This document shows positions 1 through 64,000 of a DNA stretch of 64,000 nucleotides, one piece after another; the stretch's first letter is position 1, and the number at the start of each line of letters is the position of its first letter. This DNA is from an uncultured Acidobacteriota bacterium (GTDB lineage Bacteria > Acidobacteriota > UBA6911 > RPQK01 > JAPXNP01). The notes under the pieces are model-generated. The model was not told the DNA's origin. It ran no database searches and worked only from the letters and a program-made list of their open reading frames with translations. The stretch covers positions 320,001-384,000 of the forward strand of contig CAVZRV010000010.1 in the NCBI GenBank assembly GCA_963777605.1, written 5' to 3'. Both the position numbers and the translations under genes were made by a program.

Positions 1-853
1 CTTCGGTTCGGGTTACCAGTTCGCCAATCGTCTGAATATTGGCGTTCTTCAGACAGTTGTACGAACGGACGGACAGTTCCAACTCCTCAATCGATTTGCT
101 GAGGTTCTCGTTGTAGCTGTGCGTTCCGGTTTCGCTCCCGCTCTCCCCCTCATCACTGTCCTCTTCAAAGTTGATGAAGATGTACAGGTGATCCTTAAGG
201 ATTTTCGCAGCCTTGGCTACCGCTTCCTGGGGACGAATGCTGCCGTTGGTCCAGACTTCGAGGTTCAGCTTGTCGTAGTCGGTCGAATGGCCGAGACGCG
301 CCGATTCCACCCAGAAATTCACTTTCTGGATCGGGGAATGCACTGCGTCGATAGGAATGTAACCGATACCCAAGTCCTCATCAAAATTCTCGTCGGCAGG
401 AACATAACCACGGCCCGCCTTAACCCGGAGTTCCATCCGGAATTCCACATTTTCCCCAACCGTAGCGATGTGGAGGTCTTTCTCCAGAATCTCGATATCG
501 GGGTCCGGCTTGAGATCTCCGGATTTCAAGTCTCCCCCTTTGCCCGACGACTCCAAATAGAGAGTCTTCGAGTGATCCACGTGCAACTTCAAGGGGATCT
601 GCTTCAAATTCATGATGATGTCGGTCACGTCCTCCCGGACTCCGGGAATGGACGAGAACTCGTGCAGGACACCATCGATCTTAACCGCCGTAATCGCCGC
701 CCCGTCGATGGATGACAACAGGATTCGGCGTAATCCGTTTCCAATTGTCGTCCCAAAACCCCGCTCGAACGGCTGGGCTGAAAAATGCCCGAACGTATCC
801 GTCAGAGTTTCCATGTCACACGCCAATCGTTTTGGTTTCTGGAAACCTTTCAT
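1..853 (-). CDS. rpoA: RNA polymerase alpha subunit (3' end runs off the window)
   Basis: Hand translation from ATG at 853: [76 protein letters not shown]; alpha-[18 protein letters not shown] near the left edge; follows rpsD. Not in the ORF track. Confidence 0.98.
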
Positions 854-931
854 GGGACTTTATCTCCGTATTCTTGAGCCAAAAAACTGCCGAAGGTCCT
901 GAATGAACACCCCGACCCGCAGCTAATCTGC

Positions 932-1570
932 TTACTTCGAGTACAACTCGACGATCAGCTGTTCCTCGATCGGCACCTTGATTTCTTCACGACTCGGAAG
1001 CTCGAGAACTTGACCGGTGAAGTTCTCACGGTCCAGATTCAGCCAGGACGGCACACCCCTTCCGGCAACATCTTCCATGGCAGCGATAATCAGGGGGTTC
1101 TTGCGACTCCGCTGCCGCACCGAAACCTCATCACCCGCACGCATCATGACCGAAGGCACCGTCACCTTCTTTCCATCCACACGAATATGCCCGTGCCGAA
1201 CAATCTGTCTCGCCTGCGCCCGTGAGCCGCCGAAGCCGAGTCGATAAACCACGTTGTCCAGACGACACTCCAGCAACTGCAAAAGCAGCTGTCCCGTAAC
1301 GCCCTTCCGGCGAGCTGCCTTTTCAAAATAGCGCCGGAACTGACGCTCCAGAACACCATATGTTCGCTTCGTCTTCTGCTTCTCCCTCAGCTGCTGGCCA
1401 TAGCCACTCGCCTGGCGGCGGCGGCGGAAGAAGGAACGCCCGTGTTCGCCCGGGGCATAATTCCGCTTCTCTACAGCACACTTATCCGTAAAACAGCGCT
1501 GGCCCTTCAGGAACAGCTTCGTTCCTTCACGCCTGCACAACCGACAAACGGCGCCTGTATACCTAGCCAA
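932..1570 (-). CDS. rpsD: 30S ribosomal protein S4
   Basis: [15 protein letters not shown]...[10 protein letters not shown]; TTG start at 1570 with GGAGG 7 nt upstream. Confidence 0.97.
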
Positions 1571-1659
1571 TCTCAAACCTCCCGACGGCACCGGGCCGTC
1601 CTGTCGATGACCAATCCAAATTCTTCCTTTTCGCGTCCAAACTGCTCATCTCGCGGAGA

Positions 1660-2070
1660 TCAAACGCGTCTCTTCTTGCGTGGCCGACAACCGTTGTGCG
1701 GAATCGGCGTCACGTCCTTTATCGATTTGACATCCAGACCCGCAGCCTGGATCGAGCGAACCGCTGCCTCGCGACCGGCGCCGGGGCCGTTGACTCGAAC
1801 GTCGCAATACTTCATCCCGTACATGTCCCGGGCCGCGGCGGCGGCTGAGTGCGCAGCCTGAGATGCCGCGAAGGGCGTGCTCTTCCGGCTTCCCTTAAAA
1901 CCCTGTCCACCAGCGCTTGCCTGCGAAAGCACGTTACCCTCAAGATCACTGATCGTAATGAGCGTGTTATTGAACGTCGCCCGAACAAAAGCGATCCCAT
2001 GAGCAACAAGCTTCCGCTCACGCTTTTTGGTTGTCGTTTTCTTCTTCGAACCCTTAGCGCCTTTTGCCAT
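1660..2070 (-). CDS. rpsK: 30S ribosomal protein S11
   Basis: [31 protein letters not shown]. Confidence 0.98.
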
Positions 2071-2094
2071 AATTACCTCTTGGGTTTCCCAGGG

Positions 2095-2463
2095 TTACCG
2101 TTTCTTACGACCGATACGACCCTTCTTCGGCCCCTTCCGCGTGCGAGAATTGGTATGCGTTCGCTGTCCCCGAACTGGCAATCCGCGCCGGTGACGCAGG
2201 CCCCGGTAACAGCCAATATCCATCAGGCGTTTAATGTTGAGCTGGACTTCTTTCCGAAGATCGCCCTCAACCCGGCCTTCGTCCTGAATGATCTGGCGGA
2301 TTCGACCCGCATCCTCTTCCGTCAGTTCGCGGACCTTAATGGCGTTGTCGACACCTGCCGTTTGGCAGATCTTGCCCGCACGAGACCGTCCGATCCCGTA
2401 GATGTAAGTCAACGCGACATCTACTCTCTTGTTGTCAGGAATATTCACTCCGGCGATACGCAT
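2095..2463 (-). CDS. rpsM: 30S ribosomal protein S13
   Basis: [34 protein letters not shown]. Confidence 0.98.
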
Positions 2464-2484
2464 TCTCAGCCTCCAGCTAAGGGC

Positions 2485-2598
2485 CTAGCCCTGTCTCTGC
2501 TTATGCTTGGGATTCTCGCAGATCACCCGCACCACGCCCCGCCTCTTGATCACTTTACACTTCATGCAAATTTTCTTGACCGATGCTCGAACCTTCAT
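2485..2598 (-). CDS. rpmJ: 50S ribosomal protein L36 (zinc-ribbon type)
   Basis: Hand translation [37 protein letters not shown]; below the ORF track length cutoff. Confidence 0.98.
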
Positions 2599-2630
2599 CG
2601 TCTTTTCTCCCTGGCGCGTCGTGCCGGTGC

Positions 2631-2852
2631 CTATTTGTAGCGATAGACGATTCGTCCCCGACTCAGATCATAGGGGGAAAGTTCCACCTTGACCTTGTCG
2701 CCGGGCAGAATCCGGATGAAATATTTCCGCATCTTCCCGGAGACATGAGCCAATACCTCGTGCTTGTTCTCCAGTTCGACTCGGAACATGGCATTGGGAA
2801 GCGTTTCAACTACGGTTCCAATAACCTCTATCGCTTCTTCCTTCTTTGACAC
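2631..2852 (-). CDS. infA: translation initiation factor IF-1
   Basis: [12 protein letters not shown]...[30 protein letters not shown]. Confidence 0.98.
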
Positions 2853-2870
2853 GCGTTCCGTCCTTACTCT

Positions 2871-3623
2871 TCAGTTCAATTCGCTCAGTATCCAGGGACC
2901 ATCCTTAGTGACGGCTACCGAGTGCTCGAAGTGCGCACTGCAGCCTCCATCTACGGTAACAGCGGTCCAGCAATCCTCCAAAATACGGACGCCCGGGCCT
3001 CGGTCGTTCACCATGGGCTCGATCGCGAGCACCATCCCTTCAACCAGACGGGGCCCTCGCCCCGGCACACCAAAATTCGGAACCTGCGGGTCCTCGTGGA
3101 GCGACCGGCCAATCCCGTGTCCAACAAAATCCCGGACTACAGAAAATCCATACTTTTCCACGTACTGCTGAATCGCAGCGGAAATGTCGGAAACCCTGTT
3201 CCCGACCTGAACCCGCTCAATTCCAACATAAAGAGAGTCCCGCGTAACATCCAGCAACTGCTGGAGATCCGCTTTGATCTCCCCAACCGGGAAGGTTCGC
3301 GCCGAGTCACCGTAATACCCCCGGTACCGAACCCCCACGTCCACCGCCAGGATGTCTCCTTCTCGGAGAATCTTGTCCCTGCGCGGAATCCCGTGGACGA
3401 TTTCCTCGTTCACGGAAGCACATATGGTCGCCGGGTATCCCCGGTAACCCTTAAAACCCGGTTCCCCTCCCTCTGCCCGGATAAAGTCTTCCGCGACTTC
3501 ATCCAGTTCCAGGGTCGAAACCCCCGGCCTGATCATCCCTGAAAGAAGGTCGAGCACCCGGGCTACCATTCGGTTCGAGCACTCCATCTTCTCCAGTTCC
3601 GCCGGACCTTTCCGGATTATCAT
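2871..3623 (-). CDS. map: type I methionine aminopeptidase
   Basis: SVNEEIVHGIP, GHGIGRSLHEDP, AIEPM, SAHFEH metal-binding motifs. Confidence 0.97.
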   Translation of the reverse strand: MIIRKGPAELEKMECSNRMVARVLDLLSGMIRPGVSTLELDEVAEDFIRAEGGEPGFKGYRGYPATICASVNEEIVHGIPRRDKILREGDILAVDVGVRYRGYYGDSARTFPVGEIKADLQQLLDVTRDSLYVGIERVQVGNRVSDISAAIQQYVEKYGFSVVRDFVGHGIGRSLHEDPQVPNFGVPGRGPRLVEGMVLAIEPMVNDRGPGVRILEDCWTAVTVDGGCSAHFEHSVAVTKDGPWILSELN

Positions 3624-3628
3624 CCCGG

Positions 3629-4308
3629 TCAGACCTCAACGATCCGAGCTGATCGATTCAAAAACGATCGTGGGATCCTGGCTTCCGTCGACCTCCTGGT
3701 AGCATTCCCTGATCCCTGTAGAAATCAACTACCGGCCGTGTCTGCTCATCGTAAACCCGCAGCCGTTCCTGGATTACGTCCTCGTAATCGTCGTCCCGCC
3801 GCTTGAGGGCAGTCTCCACATCGATCACAGAATCCCTGCTCGGCTGGCGGAGAAAAGTAAATATTATAAATGTTTCCGCACTTTGGGCAAAACCGCCTTC
3901 CCGAAAGCCGACGAACGACCAGGTCAGGCTCCACTGCAATGTTGACTACCTGCAAGCCGAGTCCATTCCGAATCGACTCCAGAAACCTCGGCCTGCGCGA
4001 GATTTCTGGGATACCCGTCCAAAATACAGCCCGGTGTACCAACCATCCTCTCAACCGAGCCTTCACCATTTCGCCGATGAATTCGTCCGGGACCAGGTCC
4101 CCGGCTTCCATGATCACTTTCGCGCATTTTCCAATTTCAGTGTTGCGCTTCACTTCATCCCGAAGCAACTCCCCGGTCGAAAATGCGCCAACCCAAACTG
4201 CTCCGACAACCGTTTTGCCTGTGTCCCTTGCCCCCCCCCGGGTGGGCTAAGTAAAACCAGGACTAAAGACTCCTTCTTTCCCTCCGAATCAACCAGCTCC
4301 ACTTCCAC
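3629..4308 (-). CDS. adk: adenylate kinase (multiply frameshifted in this sequence)
   Basis: Fragments in three frames: PPGGGQGTQAKRL, GDLVPDE, ILDGYPRNLAQAE, RRLSGRRFCPKCG..CDRCG zinc lid, RDDDYEDVIQERLRVY; canonical position between secY and map; start approximate. Confidence 0.9.
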
Positions 4309-4330
4309 TCAGCCATCTCCACTTCCACTT

Positions 4331-5735
4331 TCACCGGCGCCCCCGAACTCGTCCCTTCTTGAGGAATCCTTCGTAGTGCCGCATGATCAACTGCGATTCA
4401 ATTTGCTGAACGGTATCCATGGCAACCGCCACGACAATCAGAAGCGACGTGCCGCCAAAATAGAAGTTGACACCCAGACCCGTGGTAATGAAGTCCAGGT
4501 CATAGGTTGTCAAGAAGTCATCGATCGGGGGTCCGATAAACGGGATCGGCTGGATCTTGAATCCTGTGATCAGAAACTCTGGAATCAGACAGACCACAAC
4601 CAGGTAAATGGCACCGATCGTCGTTAACCGGCTCAGAACCGTATCGATGTATTCGGCAGTGCGTCTTCCGGGCCTGATACCCGGGATGTACCCGCCGTAT
4701 TTCCGGATGTTGTCGGCGACTTCATCCGGGTTGAAAATGATGCTCACGTAAAAGAACGTGAAGAACACGATGCCGATGATGTAAATCAAGTTGTACAGGG
4801 GATATCCCTGCGACAATTGCTGAGTCACCCCCTTGACCCAATCCGCCTGGGTGACCAATCCGAGGGTCGACGGGAAGGCCACGATCGAAGCCGCGAAGAT
4901 GACCGGGATAACACCTCCCGAGTTGATCCGCAACGGCAGATGCGTTGCCTGTCCACCATACATCCGGCGTCCGACCACCCGCTTCGCGTATTGGACCGGT
5001 ATCCTCCGTTGCGCCCGTTCGACAGCAACAATTCCCGCAGTCACCGCGAGCATCATGAGGAGAAGAAAGAGGATCGTGAACACCGTCCGCTCACCCATTT
5101 GCCAGGACTGGATCAGCCCGTAGGAAGCCCGCGGCAATCCGACAACGATACCCGCAAAGATGATCGAGCGAAATTCCGTTTCCGATTCCCCGCTCGGTAA
5201 TCTGCTCGCCCAACCACATGACCAGCACCGAACCCGTCGTCAGGGTCAGCATAGTCATCAGACGAAATCCCCATCCCGGATGGGGAACGATCGGCGGGGT
5301 CGACTGGGTCTGTTCCAGAGCCACCGCCGTAAAGAATCCCTGAAATGAACTCAGCCCAACGGTCAGGTAGCGCGTGTACTGATTGATTTTCTTGCGGCCC
5401 AGTTCGCCCTCTTTTGACAACCGCTCGAGGTAGGGCCAGACCACCGTCAACAGCTGGAGAATGATTGACGCCGTAATGTACGGCATGATTCCGAGGGCAA
5501 AAATCGAGAGGCGGCTCAGGCTGCCTCCGACGAACATGTTGAACATGCCGAAAATCGTCCCACCCTGCTGGGCGAAGAACGACTGCAATGCCTGGCTGTC
5601 GATTCCGGGAGTCGGAATAAAACTGCCAATTCGATAGCAGGCCAGCAATCCGAGCATGAAAAGAATTCGATTCCTGAGATCCGGGATCTTCAGGATATTT
5701 CGAACTCCCGCTTGAAAACCGGTCATCTCTCCCAT
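4331..5735 (-). CDS. secY: preprotein translocase SecY (one frameshift near 5165)
   Basis: [33 protein letters not shown] in one frame; [24 protein letters not shown] in the next. Confidence 0.96.
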
Positions 5736-6183
5736 TAGCTCAAGACCTCTACGCTTCCACCTGCTGCCTCGATCTTGGCCTTGGCCGAGCCGGTGAAATG
5801 ATGGGCACGAACCGTGAGTTTCTTTGTCAGGTCGCCTTCACCAAGGATCCGCAGTCCATCACGCATATTCTTGACGAATCCGGACTCGATCAAGGTCTGA
5901 GGGGAAACTTCAGTGCCCTCATCGAACGCATTCAGGTCGCGAACGTTCAGAACGATGTACTCTTTTCGAAACTTGTTCGTGAAACCACGTTTCGGAAGCC
6001 GGCGGTAGAGGGGCATCTGCCCCCCTCAAATCCGAAGCGCTGCGAATAACCGCTTCTCGACTTCTGACCTTTCTGACCACGACCCGCACGGACGCCAAGG
6101 CCCGAACCCGGACCACGGCCCACCCGCTTCTTCTGTTGGTTCGCGCCCTTGGAACGCGACAGTGCGTGTAACTGAAAGCTCAC
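5735..6183 (-). CDS. rplO: 50S ribosomal protein L15 (frameshift in G run near 6020)
   Basis: [12 protein letters not shown]...GQKSRSG..GFEGG, then [13 protein letters not shown] after restoring one G. Confidence 0.95.
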
Positions 6184-6383
6184 GACTCTTCTCCCTCAAT
6201 GACCTGGACCAGGTGGCTGACTTTCCGGACCTGTCCCCAGGTTGCCGGGGAATCGGGCCGTTCCACGACCTGGTTCAACCGCCTCAATCCCAATCCCTGG
6301 ACAACTTTTCGCTGCGCTGCCGGCCGGCCGACTACGCTTCGAACGTACTTGATTCTGATGACTCCAGCGTCCTTCTTGGTCAT
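6180..6383 (-). CDS. rpmD: 50S ribosomal protein L30
   Basis: [20 protein letters not shown]...[11 protein letters not shown]...VSHLV; ATG at 6383. Confidence 0.95.
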
Positions 6384-6399
6384 GGATCCCTCGAACTTC

Positions 6400-6894
6400 C
6401 TACAGTTCCTCTGCGACCTTGCCGCGCAGAGCCGCGACCTCTTCGGCACTTCGCAACTGTGCCAACCCTTCAAAGGTCGCTTTCACCACGTTATGCGGGT
6501 TGGCAGAACCCAGCGACTTGGTCACGACATTTCGGATTCCGGCGGATTCCATAACCGCACGAACCGGCCCACCGGCGATTACACCAGTACCTTCAGCCGC
6601 CGGCTTCAACAGAACCTGCCCCGCTCCGAACCGCCCCACTACCGCGTGAGGAATCGTCGATCCAGTCATTGGAATCTGGATCATCCCCTTTTTCGCCTTC
6701 TCCAATCCCTTTCGAATTGCCGCGGGCACTTCCTTGGCCTTGCCCATTCCATACCCAACTCGGCCGGTCTGATCTCCAACCACCACCAACGCGCTGAAGC
6801 TGAGGTTCTTGCCTCCCTTAACGACTTTGGTGACCCTTCGAATCGAAACGACCTGGTCTTTCAGTTCAAGTTCATTAATCTGCCCGTTTGCCAT
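6400..6894 (-). CDS. rpsE: 30S ribosomal protein S5
   Basis: [29 protein letters not shown]. Confidence 0.98.
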
Positions 6895-6914
6895 CAGGAC
6901 ACCTCTCGACCAAT

Positions 6915-7280
6915 TCAGAACTCGAGCCCAGCTTCACGGGCTGCATCAGCCAGCGCCTTGACCCGCCCTGTATAAAGATTCCCGTTGCGGTCAAAAACGA
7001 CCTTCTTCAAGCCTGAAGCCTGCGCCTGGGTCGCAATTCCCTTGCCGACCTCTTTGGCCGCAGAGACATTTCCACCATTGGGCAGCTTAGTCCCATCCAG
7101 CTTCAAAGACGACACCGTCATCAACGTCCGTTGAGCATCGTCGTCCACTAACTGAGCGTAAATATGCTTTAGGCTTTTGAACACACAGAGGCGCGGCCGC
7201 TCCGCAGTACCCAGCACCGCAGTCCGACTTCTCAGGTGTACCTTCTTACGACGTTCAGCCCTGCTCAAATGCTTAGCCAT
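6915..7280 (-). CDS. rplR: 50S ribosomal protein L18
   Basis: [31 protein letters not shown]. Confidence 0.98.
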
Positions 7281-7289
7281 GATTAACCG

Positions 7290-7850
7290 TTACGCCCCCT
7301 TCTTTCCAACTTTGAGCCGGACGACTTCGGTGGAGTACCGCACGCCCTTGCCCTTATACGGATCGGGCGGCCTCAGCGCGCGAATGTTAGCCGCGATCTG
7401 TCCCACCATATAGCGGTCAGCCCCGGCAATCTTCACCGTCCCAACGTAGTTGGAGATCTGGCGCTGCTCACGTTCTACGGAAACGTCCATCCCATCGGGA
7501 ATCGGGAACTCGACCGGATGGGAATGACCCAGGGAGAAGTTGATGTACCGGCCCCGAACTTCGGCCCGATACCCGATCCCGACCACGTCGAGCTTCTTCA
7601 CCCATCCCTCGCTGACACCGGTGACCGCGTTCTGCAGCAGCGCCCGGGTCAACCCGTGCTTCGAGCGCAGATCTTTTTGATCGTTGGCCCGGCACACGGT
7701 CAAGGTTGTCCCATCCTGTTCCACTTTGATCCCTTCCGGAACCGGAACACTCAGTTTTCCTTTAGCTCCCTCGACAGCGGCGCAATCTGTTTCGATTGCG
7801 ACCTTCACACCCGAAGGAACGTTGATGATTTTTCTTCCAATACGAGACAT
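7290..7850 (-). CDS. rplF: 50S ribosomal protein L6
   Basis: MSRIGRK, RPPDPYKGKGVRY, KVGKKG. Confidence 0.98.
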   Translation of the reverse strand: MSRIGRKIINVPSGVKVAIETDCAAVEGAKGKLSVPVPEGIKVEQDGTTLTVCRANDQKDLRSKHGLTRALLQNAVTGVSEGWVKKLDVVGIGYRAEVRGRYINFSLGHSHPVEFPIPDGMDVSVEREQRQISNYVGTVKIAGADRYMVGQIAANIRALRPPDPYKGKGVRYSTEVVRLKVGKKGA

Positions 7851-7870
7851 GACGACCTCAATTGTCTCTC

Positions 7871-8269
7871 TTAGTAGACTTCCAGCAACAACTCACCACC
7901 AACACCCTCCTGTTTCGCGGATTTTCCGGTAAGGACACCGCGTGATGTGGAGAGTATGGTGATACCGAGCCCACCCAGCACATCGGGGATCTCATCCTTG
8001 GCAACGTACACACGCCGGCCTGGTTTACTAAGCCTTTTCAACGTGCGGATCGCAGGCTTCCTGTCTCCGAGGTACTTCAGGGTAATAGAAATTTCCCTAA
8101 AGGAATTCGCCTGCCCCAACTTGTAACTCGCGATGTATCCCTCTTCCTTAAGGATGCGACTGATCGCCTCCTTGATCCTGGAATGGGGGAGGGTCACCGT
8201 TTCATGCATCGCACTCTGTGCGTTGCGAATCCGCGTCATAAAATCCGCGATCGGATCAGTGACTGACAT
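7871..8269 (-). CDS. rpsH: 30S ribosomal protein S8
   Basis: MSVTDPIADFMTRIRNA, SKPGRRVY, STSRGV; ATG at 8269. Confidence 0.98.
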   Translation of the reverse strand: MSVTDPIADFMTRIRNAQSAMHETVTLPHSRIKEAISRILKEEGYIASYKLGQANSFREISITLKYLGDRKPAIRTLKRLSKPGRRVYVAKDEIPDVLGGLGITILSTSRGVLTGKSAKQEGVGGELLLEVY

Positions 8270-8341
8270 TGCTATCCAATCTCCTTCAAACAACAACTAC
8301 CTGGCACGGCCAGCTCCAAGGCCTTGTTACTTTTGGACTCT

Positions 8342-8527
8342 CTACCAGCTTGCCTTCGTGATTCCCGGAACCTCACCACGGAGAGCAAGTTCTCTAAAGC
8401 AGATCCGGCACAGCTTAAACTTCCGCAGGTAGCCGCGCGGCCGACCACAGCGCTGGCAACGGGTATACGCCCGCGTCGAGAATTTGGGTTTTCGTCTTTG
8501 CTTCGCGATCAACGACTTCTTAGCCAT
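8342..8527 (-). CDS. rpsN: 30S ribosomal protein S14, zinc-binding type Z
   Basis: 61 aa, RCQRCGR...[21 protein letters not shown]. Confidence 0.98.
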
Positions 8528-8542
8528 CGGATCTCCCAATCA

Positions 8543-9109
8543 TTAGAGTGCCGCAGCAGCGGCCTCTTCCTTCCTCTGGAAAGGCATTCCCAATCGGTCC
8601 AACAGAAACCGAGCCTCTTCGTCGGTCCTGGCAGTCGTGACGATGGTCACGTTCATGCCGTAAACTCGCTCGACCCGCCCGGCATCCAACTCGGGAAAGA
8701 TAAACTGATCTCGAATTCCCAAGGTATAGTTCCCCCGTCCGTCGAACGCCTTGGGCGATATTCCACGGAAGTCCCGGACTCGAGGAAATGCTATGTTCAT
8801 CAGGCGGTCCAAAAACTCGAACATCCGATCACGCCGCAAAGTGACCGTCACACCAATCGGCATCCCGGCACGGAGCTTGAACCCGGCAATCGCCCGCCGA
8901 GCCTTCCGAATCACCGCCTTCTGACCCGTGATGGCCCCAATCTCTTCGGCGACGGTATCCAGCAAACGGGGATTGGTCGTACCCTCACCCACGCCCACAT
9001 TGACCACCACCTTCTCGATCTTGGGAACCGCCATCCGATTCGAGTAGCCAAACTGCTCGACCAAAGCCGGGACGATCTCCTTTTCGTAACTCTCTCTCAG
9101 TCTCGCCAT
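8543..9109 (-). CDS. rplE: 50S ribosomal protein L5
   Basis: [25 protein letters not shown]. Confidence 0.98.
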
Positions 9110-9117
9110 GGTTATTC

Positions 9118-9438
9118 CTACTTATCCACAGTTCCGCCGCACTTCTTGCACACACGGACCTTCTTACCGTCCGACAGGGCCTGCACGGCCGTCCGCGAAC
9201 CCTCGTTGCACTCCGGACAGATCACCTGCAGATTCGAGAGGTGAATCGCCGCTTCCCGCGTGACGATTCCGCCCTGAATGTTCTGCTGCGGATTCGGTCG
9301 GGTGTGACGCCGGACGGTATTGATATTCTCAACAATCGCCCGATTTCTCACCGGAAACACCCGCAGAACACGACCCGTCCGCCCGGCATCTTTCCCGGAA
9401 AGCACCTTTACTTGGTCATTCTTCTTGACGTGTAACAT
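9118..9438 (-). CDS. rplX: 50S ribosomal protein L24
   Basis: [16 protein letters not shown] motif, [14 protein letters not shown]. Confidence 0.97.
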
Positions 9439-9447
9439 CCCAACCCC

Positions 9448-9816
9448 CTAGAGCACTTCCGGCGCCAGAGATACAATCCTCATGAACCGCCGGTCCCGCA
9501 ACTCGCGGGCCACCGGTCCGAACACGCGCGTCCCGATCGGCTCGCTCTGATTGTTGACGAGCACCGCGGCGTTCTCGTCAAAGCGGATGTAGGAACCATC
9601 CTGCCGTCGGGCTTCCTTCTTCATCCGCACGATCACGGCTTTGACTACGTCACCCTTCTTTACGGTGCCGTCTGGCGTCGCCTCCTTGACCGAAGCGGTG
9701 ATGATGTCACCCAGGCCCGCCTGCCGTCCGGCATCGCCGCCCAACGGGGCAATACACCGGATCCTCCGCGCGCCCGAGTTATCAGCCACATTCAAAACTG
9801 TCTGCATCTGGATCAT
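9448..9816 (-). CDS. rplN: 50S ribosomal protein L14
   Basis: [36 protein letters not shown]. Confidence 0.98.
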
Positions 9817-9818
9817 GG

Positions 9819-10094
9819 CTATTCCTTCGCTTTCTCCAGAATCTCAGTGACAGTCCAGCGCTTCCGTTTGCTCAACGGTCGCGTCTCCTGGATGCGAACC
9901 TGATCTCCGACTCCGCATTCATTGTTTTCGTCGTGCGCCATGAACTTGCTGGTTCGCCGGATCGTCTTCCCGTACACGGGATGCTTCACCAAGCGATCCA
10001 CCGAAACCACCACCGACTTCATCATGGAATTCGAAACGACGCGTCCAACCTTTGACTGCCCCCGGACTTCCGGGGCCCCATTCTCAAGCGCCAT
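9819..10094 (-). CDS. rpsQ: 30S ribosomal protein S17
   Basis: [28 protein letters not shown]. Confidence 0.97.
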
Positions 10095-10284
10095 TGCCCT
10101 TCGCCTTCTCTGTCTGAATGGTTTTAATCCTCGCCAGATCCTTCCGAATCAGGCGAATCTTGTTGACGTTGTCGAGTTGACCCGTCGCCTTCTGGAGACG
10201 GAGCTGAAACAACTGCTTCGAGAGCTCACGCTCTTCGTTAGCCAGTTCTTCCTGCGACATTTCGCGAACCTTCGATGCTCTCAT
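10084..10284 (-). CDS. rpmC: 50S ribosomal protein L29
   Basis: [13 protein letters not shown]...[10 protein letters not shown]; ATG overlaps the rplP stop (TGATG). Confidence 0.96.
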
Positions 10285-10697
10285 CAATCACCAAACCTGG
10301 TTACGAACTTGGTCCTGAGTGGAAGTTTGTGCGCCGCCAGTCTCATTGCCTCGCGGGCCACATCAATCGGGAGCCCCTCCATTTCATAGAGGATCCGTCC
10401 AGGCTTGATCACGGCGACCCAACCTTCAGGTGCGCCTTTTCCCTTGCCCATCCGGGTTTCAGCGGGCTTCTTGGTAATCGGCTTGTCGGGGAATATCCGA
10501 ATCCAGATTTTCCCGCCCCTCTTGGTGTACCGGGTCATTGCGATACGAGCAGCCTCGATCTGACGATTGGTAATCCATCCCGGCTCGAGTGCTTTCAACC
10601 CGAACTCGCCGAAGTCCACCGAACTTCCACGTTGCGCCAGCCCGCGCATGCGGCCCTTCTGTCGCCTTCGATACTTGACCTTTTTCGGCATCAACAT
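10284..10697 (-). CDS. rplP: 50S ribosomal protein L16
   Basis: [25 protein letters not shown]. Confidence 0.98.
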
Positions 10698-10712
10698 GAT
10701 CTTGTTACTCCA

Positions 10713-11357
10713 CTATCGATCAGCTTTCTTCCCGCTGAAGATCTCACCACGGTAGATCCACACTTTGACGCCGATCACGCCGTAGGTCGTAAAAGCCTCG
10801 GCCAGTCCGTACTCAATGTCGGCCCGCAACGTGTGCAGCGGCAGGCGTCCGTGCAGATACCATTCCGTTCGAGCAATTTCGGCACCGTTCAGGCGTCCCG
10901 CACAGCAAACCCGGATGCCCTGGGCACCAAATCTCAGTGCTGTATCGACTGCACGCCGCATCGCCCGCCTGAACGCCACTCGCTTTTCAAGCTGCTGGGC
11001 GATGTTCTCGGCCACCAACTGGGCATCCAGTTCAGGCTTGTGCACTTCCTGGATGTTGATAAAGACTTCCCGGCCGGTTTCCTTCTGGAGATCAGCTTTC
11101 AGCCGCTCAATCTCGCTCCCTTTCCGCCCGATGATGATTCCGGGACGAGATGTGAACACTATAACGGTCAGCTTGTTGGCGGCGCGCTCCATCTCGAGCC
11201 GGGAAATCCCGGCGTGATAAAAGCGTTTCTTCAAAAGCCCTTTCAGCCGAAGATCTTCATGCAGAAGATCACCGTAGTTCTTCTTCGCAAACCATCGCGA
11301 CTTCCACGACCGGTTCACTCCCAGGCGAAATCCGTAAGGATGCGTTTTCTGACCCAA
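10713..11357 (-). CDS. rpsC: 30S ribosomal protein S3
   Basis: [31 protein letters not shown]. Confidence 0.98.
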
Positions 11358-11369
11358 GCTGACTTCCTC

Positions 11370-11714
11370 CTACTTCTCGTCGGTTATCCGGATCGTGATG
11401 TGGTTCTGTCTCCGCCGATGCCGGTAAGCCCGGCCCATCGGAGCCGGCCGCAGCCGGAATCTCGATTTCGTCGGCCCCTGATCGACGAAAGCTTCCTTGA
11501 CGACAAACTCGTCCATCGAAGCTGTAGGCTCCGCCTGCTCAGCATTTGCTATAGCAGAATGAAGGACTTTCGAAATCGTTCTTGCAGAGCGCTTCCGAGA
11601 AAACCGCAGTATGCTCAACGCTTCTTCGACGTTCTTGCCTCGGATCAAATCGATCACGAGACGCGCCTTCTGCGGCGACCCTTTGATGTATTTCGCCGTG
11701 GCTTTCGCTTCCAT
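11370..11714 (-). CDS. rplV: 50S ribosomal protein L22
   Basis: SPQKARLVIDLIRGK, SAIANA, RPAPMGRA. Confidence 0.97.
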   Translation of the reverse strand: MEAKATAKYIKGSPQKARLVIDLIRGKNVEEALSILRFSRKRSARTISKVLHSAIANAEQAEPTASMDEFVVKEAFVDQGPTKSRFRLRPAPMGRAYRHRRRQNHITIRITDEK

Positions 11715-11726
11715 TACATCGCCTCT

Positions 11727-12011
11727 CTACTTCATCCGCGAGCCCCGCTCCGTCCTGCTCGTGTGTCCCTTGAAGGTACGAGTCGGAGCGAATTCCCCAA
11801 GCTTGTGCCCGACCATGTTCTCAGTAATGTAGATCGGGATGAACTTCTTGCCATTGTGCACGGCTACCGTGAGGCTGACCATCTCGGGGATGATCGTTGA
11901 CCGCCTCGACCACGTCTTGATGACGGTCCGGTCCTTGGCATCCAGAGCACGAGCCACCTTCTTGAGCAAGTGGTCGTCAACAAACGGTCCCTTCTTCATT
12001 GATCGCGGCAT
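11727..12011 (-). CDS. rpsS: 30S ribosomal protein S19
   Basis: [30 protein letters not shown]; ATG at 12011. Confidence 0.98.
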
Positions 12012-12012
12012 A

Positions 12013-12843
12013 CTATCTCCTCTTGGCCCGTCGGCGTACGATGAACCCTTCCGTCCGCTTGTTCTTGCGGGTCTTCTTCCCCTTGGTCTTCCAGCCCCAC
12101 GGCGAGCATGGATGACGACCGCCCGAAGTGCGGCCCTCGCCGCCACCCATCGGATGGTCAACCGGGTTCATTGCAACACCACGCACCTTGGGACGCCGTC
12201 CCCGCCAGCGCGTTGCCCCAGCCTTCCCGAGCGATACGTTTTCGTGCTCCGAATTGCCCACCTGGCCGATCGTGGCCCGGCACTGAATGTGGACCCGCCG
12301 GACTTCGCCCGAAGGCAACTTCACCTGAGCGTAATCACCCTCCTTGGCTACCAACTGGGCGGAGGTTCCGGCTCCCCGCGCCATCTGTCCTCCCCGGCCC
12401 AGATTCAACTCGACGTTGTGAATCGTGGTACCAACCGGGATATTCACCATTGGAAGGCTATTCCCCACCACGATGTCCGCGCCCGCTCCGGACATCACGC
12501 CGTCGCCCACCTTCACCCCTTCCGGGCAGATGATGTAGCTCTTCTCACCGTCGGCGTAGTGCAGTCGCGCGAGGTGCGCCCCGCGATTGGGATCGTATTC
12601 GATTGCCGCCACTTTGGCCGGGATGCCATCCTTCGTTCGCTTGAAATCGATAATTCGGTAACGGCGCTTGTGCCCGCCACCCCGTCGCCGCACTGCGATC
12701 TGCCCAGTCGAACTGCGACCGTTGATCCGCGTTTTGCCCTCGACCAGCGCCTTCAAAGGCTTGATGTCACTCAATTCAGGCGACACCTGCGTCGTCCTGA
12801 ACCGAGTGCCGGGCGATGTCGGTTTGTAACTCTTAATCGGCAT
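12013..12843 (-). CDS. rplB: 50S ribosomal protein L2
   Basis: [38 protein letters not shown]. Confidence 0.99.
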
Positions 12844-12845
12844 GA

Positions 12846-13139
12846 CTAGACACCTTCGAAGAATTCGATCTTCTGACCGGGCATGAGGGTGACGTACGCC
12901 TTCTTCCAGTCGGGCCTGCGCCCCTGGGTTTTTCCCTGACGTTTCATCTTTCCCTGGAACCGGGCCGTCCGAACGTGGTCCACCTTAACGTTGAAGACCT
13001 TCTCAACCGCTTCCTTTACCTGATGCTTGTTCGCTCCCACCCTGACTTGCAGAGCGACGACCTGCTTCTCCCCCTGCTCGGAGAGGGCCGTACTCTTCTC
13101 AGTGATGTGAGGGGAGCGAATGATCTCGTACACGCTCAT
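12846..13139 (-). CDS. rplW: 50S ribosomal protein L23
   Basis: [27 protein letters not shown]. Confidence 0.97.
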
Positions 13140-13762
13140 CTCTGCAGTACCTCCTGCAACTCAAGAATGGCCTGCTTACTGATCATCAGGACATCGTGGT
13201 TGACCAGGTCAAGAATATTCACGCCTTCAGAAGCCACCATCTTGGCCAACGGAACGTTCCGTGAACCCAGATAGAGATTCCTGTTCTCGCGACTATCCAC
13301 CAGCAGGACTTTCCGGCCTGCTTCCAGGCCCTCCAGCCACTTGACAAATTCCTTGGTTCGATGGGTTTCCAGAGCCAGGCTATCGAACACAAGGATCTTC
13401 TCGTTCTTCAGCTTGTCGCTCAGCACCAACTTCATGGCACCACGCCGCTTCTTCTTCGGGAGAGCCTGGGAGTAGTCTCTCGGCTGGGGCCCATGAACCG
13501 TCCCGCCACCCTTCCAAATCGGACTACGGATCGACCCTATTCGTGCGCGACCGGTCCCCTTCTGCCTCCACAGCTTGGCGCCGCTACCGGCAACCTTGGC
13601 ACGACCCTTTACCGCGTGCGTGCCCTTCCTTTGGGCAGCCTGAAAGGCGGTCACCGCCTCCCACACAAGCGTCCGGCTGGCCTCGTAATTGAACACTTCG
13701 TCCGCAAGCTCAAGCTTACCGACGACCTGGTTCTGCAGATTTCTTACTTCAACTTCAGCCAT
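13136..13762 (-). CDS. rplD: 50S ribosomal protein L4
   Basis: WRQKGTGRARIGSIRSPIWKGGG. Confidence 0.98.
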   Translation of the reverse strand: MAEVEVRNLQNQVVGKLELADEVFNYEASRTLVWEAVTAFQAAQRKGTHAVKGRAKVAGSGAKLWRQKGTGRARIGSIRSPIWKGGGTVHGPQPRDYSQALPKKKRRGAMKLVLSDKLKNEKILVFDSLALETHRTKEFVKWLEGLEAGRKVLLVDSRENRNLYLGSRNVPLAKMVASEGVNILDLVNHDVLMISKQAILELQEVLQR

Positions 13763-13780
13763 TTTCAGCTACTTTCAACC

Positions 13781-14410
13781 TCAAAAGGATCGGGTCACCA
13801 TCAGATAGCCGCCCCTGGCTCCGGGAACCGACCCCTTCACCAGCAGCAGATTGTTCTCTTCATCCACGGCCACCACCTTAAGCTTTCGGATCTTCGCCGG
13901 TCCTCCACCCATCCGGCCCGGCCCCTTCATTCCGGCAACGACCCGGCTCGGATAGGCACTGGCCCCGATCGAGCCCGGAGCCCGGTGAAACATCGAACCG
14001 TGAGTCGCCCGACCCCCGCTAAACCCGTGCCGCTTGACGACACCCTGGAAACCGCGGCCCTTGCCCCGCCCCCTGACATCCACGACGTCGTTGACACCAA
14101 AGACATCATTGACCAGGAGCTGGTCGCCCACGCCCAGATTCTCACCTTCCTCCGCCAGGTAGAAAAACTCGTGAAGAGGCTTGCAGGGCGGAACTCCGGC
14201 CCGCTTGAAATGGCCCTCTTCCGGCTTGTTCACCCGGACCTTTTTCCCGGGATCGACAAAGCCCAGCTGGACCCGGGTCTCGCCGTTGATATCAAACTTA
14301 TCCACAACCACGCAGGGCCCGGTCTGGATCACGGTCACTGGAACCGCCTTTCCGGCACTGTCGAACACCTGCGTCATTCCAATCTTCTTACCGATCAGAC
14401 CCTCAACCAT
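13781..14410 (-). CDS. rplC: 50S ribosomal protein L3
   Basis: GKKIGMTQVF, KGRGFQGVVKRH, HGSMFHRAPGSIG. Confidence 0.98.
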   Translation of the reverse strand: MVEGLIGKKIGMTQVFDSAGKAVPVTVIQTGPCVVVDKFDINGETRVQLGFVDPGKKVRVNKPEEGHFKRAGVPPCKPLHEFFYLAEEGENLGVGDQLLVNDVFGVNDVVDVRGRGKGRGFQGVVKRHGFSGGRATHGSMFHRAPGSIGASAYPSRVVAGMKGPGRMGGGPAKIRKLKVVAVDEENNLLLVKGSVPGARGGYLMVTRSF

Positions 14411-14412
14411 AA

Positions 14413-14739
14413 CTAGTCCTTCTCCGTGCCAAAGGCCTTGATCTCGACGTCGATCGCAGCTGGAAGATCCAGCTTCATCAACGCGTCGACTGTTTGCGGG
14501 GTCGGCTCAAGAATGTCCACCAGACGTTTGTGCGTCCGCATCTCAAACTGCTCCCGGGATTTCTTGTCCACGTGGGGCGACCGCAGGACTGTGTAGCGGC
14601 TGATTCTGGTCGGAAGCGGGATCGGTCCCGACACCCGCGCTCCCGTCCGCCGGGCGATCTCAACAATCTCCCGCGTGGACTGGTCCAGCACCTGGTGGTC
14701 ATAGGCCTTCAGTCGAATTCGAATTTTCTCGTCGATCAT
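14413..14739 (-). CDS. rpsJ: 30S ribosomal protein S10
   Basis: [36 protein letters not shown]. Confidence 0.99.
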
Positions 14740-14747
14740 CGATTTTC

Positions 14748-15936
<1,189 letters not shown>

Positions 15937-16039
15937 AACGCTGACTCCCCCGAAAATCGTTTCCTTTTCTTTACAACCGGAAAGGTGCCTCAGGTGGCCC
16001 GCCGAACACGACACCCCCAGGCGCCGGAACGGTGAACAA

Positions 16040-18133
16040 TCACTTAGTGCCCACCCTCCCCTGAGACCTGGCGGTCAACTCCTGGGCAGTCGCCGCCGGC
16101 ACCTGCTCATATTGGGCAAAATGCATCGTGTAGGTCGCCCGACCCTGGGTGACCGATCGAAGATCCGTAGCATACCCAAACATTTCCGAAAGCGGCACGA
16201 AGGCCTGAACCACCTGGGAAGTCCCCCGGGCCTCCATTTGCCCAATTCGCCCCCTCCGGCTGTTCAAATCGCCAATCACAGCGCCCATGTATTCCTCCGG
16301 CACCACCACTTCGACCCGCATGACCGGCTCGAGCAGAACAGGAGCAGCCCTTTTGGCTGCGTCCTTGAACGCCATGGAACCTGCAATCTTAAACGCTATT
16401 TCTGAAGAGTCAACGTCGTGGTAGGAACCGTCGTAAAGAACGACCTTCAGATCCTCCACGGGATAGCCGGCCACAATTCCAGCCTCCATCGCCTCTTGAA
16501 TCCCAACCCGGACAGGGTCGATGTACTCACGTGGAATCGTCCCGCCCACGATGCCGTTCTCAAAAACGTATCCAACCCCGGGATCGCCCGGCTCAATTCG
16601 AATCTTGGCGTGACCGAACTGCCCGCGGCCTCCAGTCTGCCGAACGAACCGACCTTCACCTTGGGCCGCCTTCGTAATCGACTCCTTATAGGCCACCTGC
16701 GGCTTTCCGACGTTCGCGCCGACGCTGAATTCACGCAACAGACGATCAACGATAATCTCCAGGTGGAGTTCACCCATCCCCGCAATAATCGTCTGCCCAG
16801 TATCCCGATCCGTGTGAACCTTGAAAGTCGGATCCTCCTGCATCAACTTATTGAGAGAGAAACCAAGCTTGTCCTGATCCTGGCGCGTCTTCGGCTCAAT
16901 CGCGACTGCAATTACCGGCTCCGGAAAGTCCATGGCCTCGAGAATCACCGGCGCGTTTCGCGCGCAAATCGTGTCGCCCGTGGCGACGTCTTTCAAGCCA
17001 ACGGCAGCGGCGATGTCACCGGAATAGACCGCATCGATCTCTTCCCGCTTGTTGGCGTGCATTTTGAGCAGACGGCCAATCCGCTCATCCCGTCCGCGCG
17101 CTGCGTTAAACACCGTCGAGCCCGCTTTGAGCGATCCGGAATAAACCCTAAGAAAAGCCAGGTGACCCACATACGAGTCGTTCATGATCTTGAAGATCAG
17201 AGCGGCAAACGGCTCATCGTCACTGGCACGCCGAACCACCACCTCGTCTGAATCCGGCTTGACACCCTCCATCGGCGCGACATCCAGAGGTGAGGGCAAA
17301 TAGTTGACAACCGCGTCCAGAAGAGGCTGCACGCCCTTATTCTTGAAGGCGGTACCGCACACGCACGGCACGAATTCGAGGTTGATGGTGGCCTTGCGGA
17401 TTCCACGCATCAACTCTTCCTCGCCAATCTCTTCCTCCCCCAAATACTTTTCCAAAAGGTCGTTGTCAGTCTCAACAACCGCCTCAACCAGCTTCTCTCG
17501 CCATTCTCGGGCCTGCCCAACAAACTCCGCCGGAATCTCGATCTCGTCAAACTGAGCTCCGAGCTCTTCGACGCGATAGACCATGGCCTTCATTCGGACC
17601 AGATCAATCACCCCGGTAAACTTCTCTTCCTGCCCCAGCGGAATCTGCAGTGCAACCGGCTTGGCAGCCAATTTGCGGGAAATCGACTCCAGCGACTTGA
17701 AGAAATCCGCACCCGCCCGGTCCATCTTGTTCATGAACGCCAGCCGCGGAACCCCATACTTGTCAGCCTGGCGCCAGACCGTCTCCGATTGCGGCTCCAC
17801 TCCGGCTACCGCATCAAAGACGGCAACCGCACCATCCAACACCCTGAGCGAGCGCTCCACTTCCGCAGTAAAGTCCACGTGACCCGGCGTATCAATAATG
17901 TTGATACGGTGCTCTTTCCAGAAGCAGGTAGTGGCAGCCGAGGTGATCGTAATTCCGCGCTCCTGCTCCTGGACCATCCAGTCCATGGTCGCCGTTCCCT
18001 CATGGACCTCGCCGATCTTGTAGTTGATCCCGGTATAAAACAGGATCCGCTCCGTCGTCGTGGTCTTACCGGCATCGATGTGAGCCATGATGCCGATATT
18101 CCGGGTTTTATCGAGAGCTACCTTTCTTGGCAC
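16040..18133 (-). CDS. fusA: elongation factor G
   Basis: [48 protein letters not shown]. Confidence 0.99.
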
Positions 18134-18241
18134 GGTTTTCTATCACTCCAGATAATCGGACACTACGCCGCCCGGCCCTATCTTGGCCGCACCTCGTAGT
18201 CCGAGAAATCTCAATCTGTAATCTTAACTTGAAGAAGAGCC

Positions 18242-18255
18242 CCGCCCGAAGGCGG
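18242..18255 (-). terminator. UUCG-capped hairpin just after rpsG (terminator/attenuator-like)
   Basis: Minus strand CCGCC-TTCG-GGCGG followed by GGCTCTTCTTC (weak U tract). Confidence 0.45.
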
Positions 18256-18266
18256 AAACTTGTATT

Positions 18267-18737
18267 TTACCACCGGTAGTGAGCAAAAGCACGGTTGGCG
18301 TCCGCCATGCGGTGAACATCCTCCCGCTTCTTCACTGCCCCACCCCGGTTATTGGCGGCATCGATCAACTCGTTTGCCAAACGCTCCGCCATTGTCTTCT
18401 CACCCCGACTCCGGGACGATAACACAATCCACCGAAGCCCCAGGGCCGTACGGCGCCGCGGACTTACTTCAACCGGAACCTGGTAGGTTGACCCACCCAC
18501 TCGTCGAGACTTCGTCTCCATGAATGGACGCGCATTCTCAACCGCCTGCTTAAAGACCTTCAACGGATCTTCTCCGGTCCGCTCTTCAATTTTCTTCATG
18601 GCTCCGTAGAAAATCCGGTAAGCCGTCGTCTTCTTGCCTCCCGAGATCAGCTTGTTAACGAGCCGACTAACCAACTCATTCCCGTAAACCGGGTCCGGAA
18701 AAATTTCACGCTTGGGTACTTCTCTGCGCCTTGGCAT
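18267..18737 (-). CDS. rpsG: 30S ribosomal protein S7
   Basis: [32 protein letters not shown]; ATG at 18737. Confidence 0.99.
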
Positions 18738-18815
18738 TGATCTACTCCACAAACAAAACAAGCTGCATGACCCCTGATGCCGTGCAGCTCGCGCCCAAAA
18801 CGGTTAATCGGCCCG

Positions 18816-19190
18816 CTATCCTTTCGGCCTCTTGGTGCCGTACTTGGAGCGCGCGTTTTCGCGCCCTTCCACACCGACAGTATCAAGAGTGCCTCGGATC
18901 ACGTGATAGCGAACACCTGGGAGATCCTTCACACGACCACCGCGAATCAGCACGAGTGAATGCTCCTGCAGATTGTGGCCAATTCCAGGAATGTAAGTCG
19001 TCACTTCGATCTGATTGGTCAGACGAACTCTAGCCACTTTCCGCAACGCCGAGTTCGGCTTCTTAGGAGTCTGAGTGTAGACACGGACACAGACTCCCCG
19101 CTTCTGCGGGCAAGATCCCAATGCGGGGCTCTTGGTCTTCGTCCGGATCTTCTTTCTCCCTTTTCGGACTAACTGATTAAAAGTCGGCAC
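18816..19190 (-). CDS. rpsL: 30S ribosomal protein S12
   Basis: [34 protein letters not shown]. Confidence 0.99.
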
Positions 19191-19272
19191 GCTTTAATTC
19201 TCCCAGTAAAAACAAAAAAGTGATGCCGAGGCACCACTTTCCGTTCTTTCAACCTACGGAAATGGACCTCCA

Positions 19273-19354
19273 ATGCTAGCCTGATGCACGGATATGTGTC
19301 AAGCCGCACCCCTACGGAAGTGCGTATGTTAGCAGAACCTGCCTCAGTCTACAA
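19273..19354 (-). promoter_or_regulatory. tandem sigma70-type promoters of the str/S10 superoperon
   Basis: Minus strand TTGACA-N18-TAGCAT (19302-19273) and TTGTAG-N17-TAACAT with TG extension (19354-19326); A-tract further upstream. Confidence 0.65.
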
Positions 19355-19464
19355 AGAAAGTGGGATTTTTTTGCACCGGGCACCTTTCAATTCGGTTAGC
19401 ACCCCACCTTGCTCTCTCCGAAATCGACATAATACGATGACCGTTCCAGGATAACCGATTCGCT

Positions 19465-20790
19465 ATGTTCCGAATTATTCTGTCAGCATATTCGATTCTC
19501 TACTCCATGGGGCTCGCCCTTTACGCCGTGGTGACTCTGCCAGGACGCATCTTGGGTCGGGCGGCCCGTCCCCTTGGGGAACGGCTCGGCCGAAAGGCTT
19601 GCGTCCAGGCGCTCCAGCCCGTTTCCGGCTCGATTCGAGTCTGGGTCCATGCCGTCTCCGTCGGAGAGGTCAACGCGGTCCGTCCGTTGGTGAATGAACT
19701 CTCGCAACACCGAGGCGTGCAACTCTTCGTTTCGACCACGACGGTAACCGGCCAACAGATTGCCCGGAACCACTTCAAGGATGCCGCCTCCGTCTTCTAC
19801 TTCCCGTTCGACCTCCAGTCGATCTGCCGCCGGTTGATCAGGCGCATCCGTCCCCACGTGGTCCTGCTCGCAGAAACCGAGATTTGGCCCAACTTCCTGG
19901 TGGCGGCCAATCGCGCGTCGGTGCCGGTCATCCTGGTTAACGGGAGGCTGTCCGACCGTTCCTTCGCTCGCTACCGACGTTTTCGGATACTGTTCAAACC
20001 GCTCCTTGACCGGATTGATCACTACTGCGTGCAGTCCCGGATCGATCGGGAGCGGTTCCTTCAGCTCAACGTAGCTGAAAGTCACGTGAACTGGGTGGGC
20101 AATCTGAAGTTTGACTATGAAGTCAGGATCACACCGGCTCACGAACTGATCAACTCCATGCTGGAACAGGTGCTGCGGCGAGGCGAAAGCGACCTCATCC
20201 TGGTCTGCGGGAGTACGAAACCGGGAGAAGAGGAAATTCTCCTTGATGTCGTCTGCCGGTTACGCGAACGCCATCCCGAGCTAAAACTCCTGCTCGCGCC
20301 GCGACACCCGAAGCGAGGCCAAGAGGTCCGGCAAATCGCGCAGAATCAGGGACTCTCCTGCTGCCTGCGGTCCGAACTCGTTCCGGCACGGGCCGTCCAG
20401 CCGGAATTCGAGTGCGTCGTCCTGGACACGATCGGAGAACTGGCCCAGGTGTACGAGATCGCCGATTTCGTCTTCATCGGCGGCAGCCTGGTAAACCAGG
20501 GGGGGCAGAACATCATCGAGCCGGCCGCCCACGGAAAGCCCATTCTGTTTGGGCCCGACATGAGCAACTTCAGAGAAATCGCGGCTGCCTTTCTCGATAA
20601 CTACGCCGCCCTCCAGGTCGATTCTCCAGCGGACCTCGAGGGGCGGCTGAAGATTCTCATCGGAGACTCTCATGCGCGCAACTGGCTGGGTCGAAATGCC
20701 CGAAAAGTCATTCGCAACAACCAGGGTGCGGTTGCCCGTACCATGGAAATCGTCCAGCGCTTCTGCCCACCACCCAGCGAGGCAGGATAA
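19465..20790 (+). CDS. waaA: 3-deoxy-D-manno-octulosonic acid (Kdo) transferase
   Basis: WVHAVSVGEV, ETEIWPN, NGRLSDRS, GNLKFD, APRHP, DTIGEL, GGQNIIEPA. Confidence 0.96.
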   Translation: MFRIILSAYSILYSMGLALYAVVTLPGRILGRAARPLGERLGRKACVQALQPVSGSIRVWVHAVSVGEVNAVRPLVNELSQHRGVQLFVSTTTVTGQQIARNHFKDAASVFYFPFDLQSICRRLIRRIRPHVVLLAETEIWPNFLVAANRASVPVILVNGRLSDRSFARYRRFRILFKPLLDRIDHYCVQSRIDRERFLQLNVAESHVNWVGNLKFDYEVRITPAHELINSMLEQVLRRGESDLILVCGSTKPGEEEILLDVVCRLRERHPELKLLLAPRHPKRGQEVRQIAQNQGLSCCLRSELVPARAVQPEFECVVLDTIGELAQVYEIADFVFIGGSLVNQGGQNIIEPAAHGKPILFGPDMSNFREIAAAFLDNYAALQVDSPADLEGRLKILIGDSHARNWLGRNARKVIRNNQGAVARTMEIVQRFCPPPSEAG

Positions 20791-20838
20791 TGGACATTTG
20801 TGATTTTTCCATTTTCTTTGATCTGTGATTTTTGAACT

Positions 20839-21927
20839 ATGTTCGGTCGGTCTGGATTTGGTGCACGGCAGGTTGGACGCGTCTTCGGGAGAATCGTCTC
20901 CGTGCGCAATCGCCTCTACGATCGGAACCTCCTGCCAGTCAAGCGACTGAGCCGACCCGTCATCAGCGTAGGGAACCTCAACCTCGGGGGAAGCGGAAAG
21001 ACCCCACTGGTTCAGTACCTGGCCCAGGAGCTTCAGCGACGCGGGTGGGCCCCCGCCGTTGTAAGCCGCGGATATCGTGGCAGTTCCGAATCCGGCAACC
21101 TGCTGGTTTCTGACGGAGCCGAGATTTTCTGCACCGCTGCGGAGTCGGGAGATGAGCCGTACCTGATGGCCCGGCGACTGTCCGGCGTCGCAGTGGCGGT
21201 CGGCAAGTACCGCTGGAAGTCAGCGCGACTGATTGAGCAACGTTGCCCGGCCCCCCGCCGCGTCTTTCTTCTCGACGACGGGTTTCAACACCGAAAGCTG
21301 GCTCGTGACCTCAACATCCTGGTCATTGACGCTTCCGCACCACCGTTCTCCGACCGGCTTCTTCCGGCAGGCAATTTGCGGGAGCCTATCACTTCCGTGG
21401 CCCGAGCGGACGTTGTGTTCCTCAGCCGATGCCACCTCGCACGCTCCCGCGTCGAAGGACTCGAAGCCAGGACTCGCGAACTGGCCCCGGACGTCCCGGT
21501 ATTCAGCTTCGGACACCGCTACCGGGATTACCGGAATCTCGCGGACAACAGGACCGCCGAGGTCGACGACCTGGTTCGGTCGAAGGTCGTCGTACTGGCT
21601 GCTTTGGGGAATCCAAGGCAGTTCCTCGATGATCTGGCTCGTGCCGGATTGAGGGTGGTCAACGAGTTTCTGTTTCGGGATCACCATCCCTACTCCCAGC
21701 AAGAGATCGATTTCGTCCTTGAGCGGGCGCGTCGACTCGGAGCGGAAGCCATCATCACCACAGAGAAAGACGCCGTCCGCCTGGAGGGAATGAATTTTGG
21801 GAACATCCCCTTCTGGGCGCTCCGCATTGAGCCATACCCACTCGATCAAGAGCACTTTTCCCAGTGGTTGGACTCCCAGATGGAGAAGATCGGCGGGTCG
21901 AGTCCTGCAAAGGGGATGGAACCTTGA
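20839..21927 (+). CDS. lpxK: tetraacyldisaccharide 4'-kinase
   Basis: SVGNLNLGGSGKTP, SRGY, GDEP, LDDGFQH, LPAGNLREP, TTEKDAVR. Confidence 0.96.
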   Translation: MFGRSGFGARQVGRVFGRIVSVRNRLYDRNLLPVKRLSRPVISVGNLNLGGSGKTPLVQYLAQELQRRGWAPAVVSRGYRGSSESGNLLVSDGAEIFCTAAESGDEPYLMARRLSGVAVAVGKYRWKSARLIEQRCPAPRRVFLLDDGFQHRKLARDLNILVIDASAPPFSDRLLPAGNLREPITSVARADVVFLSRCHLARSRVEGLEARTRELAPDVPVFSFGHRYRDYRNLADNRTAEVDDLVRSKVVVLAALGNPRQFLDDLARAGLRVVNEFLFRDHHPYSQQEIDFVLERARRLGAEAIITTEKDAVRLEGMNFGNIPFWALRIEPYPLDQEHFSQWLDSQMEKIGGSSPAKGMEP

Positions 21928-22985
21928 GAACCAAACCCGACTTTCGCCGGATTATGGTTCGCTCGACCAACTGGATCGGCGACGTCGTCATGTCTCTCGC
22001 AGCCCTCAGAGAATTGCGTGCGGCTTACCCCGAGGCTCACGTTGCGGTCCTGGCCCGTGACTGGGTCGCCGACCTCTATCGGGAACAGGCTCTGGTCGAT
22101 GAAGTGATCAGCTTTCCTCGAGGCCAGTCTTCTCTCCGGTGCCGGGACCAGGTCCGAGGATATGACGCGGCGGTTCTCTTTCAGAACGCATTCGAGGCGG
22201 CCCTGCTCGCCTTCCTGACCCGGATACCGCGCCGATTCGGATACTCGATCCAGGGCCGTGGGTTCCTTCTGACCGACCGGGCCCACCCTCGTACCCCCGA
22301 ACTGGGTCGGCACCAGGTCTTTTACTATCTTGACCTGCTCCACCAGGTTGGGCTTTCCGAGCGAGACTACCTGGCCGATCCAGGATTCACTCCCGACATC
22401 AGCCTGCGCCCACCCGAAGCGGGAACCGCCGAAGCCCGGCGGTTGCTGAATGAAGGAGGATGGGCGGAGGAACGTCCCCTGATCGGCATCAACCCGGGCG
22501 CCACCTTTGGTCCGGCCAAGCGCTGGCTGACGGAACGATACGCGGAACTGGGAGATCGCCTCTGCCGCGAACTGGGTGCCAGCGTCATGATTGTCGGATC
22601 GGCCTCGGAGCGCGTTCTCGCAGAGCAGATCCAAGAACGCATGGAAGCTCGCCCGATCATCCTCAGCGGACAAACCAATCTGCGGAGCCTGCTCGGCTCG
22701 ATCGCTCTTTGCCGACTCTTTATCACCAATGATTCCGGTCCCATGCACCTGGCGGCCGCCCTCGATGTTCCACAAATCGCTCTGTTTGGTTCCACCGACC
22801 AAATCGCGACCGGCCCGTTGAGCCCGAGGGCCCGGGTCATCCACAAGCACGTCAAGTGCAGCCCCTGCCTGCGGCGGTGCTGTCCCATCGACCTGCGATG
22901 CTTCACCCGGATATCGGTTGACGAAGTCTTTCACCTTGCACAGGAATTGCTCCATGAAATCCCGGCGTCCGGCTCTTTTTCTTGA
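21924..22985 (+). CDS. waaF: LPS heptosyltransferase II (GT9)
   Basis: NWIGDVVM, NPGATFGPAKRW, TNDSGPMHLAAA, CSPC; TTG start overlaps the lpxK TGA. Confidence 0.9.
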   Translation: MRTKPDFRRIMVRSTNWIGDVVMSLAALRELRAAYPEAHVAVLARDWVADLYREQALVDEVISFPRGQSSLRCRDQVRGYDAAVLFQNAFEAALLAFLTRIPRRFGYSIQGRGFLLTDRAHPRTPELGRHQVFYYLDLLHQVGLSERDYLADPGFTPDISLRPPEAGTAEARRLLNEGGWAEERPLIGINPGATFGPAKRWLTERYAELGDRLCRELGASVMIVGSASERVLAEQIQERMEARPIILSGQTNLRSLLGSIALCRLFITNDSGPMHLAAALDVPQIALFGSTDQIATGPLSPRARVIHKHVKCSPCLRRCCPIDLRCFTRISVDEVFHLAQELLHEIPASGSFS

Positions 22986-23544
22986 TCGTGACGGTACCCT
23001 GATCAAAGAGGTCAATTACCTAACCACCATCGACCAGCTAGCAATGCTCGACGGGTCCATCGAAGCGCTCCGCCTGGCCCACGCGGCAGGAATGGCGACC
23101 GTTCTCATTACGAACCAGTCCGCCGTCGCGCGCGGCATGCTCACAGAAACGGAACTCCAAAGAATTCACCACCACCTGTCCCGCCTGATTGTCGAAAAGG
23201 GAGGTGTGCTGGACGGTGTCTACTACTGCCCCCACCATCCCGAGGGATCGGTTGCGGGGTACGCCGCCCCCTGTCAGTGCCGCAAGCCGCAACCCGGACT
23301 CCTCCTGGCGGCCGCCCGGGAACTGGGATTGAATCTCTCCAAAAGCCTCATGGTTGGGGACAGCCTGAAGGACGTCGAGGCCGGCCGGAAGGCGGGGTGT
23401 ACATCCGTCCTCGTTGAGACTGGCTACGGAGCCCGCGAATCCGCGCTGATCGAGAACGGAGAGAACGGAGGGACAGTCCCCGACTACGTCGCCCCGGACA
23501 TCCTCGAAGCCGTTCGCTGGTTTCTCACCCGCCGCGAGGGCTGA
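22954..23544 (+). CDS. gmhB: D-glycero-beta-D-manno-heptose 1,7-bisphosphate phosphatase (HAD)
   Basis: FLDRDGTL, TNQSAVARG, YYCPHHP, CQCRKPQPG, MVGD. Confidence 0.93.
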   Translation: MKSRRPALFLDRDGTLIKEVNYLTTIDQLAMLDGSIEALRLAHAAGMATVLITNQSAVARGMLTETELQRIHHHLSRLIVEKGGVLDGVYYCPHHPEGSVAGYAAPCQCRKPQPGLLLAAARELGLNLSKSLMVGDSLKDVEAGRKAGCTSVLVETGYGARESALIENGENGGTVPDYVAPDILEAVRWFLTRREG

Positions 23545-23654
23545 ATTCCCGCCTCCAGCCAATCCGGGACAGACTCCGATTACCGTCCAGTGCGGCTGGC
23601 TTTCTGGGAGAACCGGCGAAGCAACATGCCGGGACGACATGCCAGGAGGGACCT

Positions 23655-23703
23655 CCGGGCTAAGGCTGCCCCGGCGACATATCAGGCAATCTGCCTGGAC
23701 TAC
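23655..23703. repeat. REP-like bipartite palindrome (copy 1)
   Basis: CAGGCA-ATC-TGCCTG-GACTAC (minus strand GTAGTCCAGGCAGATTGCCTG); aligns with 44694-44740. Confidence 0.5.
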
Positions 23704-23789
23704 CTTCGCCCCGTCAACTCGGTCTCCTGTCTCCTGTCTTCTAACCCCATTCCTGCTATGCTTACGGTCGTTCAAGTTGCCGAGGGACT

Positions 23790-24815
23790 ATGACTGGCCT
23801 TTCACCTGACGTTGCGCGCACCCTCGATGGGCTTGGCAAAGCCCGCCTGGTGGTGCTCGGGGACTTCCTCATCGATGAATTTGTATTTGGCGAAATCTCC
23901 CGGGTTTCCCGGGAAGCCCCGGTCCTGATCCTGCATTACAGCGAGACCCGAATCTGTCCAGGAGGAGCCGCCAACACCGTCGCCAATGCGGCAGCCCTCG
24001 GAGCTCGTGTGGACGCCATCGGGGTGATCGGCGACGACGCCGGGGCTGACCAACTGTGCGAACTCTGGCCGGAATCCGTGTCGCGAAGGGGTGTCATCAA
24101 GCTCGCCGGGGTTAATACCACCCGGAAGTCGAGGATTCTCGCGGGATCCTTTCATTCTTTCCGCCAGCAGGTTGTCCGAATCGACCGTGAAGCTCCCATC
24201 CCTCGCCAGCCGGAATGGGAACAGTCCGTAATCGATCACCTCAACGAATCGGTTCCCGGAGCCGGCGCAATGATCATTTCCGACTACAGCCTCGGCAACG
24301 TTACTCCGCGGGTCAAGGAATCCGCAACTGCGCTTTGCCGCAAGCTCGGCATCCCTCTCGTGATCGATTCCCGCGACCACCCTGCCGAGTTTCCAGGCGC
24401 AACAACGGTGACCCCCAACATCACGGAAGTAGAGTCCGGCCTCGGGGAACTGATCGGCCAGGAAACCGGGCGCCTCGAACATTTCGGAAGGCTGGCCCGC
24501 TCCAGGTGGCAGGTGGACGCGCTGCTGGTTACCCGGGGAAGGCTCGGCATGTCCCTCTTCACCGAGGATTCTGCGGTCCATCTCCCGGCTTTCGGCAGTA
24601 GTGAAGCCGTCGACGTCACCGGCGCAGGCGATACCGTTGCGGCCACCTATGCAACCGGCCTGGCCACAGGAGCCGACTTCTCGACTTCCGCGTTTCTCGC
24701 CAACATCGCCGGCGGACTGGTCGTCATGAAGAAAGGGACCGCAACCATTTCAACTGCGGAACTCAGGCAGGCGCTCCTGGAGATGGAGCCCGGAGAGGAA
24801 CTCCAACGCTCGTGA
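23790..24815 (+). CDS. hldA: heptose-7-phosphate kinase (stand-alone RfaE domain I, PfkB family)
   Basis: RVSREAPV, PGGAAN, ISDY, TPN, DVTGAGDTV, VMKKGTA. Confidence 0.88.
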   Translation: MTGLSPDVARTLDGLGKARLVVLGDFLIDEFVFGEISRVSREAPVLILHYSETRICPGGAANTVANAAALGARVDAIGVIGDDAGADQLCELWPESVSRRGVIKLAGVNTTRKSRILAGSFHSFRQQVVRIDREAPIPRQPEWEQSVIDHLNESVPGAGAMIISDYSLGNVTPRVKESATALCRKLGIPLVIDSRDHPAEFPGATTVTPNITEVESGLGELIGQETGRLEHFGRLARSRWQVDALLVTRGRLGMSLFTEDSAVHLPAFGSSEAVDVTGAGDTVAATYATGLATGADFSTSAFLANIAGGLVVMKKGTATISTAELRQALLEMEPGEELQRS

Positions 24816-25285
24816 CCAGCAAGATCGTCCTCCTCCCCGAAGCTGAGCGGATCCTGACAGAAGCCCGCAATCACGGCCGCACGATCGTTATGGCCAACGG
24901 CTGTTTCGACTTTATTCACGTGGGTCACGTCCGCTACCTGGAAGGGGCGAAGGCCAAAGGGGACCTCCTCCTGGTCGCGATCAACGCCGACGCTTCAGTT
25001 CGCGCCCTGAAGGGCAGCGAACGTCCCATCCTGCCCGCTGCCGAAAGGGCCGAGATCGTTGCTGCATTCGAGTGCGTCGATCTCGTCGTCGTCTTCGAAG
25101 ATCTGACCGTCGATAGTCTCCTGCTAAAGCTCAAGCCGGACGTGCACGCCAAAGGGACCGATTACACTACTGCCACCGTCCCGGAACGTGAGACGGTTCT
25201 CTCTTACGGGGGCAGAGTGGCCATTGTCGGCGATCCCAAGAATCGCTCCAGCAAGGATTACATCGCGCGCCTCAGGGCCAAATGA
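24812..25285 (+). CDS. hldC: heptose-1-phosphate adenylyltransferase (stand-alone RfaE domain II)
   Basis: ANGCFDFIHVGHVRYL, NADASVRALKG..RP, KPDVHAKGTDY. Confidence 0.9.
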   Translation: MTSKIVLLPEAERILTEARNHGRTIVMANGCFDFIHVGHVRYLEGAKAKGDLLLVAINADASVRALKGSERPILPAAERAEIVAAFECVDLVVVFEDLTVDSLLLKLKPDVHAKGTDYTTATVPERETVLSYGGRVAIVGDPKNRSSKDYIARLRAK

Positions 25286-26367
25286 AACGGGCTCCAGTCA
25301 GCTTTCAGTTCGATCACGATGGCCGCAGGATCCGGCGAATCCTCATGGTCCGGCTTGGAGCCCTCGGAGACATCATTCTTACGATTCCCGCCCAGCAGCA
25401 ACTCGCCGGTCTGTTCCCCCAGGCAGCGATCGACTGGCTGACCTCTCCCGCCTACCGTTCACTGCTCGAGGCAGTTCCCGGTATCCGCCAAGTCTGGACC
25501 GTCGATACCCGCAAGTGGGCAAAAGGTCGCCAGGTTCAGGACAGCCCGTCGCGGACGCTCAGCCAGCTCAGAAGAGAGAATTACGACCTTGCCATCGATT
25601 TCCAGGGACTCCTGAAATCTGCCCTCATGGCGCGACTTTCCAGCGCAGGTGAAGTGAGAGGCTTCGGCCGGACTCAGTCGCGGGAGGGCGCAGCGTCCTT
25701 CTTCTACACGGAACGCGTCCTGATCTCCAGCCAGCAACGACACCAGTTCGCCCGCCATATCGACCTGCTCAGCCCCCCGCGGTGGGAGGGTCCCGTGTCA
25801 CCAAGATTTCCGCTTCAGGTCCCGGACGAGGCCACCGATTACGTTGAGACCGAACTGCGCCGGGCAGGAATCGACCGACCTGTCCTCTTGAACCCGGGAG
25901 GCGGCTGGCCGACCAAGCGCTGGGCAGCGGACCGATTCGCTGAGCTCGCCGAACGGATCGAAGCGCAGTTCGGGCTTCCTGCTCTCTTCTGCTACGGCCC
26001 CGGGGAGGAGGACTTACTGGAGGCGGTCCGCAGGAGTCTCCGCCATGTCCCGCTGAGGTCGTTCCCCACGTCCGTGCTGCAGCTTGCGGCCCTCTGCCGG
26101 AAGGCATGCCTGATGGTCGCGGGGGACACCGGCCCGTTGCACCTGGCGGTCGGCATGGGGACCCCGTGCGTCGCCATTCTGGGTCCGGCTGAGCCTTGGA
26201 GAACGGGGCCGGCCGGCACAGGCGACGAGTACGTCTTGCATGACCGGCGCTGCCCGCACCCATACCGGCGCGAGTGTCGCAATCACTTTTGCATGGATAT
26301 CCCAGTCGAGCACGTGTTCGGAGCGGTTCGGAAGCGACTCGGTCTCCTACCCTCGTCGGGGTGCTGA
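25282..26367 (+). CDS. waaC: LPS heptosyltransferase I-like (GT9)
   Basis: RLGALGDI, IDFQGLLKSA, NPGGGWPTKRW, GDTGPLHLA. Confidence 0.82.
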   Translation: MKRAPVSFQFDHDGRRIRRILMVRLGALGDIILTIPAQQQLAGLFPQAAIDWLTSPAYRSLLEAVPGIRQVWTVDTRKWAKGRQVQDSPSRTLSQLRRENYDLAIDFQGLLKSALMARLSSAGEVRGFGRTQSREGAASFFYTERVLISSQQRHQFARHIDLLSPPRWEGPVSPRFPLQVPDEATDYVETELRRAGIDRPVLLNPGGGWPTKRWAADRFAELAERIEAQFGLPALFCYGPGEEDLLEAVRRSLRHVPLRSFPTSVLQLAALCRKACLMVAGDTGPLHLAVGMGTPCVAILGPAEPWRTGPAGTGDEYVLHDRRCPHPYRRECRNHFCMDIPVEHVFGAVRKRLGLLPSSGC

Positions 26368-26410
26368 CCCCGGCCAACGGAACCTGCTAAACTCGCCCGG
26401 AGTGAGTACC

Positions 26411-26971
26411 ATGGTCCACCAATCGCCCTCACCGATCGCCGCTCGACTCCAACGACTCCGCGTCCCGATGGGTTTCGCATTTGGGCTCCTTTATGTGATC
26501 TTCTGCAAGCCCACCATGGAGTGGCTCATCCCGGGACTCACTGTCGCCCTCCTTGGGCTACTGCTCCGTTGCTGGGCGGCGGGGCATCTCCGAAAACATG
26601 AAAAGTTGACGATATCCGGCCCGTACCGGTGGACGAGGAACCCGCTATACCTGGGCTCGTTTCTCATGGGGCTGGGATTCTCTCTGGCCGGCGGGCGCTG
26701 GTGGATGGCTCCCCTCTTCCTGCTCCTTTACCTCCTTGTCTACGTCCCCGTCATGCGAGCCGAGGAGGGAGAACTCCGGGGCCGCTACGGCGCAGCCGCC
26801 GAGTCATTCATTGAGCGAGTATCCCTCTTCGTTCCACTGAGATCGCCGATCGCCGGGGACCCGGGACAGACGTTCAGCCTGGAGCGGTTTCGCCTGAACC
26901 GGGAATACAAAGCCGTTTTGGGATTTCTCCTGCTCGCCGCGTTTCTGATTGTGCGGCAAGCACTGCTATGA
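26411..26971 (+). CDS. ICMT/PEMT-family membrane methyltransferase
   Basis: LRCWAAGHLRK, LTISGPYRWTRNPLYLGSFL, AEEGELRGRYG; four hydrophobic segments; GGAG upstream of ATG. Confidence 0.85.
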   Translation: MVHQSPSPIAARLQRLRVPMGFAFGLLYVIFCKPTMEWLIPGLTVALLGLLLRCWAAGHLRKHEKLTISGPYRWTRNPLYLGSFLMGLGFSLAGGRWWMAPLFLLLYLLVYVPVMRAEEGELRGRYGAAAESFIERVSLFVPLRSPIAGDPGQTFSLERFRLNREYKAVLGFLLLAAFLIVRQALL

Positions 26972-27822
26972 AACGAAGACTCAGCTTACTTCTCGTCGCG
27001 GCCCTGGCACTGACGGCACTCTTCGCCGCACAGCCCCAGAATCGCACGATCCGGCTCCTCTCGAAGCCCTCCGAACTCCACGTCCCGTTTGCCCACGGAG
27101 AGCGGCTGGTTTTCGAGGTCAACTGGAAGCCGATCTTCTTCTTCCCGGCCTTCAAAGCCGGTGAGATTACCCTGTCAGCTGAAAACGCTACCTTCGACGG
27201 TCACCCCACCTACCGCCTGCAGGCCTGGGCAAACTCGGACGGAGCCCTCCTGAGTGTGGCCGGGATCGAGGTCAAGAACTACTTCGAGTCGCAGATCGAT
27301 CGTAAGACGTTCCGCTCCCTCCGCTTCTTTCAGGCGGCCCGGGAAGGCGACCGGCATCGTGACCTGGAGATGATCTTCGACTATGACCGCGACCTCGTTA
27401 AAATTCACGAAACCGACCCGTCCACCGATCCGCCCCGTGTCATCCGGCACATTACGAGGAAAGGGATCCCGGGTCCGGCAGTAGACGTCATCTCGGTCTT
27501 CTACGTGATCCGCCTCCGAAGCTTTAAACCGGGGGACAAGTTCCTCCTGGACCTTGACGAGCGCGGCGTCTTTCGCGAGGTCCCGATTGTTGCCCTGGAC
27601 GACGAAACCGTTGACACCCCGGTCGGAAAGTACGCTTCGGTCAAACTCAGCACAGTTGGCGGGCTCTTCACGCAGGGAGGAGACTTCCGTGCCTGGTACG
27701 CCCGGAACGGTCTGCGCAATCCGACCAGGTTCGAGGCGGATGTTCGCTTCGGCAAGGTTTACGGAAGCCTGATTCGTCTTGACACGCCTCAGATGATCCG
27801 CGGCGTCATTCGCGTCCCGTGA
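26968..27822 (+). CDS. exported DUF3108-family protein
   Basis: Signal peptide, PFAHGERLVFEVNW, VDTPVGKY, KVYGSL pattern. Confidence 0.7.
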   Translation: MKRRLSLLLVAALALTALFAAQPQNRTIRLLSKPSELHVPFAHGERLVFEVNWKPIFFFPAFKAGEITLSAENATFDGHPTYRLQAWANSDGALLSVAGIEVKNYFESQIDRKTFRSLRFFQAAREGDRHRDLEMIFDYDRDLVKIHETDPSTDPPRVIRHITRKGIPGPAVDVISVFYVIRLRSFKPGDKFLLDLDERGVFREVPIVALDDETVDTPVGKYASVKLSTVGGLFTQGGDFRAWYARNGLRNPTRFEADVRFGKVYGSLIRLDTPQMIRGVIRVP

Positions 27823-27873
27823 GAACGGGTCCCCTCCCTACTTTTCAAAATGCTAGAATTCAAGCTGCGCATT

Positions 27874-28236
<363 letters not shown>

Positions 28237-28264
28237 TTTGCGCGTCAGTCCACCCTGGATGACC

Positions 28265-29320
28265 ATGAGAATGTCCCGAAGGCAATTTCATAAACTGGCA
28301 GCGACCGTTCCCCTGGCCTCCTCTCTCGAAGACTGGAGGTCAGGCCGGGAAGACCGAGGCATCACTCGGGTACCGGGAATTCGCGTCGGTCACTGGACTT
28401 CGTCGACCAGGCCGACCGGCTGCACGGTAGTAATCGCCGAGCGTCCGGCCACGGCCGGCGTCGATGTTCGAGGGTCTGCTCCCGGAACGCGGGAAACGGA
28501 CCTCCTCAAGCCGGTTAACACTGTCTCTGCGGTCGATGCCGTTCTTCTCTCCGGCGGAAGCGCGTTCGGGCTCGATGCCGCAACCGGGGTCATGCGCTTT
28601 CTCGAAGAGCACGGCCGCGGCTTTAACACTGGTGTAGCGCGGGTCCCCATTGTGCCTGCCGCGATTCTCTTCGATCTCGCGATTGGCGATGCCAAGATCC
28701 GACCCGATGCCGAATCCGGTTATGCGGCCTGCGTGAATGCGTCGGAGGGCAAGGTCATCGAGGGCAATGTCGGGGCCGGGGCCGGGGCAACCGTCGGGAA
28801 ACTGCTGGGATCGGATCGGGCCATGAAGGGTGGACTGGGTAGCTCCAACATCCAGGTTCCCGGGGGACTGATTATCGGTGCGCTGGCCGCCGTCAACTGC
28901 CTGGGTGACGTGCGTGATCCCGAGACCGGGGCCATCCTGGCCGGCGCCCGCTGCAGCGACGATAGCGGCTTCGAGGACCTTCGCCGCGTTCTGTCGTCCC
29001 GAAACCTGAGACCACCCGAATCCGCCGGCCGGAACACGACACTGGTCGTGCTGGCTACCAACGCATCTTTCGACAAGACCGCGATGACCAAGGTGGCGCA
29101 GATGTGTCACGACGGGCTCGCCCGTGCCATAGACCCGGTACATCTTCCCTTGGACGGAGACACTGCGTTCGCCCTTTCGACAGGGCAACTTGAGGGCTTC
29201 GACCTGACCCAGGTGGGTGCACTCGCAGCCCAGGTCACAGCCCGAGCCATCGCCCGGGCGGCTCTGAACGCAACCTCCATCCCCGGTTACCCGGCTCACC
29301 GCGACTACCCACCTCGGTAG
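28265..29320 (+). CDS. peptidase family S58 (P1/DmpA-like)
   Basis: GVDVRGSAPGTRETDLL, SGGSAFGL, EGNVGAGAGA, RNTTLVVLATNA, HDGLARAIDPVH..DGD. Confidence 0.9.
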   Translation: MRMSRRQFHKLAATVPLASSLEDWRSGREDRGITRVPGIRVGHWTSSTRPTGCTVVIAERPATAGVDVRGSAPGTRETDLLKPVNTVSAVDAVLLSGGSAFGLDAATGVMRFLEEHGRGFNTGVARVPIVPAAILFDLAIGDAKIRPDAESGYAACVNASEGKVIEGNVGAGAGATVGKLLGSDRAMKGGLGSSNIQVPGGLIIGALAAVNCLGDVRDPETGAILAGARCSDDSGFEDLRRVLSSRNLRPPESAGRNTTLVVLATNASFDKTAMTKVAQMCHDGLARAIDPVHLPLDGDTAFALSTGQLEGFDLTQVGALAAQVTARAIARAALNATSIPGYPAHRDYPPR

Positions 29321-29341
29321 AAATTCGCGCGTGTCACCGAA

Positions 29342-30499
29342 TTAGTCAACGCGCTTGTGGAAGCGGAGGGCGCTTGCCATGATGGTGCCGACTCCGATCA
29401 GGGCCATCCCCAGGAGTTGCGGCCACAAAACTTCCAACCCAATGCCCTTAATGAAGATTCCCCGGGAGATTTCGATGAAGTACCGGATCGGGTTGAGGTA
29501 GGTGATGTATTGGACCGGAAGCGGCATGTTCCTAATCGGGAACGCGAACCCGCTCAGCATGAACACCGGGAGGAAGAAGAAGAACGAGCCCATCATCGCC
29601 TGCTGCTGGGTGCCCGAAACCGTTGAAATCAAAAGCCCAGTGCCAAGCGTGGTTAGCAGAAAGAGAACGGAGCTGACCAGGAGGAGCAAGGCGCTCCCCT
29701 GGAAGGGTATGCCAAAGATCAAGAGGGCCGCCCCAACGACGAAAACCACGTCACCCAGCCCAATTAGCGCAAAGGGAAGTGTCTTTCCCAGCATCAACTC
29801 GGTCGCCGTAATAGGTGTGACCATCAACTGTTCGAGCGTCCCGATCTCCTTCTCCCGGACGACCGCCATCGCCGTCAGCGTCACCGTAACCAGGGCAATG
29901 ATGTTGACGACCACTCCGGGGATGAAATAGTCACGACTTTCCAGGTTCGGGTTAAACCAGATTCTCGTCTCGGCGACTACACCGCCCAGCGGAAGATATA
30001 CCGCTCCTCCTCGCTGGGTCGTCGCCGCGACGAGCCGTGACGCGGCCTGTTTCTTGAAGGTAGCGGCAGTAAAGGTGGCGACGGTCTGGGAGATGTAACT
30101 GGAGACAATCGCCGCGGTGTTCGAATTGGTGCCGTCGAGCAGGGCCTGGATCTTTCCGCTTCCAGAGGACCTGAGGTCAGACGCGAATCCGACCGGAACC
30201 TGGATAACCGCATCCAGATCACCCCGATCGAGGTAAGAGTCAACCTGCGCCTGGCTACTGAGCGAATCCACAACGGTGAAATAGCGGGAACCCCGAAAAC
30301 CGGCGAAAAGCTGCCGGCTTTCGGGTGTCTGGTCAAGATCCAGCCATCCCAGCCGGCTGTTCGTGACGTCCAGGTTCACCGCATAGCCGAAAATGATCAA
30401 CTGCAGGATGGGCGGTCCGATCAGCAGGGTCCGCATGCGCGCGTCCCGAAACGTCGTGATCAGTTCTTTCTTGAAAATTACCAGGATTCGACCAATCAC
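29342..30499 (-). CDS. ABC-2 type permease (YbhR-like)
   Basis: LIIFGYAVNLDV, LDGTNSN, WFNPNLES, VREKEIGTLEQLMVTP. Confidence 0.9.
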   Translation of the reverse strand: MIGRILVIFKKELITTFRDARMRTLLIGPPILQLIIFGYAVNLDVTNSRLGWLDLDQTPESRQLFAGFRGSRYFTVVDSLSSQAQVDSYLDRGDLDAVIQVPVGFASDLRSSGSGKIQALLDGTNSNTAAIVSSYISQTVATFTAATFKKQAASRLVAATTQRGGAVYLPLGGVVAETRIWFNPNLESRDYFIPGVVVNIIALVTVTLTAMAVVREKEIGTLEQLMVTPITATELMLGKTLPFALIGLGDVVFVVGAALLIFGIPFQGSALLLLVSSVLFLLTTLGTGLLISTVSGTQQQAMMGSFFFFLPVFMLSGFAFPIRNMPLPVQYITYLNPIRYFIEISRGIFIKGIGLEVLWPQLLGMALIGVGTIMASALRFHKRVD

Positions 30500-30551
30500 G
30501 AGTCACCTCCAGGCGCTGTCCACACTCCAGGGAAAAAGGGGCCTCGGTTTC

Positions 30552-31685
30552 TCATGCCACCTTCCCCTTCATTTTTCGTGTTGCCAGAATTACCACCAGG
30601 ACCGCGAAACCAAGAAGGAAAAGGAACTGCCCAACCAGGGCCTCCAGGCCGATCCCTTTCAGAAAGATTCCCCTCAGGATGCTGATGAAGTAGCGCGCGG
30701 GAACGATGTACGTTACCGCTTGAACCGGGATCGGCATGTTCGCGATTGAAAAGATGAATCCCGAAAGGAGAAAAGCGGGCAAGAACGAGGAAATCATTCC
30801 CATCTGGTAAGCCAGCAACTGAGATCGGACGGTTGCCGAGAGGAAGATCCCCCAGCAAAGTGCTCCCACAAGAAACAGGAAGCAACTCCCTGCCAGCAAA
30901 AGAATATTTCCTCGAAGAGGGACTCCGAATACCACGACTCCCAGAACGATTGCCACGATCGTGTCGGCCGTTCCCAGCAAGAAATAAGCGGACATTTTCC
31001 CTAAAACCAGCTCGAGTGGCCGGACCGGCGTCGAGAGAAGCTGTTCCATGGTGCCCATCTCCCACTCACGGGCGATTGTCAACGACGTCAGCAGGGAAGC
31101 AATGATCATCAGAACAACTGCGATCAGTCCGGGCACAATGTAGTCCCTGGACCTGAGCGCGCTGTTGTACCAAATGCGCGTTCGCAGCTCGACGGGTGTT
31201 TTCAACGCCCTTCCCACCTGCCGGCTCAGGAGCTGGTTGCGGAAGTCCTCGGACAACCTGGTCACGATTCCCTGGGCATACCCCAAGGCAATCGAAGCCG
31301 TGTTTGAGTCGGTCCCGTCAATGATGAGCTGCACCGGGGACTGCTCGCCGCGGCTGAGGTCCCGGGCAAAATCAGGCGCGACCACCAGTGCCGCCAGGCA
31401 GGTCCCCTTGTTGATCAACACCTGAACATCGGAGTAGCTTTCGGCCTTGGCTACGACTTCGAAATAACGGCTCCCGGAAAACCGGGAGATCACTTCCCTG
31501 CTCTGAGGCGTCTGGTCCTGGTCCAGGACTACCAGCGGGATCCGATCCACGTCGAGCGTGAGTGCGTAACCGAACAGGACCAACATGAGCACGGGGAGCG
31601 CCAGTGCCATCGCCAGGCTCCTCGAGTCCCGTACGATATGGAGGAACTCTTTGCGCGCAATCGCCGCAAAGCGCCGGTATTTCAT
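30552..31685 (-). CDS. ABC-2 type permease (YbhS-like)
   Basis: LFGYALTLDVD, IDGTDSNTA, AREWEMGTMEQLLSTP. Confidence 0.9.
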   Translation of the reverse strand: MKYRRFAAIARKEFLHIVRDSRSLAMALALPVLMLVLFGYALTLDVDRIPLVVLDQDQTPQSREVISRFSGSRYFEVVAKAESYSDVQVLINKGTCLAALVVAPDFARDLSRGEQSPVQLIIDGTDSNTASIALGYAQGIVTRLSEDFRNQLLSRQVGRALKTPVELRTRIWYNSALRSRDYIVPGLIAVVLMIIASLLTSLTIAREWEMGTMEQLLSTPVRPLELVLGKMSAYFLLGTADTIVAIVLGVVVFGVPLRGNILLLAGSCFLFLVGALCWGIFLSATVRSQLLAYQMGMISSFLPAFLLSGFIFSIANMPIPVQAVTYIVPARYFISILRGIFLKGIGLEALVGQFLFLLGFAVLVVILATRKMKGKVA

Positions 31686-32635
31686 TGCGTGACCTGCTCC
31701 TTCGCCGATTCCACCCGAAGGACGAACACGTCCTCTATCCCAGGCTTGACTTCTTCGAGACTAATCACATCAAGGTTGTCCGACTCAAGGCGCCGTCGAA
31801 TCTCCTCCTCAGCGGCAGCCCGGTCGTCGGCTCTCAGTCGCAGGCCACTCCCAAAGACGGCCACATCGAGAATGGAACCACCCGGGGCAAGCACTCCCAG
31901 GGCCTTCATCGTGTCCGAAGTCTCCAGCTGCAGAAAGATGTTTCCTGACAGGCTTTGCCGAAGGTTCGCCGGAGTGTCCAGAGCGATAATTCGCCCTGCA
32001 TCCATCAGTGCGAGTCGGTGACAGTACTCTGCCTCATCCATGTAGTGCGTCGTCACGAAAATGGTCTTTCCTTCGCCCGACATCCGATCGATCAGGTCCC
32101 AGAAGGATCGACGTGCGATGGGATCGACTCCCGACGTGGGCTCGTCGAGAAACAGGATCGGAGGCTCATGGAGAATCGCACACCCAAGAGCCAGCCGCTG
32201 CTTCCACCCGCCAGGCAGTAATCCGGTCATCATGTCTTTTCTGTCTTCCAGCCCCAGCAAGTGAAGGACCTGATCTTTTCGAGTCCCCCGACGCTCGACC
32301 GGAATACTGTAGATCCCCGCAAAGAAGTCCATGTTTTCGGTCACCGTCAACTCATCGTAGAGAGAGAACTTCTGGGACATGTAGCCGATCGTCTGTTTGA
32401 TCCGCTCGGGCTCATTCCGGACATCGAATCCACCCACAGAAGCACTTCCCCCGGAAGGGCTCAAGAGACCGCAGAGCATTCGGATCGTCGTCGACTTGCC
32501 AGCACCGTTCGATCCCAAGAAACCGAAAATCTCTCCCCGGTAAACTTCAAAACTTACCTTGTTTACAGCTACAAAGCTCCCAAATCTTCGAGTAAGTTCT
32601 GAGGTTCGAACCGTAACCTCACCTGGCGGGATCAT
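31682..32635 (-). CDS. ABC transporter ATP-binding protein
   Basis: GSNGAGKST, LPGGWKQR, FLDEPTSGVDP, TTHYMDEAE. Confidence 0.93.
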   Translation of the reverse strand: MIPPGEVTVRTSELTRRFGSFVAVNKVSFEVYRGEIFGFLGSNGAGKSTTIRMLCGLLSPSGGSASVGGFDVRNEPERIKQTIGYMSQKFSLYDELTVTENMDFFAGIYSIPVERRGTRKDQVLHLLGLEDRKDMMTGLLPGGWKQRLALGCAILHEPPILFLDEPTSGVDPIARRSFWDLIDRMSGEGKTIFVTTHYMDEAEYCHRLALMDAGRIIALDTPANLRQSLSGNIFLQLETSDTMKALGVLAPGGSILDVAVFGSGLRLRADDRAAAEEEIRRRLESDNLDVISLEEVKPGIEDVFVLRVESAKEQVTQ

Positions 32636-33588
32636 GCTGCTTCCTTCGCGCCCGGCTCCACGAGCGCCACAAATACATCCTCCACGCTCGGAGTTACTTC
32701 TTCGAGGCTGAGGACTTCGACATCGGCATCGCCAAGGACGCTCCTTAGCCTGTCCGGCGAAACACCGGAACGCAGGAACAGGCGGAGGTTTCGGCCCGCC
32801 GGCCGCAGAGAGGAGATCAGTTTGCCGTCCGCAAGAATCGCGCGCGCCTTCCTTTGGTCAGAGCAGGCCAGCCGATAGCACTTCTGGTCGATGTGTCTCC
32901 CGAGTGCGTTGGGGGCCTCGCACAGAATCAACCGTCCCCTGTGCATCAGGCCGACCCGGTTGCAGCGTTCCGCTTCGTCCAGGTATGCAGTCGAGACAAC
33001 GACAGTGATTCCGGACTGGACGAGTTCGTAGAGAATCAGCCAGAACTCGCGCCGTGAAATCGGGTCAACTCCGTTGGTCGGCTCGTCGAGAAAGAGGATC
33101 TCTGGTTCGTGAAGCAGGGCGCACATCAGTCCCAACTTCTGCTTCATTCCCCCCGAGAGTTTCCCCGCCGCCCTCTTCCGAAAGTCTTCCATTCGGGTCA
33201 TTCGCAGAAGACGACTGATCAGGGCGTCCCGACGCGACGGCTCCAGGGAGAAAAGATCGGCGTAGAAACGGAGGTTCTCGTCCACGGTCAGGTCAATGTA
33301 GAGGCCGAAGCGCTGCGCCATGTACCCGATCCGGTCTCTCAACTGGGAGGCCTGGCGGTTTGGGTCCAGGCCAAGCACCTCGGCGGCTCCCCCGGTCGGG
33401 TCCATCAACCCGCAGAGGAGGCGCATCGTCGTCGTCTTGCCGGCCCCGTCAGGACCGACCAGGCCGAAGATCTCGCCACGACGTATCTCGAGATCCAGTT
33501 GATCCACGGCAGTCAGCGAATCAAATCGACGGGTGAGTCCGCGCGCCCTGACCGCGACCTCCCCGGCTCCTGCGACGGCGTCGGTCAT
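32632..33588 (-). CDS. ABC transporter ATP-binding protein
   Basis: GPDGAGKTT, LSGGMKQK, FLDEPTNGVDP, STAYLDEAE. Confidence 0.93.
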   Translation of the reverse strand: MTDAVAGAGEVAVRARGLTRRFDSLTAVDQLDLEIRRGEIFGLVGPDGAGKTTTMRLLCGLMDPTGGAAEVLGLDPNRQASQLRDRIGYMAQRFGLYIDLTVDENLRFYADLFSLEPSRRDALISRLLRMTRMEDFRKRAAGKLSGGMKQKLGLMCALLHEPEILFLDEPTNGVDPISRREFWLILYELVQSGITVVVSTAYLDEAERCNRVGLMHRGRLILCEAPNALGRHIDQKCYRLACSDQRKARAILADGKLISSLRPAGRNLRLFLRSGVSPDRLRSVLGDADVEVLSLEEVTPSVEDVFVALVEPGAKEAA

Positions 33589-34781
33589 TTTCCGGAACTC
33601 CCGACTCCCAGCTGAATGACCGCATCGACCGGCATGTTCAGCTTTAGTTCCTGGTTGGGATTGTCGATATCCACCTTGATCCGGTAAACCAGTTTGACCC
33701 GCTCCTGCCGGGTTTCAATCTGTTTTGGGGTAAATTCGGCTTCTGAGGAAATGAAGGAAACCTTGCCGTGATAGGTCTTGCCGAGATAGGAATCGGTGCT
33801 CACCGAGACTTCCTGGCCCAGCTTCACACGTCCAAGATCAGTTTCGGGGACATATCCCCTGACCCAGGGATGGGCGAGGTCACCAACCGACACAATCGCC
33901 GTTCCGGCGGCTACAACCTCTCCGATCTCCGCCGACTTGACCAGCACGACTCCATCAAATGGGGCGTAGGCGCGGGTGTCGTCGATCTGTTGCTGAACCT
34001 GTCCAAGCCGGGCTTCCAAAGCGTTTTTCTGTGCATCCAGCGTCTTTCTGGATTGGCGGTTTCGATCGATCTCCAGTTCTGTCGCCTCGGCCTGCCTGAG
34101 GGCGGCACGGGCCCGTTCCAGCCCGGCCCTGGCGGCCTCGATTTCCTGGGAGCGGGGCCCCTCTTCCACCAGGCTCAACCGCTCCCGGGCCTGCTTGAGA
34201 GCGCCTTCGGAGCGGAGATACCCGGACTGGTACTGGTCGAAGGAGGCCTTTGAAATATCCTCATTCCGGTACAGCTCCTGGGCCCTTGTCCAGTCCGCCT
34301 GCGCCCGATCGAACTCGGCTTCGGCGATTGCGACGGCGGAACGGGCCTGATCCTTGTCCTGCACGCGTGACCCTTCTTCGAGCTGATCGAGTTGTGCTTC
34401 CGCCTGTCGAATCTCAGCTTTCCGCTGTTCCAGTTGGGCAGCCAGCGCGGTTTCCTGGTAGGAAATCAGCTTCTCGAGTTCCCGCTGCTGCGATACCATT
34501 CCATCGACTTGGGCCTGGATCTCAGCCTTCACATGGAGAAGCTGGGCGTCGTCCGATCGGGCCAGCAACTCACCCTTTGAAACCGGGGCACCTTCATCGA
34601 CTGACAACTCCACGATCTTGCCGGGAGCCTTGAGACCAATATCGGCTTCGGTCAGCTCGATGTTTCCGGAGAACTGGAGCTGATCGGCCGTCCCATTCGA
34701 TTCCGCCCACGGGCGCAGATAGATCAATCCACCCAAGAGAACGACCACGGCAACTGGAATAATGATGCGAGTCTTAGCCAT
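33585..34781 (-). CDS. HlyD-family membrane fusion protein (YbhG-like)
   Basis: N-terminal anchor, long coiled coil, ISSEAEFTPKQIET, LKLNMPVD. Confidence 0.9.
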   Translation of the reverse strand: MAKTRIIIPVAVVVLLGGLIYLRPWAESNGTADQLQFSGNIELTEADIGLKAPGKIVELSVDEGAPVSKGELLARSDDAQLLHVKAEIQAQVDGMVSQQRELEKLISYQETALAAQLEQRKAEIRQAEAQLDQLEEGSRVQDKDQARSAVAIAEAEFDRAQADWTRAQELYRNEDISKASFDQYQSGYLRSEGALKQARERLSLVEEGPRSQEIEAARAGLERARAALRQAEATELEIDRNRQSRKTLDAQKNALEARLGQVQQQIDDTRAYAPFDGVVLVKSAEIGEVVAAGTAIVSVGDLAHPWVRGYVPETDLGRVKLGQEVSVSTDSYLGKTYHGKVSFISSEAEFTPKQIETRQERVKLVYRIKVDIDNPNQELKLNMPVDAVIQLGVGSSGK

Positions 34782-34791
34782 AACGAACTCC

Positions 34792-36192
34792 CTAGGGCCG
34801 GCTGCTGTTCCGCAGGACACCGGTAGCGTCTGCAAGTTGAATTCGCGCTACGTTAAAGCGATAGAGGGCGCCGATGCGGGCCTCTTCAGCAGCCTTGATG
34901 TTGGCCTGCGCTTCAGTGACTTCGAGACTGGTGGTCACGCCGGCACGATACCTCCTCTGGGCCTGCTCGAGCTCCAGGTTGGATTGCCCTATTCCCGCAT
35001 CCACCACGCTCATCTCGCCCCGTGCAATCTGAATCGCCTCGAGCGCCGTTTCGACTTCCAGCCTGATCTCACGACGCAGATCTTCGGTCCTGAGCCGCTC
35101 CTCTTCCAGGCGGGCCCGGCTTTCCGCACGCCGCGCCTCCATGCCACCCCCGTCAAAGATCGGCAGATCCACGCGTACTCCCACCGCCCAGGTGGGGATT
35201 GCGTAGGCGGGTCCGGTGCCAAGAGTCCCGTAGTCGGCAAATCCCGCAACCGAAGGGATCCGCTCGGCTCGAGTTGCCGAGTAATCCTTCTCGAGGGCAT
35301 CCAGTTTCTTTAGCTGTGCGGCGAGGTCTGCCCTCGACGCAAGCGCCCGGGACCAGGACTCCGCCACATCGGGAACGTCGCCGTCCGGCCGCTCCAATAC
35401 ATCGCTCAAGGCGAGGGGTGTTTCCAGGGGCAAACCAATCCCACGGTTGAGCTGAAGAAGGCTCGTTCGGAGCGTCCGCCGGGCAACCAGCACTGCCTGC
35501 TCTTCCTGGGAAAGCTTAAACTGGGCCCTGGTTACTTCAATCGCCAGCCCGGTTCCCGCGGCCTTCTGATTTCTGGCCAACTCCAGCAGGTCGGCGGCCA
35601 GGTCGCGGTTGGCCTGTGCCGTTCCAATTCGGGCCTGATCCGCCAGAACCCTCAGGTAGAGCTGGGCAACCGTCGCAGCAATTTCGTCCCGTGTCCGCTC
35701 CCCCGCGATTTCGGCACTTTCCACGGCAACGCGGGAGCCGCGAAAGCGCTGGATCGAACTCCAGCTGAAGATCGTCTGGGCCACCTCCGCCCGCGCGTCA
35801 AACGTCGAGAACGGCCCGAGCAGTCTCGGAGGTTGAAAGGGGCCGATCGACGTCAGTCCAACCGACGCGAGGCTGTTGGTTCGGCGGGTCTGGCTCACCG
35901 CCCCGCTCAACTGCGGCAACAGGGCGGCCCGGGCCTGATCGGATCGGGCCAGGGTCTGGTCGACTCCACGGTCGGAAATCTGGACCTGCAAGTTTCCGGC
36001 TTCCGACAGGGCAAGGTCAATCGCGCCTGCAAGACTCAGCTGCCGGGGAGCATCCTGGGCGAAAACCGGGAGCCCCAACCCGATCATTACCAGCGGCAGC
36101 AATCCGCCAAGGACCCACCGGCATCTCCATGTGGGCAGTACTGTTGAATTACGCGTCAGTCGCAGGGGGACGCGAATGGGAGTTTCATCCAT
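34792..36192 (-). CDS. TolC-family outer membrane efflux protein
   Basis: ARAALLPQL, LPIFDGG, RYRAGVTTSLEV; two OEP repeats. Confidence 0.88.
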   Translation of the reverse strand: MDETPIRVPLRLTRNSTVLPTWRCRWVLGGLLPLVMIGLGLPVFAQDAPRQLSLAGAIDLALSEAGNLQVQISDRGVDQTLARSDQARAALLPQLSGAVSQTRRTNSLASVGLTSIGPFQPPRLLGPFSTFDARAEVAQTIFSWSSIQRFRGSRVAVESAEIAGERTRDEIAATVAQLYLRVLADQARIGTAQANRDLAADLLELARNQKAAGTGLAIEVTRAQFKLSQEEQAVLVARRTLRTSLLQLNRGIGLPLETPLALSDVLERPDGDVPDVAESWSRALASRADLAAQLKKLDALEKDYSATRAERIPSVAGFADYGTLGTGPAYAIPTWAVGVRVDLPIFDGGGMEARRAESRARLEEERLRTEDLRREIRLEVETALEAIQIARGEMSVVDAGIGQSNLELEQAQRRYRAGVTTSLEVTEAQANIKAAEEARIGALYRFNVARIQLADATGVLRNSSRP

Positions 36193-36805
36193 TTGTGCCT
36201 CCTTCCTTCAAAGGAGCTTGAAGTGACCAACGCCCTTCGTCGGTCACTATTCCAATCGATAGGATCTCGAGGATCTCCACAACAACCTGCGCCAAGGTCC
36301 AGGGCAGTTCAGCAAGGGCATCGGGATTGACCACCCGGTGAAGAAGCGCCTCAAGGATGAGCAGGAGCAGTTCGAGGTTCAGGTCCGACCGAAATGTGCC
36401 TTCTTTCTGACCCTCCAAAATGAGCTTCCGGAACGATCCCTTGACCGCCCGATTCCGCCGCTCATCGAGTTCAACCCACAAGTCCGGCGCATACCGCCTC
36501 ATGTCTTCGAGAAAGACTTTCGAGAAACGAGGAAGGCGCCGGGCGAGAAAGACGACCAACTCCGACAGCTTATCGGCGGGAGATGGGCCCGATCGTTCCA
36601 CGATTCCGGCGACGCCCATCGTCACTTCGGTCAGTTTGTCCAGCATGGCTTCCCGAAGCAGCACTTCCTTGCTCTCGAAGTGCTGATAGAGGGTCCGCTT
36701 GCTGATCCCGATGTCGGAGGCGATTTCGTCCATCGTCACCTTGGCGAACCCGAACGACAGAAAACGCGATCTCGCCGCGATCAGGATTCTCTGATTTGTT
36801 TCCAT
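36185..36805 (-). CDS. TetR/AcrR-family regulator
   Basis: GFAKVTMDEIASDIGISKRTLYQHFESKE HTH; ATG at 36805. Confidence 0.92.
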   Translation of the reverse strand: METNQRILIAARSRFLSFGFAKVTMDEIASDIGISKRTLYQHFESKEVLLREAMLDKLTEVTMGVAGIVERSGPSPADKLSELVVFLARRLPRFSKVFLEDMRRYAPDLWVELDERRNRAVKGSFRKLILEGQKEGTFRSDLNLELLLLILEALLHRVVNPDALAELPWTLAQVVVEILEILSIGIVTDEGRWSLQAPLKEGGTNG

Positions 36806-36826
36806 CCGCACAACCTTCGAACCTAA

Positions 36827-36875
36827 AAAACTCAAACCGTTTCCTTAGTTTCCTGATTTCGAATTGCGTTGTCAA
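36827..36875 (-). promoter_or_regulatory. efflux operon promoter with probable TetR operator
   Basis: Minus strand TTGACA-N17-GAAACT; imperfect palindrome AAAACT...AGTTTC (36827-36852) overlaps the -10. Confidence 0.5.
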
Positions 36876-36921
36876 ACACACTTTGGCCGGAAGGGGAAAT
36901 CTGTGGTGAAATACCTGCGCT

Positions 36922-37572
36922 TTGGACAGAACCTGGGTTGCACTCTCTACGGCTGCTGTGCTCGGGCTATCTGCCGGACTCTCTCCCGGCCCGATGTTCA
37001 GCCTGGTTCTCGCTCAAACGCTGCGGTACGGCACTCTCGAGGGGATCAAGGTGGCCCTCACTCCCCTTTTGACCGACTTGCCCATCATCACGATTGCGAT
37101 CCTGGTGGTTGGGCAGGTGGATCAGTACGCCGAGGTCTTCGGGGCACTCTCTCTGGCGGGCGGCATCTATCTCGGGTTTCTCGCCGTAAAAACCGCGCGA
37201 CCTGTTTCCCCCGGCGAATCGACTTCCCCGGAACGGCCCCGTTCGGTGCTTCTCGGGTTTTTGGCAAACGCGCTCAACCCTCAACCGTATCTCTTCTGGG
37301 TCACGGTCGGCGCCCCTCTCATCATCCAGATCGACGGCGAATCGAGACCGGCGGCGGCCCTCTTCCTCGTCGCTTTTTACACCTGCCTGGTGGGAGCGAA
37401 AATGACCCTGGCGGTCATCGCGGGTCGTTCCCGGCGAGTTCTCGGCAGTCGAGGATATCGCTGGTTGATGAGCGGACTGGCCGCATTGCTGGGAGTTCTG
37501 GCGCTGTTGCTGCTCGTGGAAAGCCGCCCCTTATGGTCCTGGCTTGCGCGATTCCTTCGCCCGAGCGGCTGA
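36922..37572 (+). CDS. LysE-family exporter
   Basis: LGLSAGLSPGP, GFLANALNPQPYLFW. Confidence 0.88.
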   Translation: MDRTWVALSTAAVLGLSAGLSPGPMFSLVLAQTLRYGTLEGIKVALTPLLTDLPIITIAILVVGQVDQYAEVFGALSLAGGIYLGFLAVKTARPVSPGESTSPERPRSVLLGFLANALNPQPYLFWVTVGAPLIIQIDGESRPAAALFLVAFYTCLVGAKMTLAVIAGRSRRVLGSRGYRWLMSGLAALLGVLALLLLVESRPLWSWLARFLRPSG

Positions 37573-37593
37573 GTCGCCAGCCATTCGGGTGGC

Positions 37594-37893
37594 CTATTCT
37601 GCCTCGGCCCGGCGCTTTCGGTGAATCAGGTAAAGGTTTCTGAAGTAAATCACTCCATTAAAGAGATAGCTGAGGATGAAAACCGGGTCTCGCCGCTCGA
37701 GCGCGTAGGACAGTAACAGCAGGCTACCCACGATACTCAGGTACCAGAACGACACCGGAATCACACTCTCCTTGCGCCGTTCCGAGACAATCCACTGAAC
37801 AACGAATCGGGATGTGAAGACCACCAGTCCCAAGAAACCGATGACTTCCCAGATTCCAACCCCATGTGCAAGGATCTCGTTCAACTTCTCCAT
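37594..37893 (-). CDS. lipid A biosynthesis N-terminal domain (LAB_N) small membrane protein
   Basis: IGFLG..VFTSRFVVQWIVSERRKESVIPVSFWYLSIVG..LLLSYA...DPVFI...YFRNL. Confidence 0.88.
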   Translation of the reverse strand: MEKLNEILAHGVGIWEVIGFLGLVVFTSRFVVQWIVSERRKESVIPVSFWYLSIVGSLLLLSYALERRDPVFILSYLFNGVIYFRNLYLIHRKRRAEAE

Positions 37894-39512
37894 CAGTTTT
37901 CCTCACCCGGCTGGGCCGGCATGACCCTGAACACCCGAATGATCTCGAGCGGAGGACGGCCGTCGAATCGATACGGTATCCGGCGGCGGATGACAGCATA
38001 GAAACCGGCTCGCGACTCCATGTCCATCGTTCGGATCGGAATCGAACCCGGGTAGACAAAACTCTCCACCAGCTTCAGTCGTTTACCCATCCCGGCTGGC
38101 CCGGAGAAGGCGTCACCAATGTGGACCTTCTCGGGCCAGACCAGCAAGTCTCCCGGGCTCGGATAGGGTCCGTCCCGGTTCATCATCTTCAACCCGGCCT
38201 GATCGGCATAGAACTTCCAGCCCCACTGTCCAACGTACCAGAGGTTCGCTTCGGCCTGGAACCGGGGAGCGATGTTCCGGGCAAAATCGCGGTAGGTGCC
38301 GGCATATTCGTAGTCCGCACCCTGCACAAGAAGAGCAGTGCCCAACTGGACAGCCAGCAGCAACCCGGCCAGTACCCCAATCCGATGCACGTGAGCCCGG
38401 TGCCGTTCAAACCAGCGAAAGAGCAACAGCAACAGCGGAGGAATCGCCACCAGCAGATGCCGCACCGCGTCGAATGGGACAAAGAAGGTCGCAAACGCAA
38501 CGTGGGACCCCAACCAGGCAAGAAGAAACAACGATTCGACGGACCAGTTGTCAGTGGCGGCACTGTGAACGGCGGCCGCCAGGAGAAAGACTCCCAGGAC
38601 CAGCCAAACCGAGAAGCCGGTGTCCCAATCAGAATCGTAGAAGCGACAGCTCCACCAGACGATCAACAGGGCGACCAATACCGTCGCTGCCAGCGTCTTC
38701 CAACACCGGCTCACGCCGAGCACCCAGGCCACCAGGGGAGACAGGTAGACCGCCGAACCCAGGATCGCCAGGGCGCTCAGGAACTTGTCCGGCCACTTTA
38801 TCCCCGAATCGCTAACCCTGTTGAGGAGAAGGTAAACCGGGTGAATCTGCCCGTAGACCACCCAGGTAAACAGGCACCAGGCACCCAGGATCGCTGCCGA
38901 CACCGATAACCAGAAAACCCACAGTGGGCGCCGCCTCAGGAGAGTGTAGAGGGCCGCCACCGGCAGGATGACTCCGACCGAGTATTTCGCCAGGACGGCG
39001 AGCCCCAACAACACGCTGCCGGCAAGCGCCTTTCCCCGATCCGAATCGTCCACGCCTTCCAGGAACCATGCGAGCCCGAGTAGAGCCAGACCCGCCGCAG
39101 GGATGTCCCGCATCAGGTTCCCGGAAACCAGAAAGGGAGCCGAGCCCACCAGAAAGAGGGTCGGCATCCACGCCTCGTCAGTGAAACGACGCGCGACGAG
39201 GAACATGCCCCAGGCAAAAAAGAGATAAAACGGAACCATCGCCAGATGCAGCCAAAGCTCACCCTTGCCCCACACCGCCACTACCGGAGCAAGCCAATAG
39301 CTGACCAGGGGGGGGTTGGTCGTCGTGCTCCAGACCGGGGCGAGATGGCCGAACCAGTTGAATTCCCCGCCGAAAGGATCGGCAGGATGAGCCAGTATTC
39401 GGTCGGTAATGTGGAGTACGAAGGTGTCGTCGATGTGAACCGGCTTGTCGAGGAAAGGCAGCGTCAGGCTCAATACGATGAGGCTGAGAAGTAGCATTGG
39501 GCGTCGGCGCAT
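37893..39512 (-). CDS. ArnT/PMT-like GT-C membrane glycosyltransferase
   Basis: KPVHIDD acidic loop after TM1, NPPLVSYWLA, GLAVLAKY, many TM segments, soluble C-terminal domain. Confidence 0.78.
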   Translation of the reverse strand: MRRRPMLLLSLIVLSLTLPFLDKPVHIDDTFVLHITDRILAHPADPFGGEFNWFGHLAPVWSTTTNPPLVSYWLAPVVAVWGKGELWLHLAMVPFYLFFAWGMFLVARRFTDEAWMPTLFLVGSAPFLVSGNLMRDIPAAGLALLGLAWFLEGVDDSDRGKALAGSVLLGLAVLAKYSVGVILPVAALYTLLRRRPLWVFWLSVSAAILGAWCLFTWVVYGQIHPVYLLLNRVSDSGIKWPDKFLSALAILGSAVYLSPLVAWVLGVSRCWKTLAATVLVALLIVWWSCRFYDSDWDTGFSVWLVLGVFLLAAAVHSAATDNWSVESLFLLAWLGSHVAFATFFVPFDAVRHLLVAIPPLLLLLFRWFERHRAHVHRIGVLAGLLLAVQLGTALLVQGADYEYAGTYRDFARNIAPRFQAEANLWYVGQWGWKFYADQAGLKMMNRDGPYPSPGDLLVWPEKVHIGDAFSGPAGMGKRLKLVESFVYPGSIPIRTMDMESRAGFYAVIRRRIPYRFDGRPPLEIIRVFRVMPAQPGEEN

Positions 39513-39652
39513 GCGCAAGCTACTTTAGCCGAAAAGGCACCCGACCTCCAAAAGCCTGCTCGCCTCAATCCGGATTTTCAGACAGTTCGGATAAGATGAT
39601 AGGGGTGTTGCTTTCCTGAATCAGCGTTGAAGGCCAGCCCTCGAGATCAAAC

Positions 39653-41506
39653 ATGAGTCAAGCATTGCCGAGATACACAGAAGAAGACATTCGCAGCCTG
39701 GACTGGCGGGAACACATCCGGACCCGTCCGGGAATGTACATCGGAAAACTGGGTGACGGGACCCATACCGACGACGGAATCTACCTGCTCCTGAAAGAAG
39801 TTGTCGACAATAGCATCGACGAGTTCCTGATGGGCGCCGGGCGGAAAATCGAGATCAGCATTGACGGCCCAAAGGTCCGAATTCGGGACTACGGGCGAGG
39901 AATCCCCCTCGGTAAAGTTGTTGAGTGCGTCTCCCGCATCAACACCGGGGCCAAGTACGACGAGGGAGCCTTTTACCGGTCGGTCGGGCTCAACGGCGTT
40001 GGAACAAAGGCGGTTAACGCCCTTTCCGAAATGTTTCGTGTCGATTCTTATCGGGACGGCCAGGTGAAACGGGCGGAGTTCTCCGGAGGACGCCTCGTCA
40101 AAGACCACAAGGTGGACTCCAGCGGGGAACGCTCCGGGACCCTCATCGAGTTCATCCCTGATCGGGAGATCTTTCCGGAGTTCACGTTCGATCCCCATCT
40201 TGTAGAGGAGCGACTCTGGCGCTATGCCTATCTGAACCGGGGCCTGAAGCTGCACTTCAACGACAAGGTAATCTTCAGCGAGAACGGACTTCTCGACCTC
40301 CTTCAAAACGAGGTCGGCGAAGGCGGCCGGTACGAGACCGTCCACATCGTGAGCCCGGATATCGAGTACGCCCTGACCCACACCGATGCCTATGGAGAAA
40401 GCTATCTTTCATTCGTGAACGGCCAATACACGGTCGATGGCGGGACCCACCAGTCGGCATTTCGGGAAGGTGTCCTGCGTGCCCTCAAGGAATTCTTCAA
40501 TTCCGACCTCGAAGCCTCGGACGCCCGGGGTGGCTTTGTCGGTGCGTTCCTGGTTCGGATTCACGAACCGGTTTTCGAATCGCAGACCAAGACCAAGCTG
40601 GGCAGCACCATGGTAACGAAGGACGGCCCCTCGCTTCGTTCCTGGGTGGTCGACTTCGTCCGCGATTCCCTGGTCAAGTTCCTTCACAAGAACCCCGAAA
40701 CGGCCAAGGCCATCCAGAACAAAATCAAGCAGAATGAGCGGGAGCGGAAAGACTTGGCTGGAATCAAGAAACTGGCCCGGGAGCGCCAGCGCAAGGCCAA
40801 CGTTCACAACCGCAAGCTGCGCGATTCCAAGGTTCACTTCAACAACGGAAATCCGGCCCGGGCTTCCGAGACGCAACTGTTCATCGTGGAAGGTGACAGT
40901 GCATCCGGCAGCCTGACCAAGGCTCGGGACGTCCAGACTCAGGCGGTATTTGCACTCAAGGGCAAGCCGCTGAACTGCTACGGACTCTCCAAGAAGGTGG
41001 TCTACGAGAACGAGGAACTCAACCTCCTCCAACACGCCCTCGGGATCGAGGAAGACCTGGAAGGACTTCGGTATAACCAGATCGTCCTGGCAACCGACGC
41101 CGACGTGGACGGGATGCACATCCGCCTGCTTCTGCTGACCTTCTTCCTCCAATTCTTTCCCGACCTGGTCCGCAAAGGACACCTCCACATCCTGGAAACT
41201 CCGCTGTTCCGGGTCCGTAACAAGAAGCGAACGATATACTGCTACAACCAGAAGGAGAAGGCTGAGGCCCTCCGCGAACTCGGAGCCAAGGCAGAAGTGA
41301 CCCGCTTCAAGGGCCTCGGGGAGATCTCTCCGAACGAATTCGGAAACTTCATCGGCGAACACATCAGGCTTGAGTCTGTCGAACTCCCCAAGGGAATGAA
41401 GATCCAGGAGATCCTCAGCTACTACATGGGGAAGAACACCCCCCAGAGGCGGGAGTTCATTACGGAAAACCTGATGTGGGAACCGGTTGACGCGGTGGAA
41501 AGCTGA
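39653..41506 (+). CDS. parE: DNA topoisomerase IV subunit B (short, Bacteroidota/Chlamydiota-like)
   Basis: HIRTRPGMYIG, EVVDNSIDE, GLNGVGTKAVNALS, VEGDSA, TDADVDGMHI, TRFKGLGE. Confidence 0.85.
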   Translation: MSQALPRYTEEDIRSLDWREHIRTRPGMYIGKLGDGTHTDDGIYLLLKEVVDNSIDEFLMGAGRKIEISIDGPKVRIRDYGRGIPLGKVVECVSRINTGAKYDEGAFYRSVGLNGVGTKAVNALSEMFRVDSYRDGQVKRAEFSGGRLVKDHKVDSSGERSGTLIEFIPDREIFPEFTFDPHLVEERLWRYAYLNRGLKLHFNDKVIFSENGLLDLLQNEVGEGGRYETVHIVSPDIEYALTHTDAYGESYLSFVNGQYTVDGGTHQSAFREGVLRALKEFFNSDLEASDARGGFVGAFLVRIHEPVFESQTKTKLGSTMVTKDGPSLRSWVVDFVRDSLVKFLHKNPETAKAIQNKIKQNERERKDLAGIKKLARERQRKANVHNRKLRDSKVHFNNGNPARASETQLFIVEGDSASGSLTKARDVQTQAVFALKGKPLNCYGLSKKVVYENEELNLLQHALGIEEDLEGLRYNQIVLATDADVDGMHIRLLLLTFFLQFFPDLVRKGHLHILETPLFRVRNKKRTIYCYNQKEKAEALRELGAKAEVTRFKGLGEISPNEFGNFIGEHIRLESVELPKGMKIQEILSYYMGKNTPQRREFITENLMWEPVDAVES

Positions 41507-41511
41507 GTTGA

Positions 41512-43611
41512 ATGAGTAACGAAGAATTGGAGGGTCCGGGAGGACCTTCTGCGCAGGGTAGTGACGAGCCTTCAGGTGTCGAGGCCACCTTTCGGGAGTA
41601 TTTCCTGCAGTACGCTTCGTACGTCATTACCGAGCGTGCCATTCCGGACCTGGACGACGGGCTGAAGCCGGTTCAGAGGCGTATCCTTCACTCCCTCTGG
41701 GAGAACGAAGACGGTCGCTACAACAAGGTGGCCAACCTGGTCGGCCACAGCATGAAGTACCACCCGCACGGGGATGCCTCGATCTATTCCGCCCTCGTCG
41801 GCCTGGGGCAGAAGAGTCTGTTGATAGACACCCAGGGAAACTGGGGTGACCCGGTAACCAACGACTCCCCGGCGGCCGCACGGTACATCGAGGCACGGCT
41901 GACGCCGTTCGCCAAAGAAGTCGTCTTTGCTCCGCACCTGACGCGCTACAAGCTGAGCTACGACGGACGGAACAAGGAACCGATAGTTTTCCCGGTGCGC
42001 TTTCCGCTGCTCCTCGCAATGGGTGCCGAGGGGATTGCAGTCGGGTTGACGACTCGGGTGCTCCCTCACAACTTCATTGAGCTGCTGGAAGCCCAGAAGG
42101 CGACCCTCCGGGGTGAGGATTTTCAGCTCTTCCCTGACTTTCCCACCGGCGGACTGATGGACGTCAAAGACTACCAGGACGGCGTCCCGGGATCGCGGAT
42201 CAAAGTCCGGGCCACGCTCGAACAGGGTAAGGGCAAGTACATCGTCATCCGGCAACTTCCCTATGGCGTAACCACCGAGTCGGTCATCGACTCGATCCTG
42301 AAAGCCAGCGAGAAGGGGAAGATCAAGGTTTCCAACGTCCAGGACAACTCGGCCGCGGAAGTTGAGATCGTCGTCTCGTTCCAGCGGGGCGTCGACATGG
42401 AGAAGGCGGAGGATGCCCTCTATGCATTCACCGACTGCGAGGTCAGCCTAAGCTCAAATTGCATGATCATCCGGGACGGGAAGCCGGTCGCCCTGAGCGC
42501 TTCTGAAATTCTCAGGGAGAGTGCCTTCCGAACCCGTGAGCTACTCCGCCAGGACCTGGAAATCCAACTCGGACGACTGGAGCGCGAGTGGCACCTGAAA
42601 AGCCTGGTTCAGATTTTCATCGAGAACCGCATCTACCTGCGAATTGAGAAGTGTGAGACCTGGGTGGACGTACTTTACGAGATCGACAAAGGGCTGGAAC
42701 CGTTTCTCGGCCGACTCCGGGCACCGGTCACAGAGGGGGACCTGGTCTACCTCACCGAGGTCAAGATCCGTCGTATCAGTGCCTGGGATGCCGCCCGTTC
42801 GCGAGAGGAACTTCGGAAGATCGACGAGGAGATCGCGAGGGTCAAGGAAGACCTGGCCAACATCACTAACTACACGATCCGCTACACCGATCACCTGATT
42901 GAGGCCTACGGTGCCGGCCGGGAACGCCGAACCCACATCAAGTCCTTCGATGCGATCGAGGCGGTCGCCGTAGTCGAACGGACAGAGAAGCTCTACCTCG
43001 AACCCAAGGCCGGCTTCATCGGTACCGACCTTCGGGACGCGCATGAAGTGGAATTCTGTTCTCCGCTCGACGACGTGATGGTGGTCACCGAAGACGGTGG
43101 CCTGTACCTGGTCAAGGTCGCCGATCGAAAGTACGTCGGCGAAAACATCATCTACGCTCGGGTCTTTGGGCCGGACGACCGCGACACCGTCTTCAACATG
43201 GTCTACGAGGACCTCAAGAGCGGCAGAACCCACATCAAGCGTTTCACCGTCGGCGGGTTCACGCGAGAGCGCCGATACGAACTGGGCAGTTCGGCGAAAA
43301 CCCGGGTCTTTCTATTCCTTCCCGGCGAGAGCGGAATCCACGCTCACGTCAAGCTTCGCAAGAAAGCCAGGATCAAGACCGATCTCTACGTCTGTTTTGA
43401 CGAACTTCTGCTCAAGGGCCGCGGAGCCAATGGCAACGTTCTGACCAAGCACCGGGTCACCAGCGCCCGCCAAATTTCTGAAACCGTCTTTCGGAACCGA
43501 CTCGACCTCGGACCAGCCCAAAACGCCGACGAGAACACTCCGGCAGCGCAGACAGACGACGAAGAGGCATCCTCAAAGGACGTCAAAGGAGAGCAAAAGG
43601 GGCTGTTCTAG
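41512..43611 (+). CDS. parC: DNA topoisomerase IV subunit A
   Basis: RAIPDLDDGLKPVQRR, YHPHGD, AAARYIEARL (catalytic Tyr), PDFPTGG; no GyrA box seen. Confidence 0.85.
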   Translation: MSNEELEGPGGPSAQGSDEPSGVEATFREYFLQYASYVITERAIPDLDDGLKPVQRRILHSLWENEDGRYNKVANLVGHSMKYHPHGDASIYSALVGLGQKSLLIDTQGNWGDPVTNDSPAAARYIEARLTPFAKEVVFAPHLTRYKLSYDGRNKEPIVFPVRFPLLLAMGAEGIAVGLTTRVLPHNFIELLEAQKATLRGEDFQLFPDFPTGGLMDVKDYQDGVPGSRIKVRATLEQGKGKYIVIRQLPYGVTTESVIDSILKASEKGKIKVSNVQDNSAAEVEIVVSFQRGVDMEKAEDALYAFTDCEVSLSSNCMIIRDGKPVALSASEILRESAFRTRELLRQDLEIQLGRLEREWHLKSLVQIFIENRIYLRIEKCETWVDVLYEIDKGLEPFLGRLRAPVTEGDLVYLTEVKIRRISAWDAARSREELRKIDEEIARVKEDLANITNYTIRYTDHLIEAYGAGRERRTHIKSFDAIEAVAVVERTEKLYLEPKAGFIGTDLRDAHEVEFCSPLDDVMVVTEDGGLYLVKVADRKYVGENIIYARVFGPDDRDTVFNMVYEDLKSGRTHIKRFTVGGFTRERRYELGSSAKTRVFLFLPGESGIHAHVKLRKKARIKTDLYVCFDELLLKGRGANGNVLTKHRVTSARQISETVFRNRLDLGPAQNADENTPAAQTDDEEASSKDVKGEQKGLF

Positions 43612-43654
43612 CCGGTCCGACGTGTCTGACCCGTTGGGCACCAACTCGCGAAGT

Positions 43655-44380
43655 TCAGGCGTTGTCGCGGAAACCCAGCAGGACCAGGAGTTGACGGTCG
43701 GGCGGCTCAAGGACCGAGAGACCCGTTCCGTAGTCGGGGCTCGGGATCTCTCCACCGAACTCGAAACCCTCGAATTCGAGCTGTTCTACCCGTTCCGGAG
43801 TGTTGTCCGAGTAATAGACCAAGGCCGGTTTCTCGATGTTCCGAGTCTCGTGCAAACCGATGGTGATGAGGTCGTCTGAGATGACCGCCCAGGGGTACGG
43901 CAAGTTGCTTCCTCTCAGGCTCTGAAAACCCAACTTGGTCCAGAGGGTGAGAGAGTCTTGCAGATCCCCCACCGGACAGGCCAATTCGCCGAATCGGCCG
44001 GCCTTGCAGACCGACGTTCCGGACGGCCTCGGGATCCGTCGCGCCGGGTAAGCCAGGAAGGAAACTCCAAGTCCGGTAGGGGTCGTCATACCCGCGATCA
44101 TTTCCGGTATCTGACCATCCTGCACCCGGGATATGGGTACCCCGAGAGATTCAACCAGGGCGACCCGTTCCGGCATGTCGCTGGCTATGTAGTTGAGCAC
44201 TATCGTCCCCGGGGTTGCCTGGCTCAGGTTTAGAGTGATCACTCCATCAGTCAAAACCGCCCAGGGCCACGGTTCCCAACTCTGCTCGAGCTTTTCAAAT
44301 CCGAGCCTTTCGTAAAAAGGCACGGACTTGGCCAGATCCGGAACGGCAACTGACAGCTCAACGAATTTGCCCAGCTTCAT
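43655..44380 (-). CDS. tandem VOC/glyoxalase-family protein
   Basis: Internal duplication ELSVAVPDLAKSVPFYERLGF..PWPWAVLTDG / ELACPVGDLQDSLTLWTKLGF..PYPWAVISDD. Confidence 0.8.
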   Translation of the reverse strand: MKLGKFVELSVAVPDLAKSVPFYERLGFEKLEQSWEPWPWAVLTDGVITLNLSQATPGTIVLNYIASDMPERVALVESLGVPISRVQDGQIPEMIAGMTTPTGLGVSFLAYPARRIPRPSGTSVCKAGRFGELACPVGDLQDSLTLWTKLGFQSLRGSNLPYPWAVISDDLITIGLHETRNIEKPALVYYSDNTPERVEQLEFEGFEFGGEIPSPDYGTGLSVLEPPDRQLLVLLGFRDNA

Positions 44381-44693
44381 GGTGACTCCTTTGGATTGAT
44401 CCCCCTCCTAATCTAAATCATTCATCCCACGATTCAAATACCCGCTTGCGGGATTGCATGCGCCTGGCCCCAGCAACTCTGCTAAGTCATGCAGGCGTTG
44501 CGGGGAGGGGGACTCGGTTTAAGGTTTAGTATCCCGATTTGAGGTTCAACGTTCAATTTTGCGAGATCGGCGAAGGCGAAGGTGAATGACGAAGTCGAAG
44601 GCCGAAACCGAAATAGGTAGCGCGAACTAATGTCTGTCAAGTCCTGGCCTGGAGTCGAAATGCCCTGTGGGGCTGGTCTGAACGGGTGTTTAG

Positions 44694-44740
44694 CCCGGCA
44701 GGACGCCCGCCGACACGCCAAGCAAGGATGCCTGGATTAC
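44694..44740. repeat. REP-like bipartite palindrome (copy 2)
   Basis: GGCAGG-ACG-CCCGCC and CCAAGCA-AGGA-TGCCTGG-ATTAC; aligns with 23655-23703. Confidence 0.5.
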
Positions 44741-44828
44741 GCTCCCGGCCACCAACCCCTGAACACCAAGCTCTGAACCCCAACTATGCCGCTCGAACAG
44801 GGATCTTGGGTTAACATGGTCGGAACCT

Positions 44829-47501
44829 ATGTACCCAGAACTCAAGCGCGACGTCCGCCGGTTAACTTCGCTGCTCGGAGACATCATCCGGGAAAGAACA
44901 GGAGACGAAGGGCTCCAACTGGTCGAGGACGTTCGAAATCTCGCCAAGCAGATCCGTCTCGAACCCTGCGCAGAGACCCTGCAGCGTAAAGACCAGCTTT
45001 TCGAAACTTTAACCCTGGACAGGGCAGAACCACTAGCCCGGGCATTCACCCTTTACTTTCAGCTCGTCAACCTGGCGGAAGAACGCCAGCGGCAGCGGCG
45101 CCTGATGGAAGCCATCGACAGCAGCGAATCCTACAAAGGATCGCTGAGGCACGGCATCCAGGTGCTTCACGACAAGTTCGGAATCGATCCCGACAGTGAC
45201 CAGGGACGGTCCATCCTTGAAAGAACGCGGATTGAGCCCGTACTCACCGCCCATCCGACCGAAGCTCGCCGGCCTACCGTCACGGCGCATTTGATGAGGA
45301 TCAATCGCCTCTACTCTCTTTCTGAACGCCGGGGAATCAGTGAACGAAATCGAAACAATTTTCACCAGCGCATCCTGGCTGAACTCGAGAGTCTCTGGTT
45401 GACCGAGCAGACCCGTTCCATCCGACCCACGATCGGCGAAGAAGTGGAACGCGTCCTGTTCTACTTCAAACGTGCCATCATCTCGACGGTTCCCCATTTC
45501 TACCGGGAACTTGCGCGAGCTGTCGGCTCCTCCGACCTTCCCCGGCTCCTGAGTTTCGGCAGTTGGGTTGGCGGAGATCGAGACGGTAACCCGTTTGTGA
45601 CTGCCCGCCTCAGCATCCGGACCGTCCAGGCTCAACATCGCCTGATTCTCCAACACTACCTGCGCAAGGTCTCCGATCTGAGACGGCAACTCAGCCACTC
45701 GGATCGTCTCAGCGCCGCCTCGGGTGAACTCCACGATGAGATTCAGGACGAAATCACCTACGGCCTCTTCCTCGACAGGCCAACGGAATCGATCGAGTCT
45801 CACGAGGTCTACCGCCGATTCCTTCGCATGATCCACATTCGGCTCCGCCAGACCCTTCGACGACAGATCGACGGCTTCAAAACGCCCGAAGAATTCCTCA
45901 AACTCTTGAAGATTCTCGACCGCAGTCTGCGCCATGGAGGCGTTGTCCGAAGTGCCGAAGCGGCCCTCAAGGACCTGATAATTCAGGTCGAAACGTTTGG
46001 GTTTCACCTCGCGACGCTCGATTTTCGCGATCACTCGGGCAAGATCGCGACGGCGGTCGGAACCCTGCTGCACAGGGACCCAAACCACGTCGATGTTGCC
46101 GCAGTCCAAGAGGCCCTCAAGTCGCCTCCAGTTCCGGGACATCCCGAAGGAGAACTGGGGGATGTGACCGACCAGTTCCGAAGCATACGTCGAATTCAGG
46201 ACCGCTATGGAGCCAAAGCCGCCAGCCGTTACATCGTCAGCATGACGCACCGCCCGGTCGACATCTGGAATACGATCCTGCTCGCTTCGACGGCAGGTCT
46301 GGTCCGTCGAGAGTCGGGCGGCTGGGTCTCGCGCCTCGACTTTGTACCCCTCTTCGAGACGATCCAGGATCTGCGCGGTTCTTGCGATCTCCTGACCTGT
46401 TGGTTCGATGACCCGATCTACCGGGAAATCCTGGCAAGCCGCCGGCAGACCCAGGAGATCATGCTGGGATACTCAGACTCCAATAAAGACGGCGGATACC
46501 TTTCGGCTAACTGGGAACTGTTCAGGGCTCAACGCTCCATTGTCAAACTCGCCACACGCTACGGTATTCAGATCCGTTTCTTCCATGGGAAAGGCGGCCC
46601 CATCGACCGCGGCGGCGGTTTGAGCTACCGTACCATCATGGCACAGCCCTACTCGGTTGCGGACGGCCAGATGAGAATAACGGAGCAGGGCGAAGTCATC
46701 TCCAGCAAGTACTCCAATCCCGTCATCGCACAACGCAATCTGGAGCAGCTCTGCAGTGCGGTCCTGCAGGCACGCGCCTCGACCATGACTCGGGGCCCCG
46801 CGGTTCCCGAAGAATGGGCTCAAATACTCGACACGATGTCCCAGTCCTCCCTGGATTGCTACCAGAAGTTCGTGTGGAAGAACCGCCGGTTCCCGCGGTT
46901 CTTCTTTAAGGCGACTCCCATTGACGTAATCGAACACTTGACCCTTGGGTCGCGGCCCGCAAAGCGCAAGACAGGCAAGGGGCTCCGGGATCTTCGGGCC
47001 ATTCCCTGGGTCTTCTCCTGGACCCAGTCTCGGTTCGTTTTGTCAGCCTGGTACGGGCTGGGAACGGCTTTGGAATCGCATTTGGGAGGCGGAAGTGAAG
47101 GCTTGGCGCAACTCAGAAAACTTTATGCGGAATGGCCCTTTTTCAGCACTCTGATCGACAACGCCCAGTTGTCCCTTGCCAAGGCTGACCTCTTCATCGC
47201 CAAGCAGTATGCCAACCTGGTTGATCCCCAAGAACTGGGCGAACAGACCTTCATCCAGATTCGGGAGGAGTACGAAAGAACCGAAGCAGCCATCCTGGAA
47301 ATCACGGAACAGCAACAACTTCTGGAAAAAGTCGAAGTGTTACGCGAATCCATTCGGCTTCGGAATCCCTACGTGGATCCATTGAATTTCCTCCAACTGC
47401 GGTTTCTCGAAGAGTGGAGGAAGACCGGTGATCCGGAAATCCTCCACCTGCTTCGTCTGACGGTTCACGGGATCGCCTCGGGAATGAAGAGTACGGGCTG
47501 A
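44829..47501 (+). CDS. ppc: phosphoenolpyruvate carboxylase
   Basis: VLTAHPTE, SWVGGDRDGNP, VPLFET, MLGYSDSNKDGG, RITEQGE, LRAIPWVFSWTQSR, GIASGMKSTG. Confidence 0.97.
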   Translation: MYPELKRDVRRLTSLLGDIIRERTGDEGLQLVEDVRNLAKQIRLEPCAETLQRKDQLFETLTLDRAEPLARAFTLYFQLVNLAEERQRQRRLMEAIDSSESYKGSLRHGIQVLHDKFGIDPDSDQGRSILERTRIEPVLTAHPTEARRPTVTAHLMRINRLYSLSERRGISERNRNNFHQRILAELESLWLTEQTRSIRPTIGEEVERVLFYFKRAIISTVPHFYRELARAVGSSDLPRLLSFGSWVGGDRDGNPFVTARLSIRTVQAQHRLILQHYLRKVSDLRRQLSHSDRLSAASGELHDEIQDEITYGLFLDRPTESIESHEVYRRFLRMIHIRLRQTLRRQIDGFKTPEEFLKLLKILDRSLRHGGVVRSAEAALKDLIIQVETFGFHLATLDFRDHSGKIATAVGTLLHRDPNHVDVAAVQEALKSPPVPGHPEGELGDVTDQFRSIRRIQDRYGAKAASRYIVSMTHRPVDIWNTILLASTAGLVRRESGGWVSRLDFVPLFETIQDLRGSCDLLTCWFDDPIYREILASRRQTQEIMLGYSDSNKDGGYLSANWELFRAQRSIVKLATRYGIQIRFFHGKGGPIDRGGGLSYRTIMAQPYSVADGQMRITEQGEVISSKYSNPVIAQRNLEQLCSAVLQARASTMTRGPAVPEEWAQILDTMSQSSLDCYQKFVWKNRRFPRFFFKATPIDVIEHLTLGSRPAKRKTGKGLRDLRAIPWVFSWTQSRFVLSAWYGLGTALESHLGGGSEGLAQLRKLYAEWPFFSTLIDNAQLSLAKADLFIAKQYANLVDPQELGEQTFIQIREEYERTEAAILEITEQQQLLEKVEVLRESIRLRNPYVDPLNFLQLRFLEEWRKTGDPEILHLLRLTVHGIASGMKSTG

Positions 47502-47577
47502 TTGATTGGGCTGATTCTGCCAGGACCTTGGGAAAGGATCGTGCAACCGGCCATGATTCGATCTCCGATGCTCCGGC

Positions 47578-48099
47578 TTATCCCGTATTCCGGACCAAAT
47601 CCGCGAGAGGGCGCCTTGGTCTGGGCGCGGGGCTTTCCTTCGCCATTCCGATCGGAAGCATGGCCACCGGACGGAGGCCGGGGGGAATCCCCGCGGCATC
47701 GCGCACCGAATCTTCGTCGAAAGCCCCAACCCACACCGTGGCAAGCCCGACAGCAGTCACTGCCAACATGGCGAAGCTGCAGGCTATAGTCGCGTCCTGC
47801 ACCGAATAGAGTTCCCTGCCCCGGGTTCCGTACTTCTTTGATGCATTCCCGGGATCGGCGCAAAAGACCAGGACAACGGGTGCCTCAGCGATGAAATCCT
47901 GACCGTGGGCAGCCCGGGCAAGATCTCGACGCACTGTGATGGATTTCGCCACAACCACCTGAAAACTCTGCAGATTTCCTGCCGAAGGCGCCGACACCAG
48001 TGCATCCAGGATTTCCTCGAGATCCTCGGGACGAACGGCTGCAGCAGACTCGAATGCTCTAATAGAACGACGCTTCTCAAAAAGTTCGAACAGGTCCAT
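47578..48099 (-). CDS. nitroreductase family protein
   Basis: KRRSIRAF, APSAGNLQ, QDATIA, GLATVWVGAF. Confidence 0.9.
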   Translation of the reverse strand: MDLFELFEKRRSIRAFESAAAVRPEDLEEILDALVSAPSAGNLQSFQVVVAKSITVRRDLARAAHGQDFIAEAPVVLVFCADPGNASKKYGTRGRELYSVQDATIACSFAMLAVTAVGLATVWVGAFDEDSVRDAAGIPPGLRPVAMLPIGMAKESPAPRPRRPLADLVRNTG

Positions 48100-48331
48100 T
48101 GCAAGAGTGTAGGACACTCGCTCCCGGTTGTCTCTGCTGGTGGGCGCAATTCGAATCGGCTAATGAATGCGTTGATCGGCACCCGGTCTGCCGTTCCGCC
48201 GGAATTCGTGCCTGCGAGACGGAGAAATTCGAGGTTGCCGACGCTCGATTTCCTCTTCCTGCCGCGCTGGGATATGATCACTTGGACCGACTGTCCAACC
48301 GGTATGATTCGCGATGGAGGGCTACCTTCAA

Positions 48332-49243
48332 ATGGCCAGAAAGGTTTCGCTTTTCGCTCTCGCCACTGTTTTCTCCACCTGGTTCGTTGCGGTCAGTACA
48401 GCCGCACCAGCCGGAATCGACTCACTCCTTGCTCCCGGCGCAAAACTGGAGAAGATCAGCGGTGATTTCACCTTTACCGAAGGGCCGGCGGCGGACCAGG
48501 ATGGGAACGTGTACTTCACCGATCAGCCGAACGATCGAATCATGAGATACGGCGTGGATGGACGTCTAACGGTTTTCCGCTCGCCGTCCGGTCGTTCCAA
48601 TGGTCTCTATTTCGATCTCGACGGGCGCCTCCTGGCGTGTGCCGACGAGCAGAACCAAATCTGGTCGATCGGCCCGGTTGGTGACCCGGTGGTCCTGGTC
48701 AGGCAGTACCGCGGTCACTTGCTCAACGGCCCCAACGACCTCTGGGTCCACCCTTCCGGAGCGGTCTACTTTACCGACCCGTTCTACAAGCGTCCCTACT
48801 GGAAACGGGGCCCCTCCGAACAGGATGTGCAGGGTGTTTACCGCCTCTCTCCCGACCGAAAGGCCGTGAAGCGGGTCGTCGATGAACTGGTTCAACCAAA
48901 TGGAATCATTGGAACGCCCGACGGGACCCGGCTCTACGTCGCCGATATTGGTGCCGGGAAGACGTACCAGTACCGGATCACCCCCTCGGGAGACCTGACC
49001 GAAAGGCAACTGTTTTGCGAGATGGGCTCCGACGGCATGACCATAGACAGCGACGGCAACGTGTACCTGACCGGCAAGGGGGTCACGGTGTTCAACCCGG
49101 AAGGAAAGGAGATCGGCAACCTAACGATTCCGGAGCCTTGGACGGCCAATGTCACCTTTGGCGGTGCCCATCGCCAGACCCTCTTTATTACCGCTTCCAA
49201 GGGCCTCTATGCCATCCTGCTTCGCACTCACGGAGCACTTTGA
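48332..49243 (+). CDS. SMP-30/gluconolactonase family protein (exported)
   Basis: Signal peptide, FTFTEGP, NGPND, QPNG, SDGMT, ANVTFGG; GGAGG SD. Confidence 0.9.
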   Translation: MARKVSLFALATVFSTWFVAVSTAAPAGIDSLLAPGAKLEKISGDFTFTEGPAADQDGNVYFTDQPNDRIMRYGVDGRLTVFRSPSGRSNGLYFDLDGRLLACADEQNQIWSIGPVGDPVVLVRQYRGHLLNGPNDLWVHPSGAVYFTDPFYKRPYWKRGPSEQDVQGVYRLSPDRKAVKRVVDELVQPNGIIGTPDGTRLYVADIGAGKTYQYRITPSGDLTERQLFCEMGSDGMTIDSDGNVYLTGKGVTVFNPEGKEIGNLTIPEPWTANVTFGGAHRQTLFITASKGLYAILLRTHGAL

Positions 49244-49659
49244 TTCCTGTGATCCGGATCACATCTGGGGTGGTGACCGGGAGCTATCCTCAGCGCGGTG
49301 TTGTTCCGACAATCAAGCTCAGTGATGGTCGCTATATTGCCAATACTGACAATGTTCTTGTAATTCGGATTCAGCAGACTGCGCGCTTCAAACCGAGCAG
49401 TTTTCACGCGGCAGCGGATACAGCGGAAACTCTGATGGGCTGGGTACGAAGGAAGTACGAAGTTAGGGATTGTCGCTTCGAGGACCTCACCTGCGAGCAG
49501 CAGGATTTGGTCAGACGATGGTACAACCTCGAAATGCTGGGCAACGGCCCGGAACGAAGATTCAACATCTACTCCCAGTCTGACCCGCTGGTCTGCAAGG
49601 GTCTGAGTCCGGTCTCCCTGGTCTTCTGCGGGCCCCGGGACTTCGACCGGAGCGGCTGA
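49240..49659 (+). CDS. hypothetical protein (139 aa)
   Basis: TTG overlapping the upstream TGA, GGAG upstream; fills an otherwise empty gap; no family recognised. Confidence 0.4.
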   Translation: MIPVIRITSGVVTGSYPQRGVVPTIKLSDGRYIANTDNVLVIRIQQTARFKPSSFHAAADTAETLMGWVRRKYEVRDCRFEDLTCEQQDLVRRWYNLEMLGNGPERRFNIYSQSDPLVCKGLSPVSLVFCGPRDFDRSG

Positions 49660-49856
49660 CCCGTTGACCTTCCCCTGTTCCAGAGCATTCCCGGTTGCTC
49701 CAACTTGCTCTCCTCCAGGTGCTTCTACCAGTGGGACAGACTCTTATGACGTCAGCTGCGGGTTGCGCCGGATCATGATTTTCGTCAACATGACGGCGAA
49801 GTTCGAAACCAGCATCGACCTCGGGATGTCGTGGCTGCAAAAGGAGATTTTCAAGG

Positions 49857-50576
49857 ATGGCTCAGGATATTCCGCCCCGGGTCGAGCCGGCGGCTGGCAA
49901 GGGCGCGAAGACCACACTCTGGCGTCCGATAGTACTGCTGGGGGGGCTGGTCACGCTCATCGTGCTCGCCCGGGTTTTCAACCTCGGGCAATACCTTGGC
50001 TCGTTGCGAGAGTGGATTGAGAACCTGGGCCCGATGGGACCCGTGGTCTTCATCCTCATTTACGCGGTTGCCGTCGTCGCCGCCATTCCGGCGAGCCTGT
50101 TGACGGTTGCAGCCGGTGCCCTTTTCGGTTCGGCCCTCGGGATTGCAGTGGTCAGCCTGGCCTCTACCCTGGGAGCGGCACTGGCGTTCCTGGTCGCCCG
50201 ATATTTCGCTCGTGACTCGATCTCTGCCTGGTTGAACGGGAAAAAGACTTTCCGCCGTCTCGATGAAATGACCGAAACTCACGGAGCGACGATTGTCGCT
50301 CTGACGCGACTCGTCCCGATCTTCCCGTTCAATCTCCTCAATTACGGATTCGGGTTGACCCGCGTGCCGTTTTGGACCTACGTTTTCTGGTCCTGGCTTT
50401 GCATGCTCCCCGGTACCTTTGTATTCGTGCTGGGAGCGGACGCCGTCACGAGAGCGATTACCGGTGGTGAAGTCCCCTGGATTCTCATCATTGCCATCGT
50501 AATGGCAATCGTGATCCTCGGTTTCCTCGTTAAGTTCGCCCGAGGCCGGCTGCAAAACAGGGGGGAGAAGGCCTGA
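49857..50576 (+). CDS. TVP38/TMEM64 (DedA/VTT) membrane protein
   Basis: LTVAAGALFG, LGAALAFLVARYFAR, RLVPIFPFNLLNYGFGLT, MLPGT. Confidence 0.92.
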   Translation: MAQDIPPRVEPAAGKGAKTTLWRPIVLLGGLVTLIVLARVFNLGQYLGSLREWIENLGPMGPVVFILIYAVAVVAAIPASLLTVAAGALFGSALGIAVVSLASTLGAALAFLVARYFARDSISAWLNGKKTFRRLDEMTETHGATIVALTRLVPIFPFNLLNYGFGLTRVPFWTYVFWSWLCMLPGTFVFVLGADAVTRAITGGEVPWILIIAIVMAIVILGFLVKFARGRLQNRGEKA

Positions 50577-50579
50577 GGC

Positions 50580-52100
50580 ATGGAGCACTTACCATCGCTT
50601 CTGTTGAACGACCCGCACGACCGGGAATTGAAAAACCGGGTCGGCCCAAAGGACTGGAACAACCCCAAACCGGCGCGTCGTTACAATCTCGTGGTCATCG
50701 GAGCCGGCACCGCAGGGCTCGTCTCGGCCGCTGCGGCCGCAGGCCTCGGTGCCCGGGTCGCCCTTGTTGAGCGACGATTGATGGGAGGAGATTGCCTGAA
50801 TTTCGGCTGCGTGCCTTCCAAAGCACTGATTCGTGCGGCACGTGCCGCTGCAGGTGCCCGCATATCTGCTGAGCTTGGAATAGGCCTGAGTGATGCCGCG
50901 GTTCAAGCAGACTTCTCCAGAGTGATGGACCGCGTCCGGCGCCTGCGCGCCGAAATCAGTCAAAACGACTCGGTGGAACGATTCACCAGGCTGGGCGTCG
51001 ACGTATTCCTGGGCAACGCGAAATTCATCGATCACAGAACGGTCGATGTGGATGGCCTGAAACTGCGCTTCAAACGTGCCGTGATCGCGACGGGAGCCGG
51101 TCCGGCTCAACCCGATATTCCGGGGCTGGATATCGCGGGGTTCTTGACCAACGAAACCGTCTTCTCGCTTAACACGCTGCCCTCGCGACTGCTCATTGTC
51201 GGTGGTGGGCCGATCGGCTGCGAACTGGCCCAGGCGATTGCCCGTCTCGGCTCAAAGGTGACGATCGTTGAAGCCCAGTCCCGTTTCCTGGCGAGAGAAG
51301 ATGCCGAGGCCGCGGAAATCCTCGGCCGGGCGCTGGCCCGGGATGGAATCGAGATCCGCCTCGACACCAAAGTCTCACGAGTGGTCCCTCGGGACAACGT
51401 GAAACAGGTGCAGCTGGTTTCCGGGGATCAGTCCGAGAAGCTTGAATTCGATGAGATCCTCGTGGGCGTTGGACGGATTCCGAACATCCAGGATCTCAAC
51501 CTGGAAGTCGCCGGGGTCCACTACAGAAACAGCGGCGTCCAGGTCAACGACCGCCTTCAGACCACCAACCCCAGGATCTTCGCGGCCGGGGACGTGTGCC
51601 TGCCGTACAAATTCACCCACACCGCCGATGCGTCCGCACGCATCGTGATCCAGAATGCCCTTTTCTTTGGAAGTCGAAAGGTAAGCAGTCTCACCATCCC
51701 CTGGTGCACTTATACAAGTCCAGAAGTTGCCCACGTGGGCCTTTACGAGAAGGATGCCCAGGCCAAGGGAATCGAGGTGACAACCTTCAAGGTCCCTTTG
51801 AGCGAAGTGGACCGGGCTGTGCTGGACGGCGAGACAGAAGGGTTCGTCAAAATCCACGTCAAACAGGGGACCGACGAGATCATCGGTGCCACGATCGTGG
51901 CCGAACACGCCGGGGAGTTGATCAGCGAACTCAGTGTTGCCATCGTCGGGGGAATCGGACTGGGTCGCCTCTCTAATGTGATTCATCCTTATCCCACACA
52001 GGCGGAGGCGATTCGAAAAGCGGCCGACCAGTACAATCGGACCCGCCTGACGCCGACTGTCAAGAGCGCATTGAAGGCCTGGTTCAAGCTGACTCGTTGA
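50580..52100 (+). CDS. class I pyridine nucleotide-disulfide oxidoreductase (MerA/Lpd-like)
   Basis: GAGTAG, GGDCLNFGCVPSK, GGGPIGCE, AAGD, HPYPTQAE; lacks the C-terminal Cys-Cys of MerA. Confidence 0.88.
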   Translation: MEHLPSLLLNDPHDRELKNRVGPKDWNNPKPARRYNLVVIGAGTAGLVSAAAAAGLGARVALVERRLMGGDCLNFGCVPSKALIRAARAAAGARISAELGIGLSDAAVQADFSRVMDRVRRLRAEISQNDSVERFTRLGVDVFLGNAKFIDHRTVDVDGLKLRFKRAVIATGAGPAQPDIPGLDIAGFLTNETVFSLNTLPSRLLIVGGGPIGCELAQAIARLGSKVTIVEAQSRFLAREDAEAAEILGRALARDGIEIRLDTKVSRVVPRDNVKQVQLVSGDQSEKLEFDEILVGVGRIPNIQDLNLEVAGVHYRNSGVQVNDRLQTTNPRIFAAGDVCLPYKFTHTADASARIVIQNALFFGSRKVSSLTIPWCTYTSPEVAHVGLYEKDAQAKGIEVTTFKVPLSEVDRAVLDGETEGFVKIHVKQGTDEIIGATIVAEHAGELISELSVAIVGGIGLGRLSNVIHPYPTQAEAIRKAADQYNRTRLTPTVKSALKAWFKLTR

Positions 52101-52161
52101 ACTTCCCCTCTCTATTGAGGTAAAAGAGGTTATCGAGAAAGCCTCCCATAATTCCGATCGT

Positions 52162-52884
52162 ATGTACGAGGAACCGAGACGCAACCAGGCCGTACTGGTC
52201 TTTGCTCGTGATATCAGCCTTGACCTGCGGCGGCGGGGATGGGGCCAGCGCCTGAGACAACTGCTGCAGATTCCCCGGTTTCTCGCCGAAGAGGACGCGG
52301 ATGTTCATATCTTCACGTCCCCGTCGTCTGTCGATACTCTTAGGGCCAAATTCCCCTGGGCGGGTGTCCACTCCCAGTCGGGATCCAACTTTGCCGAGTG
52401 CCTCGAACGGGCGGTCGGTGAGTTGGTGGACGACGGCTATGGAAAGATCGTAATCGTAGGTCGGGACTGCCCCGAACTGACGTTCGACGATGTTCACAGC
52501 GCTTTCCGGGAACTGGATGGGAAGCGACTCGTTCTCGGTCCGGACCACCAAGGCGGACTCTACCTGATTGGACTTCACGTCGAGGACCTGGACCTCCTCA
52601 AGGGTATCGACTGGCAACAGGACTCCGACTTCTCGCAGATCTCGGCCCGGGTTCCGGTGGACAGGACCTTCATCCTTCCCACCCGCCACGACCTCGACTC
52701 GACAATTGACCTCCGCAGTTTGCTTCGTGCAGGTGGCGCCGTTGCCGACCTGGTGAGGTTCCTCATTGGAGTCCTCCGCGCAACGGCGTTGAAAGTGGCT
52801 TCGGGGCCACGACCCCTGCGGAGGGTCAGAGAAATTCTGAGCTGGCAACTGCCCCCGCCTTCAGTCCGTTCGCCTCTAGCCTAG
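52162..52884 (+). CDS. DUF2064 / TIGR04282-like transferase (arsenosugar-associated)
   Basis: QSGSNFAECL, VIVGRDCPEL, VLGPDHQGGLYLIG, IDW, HDLD. Confidence 0.8.
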   Translation: MYEEPRRNQAVLVFARDISLDLRRRGWGQRLRQLLQIPRFLAEEDADVHIFTSPSSVDTLRAKFPWAGVHSQSGSNFAECLERAVGELVDDGYGKIVIVGRDCPELTFDDVHSAFRELDGKRLVLGPDHQGGLYLIGLHVEDLDLLKGIDWQQDSDFSQISARVPVDRTFILPTRHDLDSTIDLRSLLRAGGAVADLVRFLIGVLRATALKVASGPRPLRRVREILSWQLPPPSVRSPLA

Positions 52885-52959
52885 GCTCCTGTTTCAATCC
52901 AAGCATTTCACACAGCCCGTATAGGAGAGGATGGGCCCTGACGGTCCATCGGCAAGATA

Positions 52960-53997
52960 ATGAAGACGCTCAAGGCATCCAACCATCAACTGTCCGCTCC
53001 CCTGGTTCAGCTCCAGGTCATCGAGTCAGGGGACCCACTAACCCCCACTTTCGACGACGTGCTGAACCGGATCGGACTTCACCCCCTGACGCCGATCCGA
53101 ATCGAAATTCTCCAGGTGAACGTCGGCAAGCTTTGCAACCAGACATGCAACCACTGTCATGTCGATGCAGGCCCTGATCGCACCGAGGTGATGAGCCGCG
53201 AAACCATGGTCCACTGTCTGGACGTCCTCCGGAATTCGGATATCGAGTTCCTGGACATCACCGGTGGAGCTCCCGAGCTCAACCCCAACTTTCAGTGGTT
53301 TGTCTCGCAGGCCAGGGAGATCGGAAAGAAGATCCTGGTGAGGAGCAACCTGACCGTTCTGACAACTCGGAAGATGGAAGATATGCCCCTCTTCTTCGCT
53401 GAAAACCAGGTTACAGTGATCTCTTCCCTCCCCTGCTACACGGCCGAGAATACCGACCGCCAGAGGGGAGAAGGCGTCTTTGAGCGTTCGATCCAGGCAC
53501 TTCGGAAGCTGAACGCATTGGGCTATGGGCACGAAGGAAGCGGCCTGGAACTGCACCTCGTCTACAATCCGGGCGGGCCCTCCCTTCCTCCGGCCCAGGA
53601 ACTTCTCAAGGCGGACTACAAGCATGTGCTCGCTGAAGAATACGGGATTATGTTCAACGAACTGTTCTGCATAACGAACATGCCGATCAGCCGATTCCTG
53701 GACTACCTCATCCAGCAGGGAAAGCTGGCAGGATACATGCACAAGCTCGTGGATGCCTTCAACCCGTCGGCGGCCGAAGCCGTCATGTGCCGCAACACGC
53801 TCTCGGTCGGATGGGACGGGCGGCTCTACGACTGTGATTTCAATCAAATGCTCGATCTGGGAGTAAATTCCAGGTCGCCCCGACATATCAAGGACTTCGA
53901 CCTGGAAGTGCTGACCCGGCGGCACATCGTCACTCGCAGACACTGTTTCGGCTGCACCGCGGGAGCCGGTTCCAGCTGTAAGGGAGAGATCGCGTAA
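52960..53997 (+). CDS. arsS: arsenosugar biosynthesis radical SAM protein ArsS
   Basis: LQVNVGKLCNQTCNHCHVDAGP, DITGGAPE, SSLPCY, LVYNP, NMPISRF, YDCDFNQML, HCFGCTAGAGSSC. Confidence 0.93.
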   Translation: MKTLKASNHQLSAPLVQLQVIESGDPLTPTFDDVLNRIGLHPLTPIRIEILQVNVGKLCNQTCNHCHVDAGPDRTEVMSRETMVHCLDVLRNSDIEFLDITGGAPELNPNFQWFVSQAREIGKKILVRSNLTVLTTRKMEDMPLFFAENQVTVISSLPCYTAENTDRQRGEGVFERSIQALRKLNALGYGHEGSGLELHLVYNPGGPSLPPAQELLKADYKHVLAEEYGIMFNELFCITNMPISRFLDYLIQQGKLAGYMHKLVDAFNPSAAEAVMCRNTLSVGWDGRLYDCDFNQMLDLGVNSRSPRHIKDFDLEVLTRRHIVTRRHCFGCTAGAGSSCKGEIA

Positions 53998-54974
53998 TGT
54001 CCACCCAGGATTACCTGAACACGACGAAAGATGTCTATCGAAAAGCAGCCCTCACCCCCCAGGAGGGTCTCTGCTGCACGACCTCCCCAGTCTGGCAGCT
54101 TCCCGAACTCCAGATTCCAACCAGGATGCTGGAAATGAATTACGGGTGCGGCAGCACGATTCATCCCCGGGATCTTTCGGGTTCTCCGACAGTGGCATAC
54201 GTGGGAGTCGGGGGCGGCATGGAACTGCTTCAATTCGCCTACTTCACGCGTCGGGACGGCGGCGTGATCGGCATCGACCCGGTTCCTGAAATGATCGGTG
54301 CCTGCCGGCAGAACCTGGCTACTGCAGAAGCCACCAATCCCTGGTTTCGGGAGAGCTTCGTCGATCTGCGGGAAGGTGACGCACTTTCCCTGCCGGTCCC
54401 GGACGGCAGTATCGACGTTGCCGCCCAGAACTGCCTGTTCAACATCTTTCGTGCCGGCGACCTTCGAACGGCGCTTTCGGAGATCCACCGCATCCTGCGG
54501 CCGGGAGGACGACTGGTGTTATCCGACCCGGTGTGCGAACAGCCGATTCCCCTGAACCTTCGCGACGATGAGTGCCTGAGGGCCGAGTGCCTGAGCGGCG
54601 CAATCAGCCTCTCCGAGTACCTGGGCACCCTGGAATCGATCGGCTTCGGAACCATGGAAATTCGCGCCAAGCGACCCTACCGGGTTCTCGATCCCGTGCA
54701 TTACGCAACCGACGAACTGATCTACATCGAGAGTGTCGAAATCTGCGCCATCAAGGACCCGCTGCCCGATGACGGTGCCTGCGTCTTTACCGGGAGAACG
54801 GCCATCTACTACGGGCGGGATAGCGAGTTCTCGGATGGCAAGGGACACGTTATGAAGCGGAACCAGCCGCTCGCGATCTGCGACAAGACGGCGGGCAACC
54901 TGTCCCGCCTGCGCCGCGACGACTTGTGGATTTCTGATTCGACATTTTTCTACGACGGCGGGGGCTGCTGCTGA
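53997..54974 (+). CDS. arsM: arsenite S-adenosylmethionine methyltransferase (ArsS-associated type)
   Basis: GLCCTTSP, MNYGCGST, YVGVGGGMELLQFAYF, AQNCLFN, CLSGA, C-terminal YDGGGCC; TAATG coupling to arsS. Confidence 0.9.
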   Translation: MSTQDYLNTTKDVYRKAALTPQEGLCCTTSPVWQLPELQIPTRMLEMNYGCGSTIHPRDLSGSPTVAYVGVGGGMELLQFAYFTRRDGGVIGIDPVPEMIGACRQNLATAEATNPWFRESFVDLREGDALSLPVPDGSIDVAAQNCLFNIFRAGDLRTALSEIHRILRPGGRLVLSDPVCEQPIPLNLRDDECLRAECLSGAISLSEYLGTLESIGFGTMEIRAKRPYRVLDPVHYATDELIYIESVEICAIKDPLPDDGACVFTGRTAIYYGRDSEFSDGKGHVMKRNQPLAICDKTAGNLSRLRRDDLWISDSTFFYDGGGCC

Positions 54975-54977
54975 GCT

Positions 54978-55086
54978 GAAACTTCAATTTGGATGAGTTG
55001 GAAATCCTGGATGATTTGGACGCGTCAGGTTGGAGATTCGGGCGATCGGTGGAGAGCCAGGGACGCGATTATCGGCTGGTTCCTGG
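54978..55086 (+). repeat. dispersed ~110-bp GGA-rich repeat (copy A)
   Basis: Hand alignment to the reverse complement of 60970-61077: about 78/109 identical with one gap. Confidence 0.8.
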
Positions 55087-55133
55087 TCAGGTGCCAGACG
55101 TGGATGAGTGATGATCACAGGATCGGCGCCGGG

Positions 55134-55154
55134 CTGGCCCCTGAAAGGGGCCAG
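55134..55154. terminator. hairpin between convergent arsM and GT-C genes
   Basis: CTGGCCCCT-GAA-AGGGGCCAG perfect 9-bp stem followed by TTT. Confidence 0.6.
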
Positions 55155-55156
55155 TT

Positions 55157-56653
55157 TCACTTATTGAATGATCCCGCTGCTCTGCAGGCAGGAGTTTTCC
55201 TGCACCGGAGCAGGGTCCAGAGGACCCCTCCCCACAGTATGGAATGTTCGACGGTCCTGGCCGCCACCCACCAGGCGTCGGCCAGGTGTCGATACTCCAC
55301 CAGGAAGCGAAGGTAGTAGAGGCAGAGTGCACCTGCAAAAACCGTCACCAGCGGTGCCAGGCGCCGGCTCAAGGTAGCCAGAGCGAGAAGCGGAACCGAG
55401 TACCAGGGATAGGGGGTCGGAATCAGCAGGAACCAAGTCAGGAGGACCCAGACTGCGCTTTCGACGACCCGCTCTTCGGTCGGTCTCCGCAGAATGAGCC
55501 AGGGTATTATCCAGGCTCCCATTCCAATCACGGCCGCAGCAGCAGTCCGCGCATGCCCCTGAAAGAGATAGTCGAACAGGCTGAAGACACCCTCGTTCAT
55601 GCGCCACTGGGAGGCGTACGCTCGAAATCCCTCCGTGAGCGACTCCCACCCGATTCCGAGGAAAGGCAGCCAGCCGGCCACGACCACGCCCCATACGAGA
55701 ACAAGAAACATCAGTACTCTCCAGGGACGTTCCCCCGAACGGACCATCAGAATCAGGGCCCACGGAAGCAGAATGACGGGGTAGATCTTCCCCAGTACTC
55801 CCAGCGCCATAAACGCGGCTGCCAGAGCCGTCCACAACTGCGAGGACTTCCGCAGATTCTTCAAAAGGGCCCAAATCGAAAGCAGCAGGAAAACCGCTAC
55901 CAACACGTCAAAGTGGGCCGAATTGGTGATCTCTTTCAGAACCAGCGGATTCCAGCCGTAGAGAAGAACCCGGTGGGAGCTCCTCTCGAAGCGCCTCAGC
56001 AACCCCACAAGCAGCCCCATCACGATGAGGTCCAGAACCAGGAAAACTGCTCGCTGCCCTTTCCAGTTCCACCTTCCGATCCAGGCTCCCACTGCAAACG
56101 CAGCCTGGGCTGCCGGCGGATACACAGTCGGAATGTAGCTGTAGCTGATGCGGGACAAGGCCAAGAGCGCATCGGGCGATTCAAGCGACTCTCGGAGCGA
56201 CCCTTCAGCCTCGGACACAATCTCGCCCGGGGACCACTCAAAAGGGTTTTGCCCTCGGATAAGAGCATTTCCATCAAGAACGTAGCGATAGACGTCGTTT
56301 TCCTGGATGAGGCCGGAAGGAAAAAGAATCAGCCGGGCCAGGACCGATACCAGCACAATAAACCAGAACGGCGGGAACCGGCCACGGTTCAGACGCAGGA
56401 ACCCCAGAGCAAAGACCAGCCAGGCCAGGAGGTACGCCGCCAAAAAGGCAGGAATCGGGCGGTCGGCATGACCTTCGCCAAACACGAACTGACCACTCAA
56501 CAGGGTCCACGTCCCGACCGAGAGGAGGAGGCCCAATCCCAGCATGAACCATCGCCAGTCAAGGCGAGCCTCGAATCCATCCGAGCCGTCCAGGCTCCTA
56601 CCCGGGACCTCACCTCCGGTCGTCAACGTATTGTTCGGGGCCCTTGTCATCAA
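55157..56653 (-). CDS. GT87-like (GT-C fold) membrane glycosyltransferase
   Basis: ENDVYRYVLDG, PTVYPPAAQ, YGWNPLVLKE...AHFD, KIYP, YPWY; multiple TM segments. Confidence 0.8.
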   Translation of the reverse strand: MMTRAPNNTLTTGGEVPGRSLDGSDGFEARLDWRWFMLGLGLLLSVGTWTLLSGQFVFGEGHADRPIPAFLAAYLLAWLVFALGFLRLNRGRFPPFWFIVLVSVLARLILFPSGLIQENDVYRYVLDGNALIRGQNPFEWSPGEIVSEAEGSLRESLESPDALLALSRISYSYIPTVYPPAAQAAFAVGAWIGRWNWKGQRAVFLVLDLIVMGLLVGLLRRFERSSHRVLLYGWNPLVLKEITNSAHFDVLVAVFLLLSIWALLKNLRKSSQLWTALAAAFMALGVLGKIYPVILLPWALILMVRSGERPWRVLMFLVLVWGVVVAGWLPFLGIGWESLTEGFRAYASQWRMNEGVFSLFDYLFQGHARTAAAAVIGMGAWIIPWLILRRPTEERVVESAVWVLLTWFLLIPTPYPWYSVPLLALATLSRRLAPLVTVFAGALCLYYLRFLVEYRHLADAWWVAARTVEHSILWGGVLWTLLRCRKTPACRAAGSFNK

Positions 56654-56680
56654 CTTCAGTTCCGCGCGATCTTCTGCAAG

Positions 56681-56710
56681 GTCTTCCTCAAGAGTGTCTT
56701 CCTCAAGAGT
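56681..56710. repeat. perfect 15-bp tandem duplication
   Basis: GTCTTCCTCAAGAGT x2 in a divergent intergenic region. Confidence 0.85.
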
Positions 56711-56764
56711 TGTGTGAAATTCCGAATTAGTTTACCCTGCCCGAATTCGGCCGGCTGATAACCT

Positions 56765-57463
56765 ATGCCTGATCTGCGAATTTCTGTCATCGTACCGGTT
56801 CTCAACGAGGCTCAGGGCCTGGCCCTCACACTGCAGGCCTGCCGGGACCCACACGTTGCGGAAATTGTCGTTGTCGACGGTGCCAGTGACGACGGCACCC
56901 CACAGATCGCCGCGGATCTGGGGGCGCGGGTCATTGAATCGGCTCGAGGGCGGGCGTCACAAATGAACGCCGGCGGTTTTGCCGCCACTGGCAATATTCT
57001 TTTGTTCGTCCACGGCGATACCCTGCTGCCGCCGGAATTCGGCACAGAGGTCTTTACGACGTTGAGCCAACCGGGCACAGCGGCAGGAGCGTTCCGGCTC
57101 CGGATTGGAAGCACAGAGTTCAGTTACCGGCTCATCGAACGGATGGCGAACTGGAGGTCGCGCCTCCTCGGTCTTCCCTACGGAGACCAGGCGCTGTTTC
57201 TTCCTCGGGAGACGTTTCTTGCAACCGGAGGATTTCCCCTGCTGCCCATCATGGAAGATCTCGTGTACGTCCGGTCGCTCGGAAAGCTGGGGCGAATTGC
57301 GATCTCCCGGCAGTCGGTCATCACATCCGCCCGCAGGTGGAAACGAACCGGGATCTGGAAAATGACCCTGATCAATCAATTTGCACTTCTGTCTTATTTT
57401 GCCGGATCCGACCCTGATCGAATTACCCGCTGGTACCGCTCCAGGACCACGAGGATCGAATAG
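56765..57463 (+). CDS. TIGR04283-like GT2 glycosyltransferase (arsenosugar-associated)
   Basis: SVIVPVLNEA, VVDGASDD, GRASQMNAG, LFVHGD, LPYGDQALF, PIMED, TSARRW. Confidence 0.9.
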   Translation: MPDLRISVIVPVLNEAQGLALTLQACRDPHVAEIVVVDGASDDGTPQIAADLGARVIESARGRASQMNAGGFAATGNILLFVHGDTLLPPEFGTEVFTTLSQPGTAAGAFRLRIGSTEFSYRLIERMANWRSRLLGLPYGDQALFLPRETFLATGGFPLLPIMEDLVYVRSLGKLGRIAISRQSVITSARRWKRTGIWKMTLINQFALLSYFAGSDPDRITRWYRSRTTRIE

Positions 57464-57571
57464 CCGCGTTTTTTTCTGGAAAAGTTGAAACATTCTATTA
57501 CGTTCAAACATCTTATTGATTGTGAAGGCAAGATAGAGGGAGCACCCCCTCCCTCACTCCTCCTCCCCTCG

Positions 57572-57598
57572 GTGAGCCCGTTCCCCAGGCGGGCTCAC
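57572..57598 (+). terminator. 9-bp perfect hairpin
   Basis: GTGAGCCCG-TTCCCCAGG-CGGGCTCAC; no clear U tract. Confidence 0.45.
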
Positions 57599-57675
57599 TA
57601 CCTCCATGTTTCCGACCGCTTTTTCCCATAGACTATTCCTGCACAACGGTTACACAGCTCGAAAGGAGACGAACA

Positions 57676-58548
57676 ATGAATGTTGGATTTATCGGATTGG
57701 GAATCATGGGCCGCCCGATGGCCCTTAACCTGGCCAAGGCCGGCTTTTCGCTGAAGGCCTACAACCGGACCCGGAGTCGTGCAGAGGAAGTCCAGGGCCC
57801 CTCGATCCAGATCGTTGAGTCTCCGGCAGAGGTCGCTGCGGATTCGGAAGTGATCATTGTGATCGTCACCGACTCGGATGCGGTCCGGGAGGTTATTGCT
57901 GGTCCCGACGGTATCCTTTCGGGCATTCGTCCCGGCACCATCGTCATCGACATGAGTACAATTGCTCCGGCCGTGGAAAGAGAGCTTGCAGAGGCCCTCG
58001 AATCGAGAGAAGCCGTCTTGATCGATGCCCCGGTTTCCGGTGGCGACGTGGGAGCCCAGAAGGGGACACTCGCCATCATGGCGGGCGGCCCTCGCGAAGC
58101 CTTTGACAAGGTTGCGCCCGTATTGGAGGCGATGGGCAAGACGATCACTTACTGCGGACCGGTCGGCAACGGCCAACTGACCAAGTTGTGCAACCAGATC
58201 CTGGTCTCCATCAACCTTCTGGCCGTCTCGGAGGCTATCTCGTTTGCGCGGCGCAACGATCTTAACCCGAAAGTCATGATCGAAGCGATCCAGGGCGGCG
58301 CGGCGGGCAGCTGGCAGCTCAGCAATCTCGGACCTCGCATCGCCGACCACGATTTCGCCCCCGGGTTCATGATCGACCTGATGCAAAAAGATCTCAAGCT
58401 GGTTCTTCAGGCCGCGGATCGTTCTTTTGCCACGCTTCCGGCTGCCTCGCTCGTCCACCAGCTCTTCAACTCGGCCCAGGCCAGGAACCTCGGCAGAGAA
58501 GGAACACAGGCACTGGCTCAAATCGTCGACCAGCTCAACCAGCTTTGA
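57676..58548 (+). CDS. beta-hydroxyacid dehydrogenase (GarR/3-hydroxyisobutyrate dehydrogenase family)
   Basis: GFIGLGIMGRPMA, DAPVSGG, TKLCNQ, FAPGF, KDL. Confidence 0.9.
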   Translation: MNVGFIGLGIMGRPMALNLAKAGFSLKAYNRTRSRAEEVQGPSIQIVESPAEVAADSEVIIVIVTDSDAVREVIAGPDGILSGIRPGTIVIDMSTIAPAVERELAEALESREAVLIDAPVSGGDVGAQKGTLAIMAGGPREAFDKVAPVLEAMGKTITYCGPVGNGQLTKLCNQILVSINLLAVSEAISFARRNDLNPKVMIEAIQGGAAGSWQLSNLGPRIADHDFAPGFMIDLMQKDLKLVLQAADRSFATLPAASLVHQLFNSAQARNLGREGTQALAQIVDQLNQL

Positions 58549-58652
58549 CGTCTTCCCGGGACTCCCCGGGACGGCCCGAAATCGGATAGCGGGCGGTGCC
58601 AGACTTCGTAGGGTAAACTGAGCCGATTTTAGTCGAGGATTGGGAGTGACGT

Positions 58653-60369
58653 ATGGGGAACAAGAAACTGTGGATTCTGCTTTTGGTACTGGCGGTGCTG
58701 GTTGGGTTTTCCATCATCGTCGGAGGGGTCATCATTTACCTGTTCAACGCTCCGCCGGCAGTGGCCGCCGGCACGGTACTCGAGATACCGCTCGGGGGAA
58801 CAATCCTCGAGACTCCCGCTTCCGATCCGTGGTCGCTTTTGCTCGAGTCCCGGGCCGTCAACCTCTGGGACCTCCGCAAAACCCTTGCCTCTGCCAAGGA
58901 AGACAGCCGCATCTCCTCGCTGTTCGTGGAGATCACACCTCTCTCCCTCTCCTGGGCCCAGATCGAGGAAGTTCGAGAGATTCTCAAGGATTTCCGCGAG
59001 ACAGGGAAACCGGTACACGTTTATATGTCAGTTGACATGGTGACCGAGCGTGAGCTCTACCTCGCGTCGGCTGCCGATTCCATTGCCATGAGCCCGACGT
59101 CCGGCTTTCTCGTTGACGGCCTGATGACCGAAGTGGTCTTCATGAAACGGACTATGGACAAGCTCGGCGTCAAGCCAAACTTCATTCAGTTCAAGGAATA
59201 CAAGAGCGCAGAGACCTATACGCGGCAGGAAATGACCCCTGAAATCCGCGAGATGTTGACCGGCGTCCTCCGCGACATCCAGGATCGCTTCACCAATTCA
59301 ATTGCCGAAGATCGGGGTATCGAACCATCCACGATGCAGTCGTTGATCGATCGCGGCGTTTTCCCGGCCTCGGCTGGACTCGACTCAGGACTCGTGGACC
59401 GGTTGACCTACCGTCCATCAGGCCCAGGATGAGCTGAAGTCTGAGAATGGTGACCGGGAGTACCGGGGAATGTCGCTCCGAACATACGAGCAGACCCTGT
59501 CCTCGGCCCGACGGGGAGTTATCCGTGGCAAGATTGCCTACGTTGGTGCCCAGGGAATGATCATCACCGGAAAGAGCGGGGGTTATTCAGGGCTTCTCGG
59601 ATCGGCGACCATGATCGACACCCTGCGCTCCATTCGTGAAGATTCAACCGTGGATGGCGTCATTCTGCGAGTGGACAGCCCCGGCGGTTCGGCCGTCGCC
59701 TCGGACATGATCTGGGAGGAAGTCTCCCAACTTGAAGAAGCCGGGAAACCGGTCGTCGTCTCGATGTCGGGGACGGCGGCCAGCGGGGGCTACTACATTT
59801 CCATGCCGGCCAGCAGAATCGTCGCTCAGCCGTCCACCATTACCGGCTCGATCGGCGTCATTTTCGGGAAATTCGACCTCACGGGACTCTACAACTGGCT
59901 CGGGATGGATATCGATCGGATCAAGCTGGCCCCCAACGCCGACCTCCTGTCGCTGACAGCCTCGCTGTCCGAACAACAGGAAAAAGAGGTTCGGGCCTGG
60001 ATGGGACAAATTTACCAGGGGTTCGTAACCAAGGCAGCCAACGGGCGCGACCAGGACGTGGAAACGCTGGAAGCCAAGGCGCGTGGCCGGATCTACACCG
60101 GATCGCAGGCGATCGAAGCGGGACTCGTGGATTCCCTGGGAGGAATCAGCCAGGCCGTCGCGGAGATGAAAGAAGCGCTCAACCTTGCCAAAACGGACTC
60201 GATTCAGTTGGAGCTCTATCCCAAGCCCAAGAGCTTCTTCGAAACCCTGGCCAGCGGCGACCTCTTTCAGCTGGAAGCACCTCGAATTCTGGATGATCTC
60301 GTCGAGAACTTCAGGGTTCTCGAGCGACCCGCCGTCTGGTTGCTCGCTCCCAATATTCGAGTGGAATAG
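58653..60369 (+). CDS. sppA: signal peptide peptidase SppA, long form (frameshift near 59412)
   Basis: N-terminal TM, EYKSAE; second frame LRVDSPGGSAVASD, SMSGTAASGGYY, TITGSIGV, GRIYTG. Confidence 0.88.
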
Positions 60370-60383
60370 GGCAGAGGGTCGGG

Positions 60384-60803
60384 CTATTCACCCATGACCT
60401 GGACTGCGACCTCCCGGTCCCGCGCCCGGTTGTCGAAATCGATCAGAGCAATCTGCTGCCAGGTGCCGAGGCGCATCCGCCCGTTCATGATCGGAATGGT
60501 CATCGACGGCTTCAGCAATGACGCGCGCACGTGTGAAAAGCCGTTTCCGTCCTGCCAGGTCCGCTCGTGATGATAGTCCGTCGTCGGCGGAACCAGGCGG
60601 TTGAAAAGTTCCTCCAGGTCATTGATGAGACCTGGCTCATACTCCATCGCGGTTAACCCTGCCGTTGCGCCGACCACGAAAATCGTCACCACGCCAGACC
60701 GCACGTGAGACTCATCGATCTTGTCCTGGACGTTGGAGGTGATATCCAGAATGTGGCAGAAGCCGTTGGTCTTGAGGGTCAGCGTGTAGTCCTTGATCTG
60801 CAT
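60384..60803 (-). CDS. yjbQ: YjbQ/UPF0047 family protein
   Basis: MQIKDYTL, GATAGL..EYEPGL, YHHE..DGNGFSHVRASL, LGTWQQI; TGCTAGACT 8 nt upstream of the ATG. Confidence 0.88.
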   Translation of the reverse strand: MQIKDYTLTLKTNGFCHILDITSNVQDKIDESHVRSGVVTIFVVGATAGLTAMEYEPGLINDLEELFNRLVPPTTDYHHERTWQDGNGFSHVRASLLKPSMTIPIMNGRMRLGTWQQIALIDFDNRARDREVAVQVMGE

Positions 60804-60969
60804 AGCCGGGAAGTCTAGCACAGAGGCAGGGCGACCGGGAGAGGACAGCGCCTGGTGCCGGAGTCCGGTGATTGTCCGGTCTTCCCGGGTAGCGCTCGAC
60901 TTCGCCGCGGGGCATGCCGTGATTGTGTGGCCCGTCCGATCTGCACTCGCTGCCACGAAATCGGGGCAT

Positions 60970-61077
60970 CCAGGATCCAGCCAAGAGCCACGGCTTCTCA
61001 GTTCCACCGATCGCGCGAATCTCCGTCGAGACGCATCCAGTTCACCAGATCCTTCAACTCATCCAGATTAAAGTTTC
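60970..61077 (-). repeat. dispersed ~110-bp GGA-rich repeat (copy B)
   Basis: Minus strand GAAACTTTAATCTGGATGAGTTG...GGAGATTCGCGCGATCGGTGGA...GGCTGGATCCTGG matches 54978-55086. Confidence 0.8.
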
Positions 61078-61080
61078 TGA

Positions 61081-61966
61081 TCAGCGGTGCTGGCAATTGG
61101 GGCAGAAGTGGGTGCTCCGCTGCGTGATGACGATCCGCACGATCTGGCTCGCGCACCTCGGGCACGGCTCTCCGTTCCGTCCATAGACGTTCAGTTCATC
61201 CTGGTTGGTGCCCACCTCTCCGTCGCTGTTGATGTAGTCTCGAAGTGACGTGCCGCCGAACGCGATACCCTTCCTCAAAACTGCGGGAATCGCGTCGAAC
61301 AGCCGATCTTTCTCTGCCCGACGGAGATATCGAACCCGCTTTGCCGGATGAATGCCAGCCTCGAACAACGCTTCGTCCGCGTATATGTTCCCGATACCCG
61401 CGACGAAACGCTGATCGAGGAGAAGCGCCTTGATCTTCACCTTTAGACCGCTTTCGAATAGCCGAAAGAAACGACTCCCGGGTGTAGTCGGCCGACAGCG
61501 GCTCCGGCCCCATTCCCTGAAACAGCCGCTCGACCGCATTCCCGCCGCGCGGAATCAGGATTACCTTGCCGAACATTCTCGGATCACGCAGCATGAGCGT
61601 ACGCCCGTCGAGAAGACAAACCTGCAAATGAGTGTGCCGGTCGGCCGGATGCTGCCGCACGCGCTGGAGGCCGGTGACAGGCTGGCGCAGGAATCGAGGG
61701 GAATCCGGCTGATCAGGGTCCCGGAGCGTCAACTGCCCCGTCATCCCGAGGTGAATAATCAGAATGTCCCGATCGAGATGAAAGAGAAGGAACTTGCCCC
61801 GGCGGGTCAGGAGGTTCACCGCCTGTCCCGGCAACCGCGTCGCTAGTTCCGCGGAGCTGGTCTGAAAAATCCGGGCGTCGGTTGCCTCGATGTGAGCAAT
61901 CTGTTGCCCGATGAGCCGGGGCATCAGTCCGCGACGAATTGTCTCAACTTCAGGCAGTTCCGGCAT
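61081..61966 (-). CDS. mutM: formamidopyrimidine-DNA glycosylase (frameshift near 61444)
   Basis: MPELPEVE, RRGKF, HLGMTG, DPRMFG; second frame KALLLDQ..AGIGNIYADEAL, CPRC..RSTHFCPNCQ. Confidence 0.94.
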
Positions 61967-61993
61967 CGGCTCTCAGGGGGAACGGGCGGATCG

Positions 61994-62068
61994 TGGCTCG
62001 GGGGCCAGGACTCGAACCTGGATCGGCGGCTCCAAAGGCCGCTGTCTTACCACTTAGACGACCCCCGA
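61994..62068 (-). tRNA. tRNA-Gln (anticodon TTG), CCA encoded
   Basis: TCGGGGG TC GTCTAAGTGGTAAGAC A GCGGC CTTTGGA GCCGC CGAT CCAGG TTCGAGT CCTGG CCCCCGA G CCA. Confidence 0.97.
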
Positions 62069-62121
62069 ACAGAATGCGCCTAATCTTAACCGAAACCGCC
62101 CGCAAGAAAAAGCGCAAGTCC

Positions 62122-63093
62122 TCACAGGAAACGACCCTGCACCATCTCCCCGGCCCCGGGATCGAGAATACTCCGCGCCCGCTCGACCTGGCTACGTCCA
62201 TCCGAAAAGTAGAGCGCAGTTCCGGGAACGTGATTGTCGAACAACCGCAACAAGGTCGCCGGCGGCACTCCGTTGCGGGCGGCGACGAAGGCCAGGAGGC
62301 TCCCGTAGGCCCTCGCCAGGTCCACGCGGCCATAGCTCGTGACCGGCTGTTCGACCAGGGTCATCCGCTGCACCTGTCCAAACGTGGCACCGCCCAGGGC
62401 AAGGTCTGCAAACGGAAGGAATTCGCAGGCGAACGTCCACACCGCAGGATCTTCCGGCATCGCCGCCAGACTCTCTACCGCGGCGCGCGCCGCCTCCCTC
62501 GAATAGACTCGGTATCCACTCTGGATATCCGGTTCGATGCCGCCCCAGAATCGCCGATCGATTACCCGGCCCTCACGGGCCAGGAGAAAATCGAGGAGAT
62601 CCAACAGGACCCGGTTGGTCAGTTGTTCCCACTCCTCCCGCAGCCAGCCCATCGGCTTGGCGAGAGAGGGTCTCGCACCCATCACCATGATCCGACGTTG
62701 TGCTGCCAGGCGGGAGATCTCCCGGGCCATGCTGACCAACCGCGGGAGATCCTCCAGGGCGTGGTCTCCGTCGCAATCCCGGGTCGCAATGTACTCCGCG
62801 TCGCTGGTCTCGACCAGGTGCCGAAGACCGGCCTGGATCGCCCCACCCTTGCCCCGATTCTCCTCCAGCCGGAAAAACGGAACCTCCAGCCTGCGCACGG
62901 CCGATTCCGTAATCGTTTCCCGGTCAACCACAACCAGCAACCGCTCGGGACGGCAGTAAACCTCTGAATCCTCGAGCACCGCCTCGAGAATGGAATGCAC
63001 GACTTCCGACCGGACATCGGGAGAGAAGTAGGCAGGCACGACTACCGCAGTCGATGCACGGACCTCATCCAGGGTCATCAAACGACGGCTCAT
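62122..63093 (-). CDS. GT2 glycosyltransferase (DPM-synthase-like)
   Basis: VVVPAY, ENRGKGGAI, RDCDGDH, GAR, DIQSGYRVYS; ATG at 63093 with GGAGG SD. Confidence 0.75.
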   Translation of the reverse strand: MSRRLMTLDEVRASTAVVVPAYFSPDVRSEVVHSILEAVLEDSEVYCRPERLLVVVDRETITESAVRRLEVPFFRLEENRGKGGAIQAGLRHLVETSDAEYIATRDCDGDHALEDLPRLVSMAREISRLAAQRRIMVMGARPSLAKPMGWLREEWEQLTNRVLLDLLDFLLAREGRVIDRRFWGGIEPDIQSGYRVYSREAARAAVESLAAMPEDPAVWTFACEFLPFADLALGGATFGQVQRMTLVEQPVTSYGRVDLARAYGSLLAFVAARNGVPPATLLRLFDNHVPGTALYFSDGRSQVERARSILDPGAGEMVQGRFL

Positions 63094-63121
63094 GCTCCCC
63101 TCCCCCGGGTCAGGGAAATTC

Positions 63122-64000
63122 TCAACTGTTGGCGGCTTCAACTTCCTTCAGGGCCGGTCTCGTGATTCCCATCGCGACCTTGACCTTCTCTTCGATCTCC
63201 TGGGCGACCTTGGGGTTCTCTTTCAGGTAGGTCTTACAATTTTCACGGCCCTGACCGAGCCGTTCCTGGCCATAGGAAAACCAGGATCCCGACTTGTCCA
63301 CGATCCGGTGTTGAACGGCGAGGTCGAGCAGTTCACCCTCGCGGGAGATCCCGTAGCCGAAAACGATGTCGAACTCGGCTTCCTTGAAGGGCGGCGCGAG
63401 TTTGTTCTTCACAACCTTAGCCTTGGTGCGGTTCCCAACGTTCTCCTCACCATCTCGAAGCGTTCCAATCCGCCTCACCTCAAGCCGTATCGAAGAGTAG
63501 AACTTCAGCGCGCGGCCACCGGTTGTCGTCTCTGGATTCCCGAACATCACGCCGATTTTCTCTCGCAGCTGGTTGATGAAGATCAGACAGGTATGCGACT
63601 TCGACACGATTCCAGTCAACTTCCGAAGGGCCTGAGACATCAGTCGTGCCTGTAGACCGACGTGAGAATCGCCCATCTCACCTTCGAGTTCCGCCCGCGG
63701 GACCAAGGCGGCCACCGAGTCCACGACCAGGATGTCGACCGCTCCGCTTCGCACCAGGACCTCGGCGATTTCGAGCGCCTGCTCTCCCGAGTCCGGTTGC
63801 GACACCAGCAGTTCGTCAATGTCCACGCCAAGGCGCCGGGCGTACTCGGCGTCCATGGCATGTTCGGCATCGATGAACGCCGCCGTACCGCCCGCCTTCT
63901 GGCCTTCAGCAATGGCATGAAGTGCCACCGTGGTCTTTCCACTCGACTCCGGTCCGTAGATCTCGACCACCCTTCCGCGAGGAAACCCGCCCACCCCGAG
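63122..64000 (-). CDS. recA: recombinase A (5' end outside the window)
   Basis: [57 protein letters not shown]. Confidence 0.99.

Follow-up and report, generated by a model that had tools for sequence, protein, structure and literature searches.

A GT-C glycosyltransferase and a DedA-reductase pair beside ArsM and ArsS in an acidobacterial genome

The ArsM/ArsS cluster and its neighbours

The window, that is, the whole stretch of 64,000 nucleotides analysed here, had been described in an initial annotation as carrying a seven-gene cluster at 49857-57463 in a probably acidobacterial host. Every one of these ORFs was found again, and the source names of homologues together with the nearest loci point to Acidobacteriota. 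Gene identities were taken from ORF calls and from Pfam and NCBIfam profile scans. A sigma-70 promoter scan of 49000-58000 gave two sites against a mean of 2.3 in shuffled sequences, that is, no excess.

ArsS (52960-53997, plus strand) is a radical SAM protein with a Cys-rich DUF3641 domain in its Cys form, and it matches TIGR04167 with 452.8 bits (cut-off 300). The radical SAM motif CNQTCNHC and a C-terminal GSSC are present in the translation, and the DUF3641-type domain gives 182.7 bits with PF12345. The stop of ArsS is overlapped by the start of ArsM (53997-54974, plus strand), an arsenosugar-type arsenite methyltransferase matching NF038099 'AsSugarArsM' with 530.3 bits (cut-off 400) over profile positions 2-321 of 321. 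Judging from family membership, the two enzymes would carry out the known two-step route from arsenite to dimethylarsenite and then to 5'-deoxy-5'-dimethylarsinoyl-adenosine. The ArsS/ArsM/TIGR04283 core is already catalogued by NCBIfam.

Is such a cluster for biosynthesis or for detoxification? The former had been proposed, together with the statement that arsR, arsC, acr3 and arsB are missing from the window. Indeed, none of the four families is found among the 16 ORFs of the cluster region or, at E <= 1e-5, among the 96 ORFs elsewhere in the window that are 95 aa or longer, a length limit that a shorter ArsR could escape. A genome-wide search found no ArsB, a broken Acr3 copy on contig C11, and Acr3 on contig C31 in company with an ArsP-like permease, a thioredoxin, a second ArsM-type methyltransferase of 272 aa and an LMW-phosphatase ArsC. 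The C31 locus is a resistance operon distinct from the ArsM/ArsS cluster, and the biosynthetic view of the latter agrees with this separation.

The first gene of the cluster encodes a DedA/VTT-domain membrane protein of 239 aa (49857-50576, plus strand; PF09335 102.5 bits, threshold 33.9), which has six hydrophobic segments by hydropathy and no solved relative in a PDB sequence search. It is followed by a class I FAD/NAD(P)H disulfide reductase with a CLNFGC redox pair (50580-52100, plus strand; NF004991 802 bits, cut-off 620). In other genomes DedA is adjacent to or fused with this reductase, the fusion ORFs of the Bdellovibrionales loci L053 and L065 being 713 and 740 aa long. The nearest solved chain to the reductase is mercuric reductase (301 bits). 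Assignment as MerA itself was rejected: TIGR02053 gives 412 bits, below its cut-off of 454, and the translation lacks the C-terminal Cys pair. A further NF004991 copy lies on C35 in an unrelated context.

Between the reductase and ArsS is a divergent DUF2064 paralogue (52162-52884, plus strand; PF09837 77 bits), for which activation of the arseno-ribose had been suggested. This role is not borne out: the protein scores 77 bits with TIGR04282 against a cut-off of 134, matches only profile positions 45-189, lacks the N-terminal AKxPxxGxVKTRL stretch in alignment A3, and has no counterpart in the other loci of the window's GT-C/ArsS family (L008, L009, L025, L033 and L037). A TIGR04282 copy above the cut-off is located at C7:355924, in an unrelated context.

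In the window this gene set is present in reduced form, without DUF547, TIGR04169 or an in-cluster phosphorylase. Where the set is fuller, it includes DUF547, TIGR04282, an AglJ-like GT2 and a large GT2, and in other phyla PNP/MTAP genes as well. The 613-bp gap at 49244-49856 has no DUF547 remnant (best tblastn E-value 0.21), and the best match to the AhpD-like TIGR04169 in the genome is 41.7 bits against 120. MTAP is encoded on contig C27. A DUF547 copy on C29 stands in an unrelated context. One may imagine that the cluster is being lost in this lineage and that no defined product is made any longer. Besides the missing DUF547 and TIGR04169 and the degenerate DUF2064, gene losses among relatives fit this idea: only L025 and L033 are complete sets among six syntenic relatives, while L008 is without ArsM and DedA, L009 has ArsM fragments only, and L037 is without the reductase. 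However, ArsS, ArsM, the reductase, GT2 and GT-C of the window are full-length with end-to-end profile matches, although housekeeping genes in other parts of the assembly show frameshifts, and decay is a very improbable explanation.

Convergent with ArsM is the gene for a GT87/MptB-like GT-C membrane glycosyltransferase (55157-56653, minus strand). Its own Pfam match is sub-threshold (PMT_2 20.8 bits, cut-off 26.1), and the assignment comes from its 76%-identical and about 50%-identical homologues, which carry PF09594 (GT87) / PF26314, and from the nearest ESM Atlas clusters (GT87/MptA_B, score 0.99). The protein has 11 hydrophobic segments by hydropathy, a conserved LIQENDVYRY loop, and invariant E117/D119. 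Its profile A1 was counted as family-specific because the only match in the 6.7-Mb genome is GT-C itself; a PDB sequence search gave no match for this profile. Divergent from GT-C, with 111 bp between, lies the TIGR04283 GT2 (56765-57463, plus strand; 244 bits, cut-off 182), which has no hydrophobic segment by hydropathy. Complex prediction with alignments A1 and A4 for GT-C and GT2, respectively, scored 0.00 and gave no verdict. The GT-C family adjoins a small GT2 across phyla; three such GT2s scanned at GT-C loci and that of the Bacteroidota-type operon L214 resemble dolichyl/polyprenyl-phosphate hexose synthases, with 116-129 bits for AglJ and matches to PpgS and DPhHxTase.

Occurrence of the neighbours with and without ArsS

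The initial annotation would have been refuted if GT-C and DedA did not co-occur with arsS, but both genes accompany arsS clusters in more than one lineage. GT87/MptB-like GT-C genes were found in or beside ArsS clusters of four acidobacterial lineages, of Bdellovibrionota (L053 and L065), and of Bacteroidota-type metagenome operons, with differing gene orders. For example, the operon L138 of genome G338 reads DedA-reductase-DUF547-DUF2064-?-GT-C-GT2-ArsM-ArsS, GT-C follows ArsS at L151 of G095, and L155 of G057 also has GT-C with its ArsS cluster. In the Bacteroidota-type 12-gene operons L214 and L228 GT-C is the last gene; only these two records reach that position, those of L199, L213, L224, L227 and L237 ending earlier. 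Gene content of high-GC loci was obtained by all-ORF searches, in which GT2 and GT-C were resolved by Pfam.

Then, do these genes follow ArsS, or one another? Co-occurrence was counted over 301 Acidobacteriota genomes, 59 with and 242 without ArsS. GT-C is found in 39 of the 59 and 73 of the 242, respectively, and the reductase in 25 and 52 (OR 2.7). If the same genomes are divided by TIGR04283, GT-C occurs in 69/98 genomes with it and 43/203 without (OR 8.9), and the reductase in 69/98 and 8/203 (OR 58); these odds ratios overstate association because kin are not independent. GT-C, TIGR04283 GT2 and the NF004991 reductase thus associate far more with each other than with ArsS. Within TIGR04283-positive genomes, ArsS does not raise the frequency of GT-C (24/39 with ArsS, 45/59 without), and 45 and 47 ArsS-less genomes combine TIGR04283 with GT-C and with the reductase, respectively. 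The coupling of GT2 and GT-C that the initial annotation had assumed is upheld by this association, by their pairing where they are split from ArsS (L010, L022 and L023), and by the fusion of GT-C to a TIGR04283-like GT2 in two genomes of one genus, as a single 700-aa ORF in G057 and a 699-aa open frame in G076.

The reductase had been supposed to regenerate As(III) species, and this claim finds no support here. The reductase follows TIGR04283, which 69 of its 77 genomes have, and not ArsS, and it sits with DedA, GT2 and DUF547 in genomes that have neither ArsS nor the arsenosugar ArsM. The same-order genomes G240, G186, G065, G126 and G290 show GT2-reductase-DedA, with DUF547 beside it in G240, G065 and G290; none has ArsS or an NF038099 match at E <= 1e-40.

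These distributions bring in the view that the neighbours have separate jobs: ArsM, ArsS and cytoplasmic enzymes would make a soluble organoarsenical for tolerance, while GT2, GT-C and the DedA-reductase pair build an ordinary envelope glycoconjugate, the linkage coming from regulation in common or from a site where insertion is favoured. Many genomes have the module but no ArsS, and GT-C orthologues sharing 43-50% identity were met in genomes in which a search gave no ArsS; with TIGR04283 held constant, GT-C and ArsS show no positive link. In addition, most ArsS-centred regions (25/40 acidobacterial ones, and 62/80 in a second count) have a small CMD/AhpD gene and ArsS only. On the other hand, in six or more lineages, with differing gene orders, ArsS/ArsM have come to stand in this module, and the joined clusters are often tight single-strand operons (L138, L155 and L214). 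With a GT-C that is single-copy in the window's own 6.7-Mb genome, chance would place it within a 20-kb span in about 0.4% of genomes. Separate jobs are, in our estimate, rather unlikely.

A possible route to a membrane-bound arsenosugar

How could these genes act together? It may be, with chances we would call about even for the reading as a whole, that ArsM and ArsS docked into a membrane module which is older and independent of arsenic, and that the arseno-ribose ends as a membrane or envelope conjugate. Such a module would consist of a cytoplasmic-face TIGR04283 GT2, an outer-face GT87/MptB-like GT-C, and DedA paired with the NF004991 reductase. The small GT2 would load a sugar onto polyprenyl phosphate, and the acceptor to which GT-C then passes it would be a lipid or an envelope component. 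In genomes with ArsS and ArsM, a nucleoside phosphorylase, here the housekeeping MTAP on C27, would free arseno-ribose from the adenosine adduct, and the freed arseno-ribose would enter the GT2/GT-C pair to give a membrane- or envelope-bound conjugate. The DedA-reductase pair would serve the module itself and not arsenic reduction. Since the module is common in bacteria without ArsM/ArsS, the neighbours are candidates for later steps, not arsenic-specific genes. Several observations count against the route. ArsS is absent from 37/50 genomes holding a GT-C relative, GT-C is present in just 3/40 ArsS-centred acidobacterial regions, and eight close relatives (L013, L014, L016-L018, L024, L028 and L046) carry GT-C with no partner gene nearby. 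The degenerate DUF2064 and the single-gene losses of the window's relatives count in the same direction, and known arsenosugars are glycerol-type ribosides, for which GT-C is not needed. Lipid-carrier transfer of the arsenosugar is nevertheless plausible, and one isoprenoid-linked arsenoriboside is known from nature: a passage of PMC10456119 describes the phytyl 5-dimethylarsinoyl-riboside of Dunaliella.

A broader pathway can be drawn, in which a radical SAM enzyme makes a 5'-substituted adenosine. The TIGR04283/AglJ-like GT2 would then put its 5-substituted ribose on polyprenyl phosphate, and the GT87-like GT-C would carry this on to the envelope, giving here an arsenic-bearing envelope lipid or glycan. 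In this scheme ArsS serves arsenic and other radical SAM enzymes serve the ArsS-less clusters. As a general rule it seems improbable to us.

Another possibility is that the module handles metalloids or thiols. Much as MerT does for MerA, DedA would hand a soft metalloid, or a species that reacts with thiols, to the MerA-like reductase, and GT2, DUF547 and GT-C would conjugate the reduced species to sugar, arsenic being one of several substrates and selenium or sulfur others. Of the solved structures, that of MerA comes closest to the reductase, and in L053 and L065 the reductase is fused to DedA; rhodanese (NF045521), the AhpD-like TIGR04169 and DUF547 are recurrent partners, DUF547 being fused to glutaredoxin in plants; and where ArsS is absent the module comes with different radical SAM enzymes, with an ArsP_1 permease and with a TOBE-domain regulator. 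Selenoprotein forms within TIGR04167, mentioned in part of PMC13188914, count in the same direction. The reductase lacks the C-terminal cysteines of MerA, however, and we consider this explanation improbable.

Full-text literature searches found no genes for the steps after ArsS in arsenosugar or arsenolipid synthesis. For these steps the two recurrent pairs, GT2/GT-C and DedA-reductase, together with DUF547 offer concrete candidates that can be tested, and if the broader radical SAM pathway is true, its genes would be the first for late arsenosugar and arsenolipid synthesis.

Comparison with known systems

In the Synechocystis pathway, ArsM acts first and ArsS then adenosylates dimethylarsenite; ArsS biochemistry is described in part of PMC13598754, and Cheng et al. 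2021 is cited for it in a passage of PMC12159101. The same families, over curated cut-offs, are found here, in an acidobacterial host and with GT-C, the DedA-reductase pair and GT2 as neighbours. Among the 'arsenosugar biosynthesis' set of NCBIfam (TIGR04167, TIGR04169, TIGR04282, TIGR04283, NF038099 and NF045521), the window has TIGR04167, NF038099 and TIGR04283; its cluster is without TIGR04169 and rhodanese, and its DUF2064 protein falls short of TIGR04282. GT-C, DedA, the NF004991 reductase and DUF547 lie outside the named set, and an NCBIfam scan gave no match for GT-C and DedA of the window or for DUF547 of L214. The label "arsenosugar biosynthesis glycosyltransferase" of TIGR04283 over-reaches because the family was found in 59 of the 242 acidobacterial genomes without ArsS. 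This name has already been taken as an arsenic-detoxification trait, as a part of PMC13077682 does.

Two further systems are to be compared with the proposed module. The module is like pairs of a polyprenyl-phosphate sugar synthase and a GT-C in that a small cytoplasmic GT2 is beside or fused to a GT87/MptB-type multi-pass GT-C, with DedA, a candidate carrier flippase, nearby; unlike in those pairs, the window's TIGR04283 GT2 resembles known synthases weakly (AglJ 39.5 bits). Known pairs of this type are ArnC/ArnT, Ppm1/PimE (GT87), and the decaprenyl-phosphoribose/arabinose system with Emb/Aft. In hopanoid synthesis, the radical SAM enzyme HpnH adds 5'-deoxyadenosyl, after which HpnG, which belongs to PNP_UDP_1, takes off the adenine. 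The PNP/MTAP genes in fuller ArsS clusters recall this order of events, whereas the substrate is arsenic instead of hopene and the window cluster has no phosphorylase of its own.

A reduced seven-gene cluster

ORF calling placed seven genes within 49857-57463 of the window (G000:C10:320001-384000, from a source assembly of 6.7 Mb in 53 contigs), and scans with Pfam and NCBIfam profiles at their curated cut-offs bore out the gene content described in the initial annotation. DedA (49857-50576), an FAD disulfide reductase (50580-52100; NF004991, 802 bits), DUF2064 (52162-52884), ArsS (52960-53997; TIGR04167, 453 bits) and an arsenosugar-type ArsM (53997-54974; NF038099, 530 bits) are co-directional and closely spaced, the start of ArsM overlapping the stop of ArsS. 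GT-C (55157-56653, minus strand) is convergent with ArsM and divergent, across 111 bp, from the GT2 gene (56765-57463; TIGR04283, 244 bits). The scores given for the reductase, ArsS, ArsM and GT2 are above the curated cut-offs. MerA was ruled out as the identity of the reductase, whose score for that family (412 bits) falls below the cut-off of 454 and whose C terminus lacks a cysteine pair. GT-C has 11 hydrophobic segments and its own Pfam match is sub-threshold; among 8000 candidates scored, 193 homologues were found at E <= 0.001, and the five closest other ones (P0002-P0006) all carry GT87, two of them MptA_B as well, while many lower in the ranking have no precomputed Pfam domain. In the ESM Atlas, GT-C falls nearest to clusters of GT87/MptA_B (0.99). 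All cluster genes are full-length, unlike the housekeeping genes for SecY (4334-5735), EF-Tu (14751-16014) and Fpg (61084-61966), each broken into two overlapping ORFs, most likely by indel errors of the assembly. Elsewhere on the minus strand (37597-39518), an ORF with the N-terminal domain of lipid A biosynthesis (LAB_N) is followed by a 541-aa ORF without a Pfam match; close to the LPS core genes (19465-26364), this could encode a further membrane glycosyltransferase.

The version of the cluster in the window is reduced. DUF547 is absent from it, with no remnant in the 613-bp gap, and the single DUF547 copy of the genome lies outside the cluster; TIGR04169 is absent from the window, in a search that also covered the whole genome. 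There is no phosphorylase within the cluster, and the MTAP of this genome is on contig C27. The DUF2064 protein has lost an N-terminal nucleotide-binding-like stretch, as has its counterpart in locus L123, and reaches 77 bits to TIGR04282 against a cut-off of 134; a cut-off-passing TIGR04282 stands alone on contig C7. With this score and this loss, the proposed role of DUF2064 in activating an arseno-ribose is not upheld. Other single genes have been lost in close relatives of the window. Two of these (L008 11440-14604 and L009 11392-13642) keep ArsS and have lost ArsM, of which nothing remains in the former and fragments of 20 and 37 residues in the latter.

The suggestion that the cluster serves biosynthesis rather than detoxification is supported, since no ars resistance family was found by family scans of the window ORFs and the resistance operon lies apart on contig C31 (G000:C31:~199000-204000; L162 6971-12288). 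That operon comprises an ArsP-like permease, thioredoxin, a second, short ArsM-type methyltransferase, Acr3, an LMW-phosphatase ArsC and DsbD_2; ArsB was not found in a genome-wide search.

Neighbourhoods of ArsS and of GT-C

What accompanies ArsS elsewhere? Among 40 ArsS-centred regions of 20 kb from Acidobacteriota, 25 have just a small CMD/AhpD-like gene directly upstream, and an ArsM-like gene is near ArsS in 10, DUF2064 in 8, DedA in 6, an NF004991-type reductase in 5 and GT-C in 3 (L138, L151, L155). In a second sample, of 80 metagenome loci, the counts are 62 for CMD, 36 for DUF2064, 23 for ArsM, 22 for a small GT2, 19 for a nucleoside phosphorylase, 16 for DUF547, 3 for GT-C (one weak) and 1 for DedA. 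The commonest ArsS partner is the small AhpD-like TIGR04169 gene directly upstream (L121-L160, L163-L242), and in many of these loci ArsM is missing from the surrounding 10 kb.

When species genomes were searched with a profile of 32 GT-C homologues (A1), 69 loci were obtained, and ArsS lies within 10 kb of GT-C in seven: five close acidobacterial relatives with the synteny of the window (L008, L009, L025, L033, L037) and two Bdellovibrionales (L053, L065). ArsS is present in 13 of the 50 genomes behind these loci and absent from 37. In a tree of 68 rows, the GT-C of the window clusters with those of L008, L009 and L033 (SH-aLRT 91). GT-C is not tied to ArsS, because most rows of the main acidobacterial clade (27 of 36) belong to genomes without an ArsS match. 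Co-occurrence of GT-C and DedA with arsS, on which the proposed transfer of an arsenosugar to the envelope was staked, survives, with GT-C near ArsS in several lineages. A small GT2 stands beside the GT-C family across phyla. In an Elusimicrobia locus where ArsS was not found (L055 7095-13332), a reductase, PHO4, GT-C, a TIGR04283-like GT2 and an MTAP-like phosphorylase form a row.

A membrane module beyond arsenic

GT2, GT-C and reductase associate more strongly with one another than any of them does with ArsS. Each family was searched in 301 Acidobacteriota genomes (G099, G074 and G202, flagged as unpublished, included), giving totals of 59 for ArsS, 112 for GT-C, 98 for TIGR04283 and 77 for the NF004991 reductase, counts that are not independent, the genomes being related. 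GT-C is present in 39/59 genomes with ArsS and 73/242 without (odds ratio, OR, 4.5), TIGR04283 in 39/59 and 59/242 (OR 6.1), and the reductase in 25/59 and 52/242 (OR 2.7). If genomes are divided by TIGR04283 instead, GT-C is found in 69/98 with it and 43/203 without (OR 8.9), and the reductase in 69/98 and 8/203 (OR 58). Within TIGR04283-positive genomes the frequency of GT-C is not raised by ArsS (24/39 with ArsS vs 45/59 without); in TIGR04283-negative ones it is (15/20 vs 28/183), and many of those 20 genomes have sub-threshold TIGR04283-like genes. The arsenosugar ArsM is above cut-off in just 12 of the 301.

The GT2-reductase-DedA block is kept in five genomes of the same order (G240, G186, G065, G126, G290; L285-L289), in which neither ArsS nor an NF038099 match at E <= 1e-40 was found; DUF547 adjoins the block in L285, L287 and L289 only. 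The reductase had been proposed to regenerate As(III), a role that is not upheld, as it follows TIGR04283 rather than ArsS and is kept without the latter. When GT-C-centred regions were compared between 20 genomes with ArsS and 20 without, a large GT2, DUF547, a small GT2 or DUF2064 flanked GT-C in 15 and 18 of them, respectively. Three ArsS-less acidobacterial loci (L277, L280, L281) have a cut-off-passing TIGR04282, GT-C and an AglJ-like GT2 alongside other radical SAM enzymes, among them SPASM types and one of the Rv1681 family (475 bits); further genes there encode an ArsP_1 permease, an ArsM-like methyltransferase, a TOBE-domain regulator and DoxX/DoxD. In G070, a genome without TIGR04167, DUF2064, GT2, DUF547 and reductase adjoin an unusually long ORF (L294 2054-5779), part of which resembles ArsM and which may be a radical-SAM/ArsM fusion.

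Operons, fusions and a possible pathway

Two kinds of gene fusion are demonstrated, in addition to the family memberships and to an adjacency that recurs across several lineages. The first is found in G057, where a 700-aa ORF on the minus strand (L155 1278-3380) joins a GT87-like domain (residues 158-382) to a GT2 domain (residues 466-595) most like the TIGR04283 protein of the window (110 bits). This fusion is the last gene of an operon running ArsS, DUF2064, a 206-aa gene, a flavoprotein-polyferredoxin, DUF547 and a large GT2, and the same fused frame is open over 699 aa in G076, of the same genus (G076:C276). The coupling of GT2 to GT-C proposed before therefore survives, the pair being fused here and still kept together in L010, L022 and L023; in L022, from a 30-contig assembly, ArsS is on a different contig from the pair, and L010 and L023 lie on contigs too short to tell whether the pair is separated from ArsS. 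The second kind is found in Bdellovibrionales, where DedA and reductase are a single ORF of 713 or 740 aa (L053 10506-12644; L065 13314-15533) in a cluster with the phosphate transporter PHO4, ArsS, ArsM, MTAP (285 bits, above cut-off), TIGR04283, DUF547 and GT-C. Low-GC, T9SS-bearing contigs (L214, L228) carry a 12-gene operon on a single strand, in the order TIGR04169, ArsS, rhodanese (NF045521), TIGR04282, purine nucleoside phosphorylase, ArsM, DUF547, TIGR04283, a small membrane protein, an AglJ-like GT2, a 496-aa GT2 and a GT87-like GT-C; sister contigs of this type stop short of the GT-C position.

Searches of open full-text literature yielded no paper tying arsenosugar genes to GT-C, DedA or DUF547. 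How might these genes work together? The small GT2 and GT-C would act through a polyprenyl-phosphate carrier, and the DedA-reductase pair may serve this membrane module. According to passages in PMC13598754 and to Cheng et al. (2021) as cited in PMC12159101, ArsS adenosylates dimethylarsenite to give 5'-deoxy-5'-dimethylarsinoyl-adenosine. It is into the small GT2/GT-C pair that the arsenical might enter.
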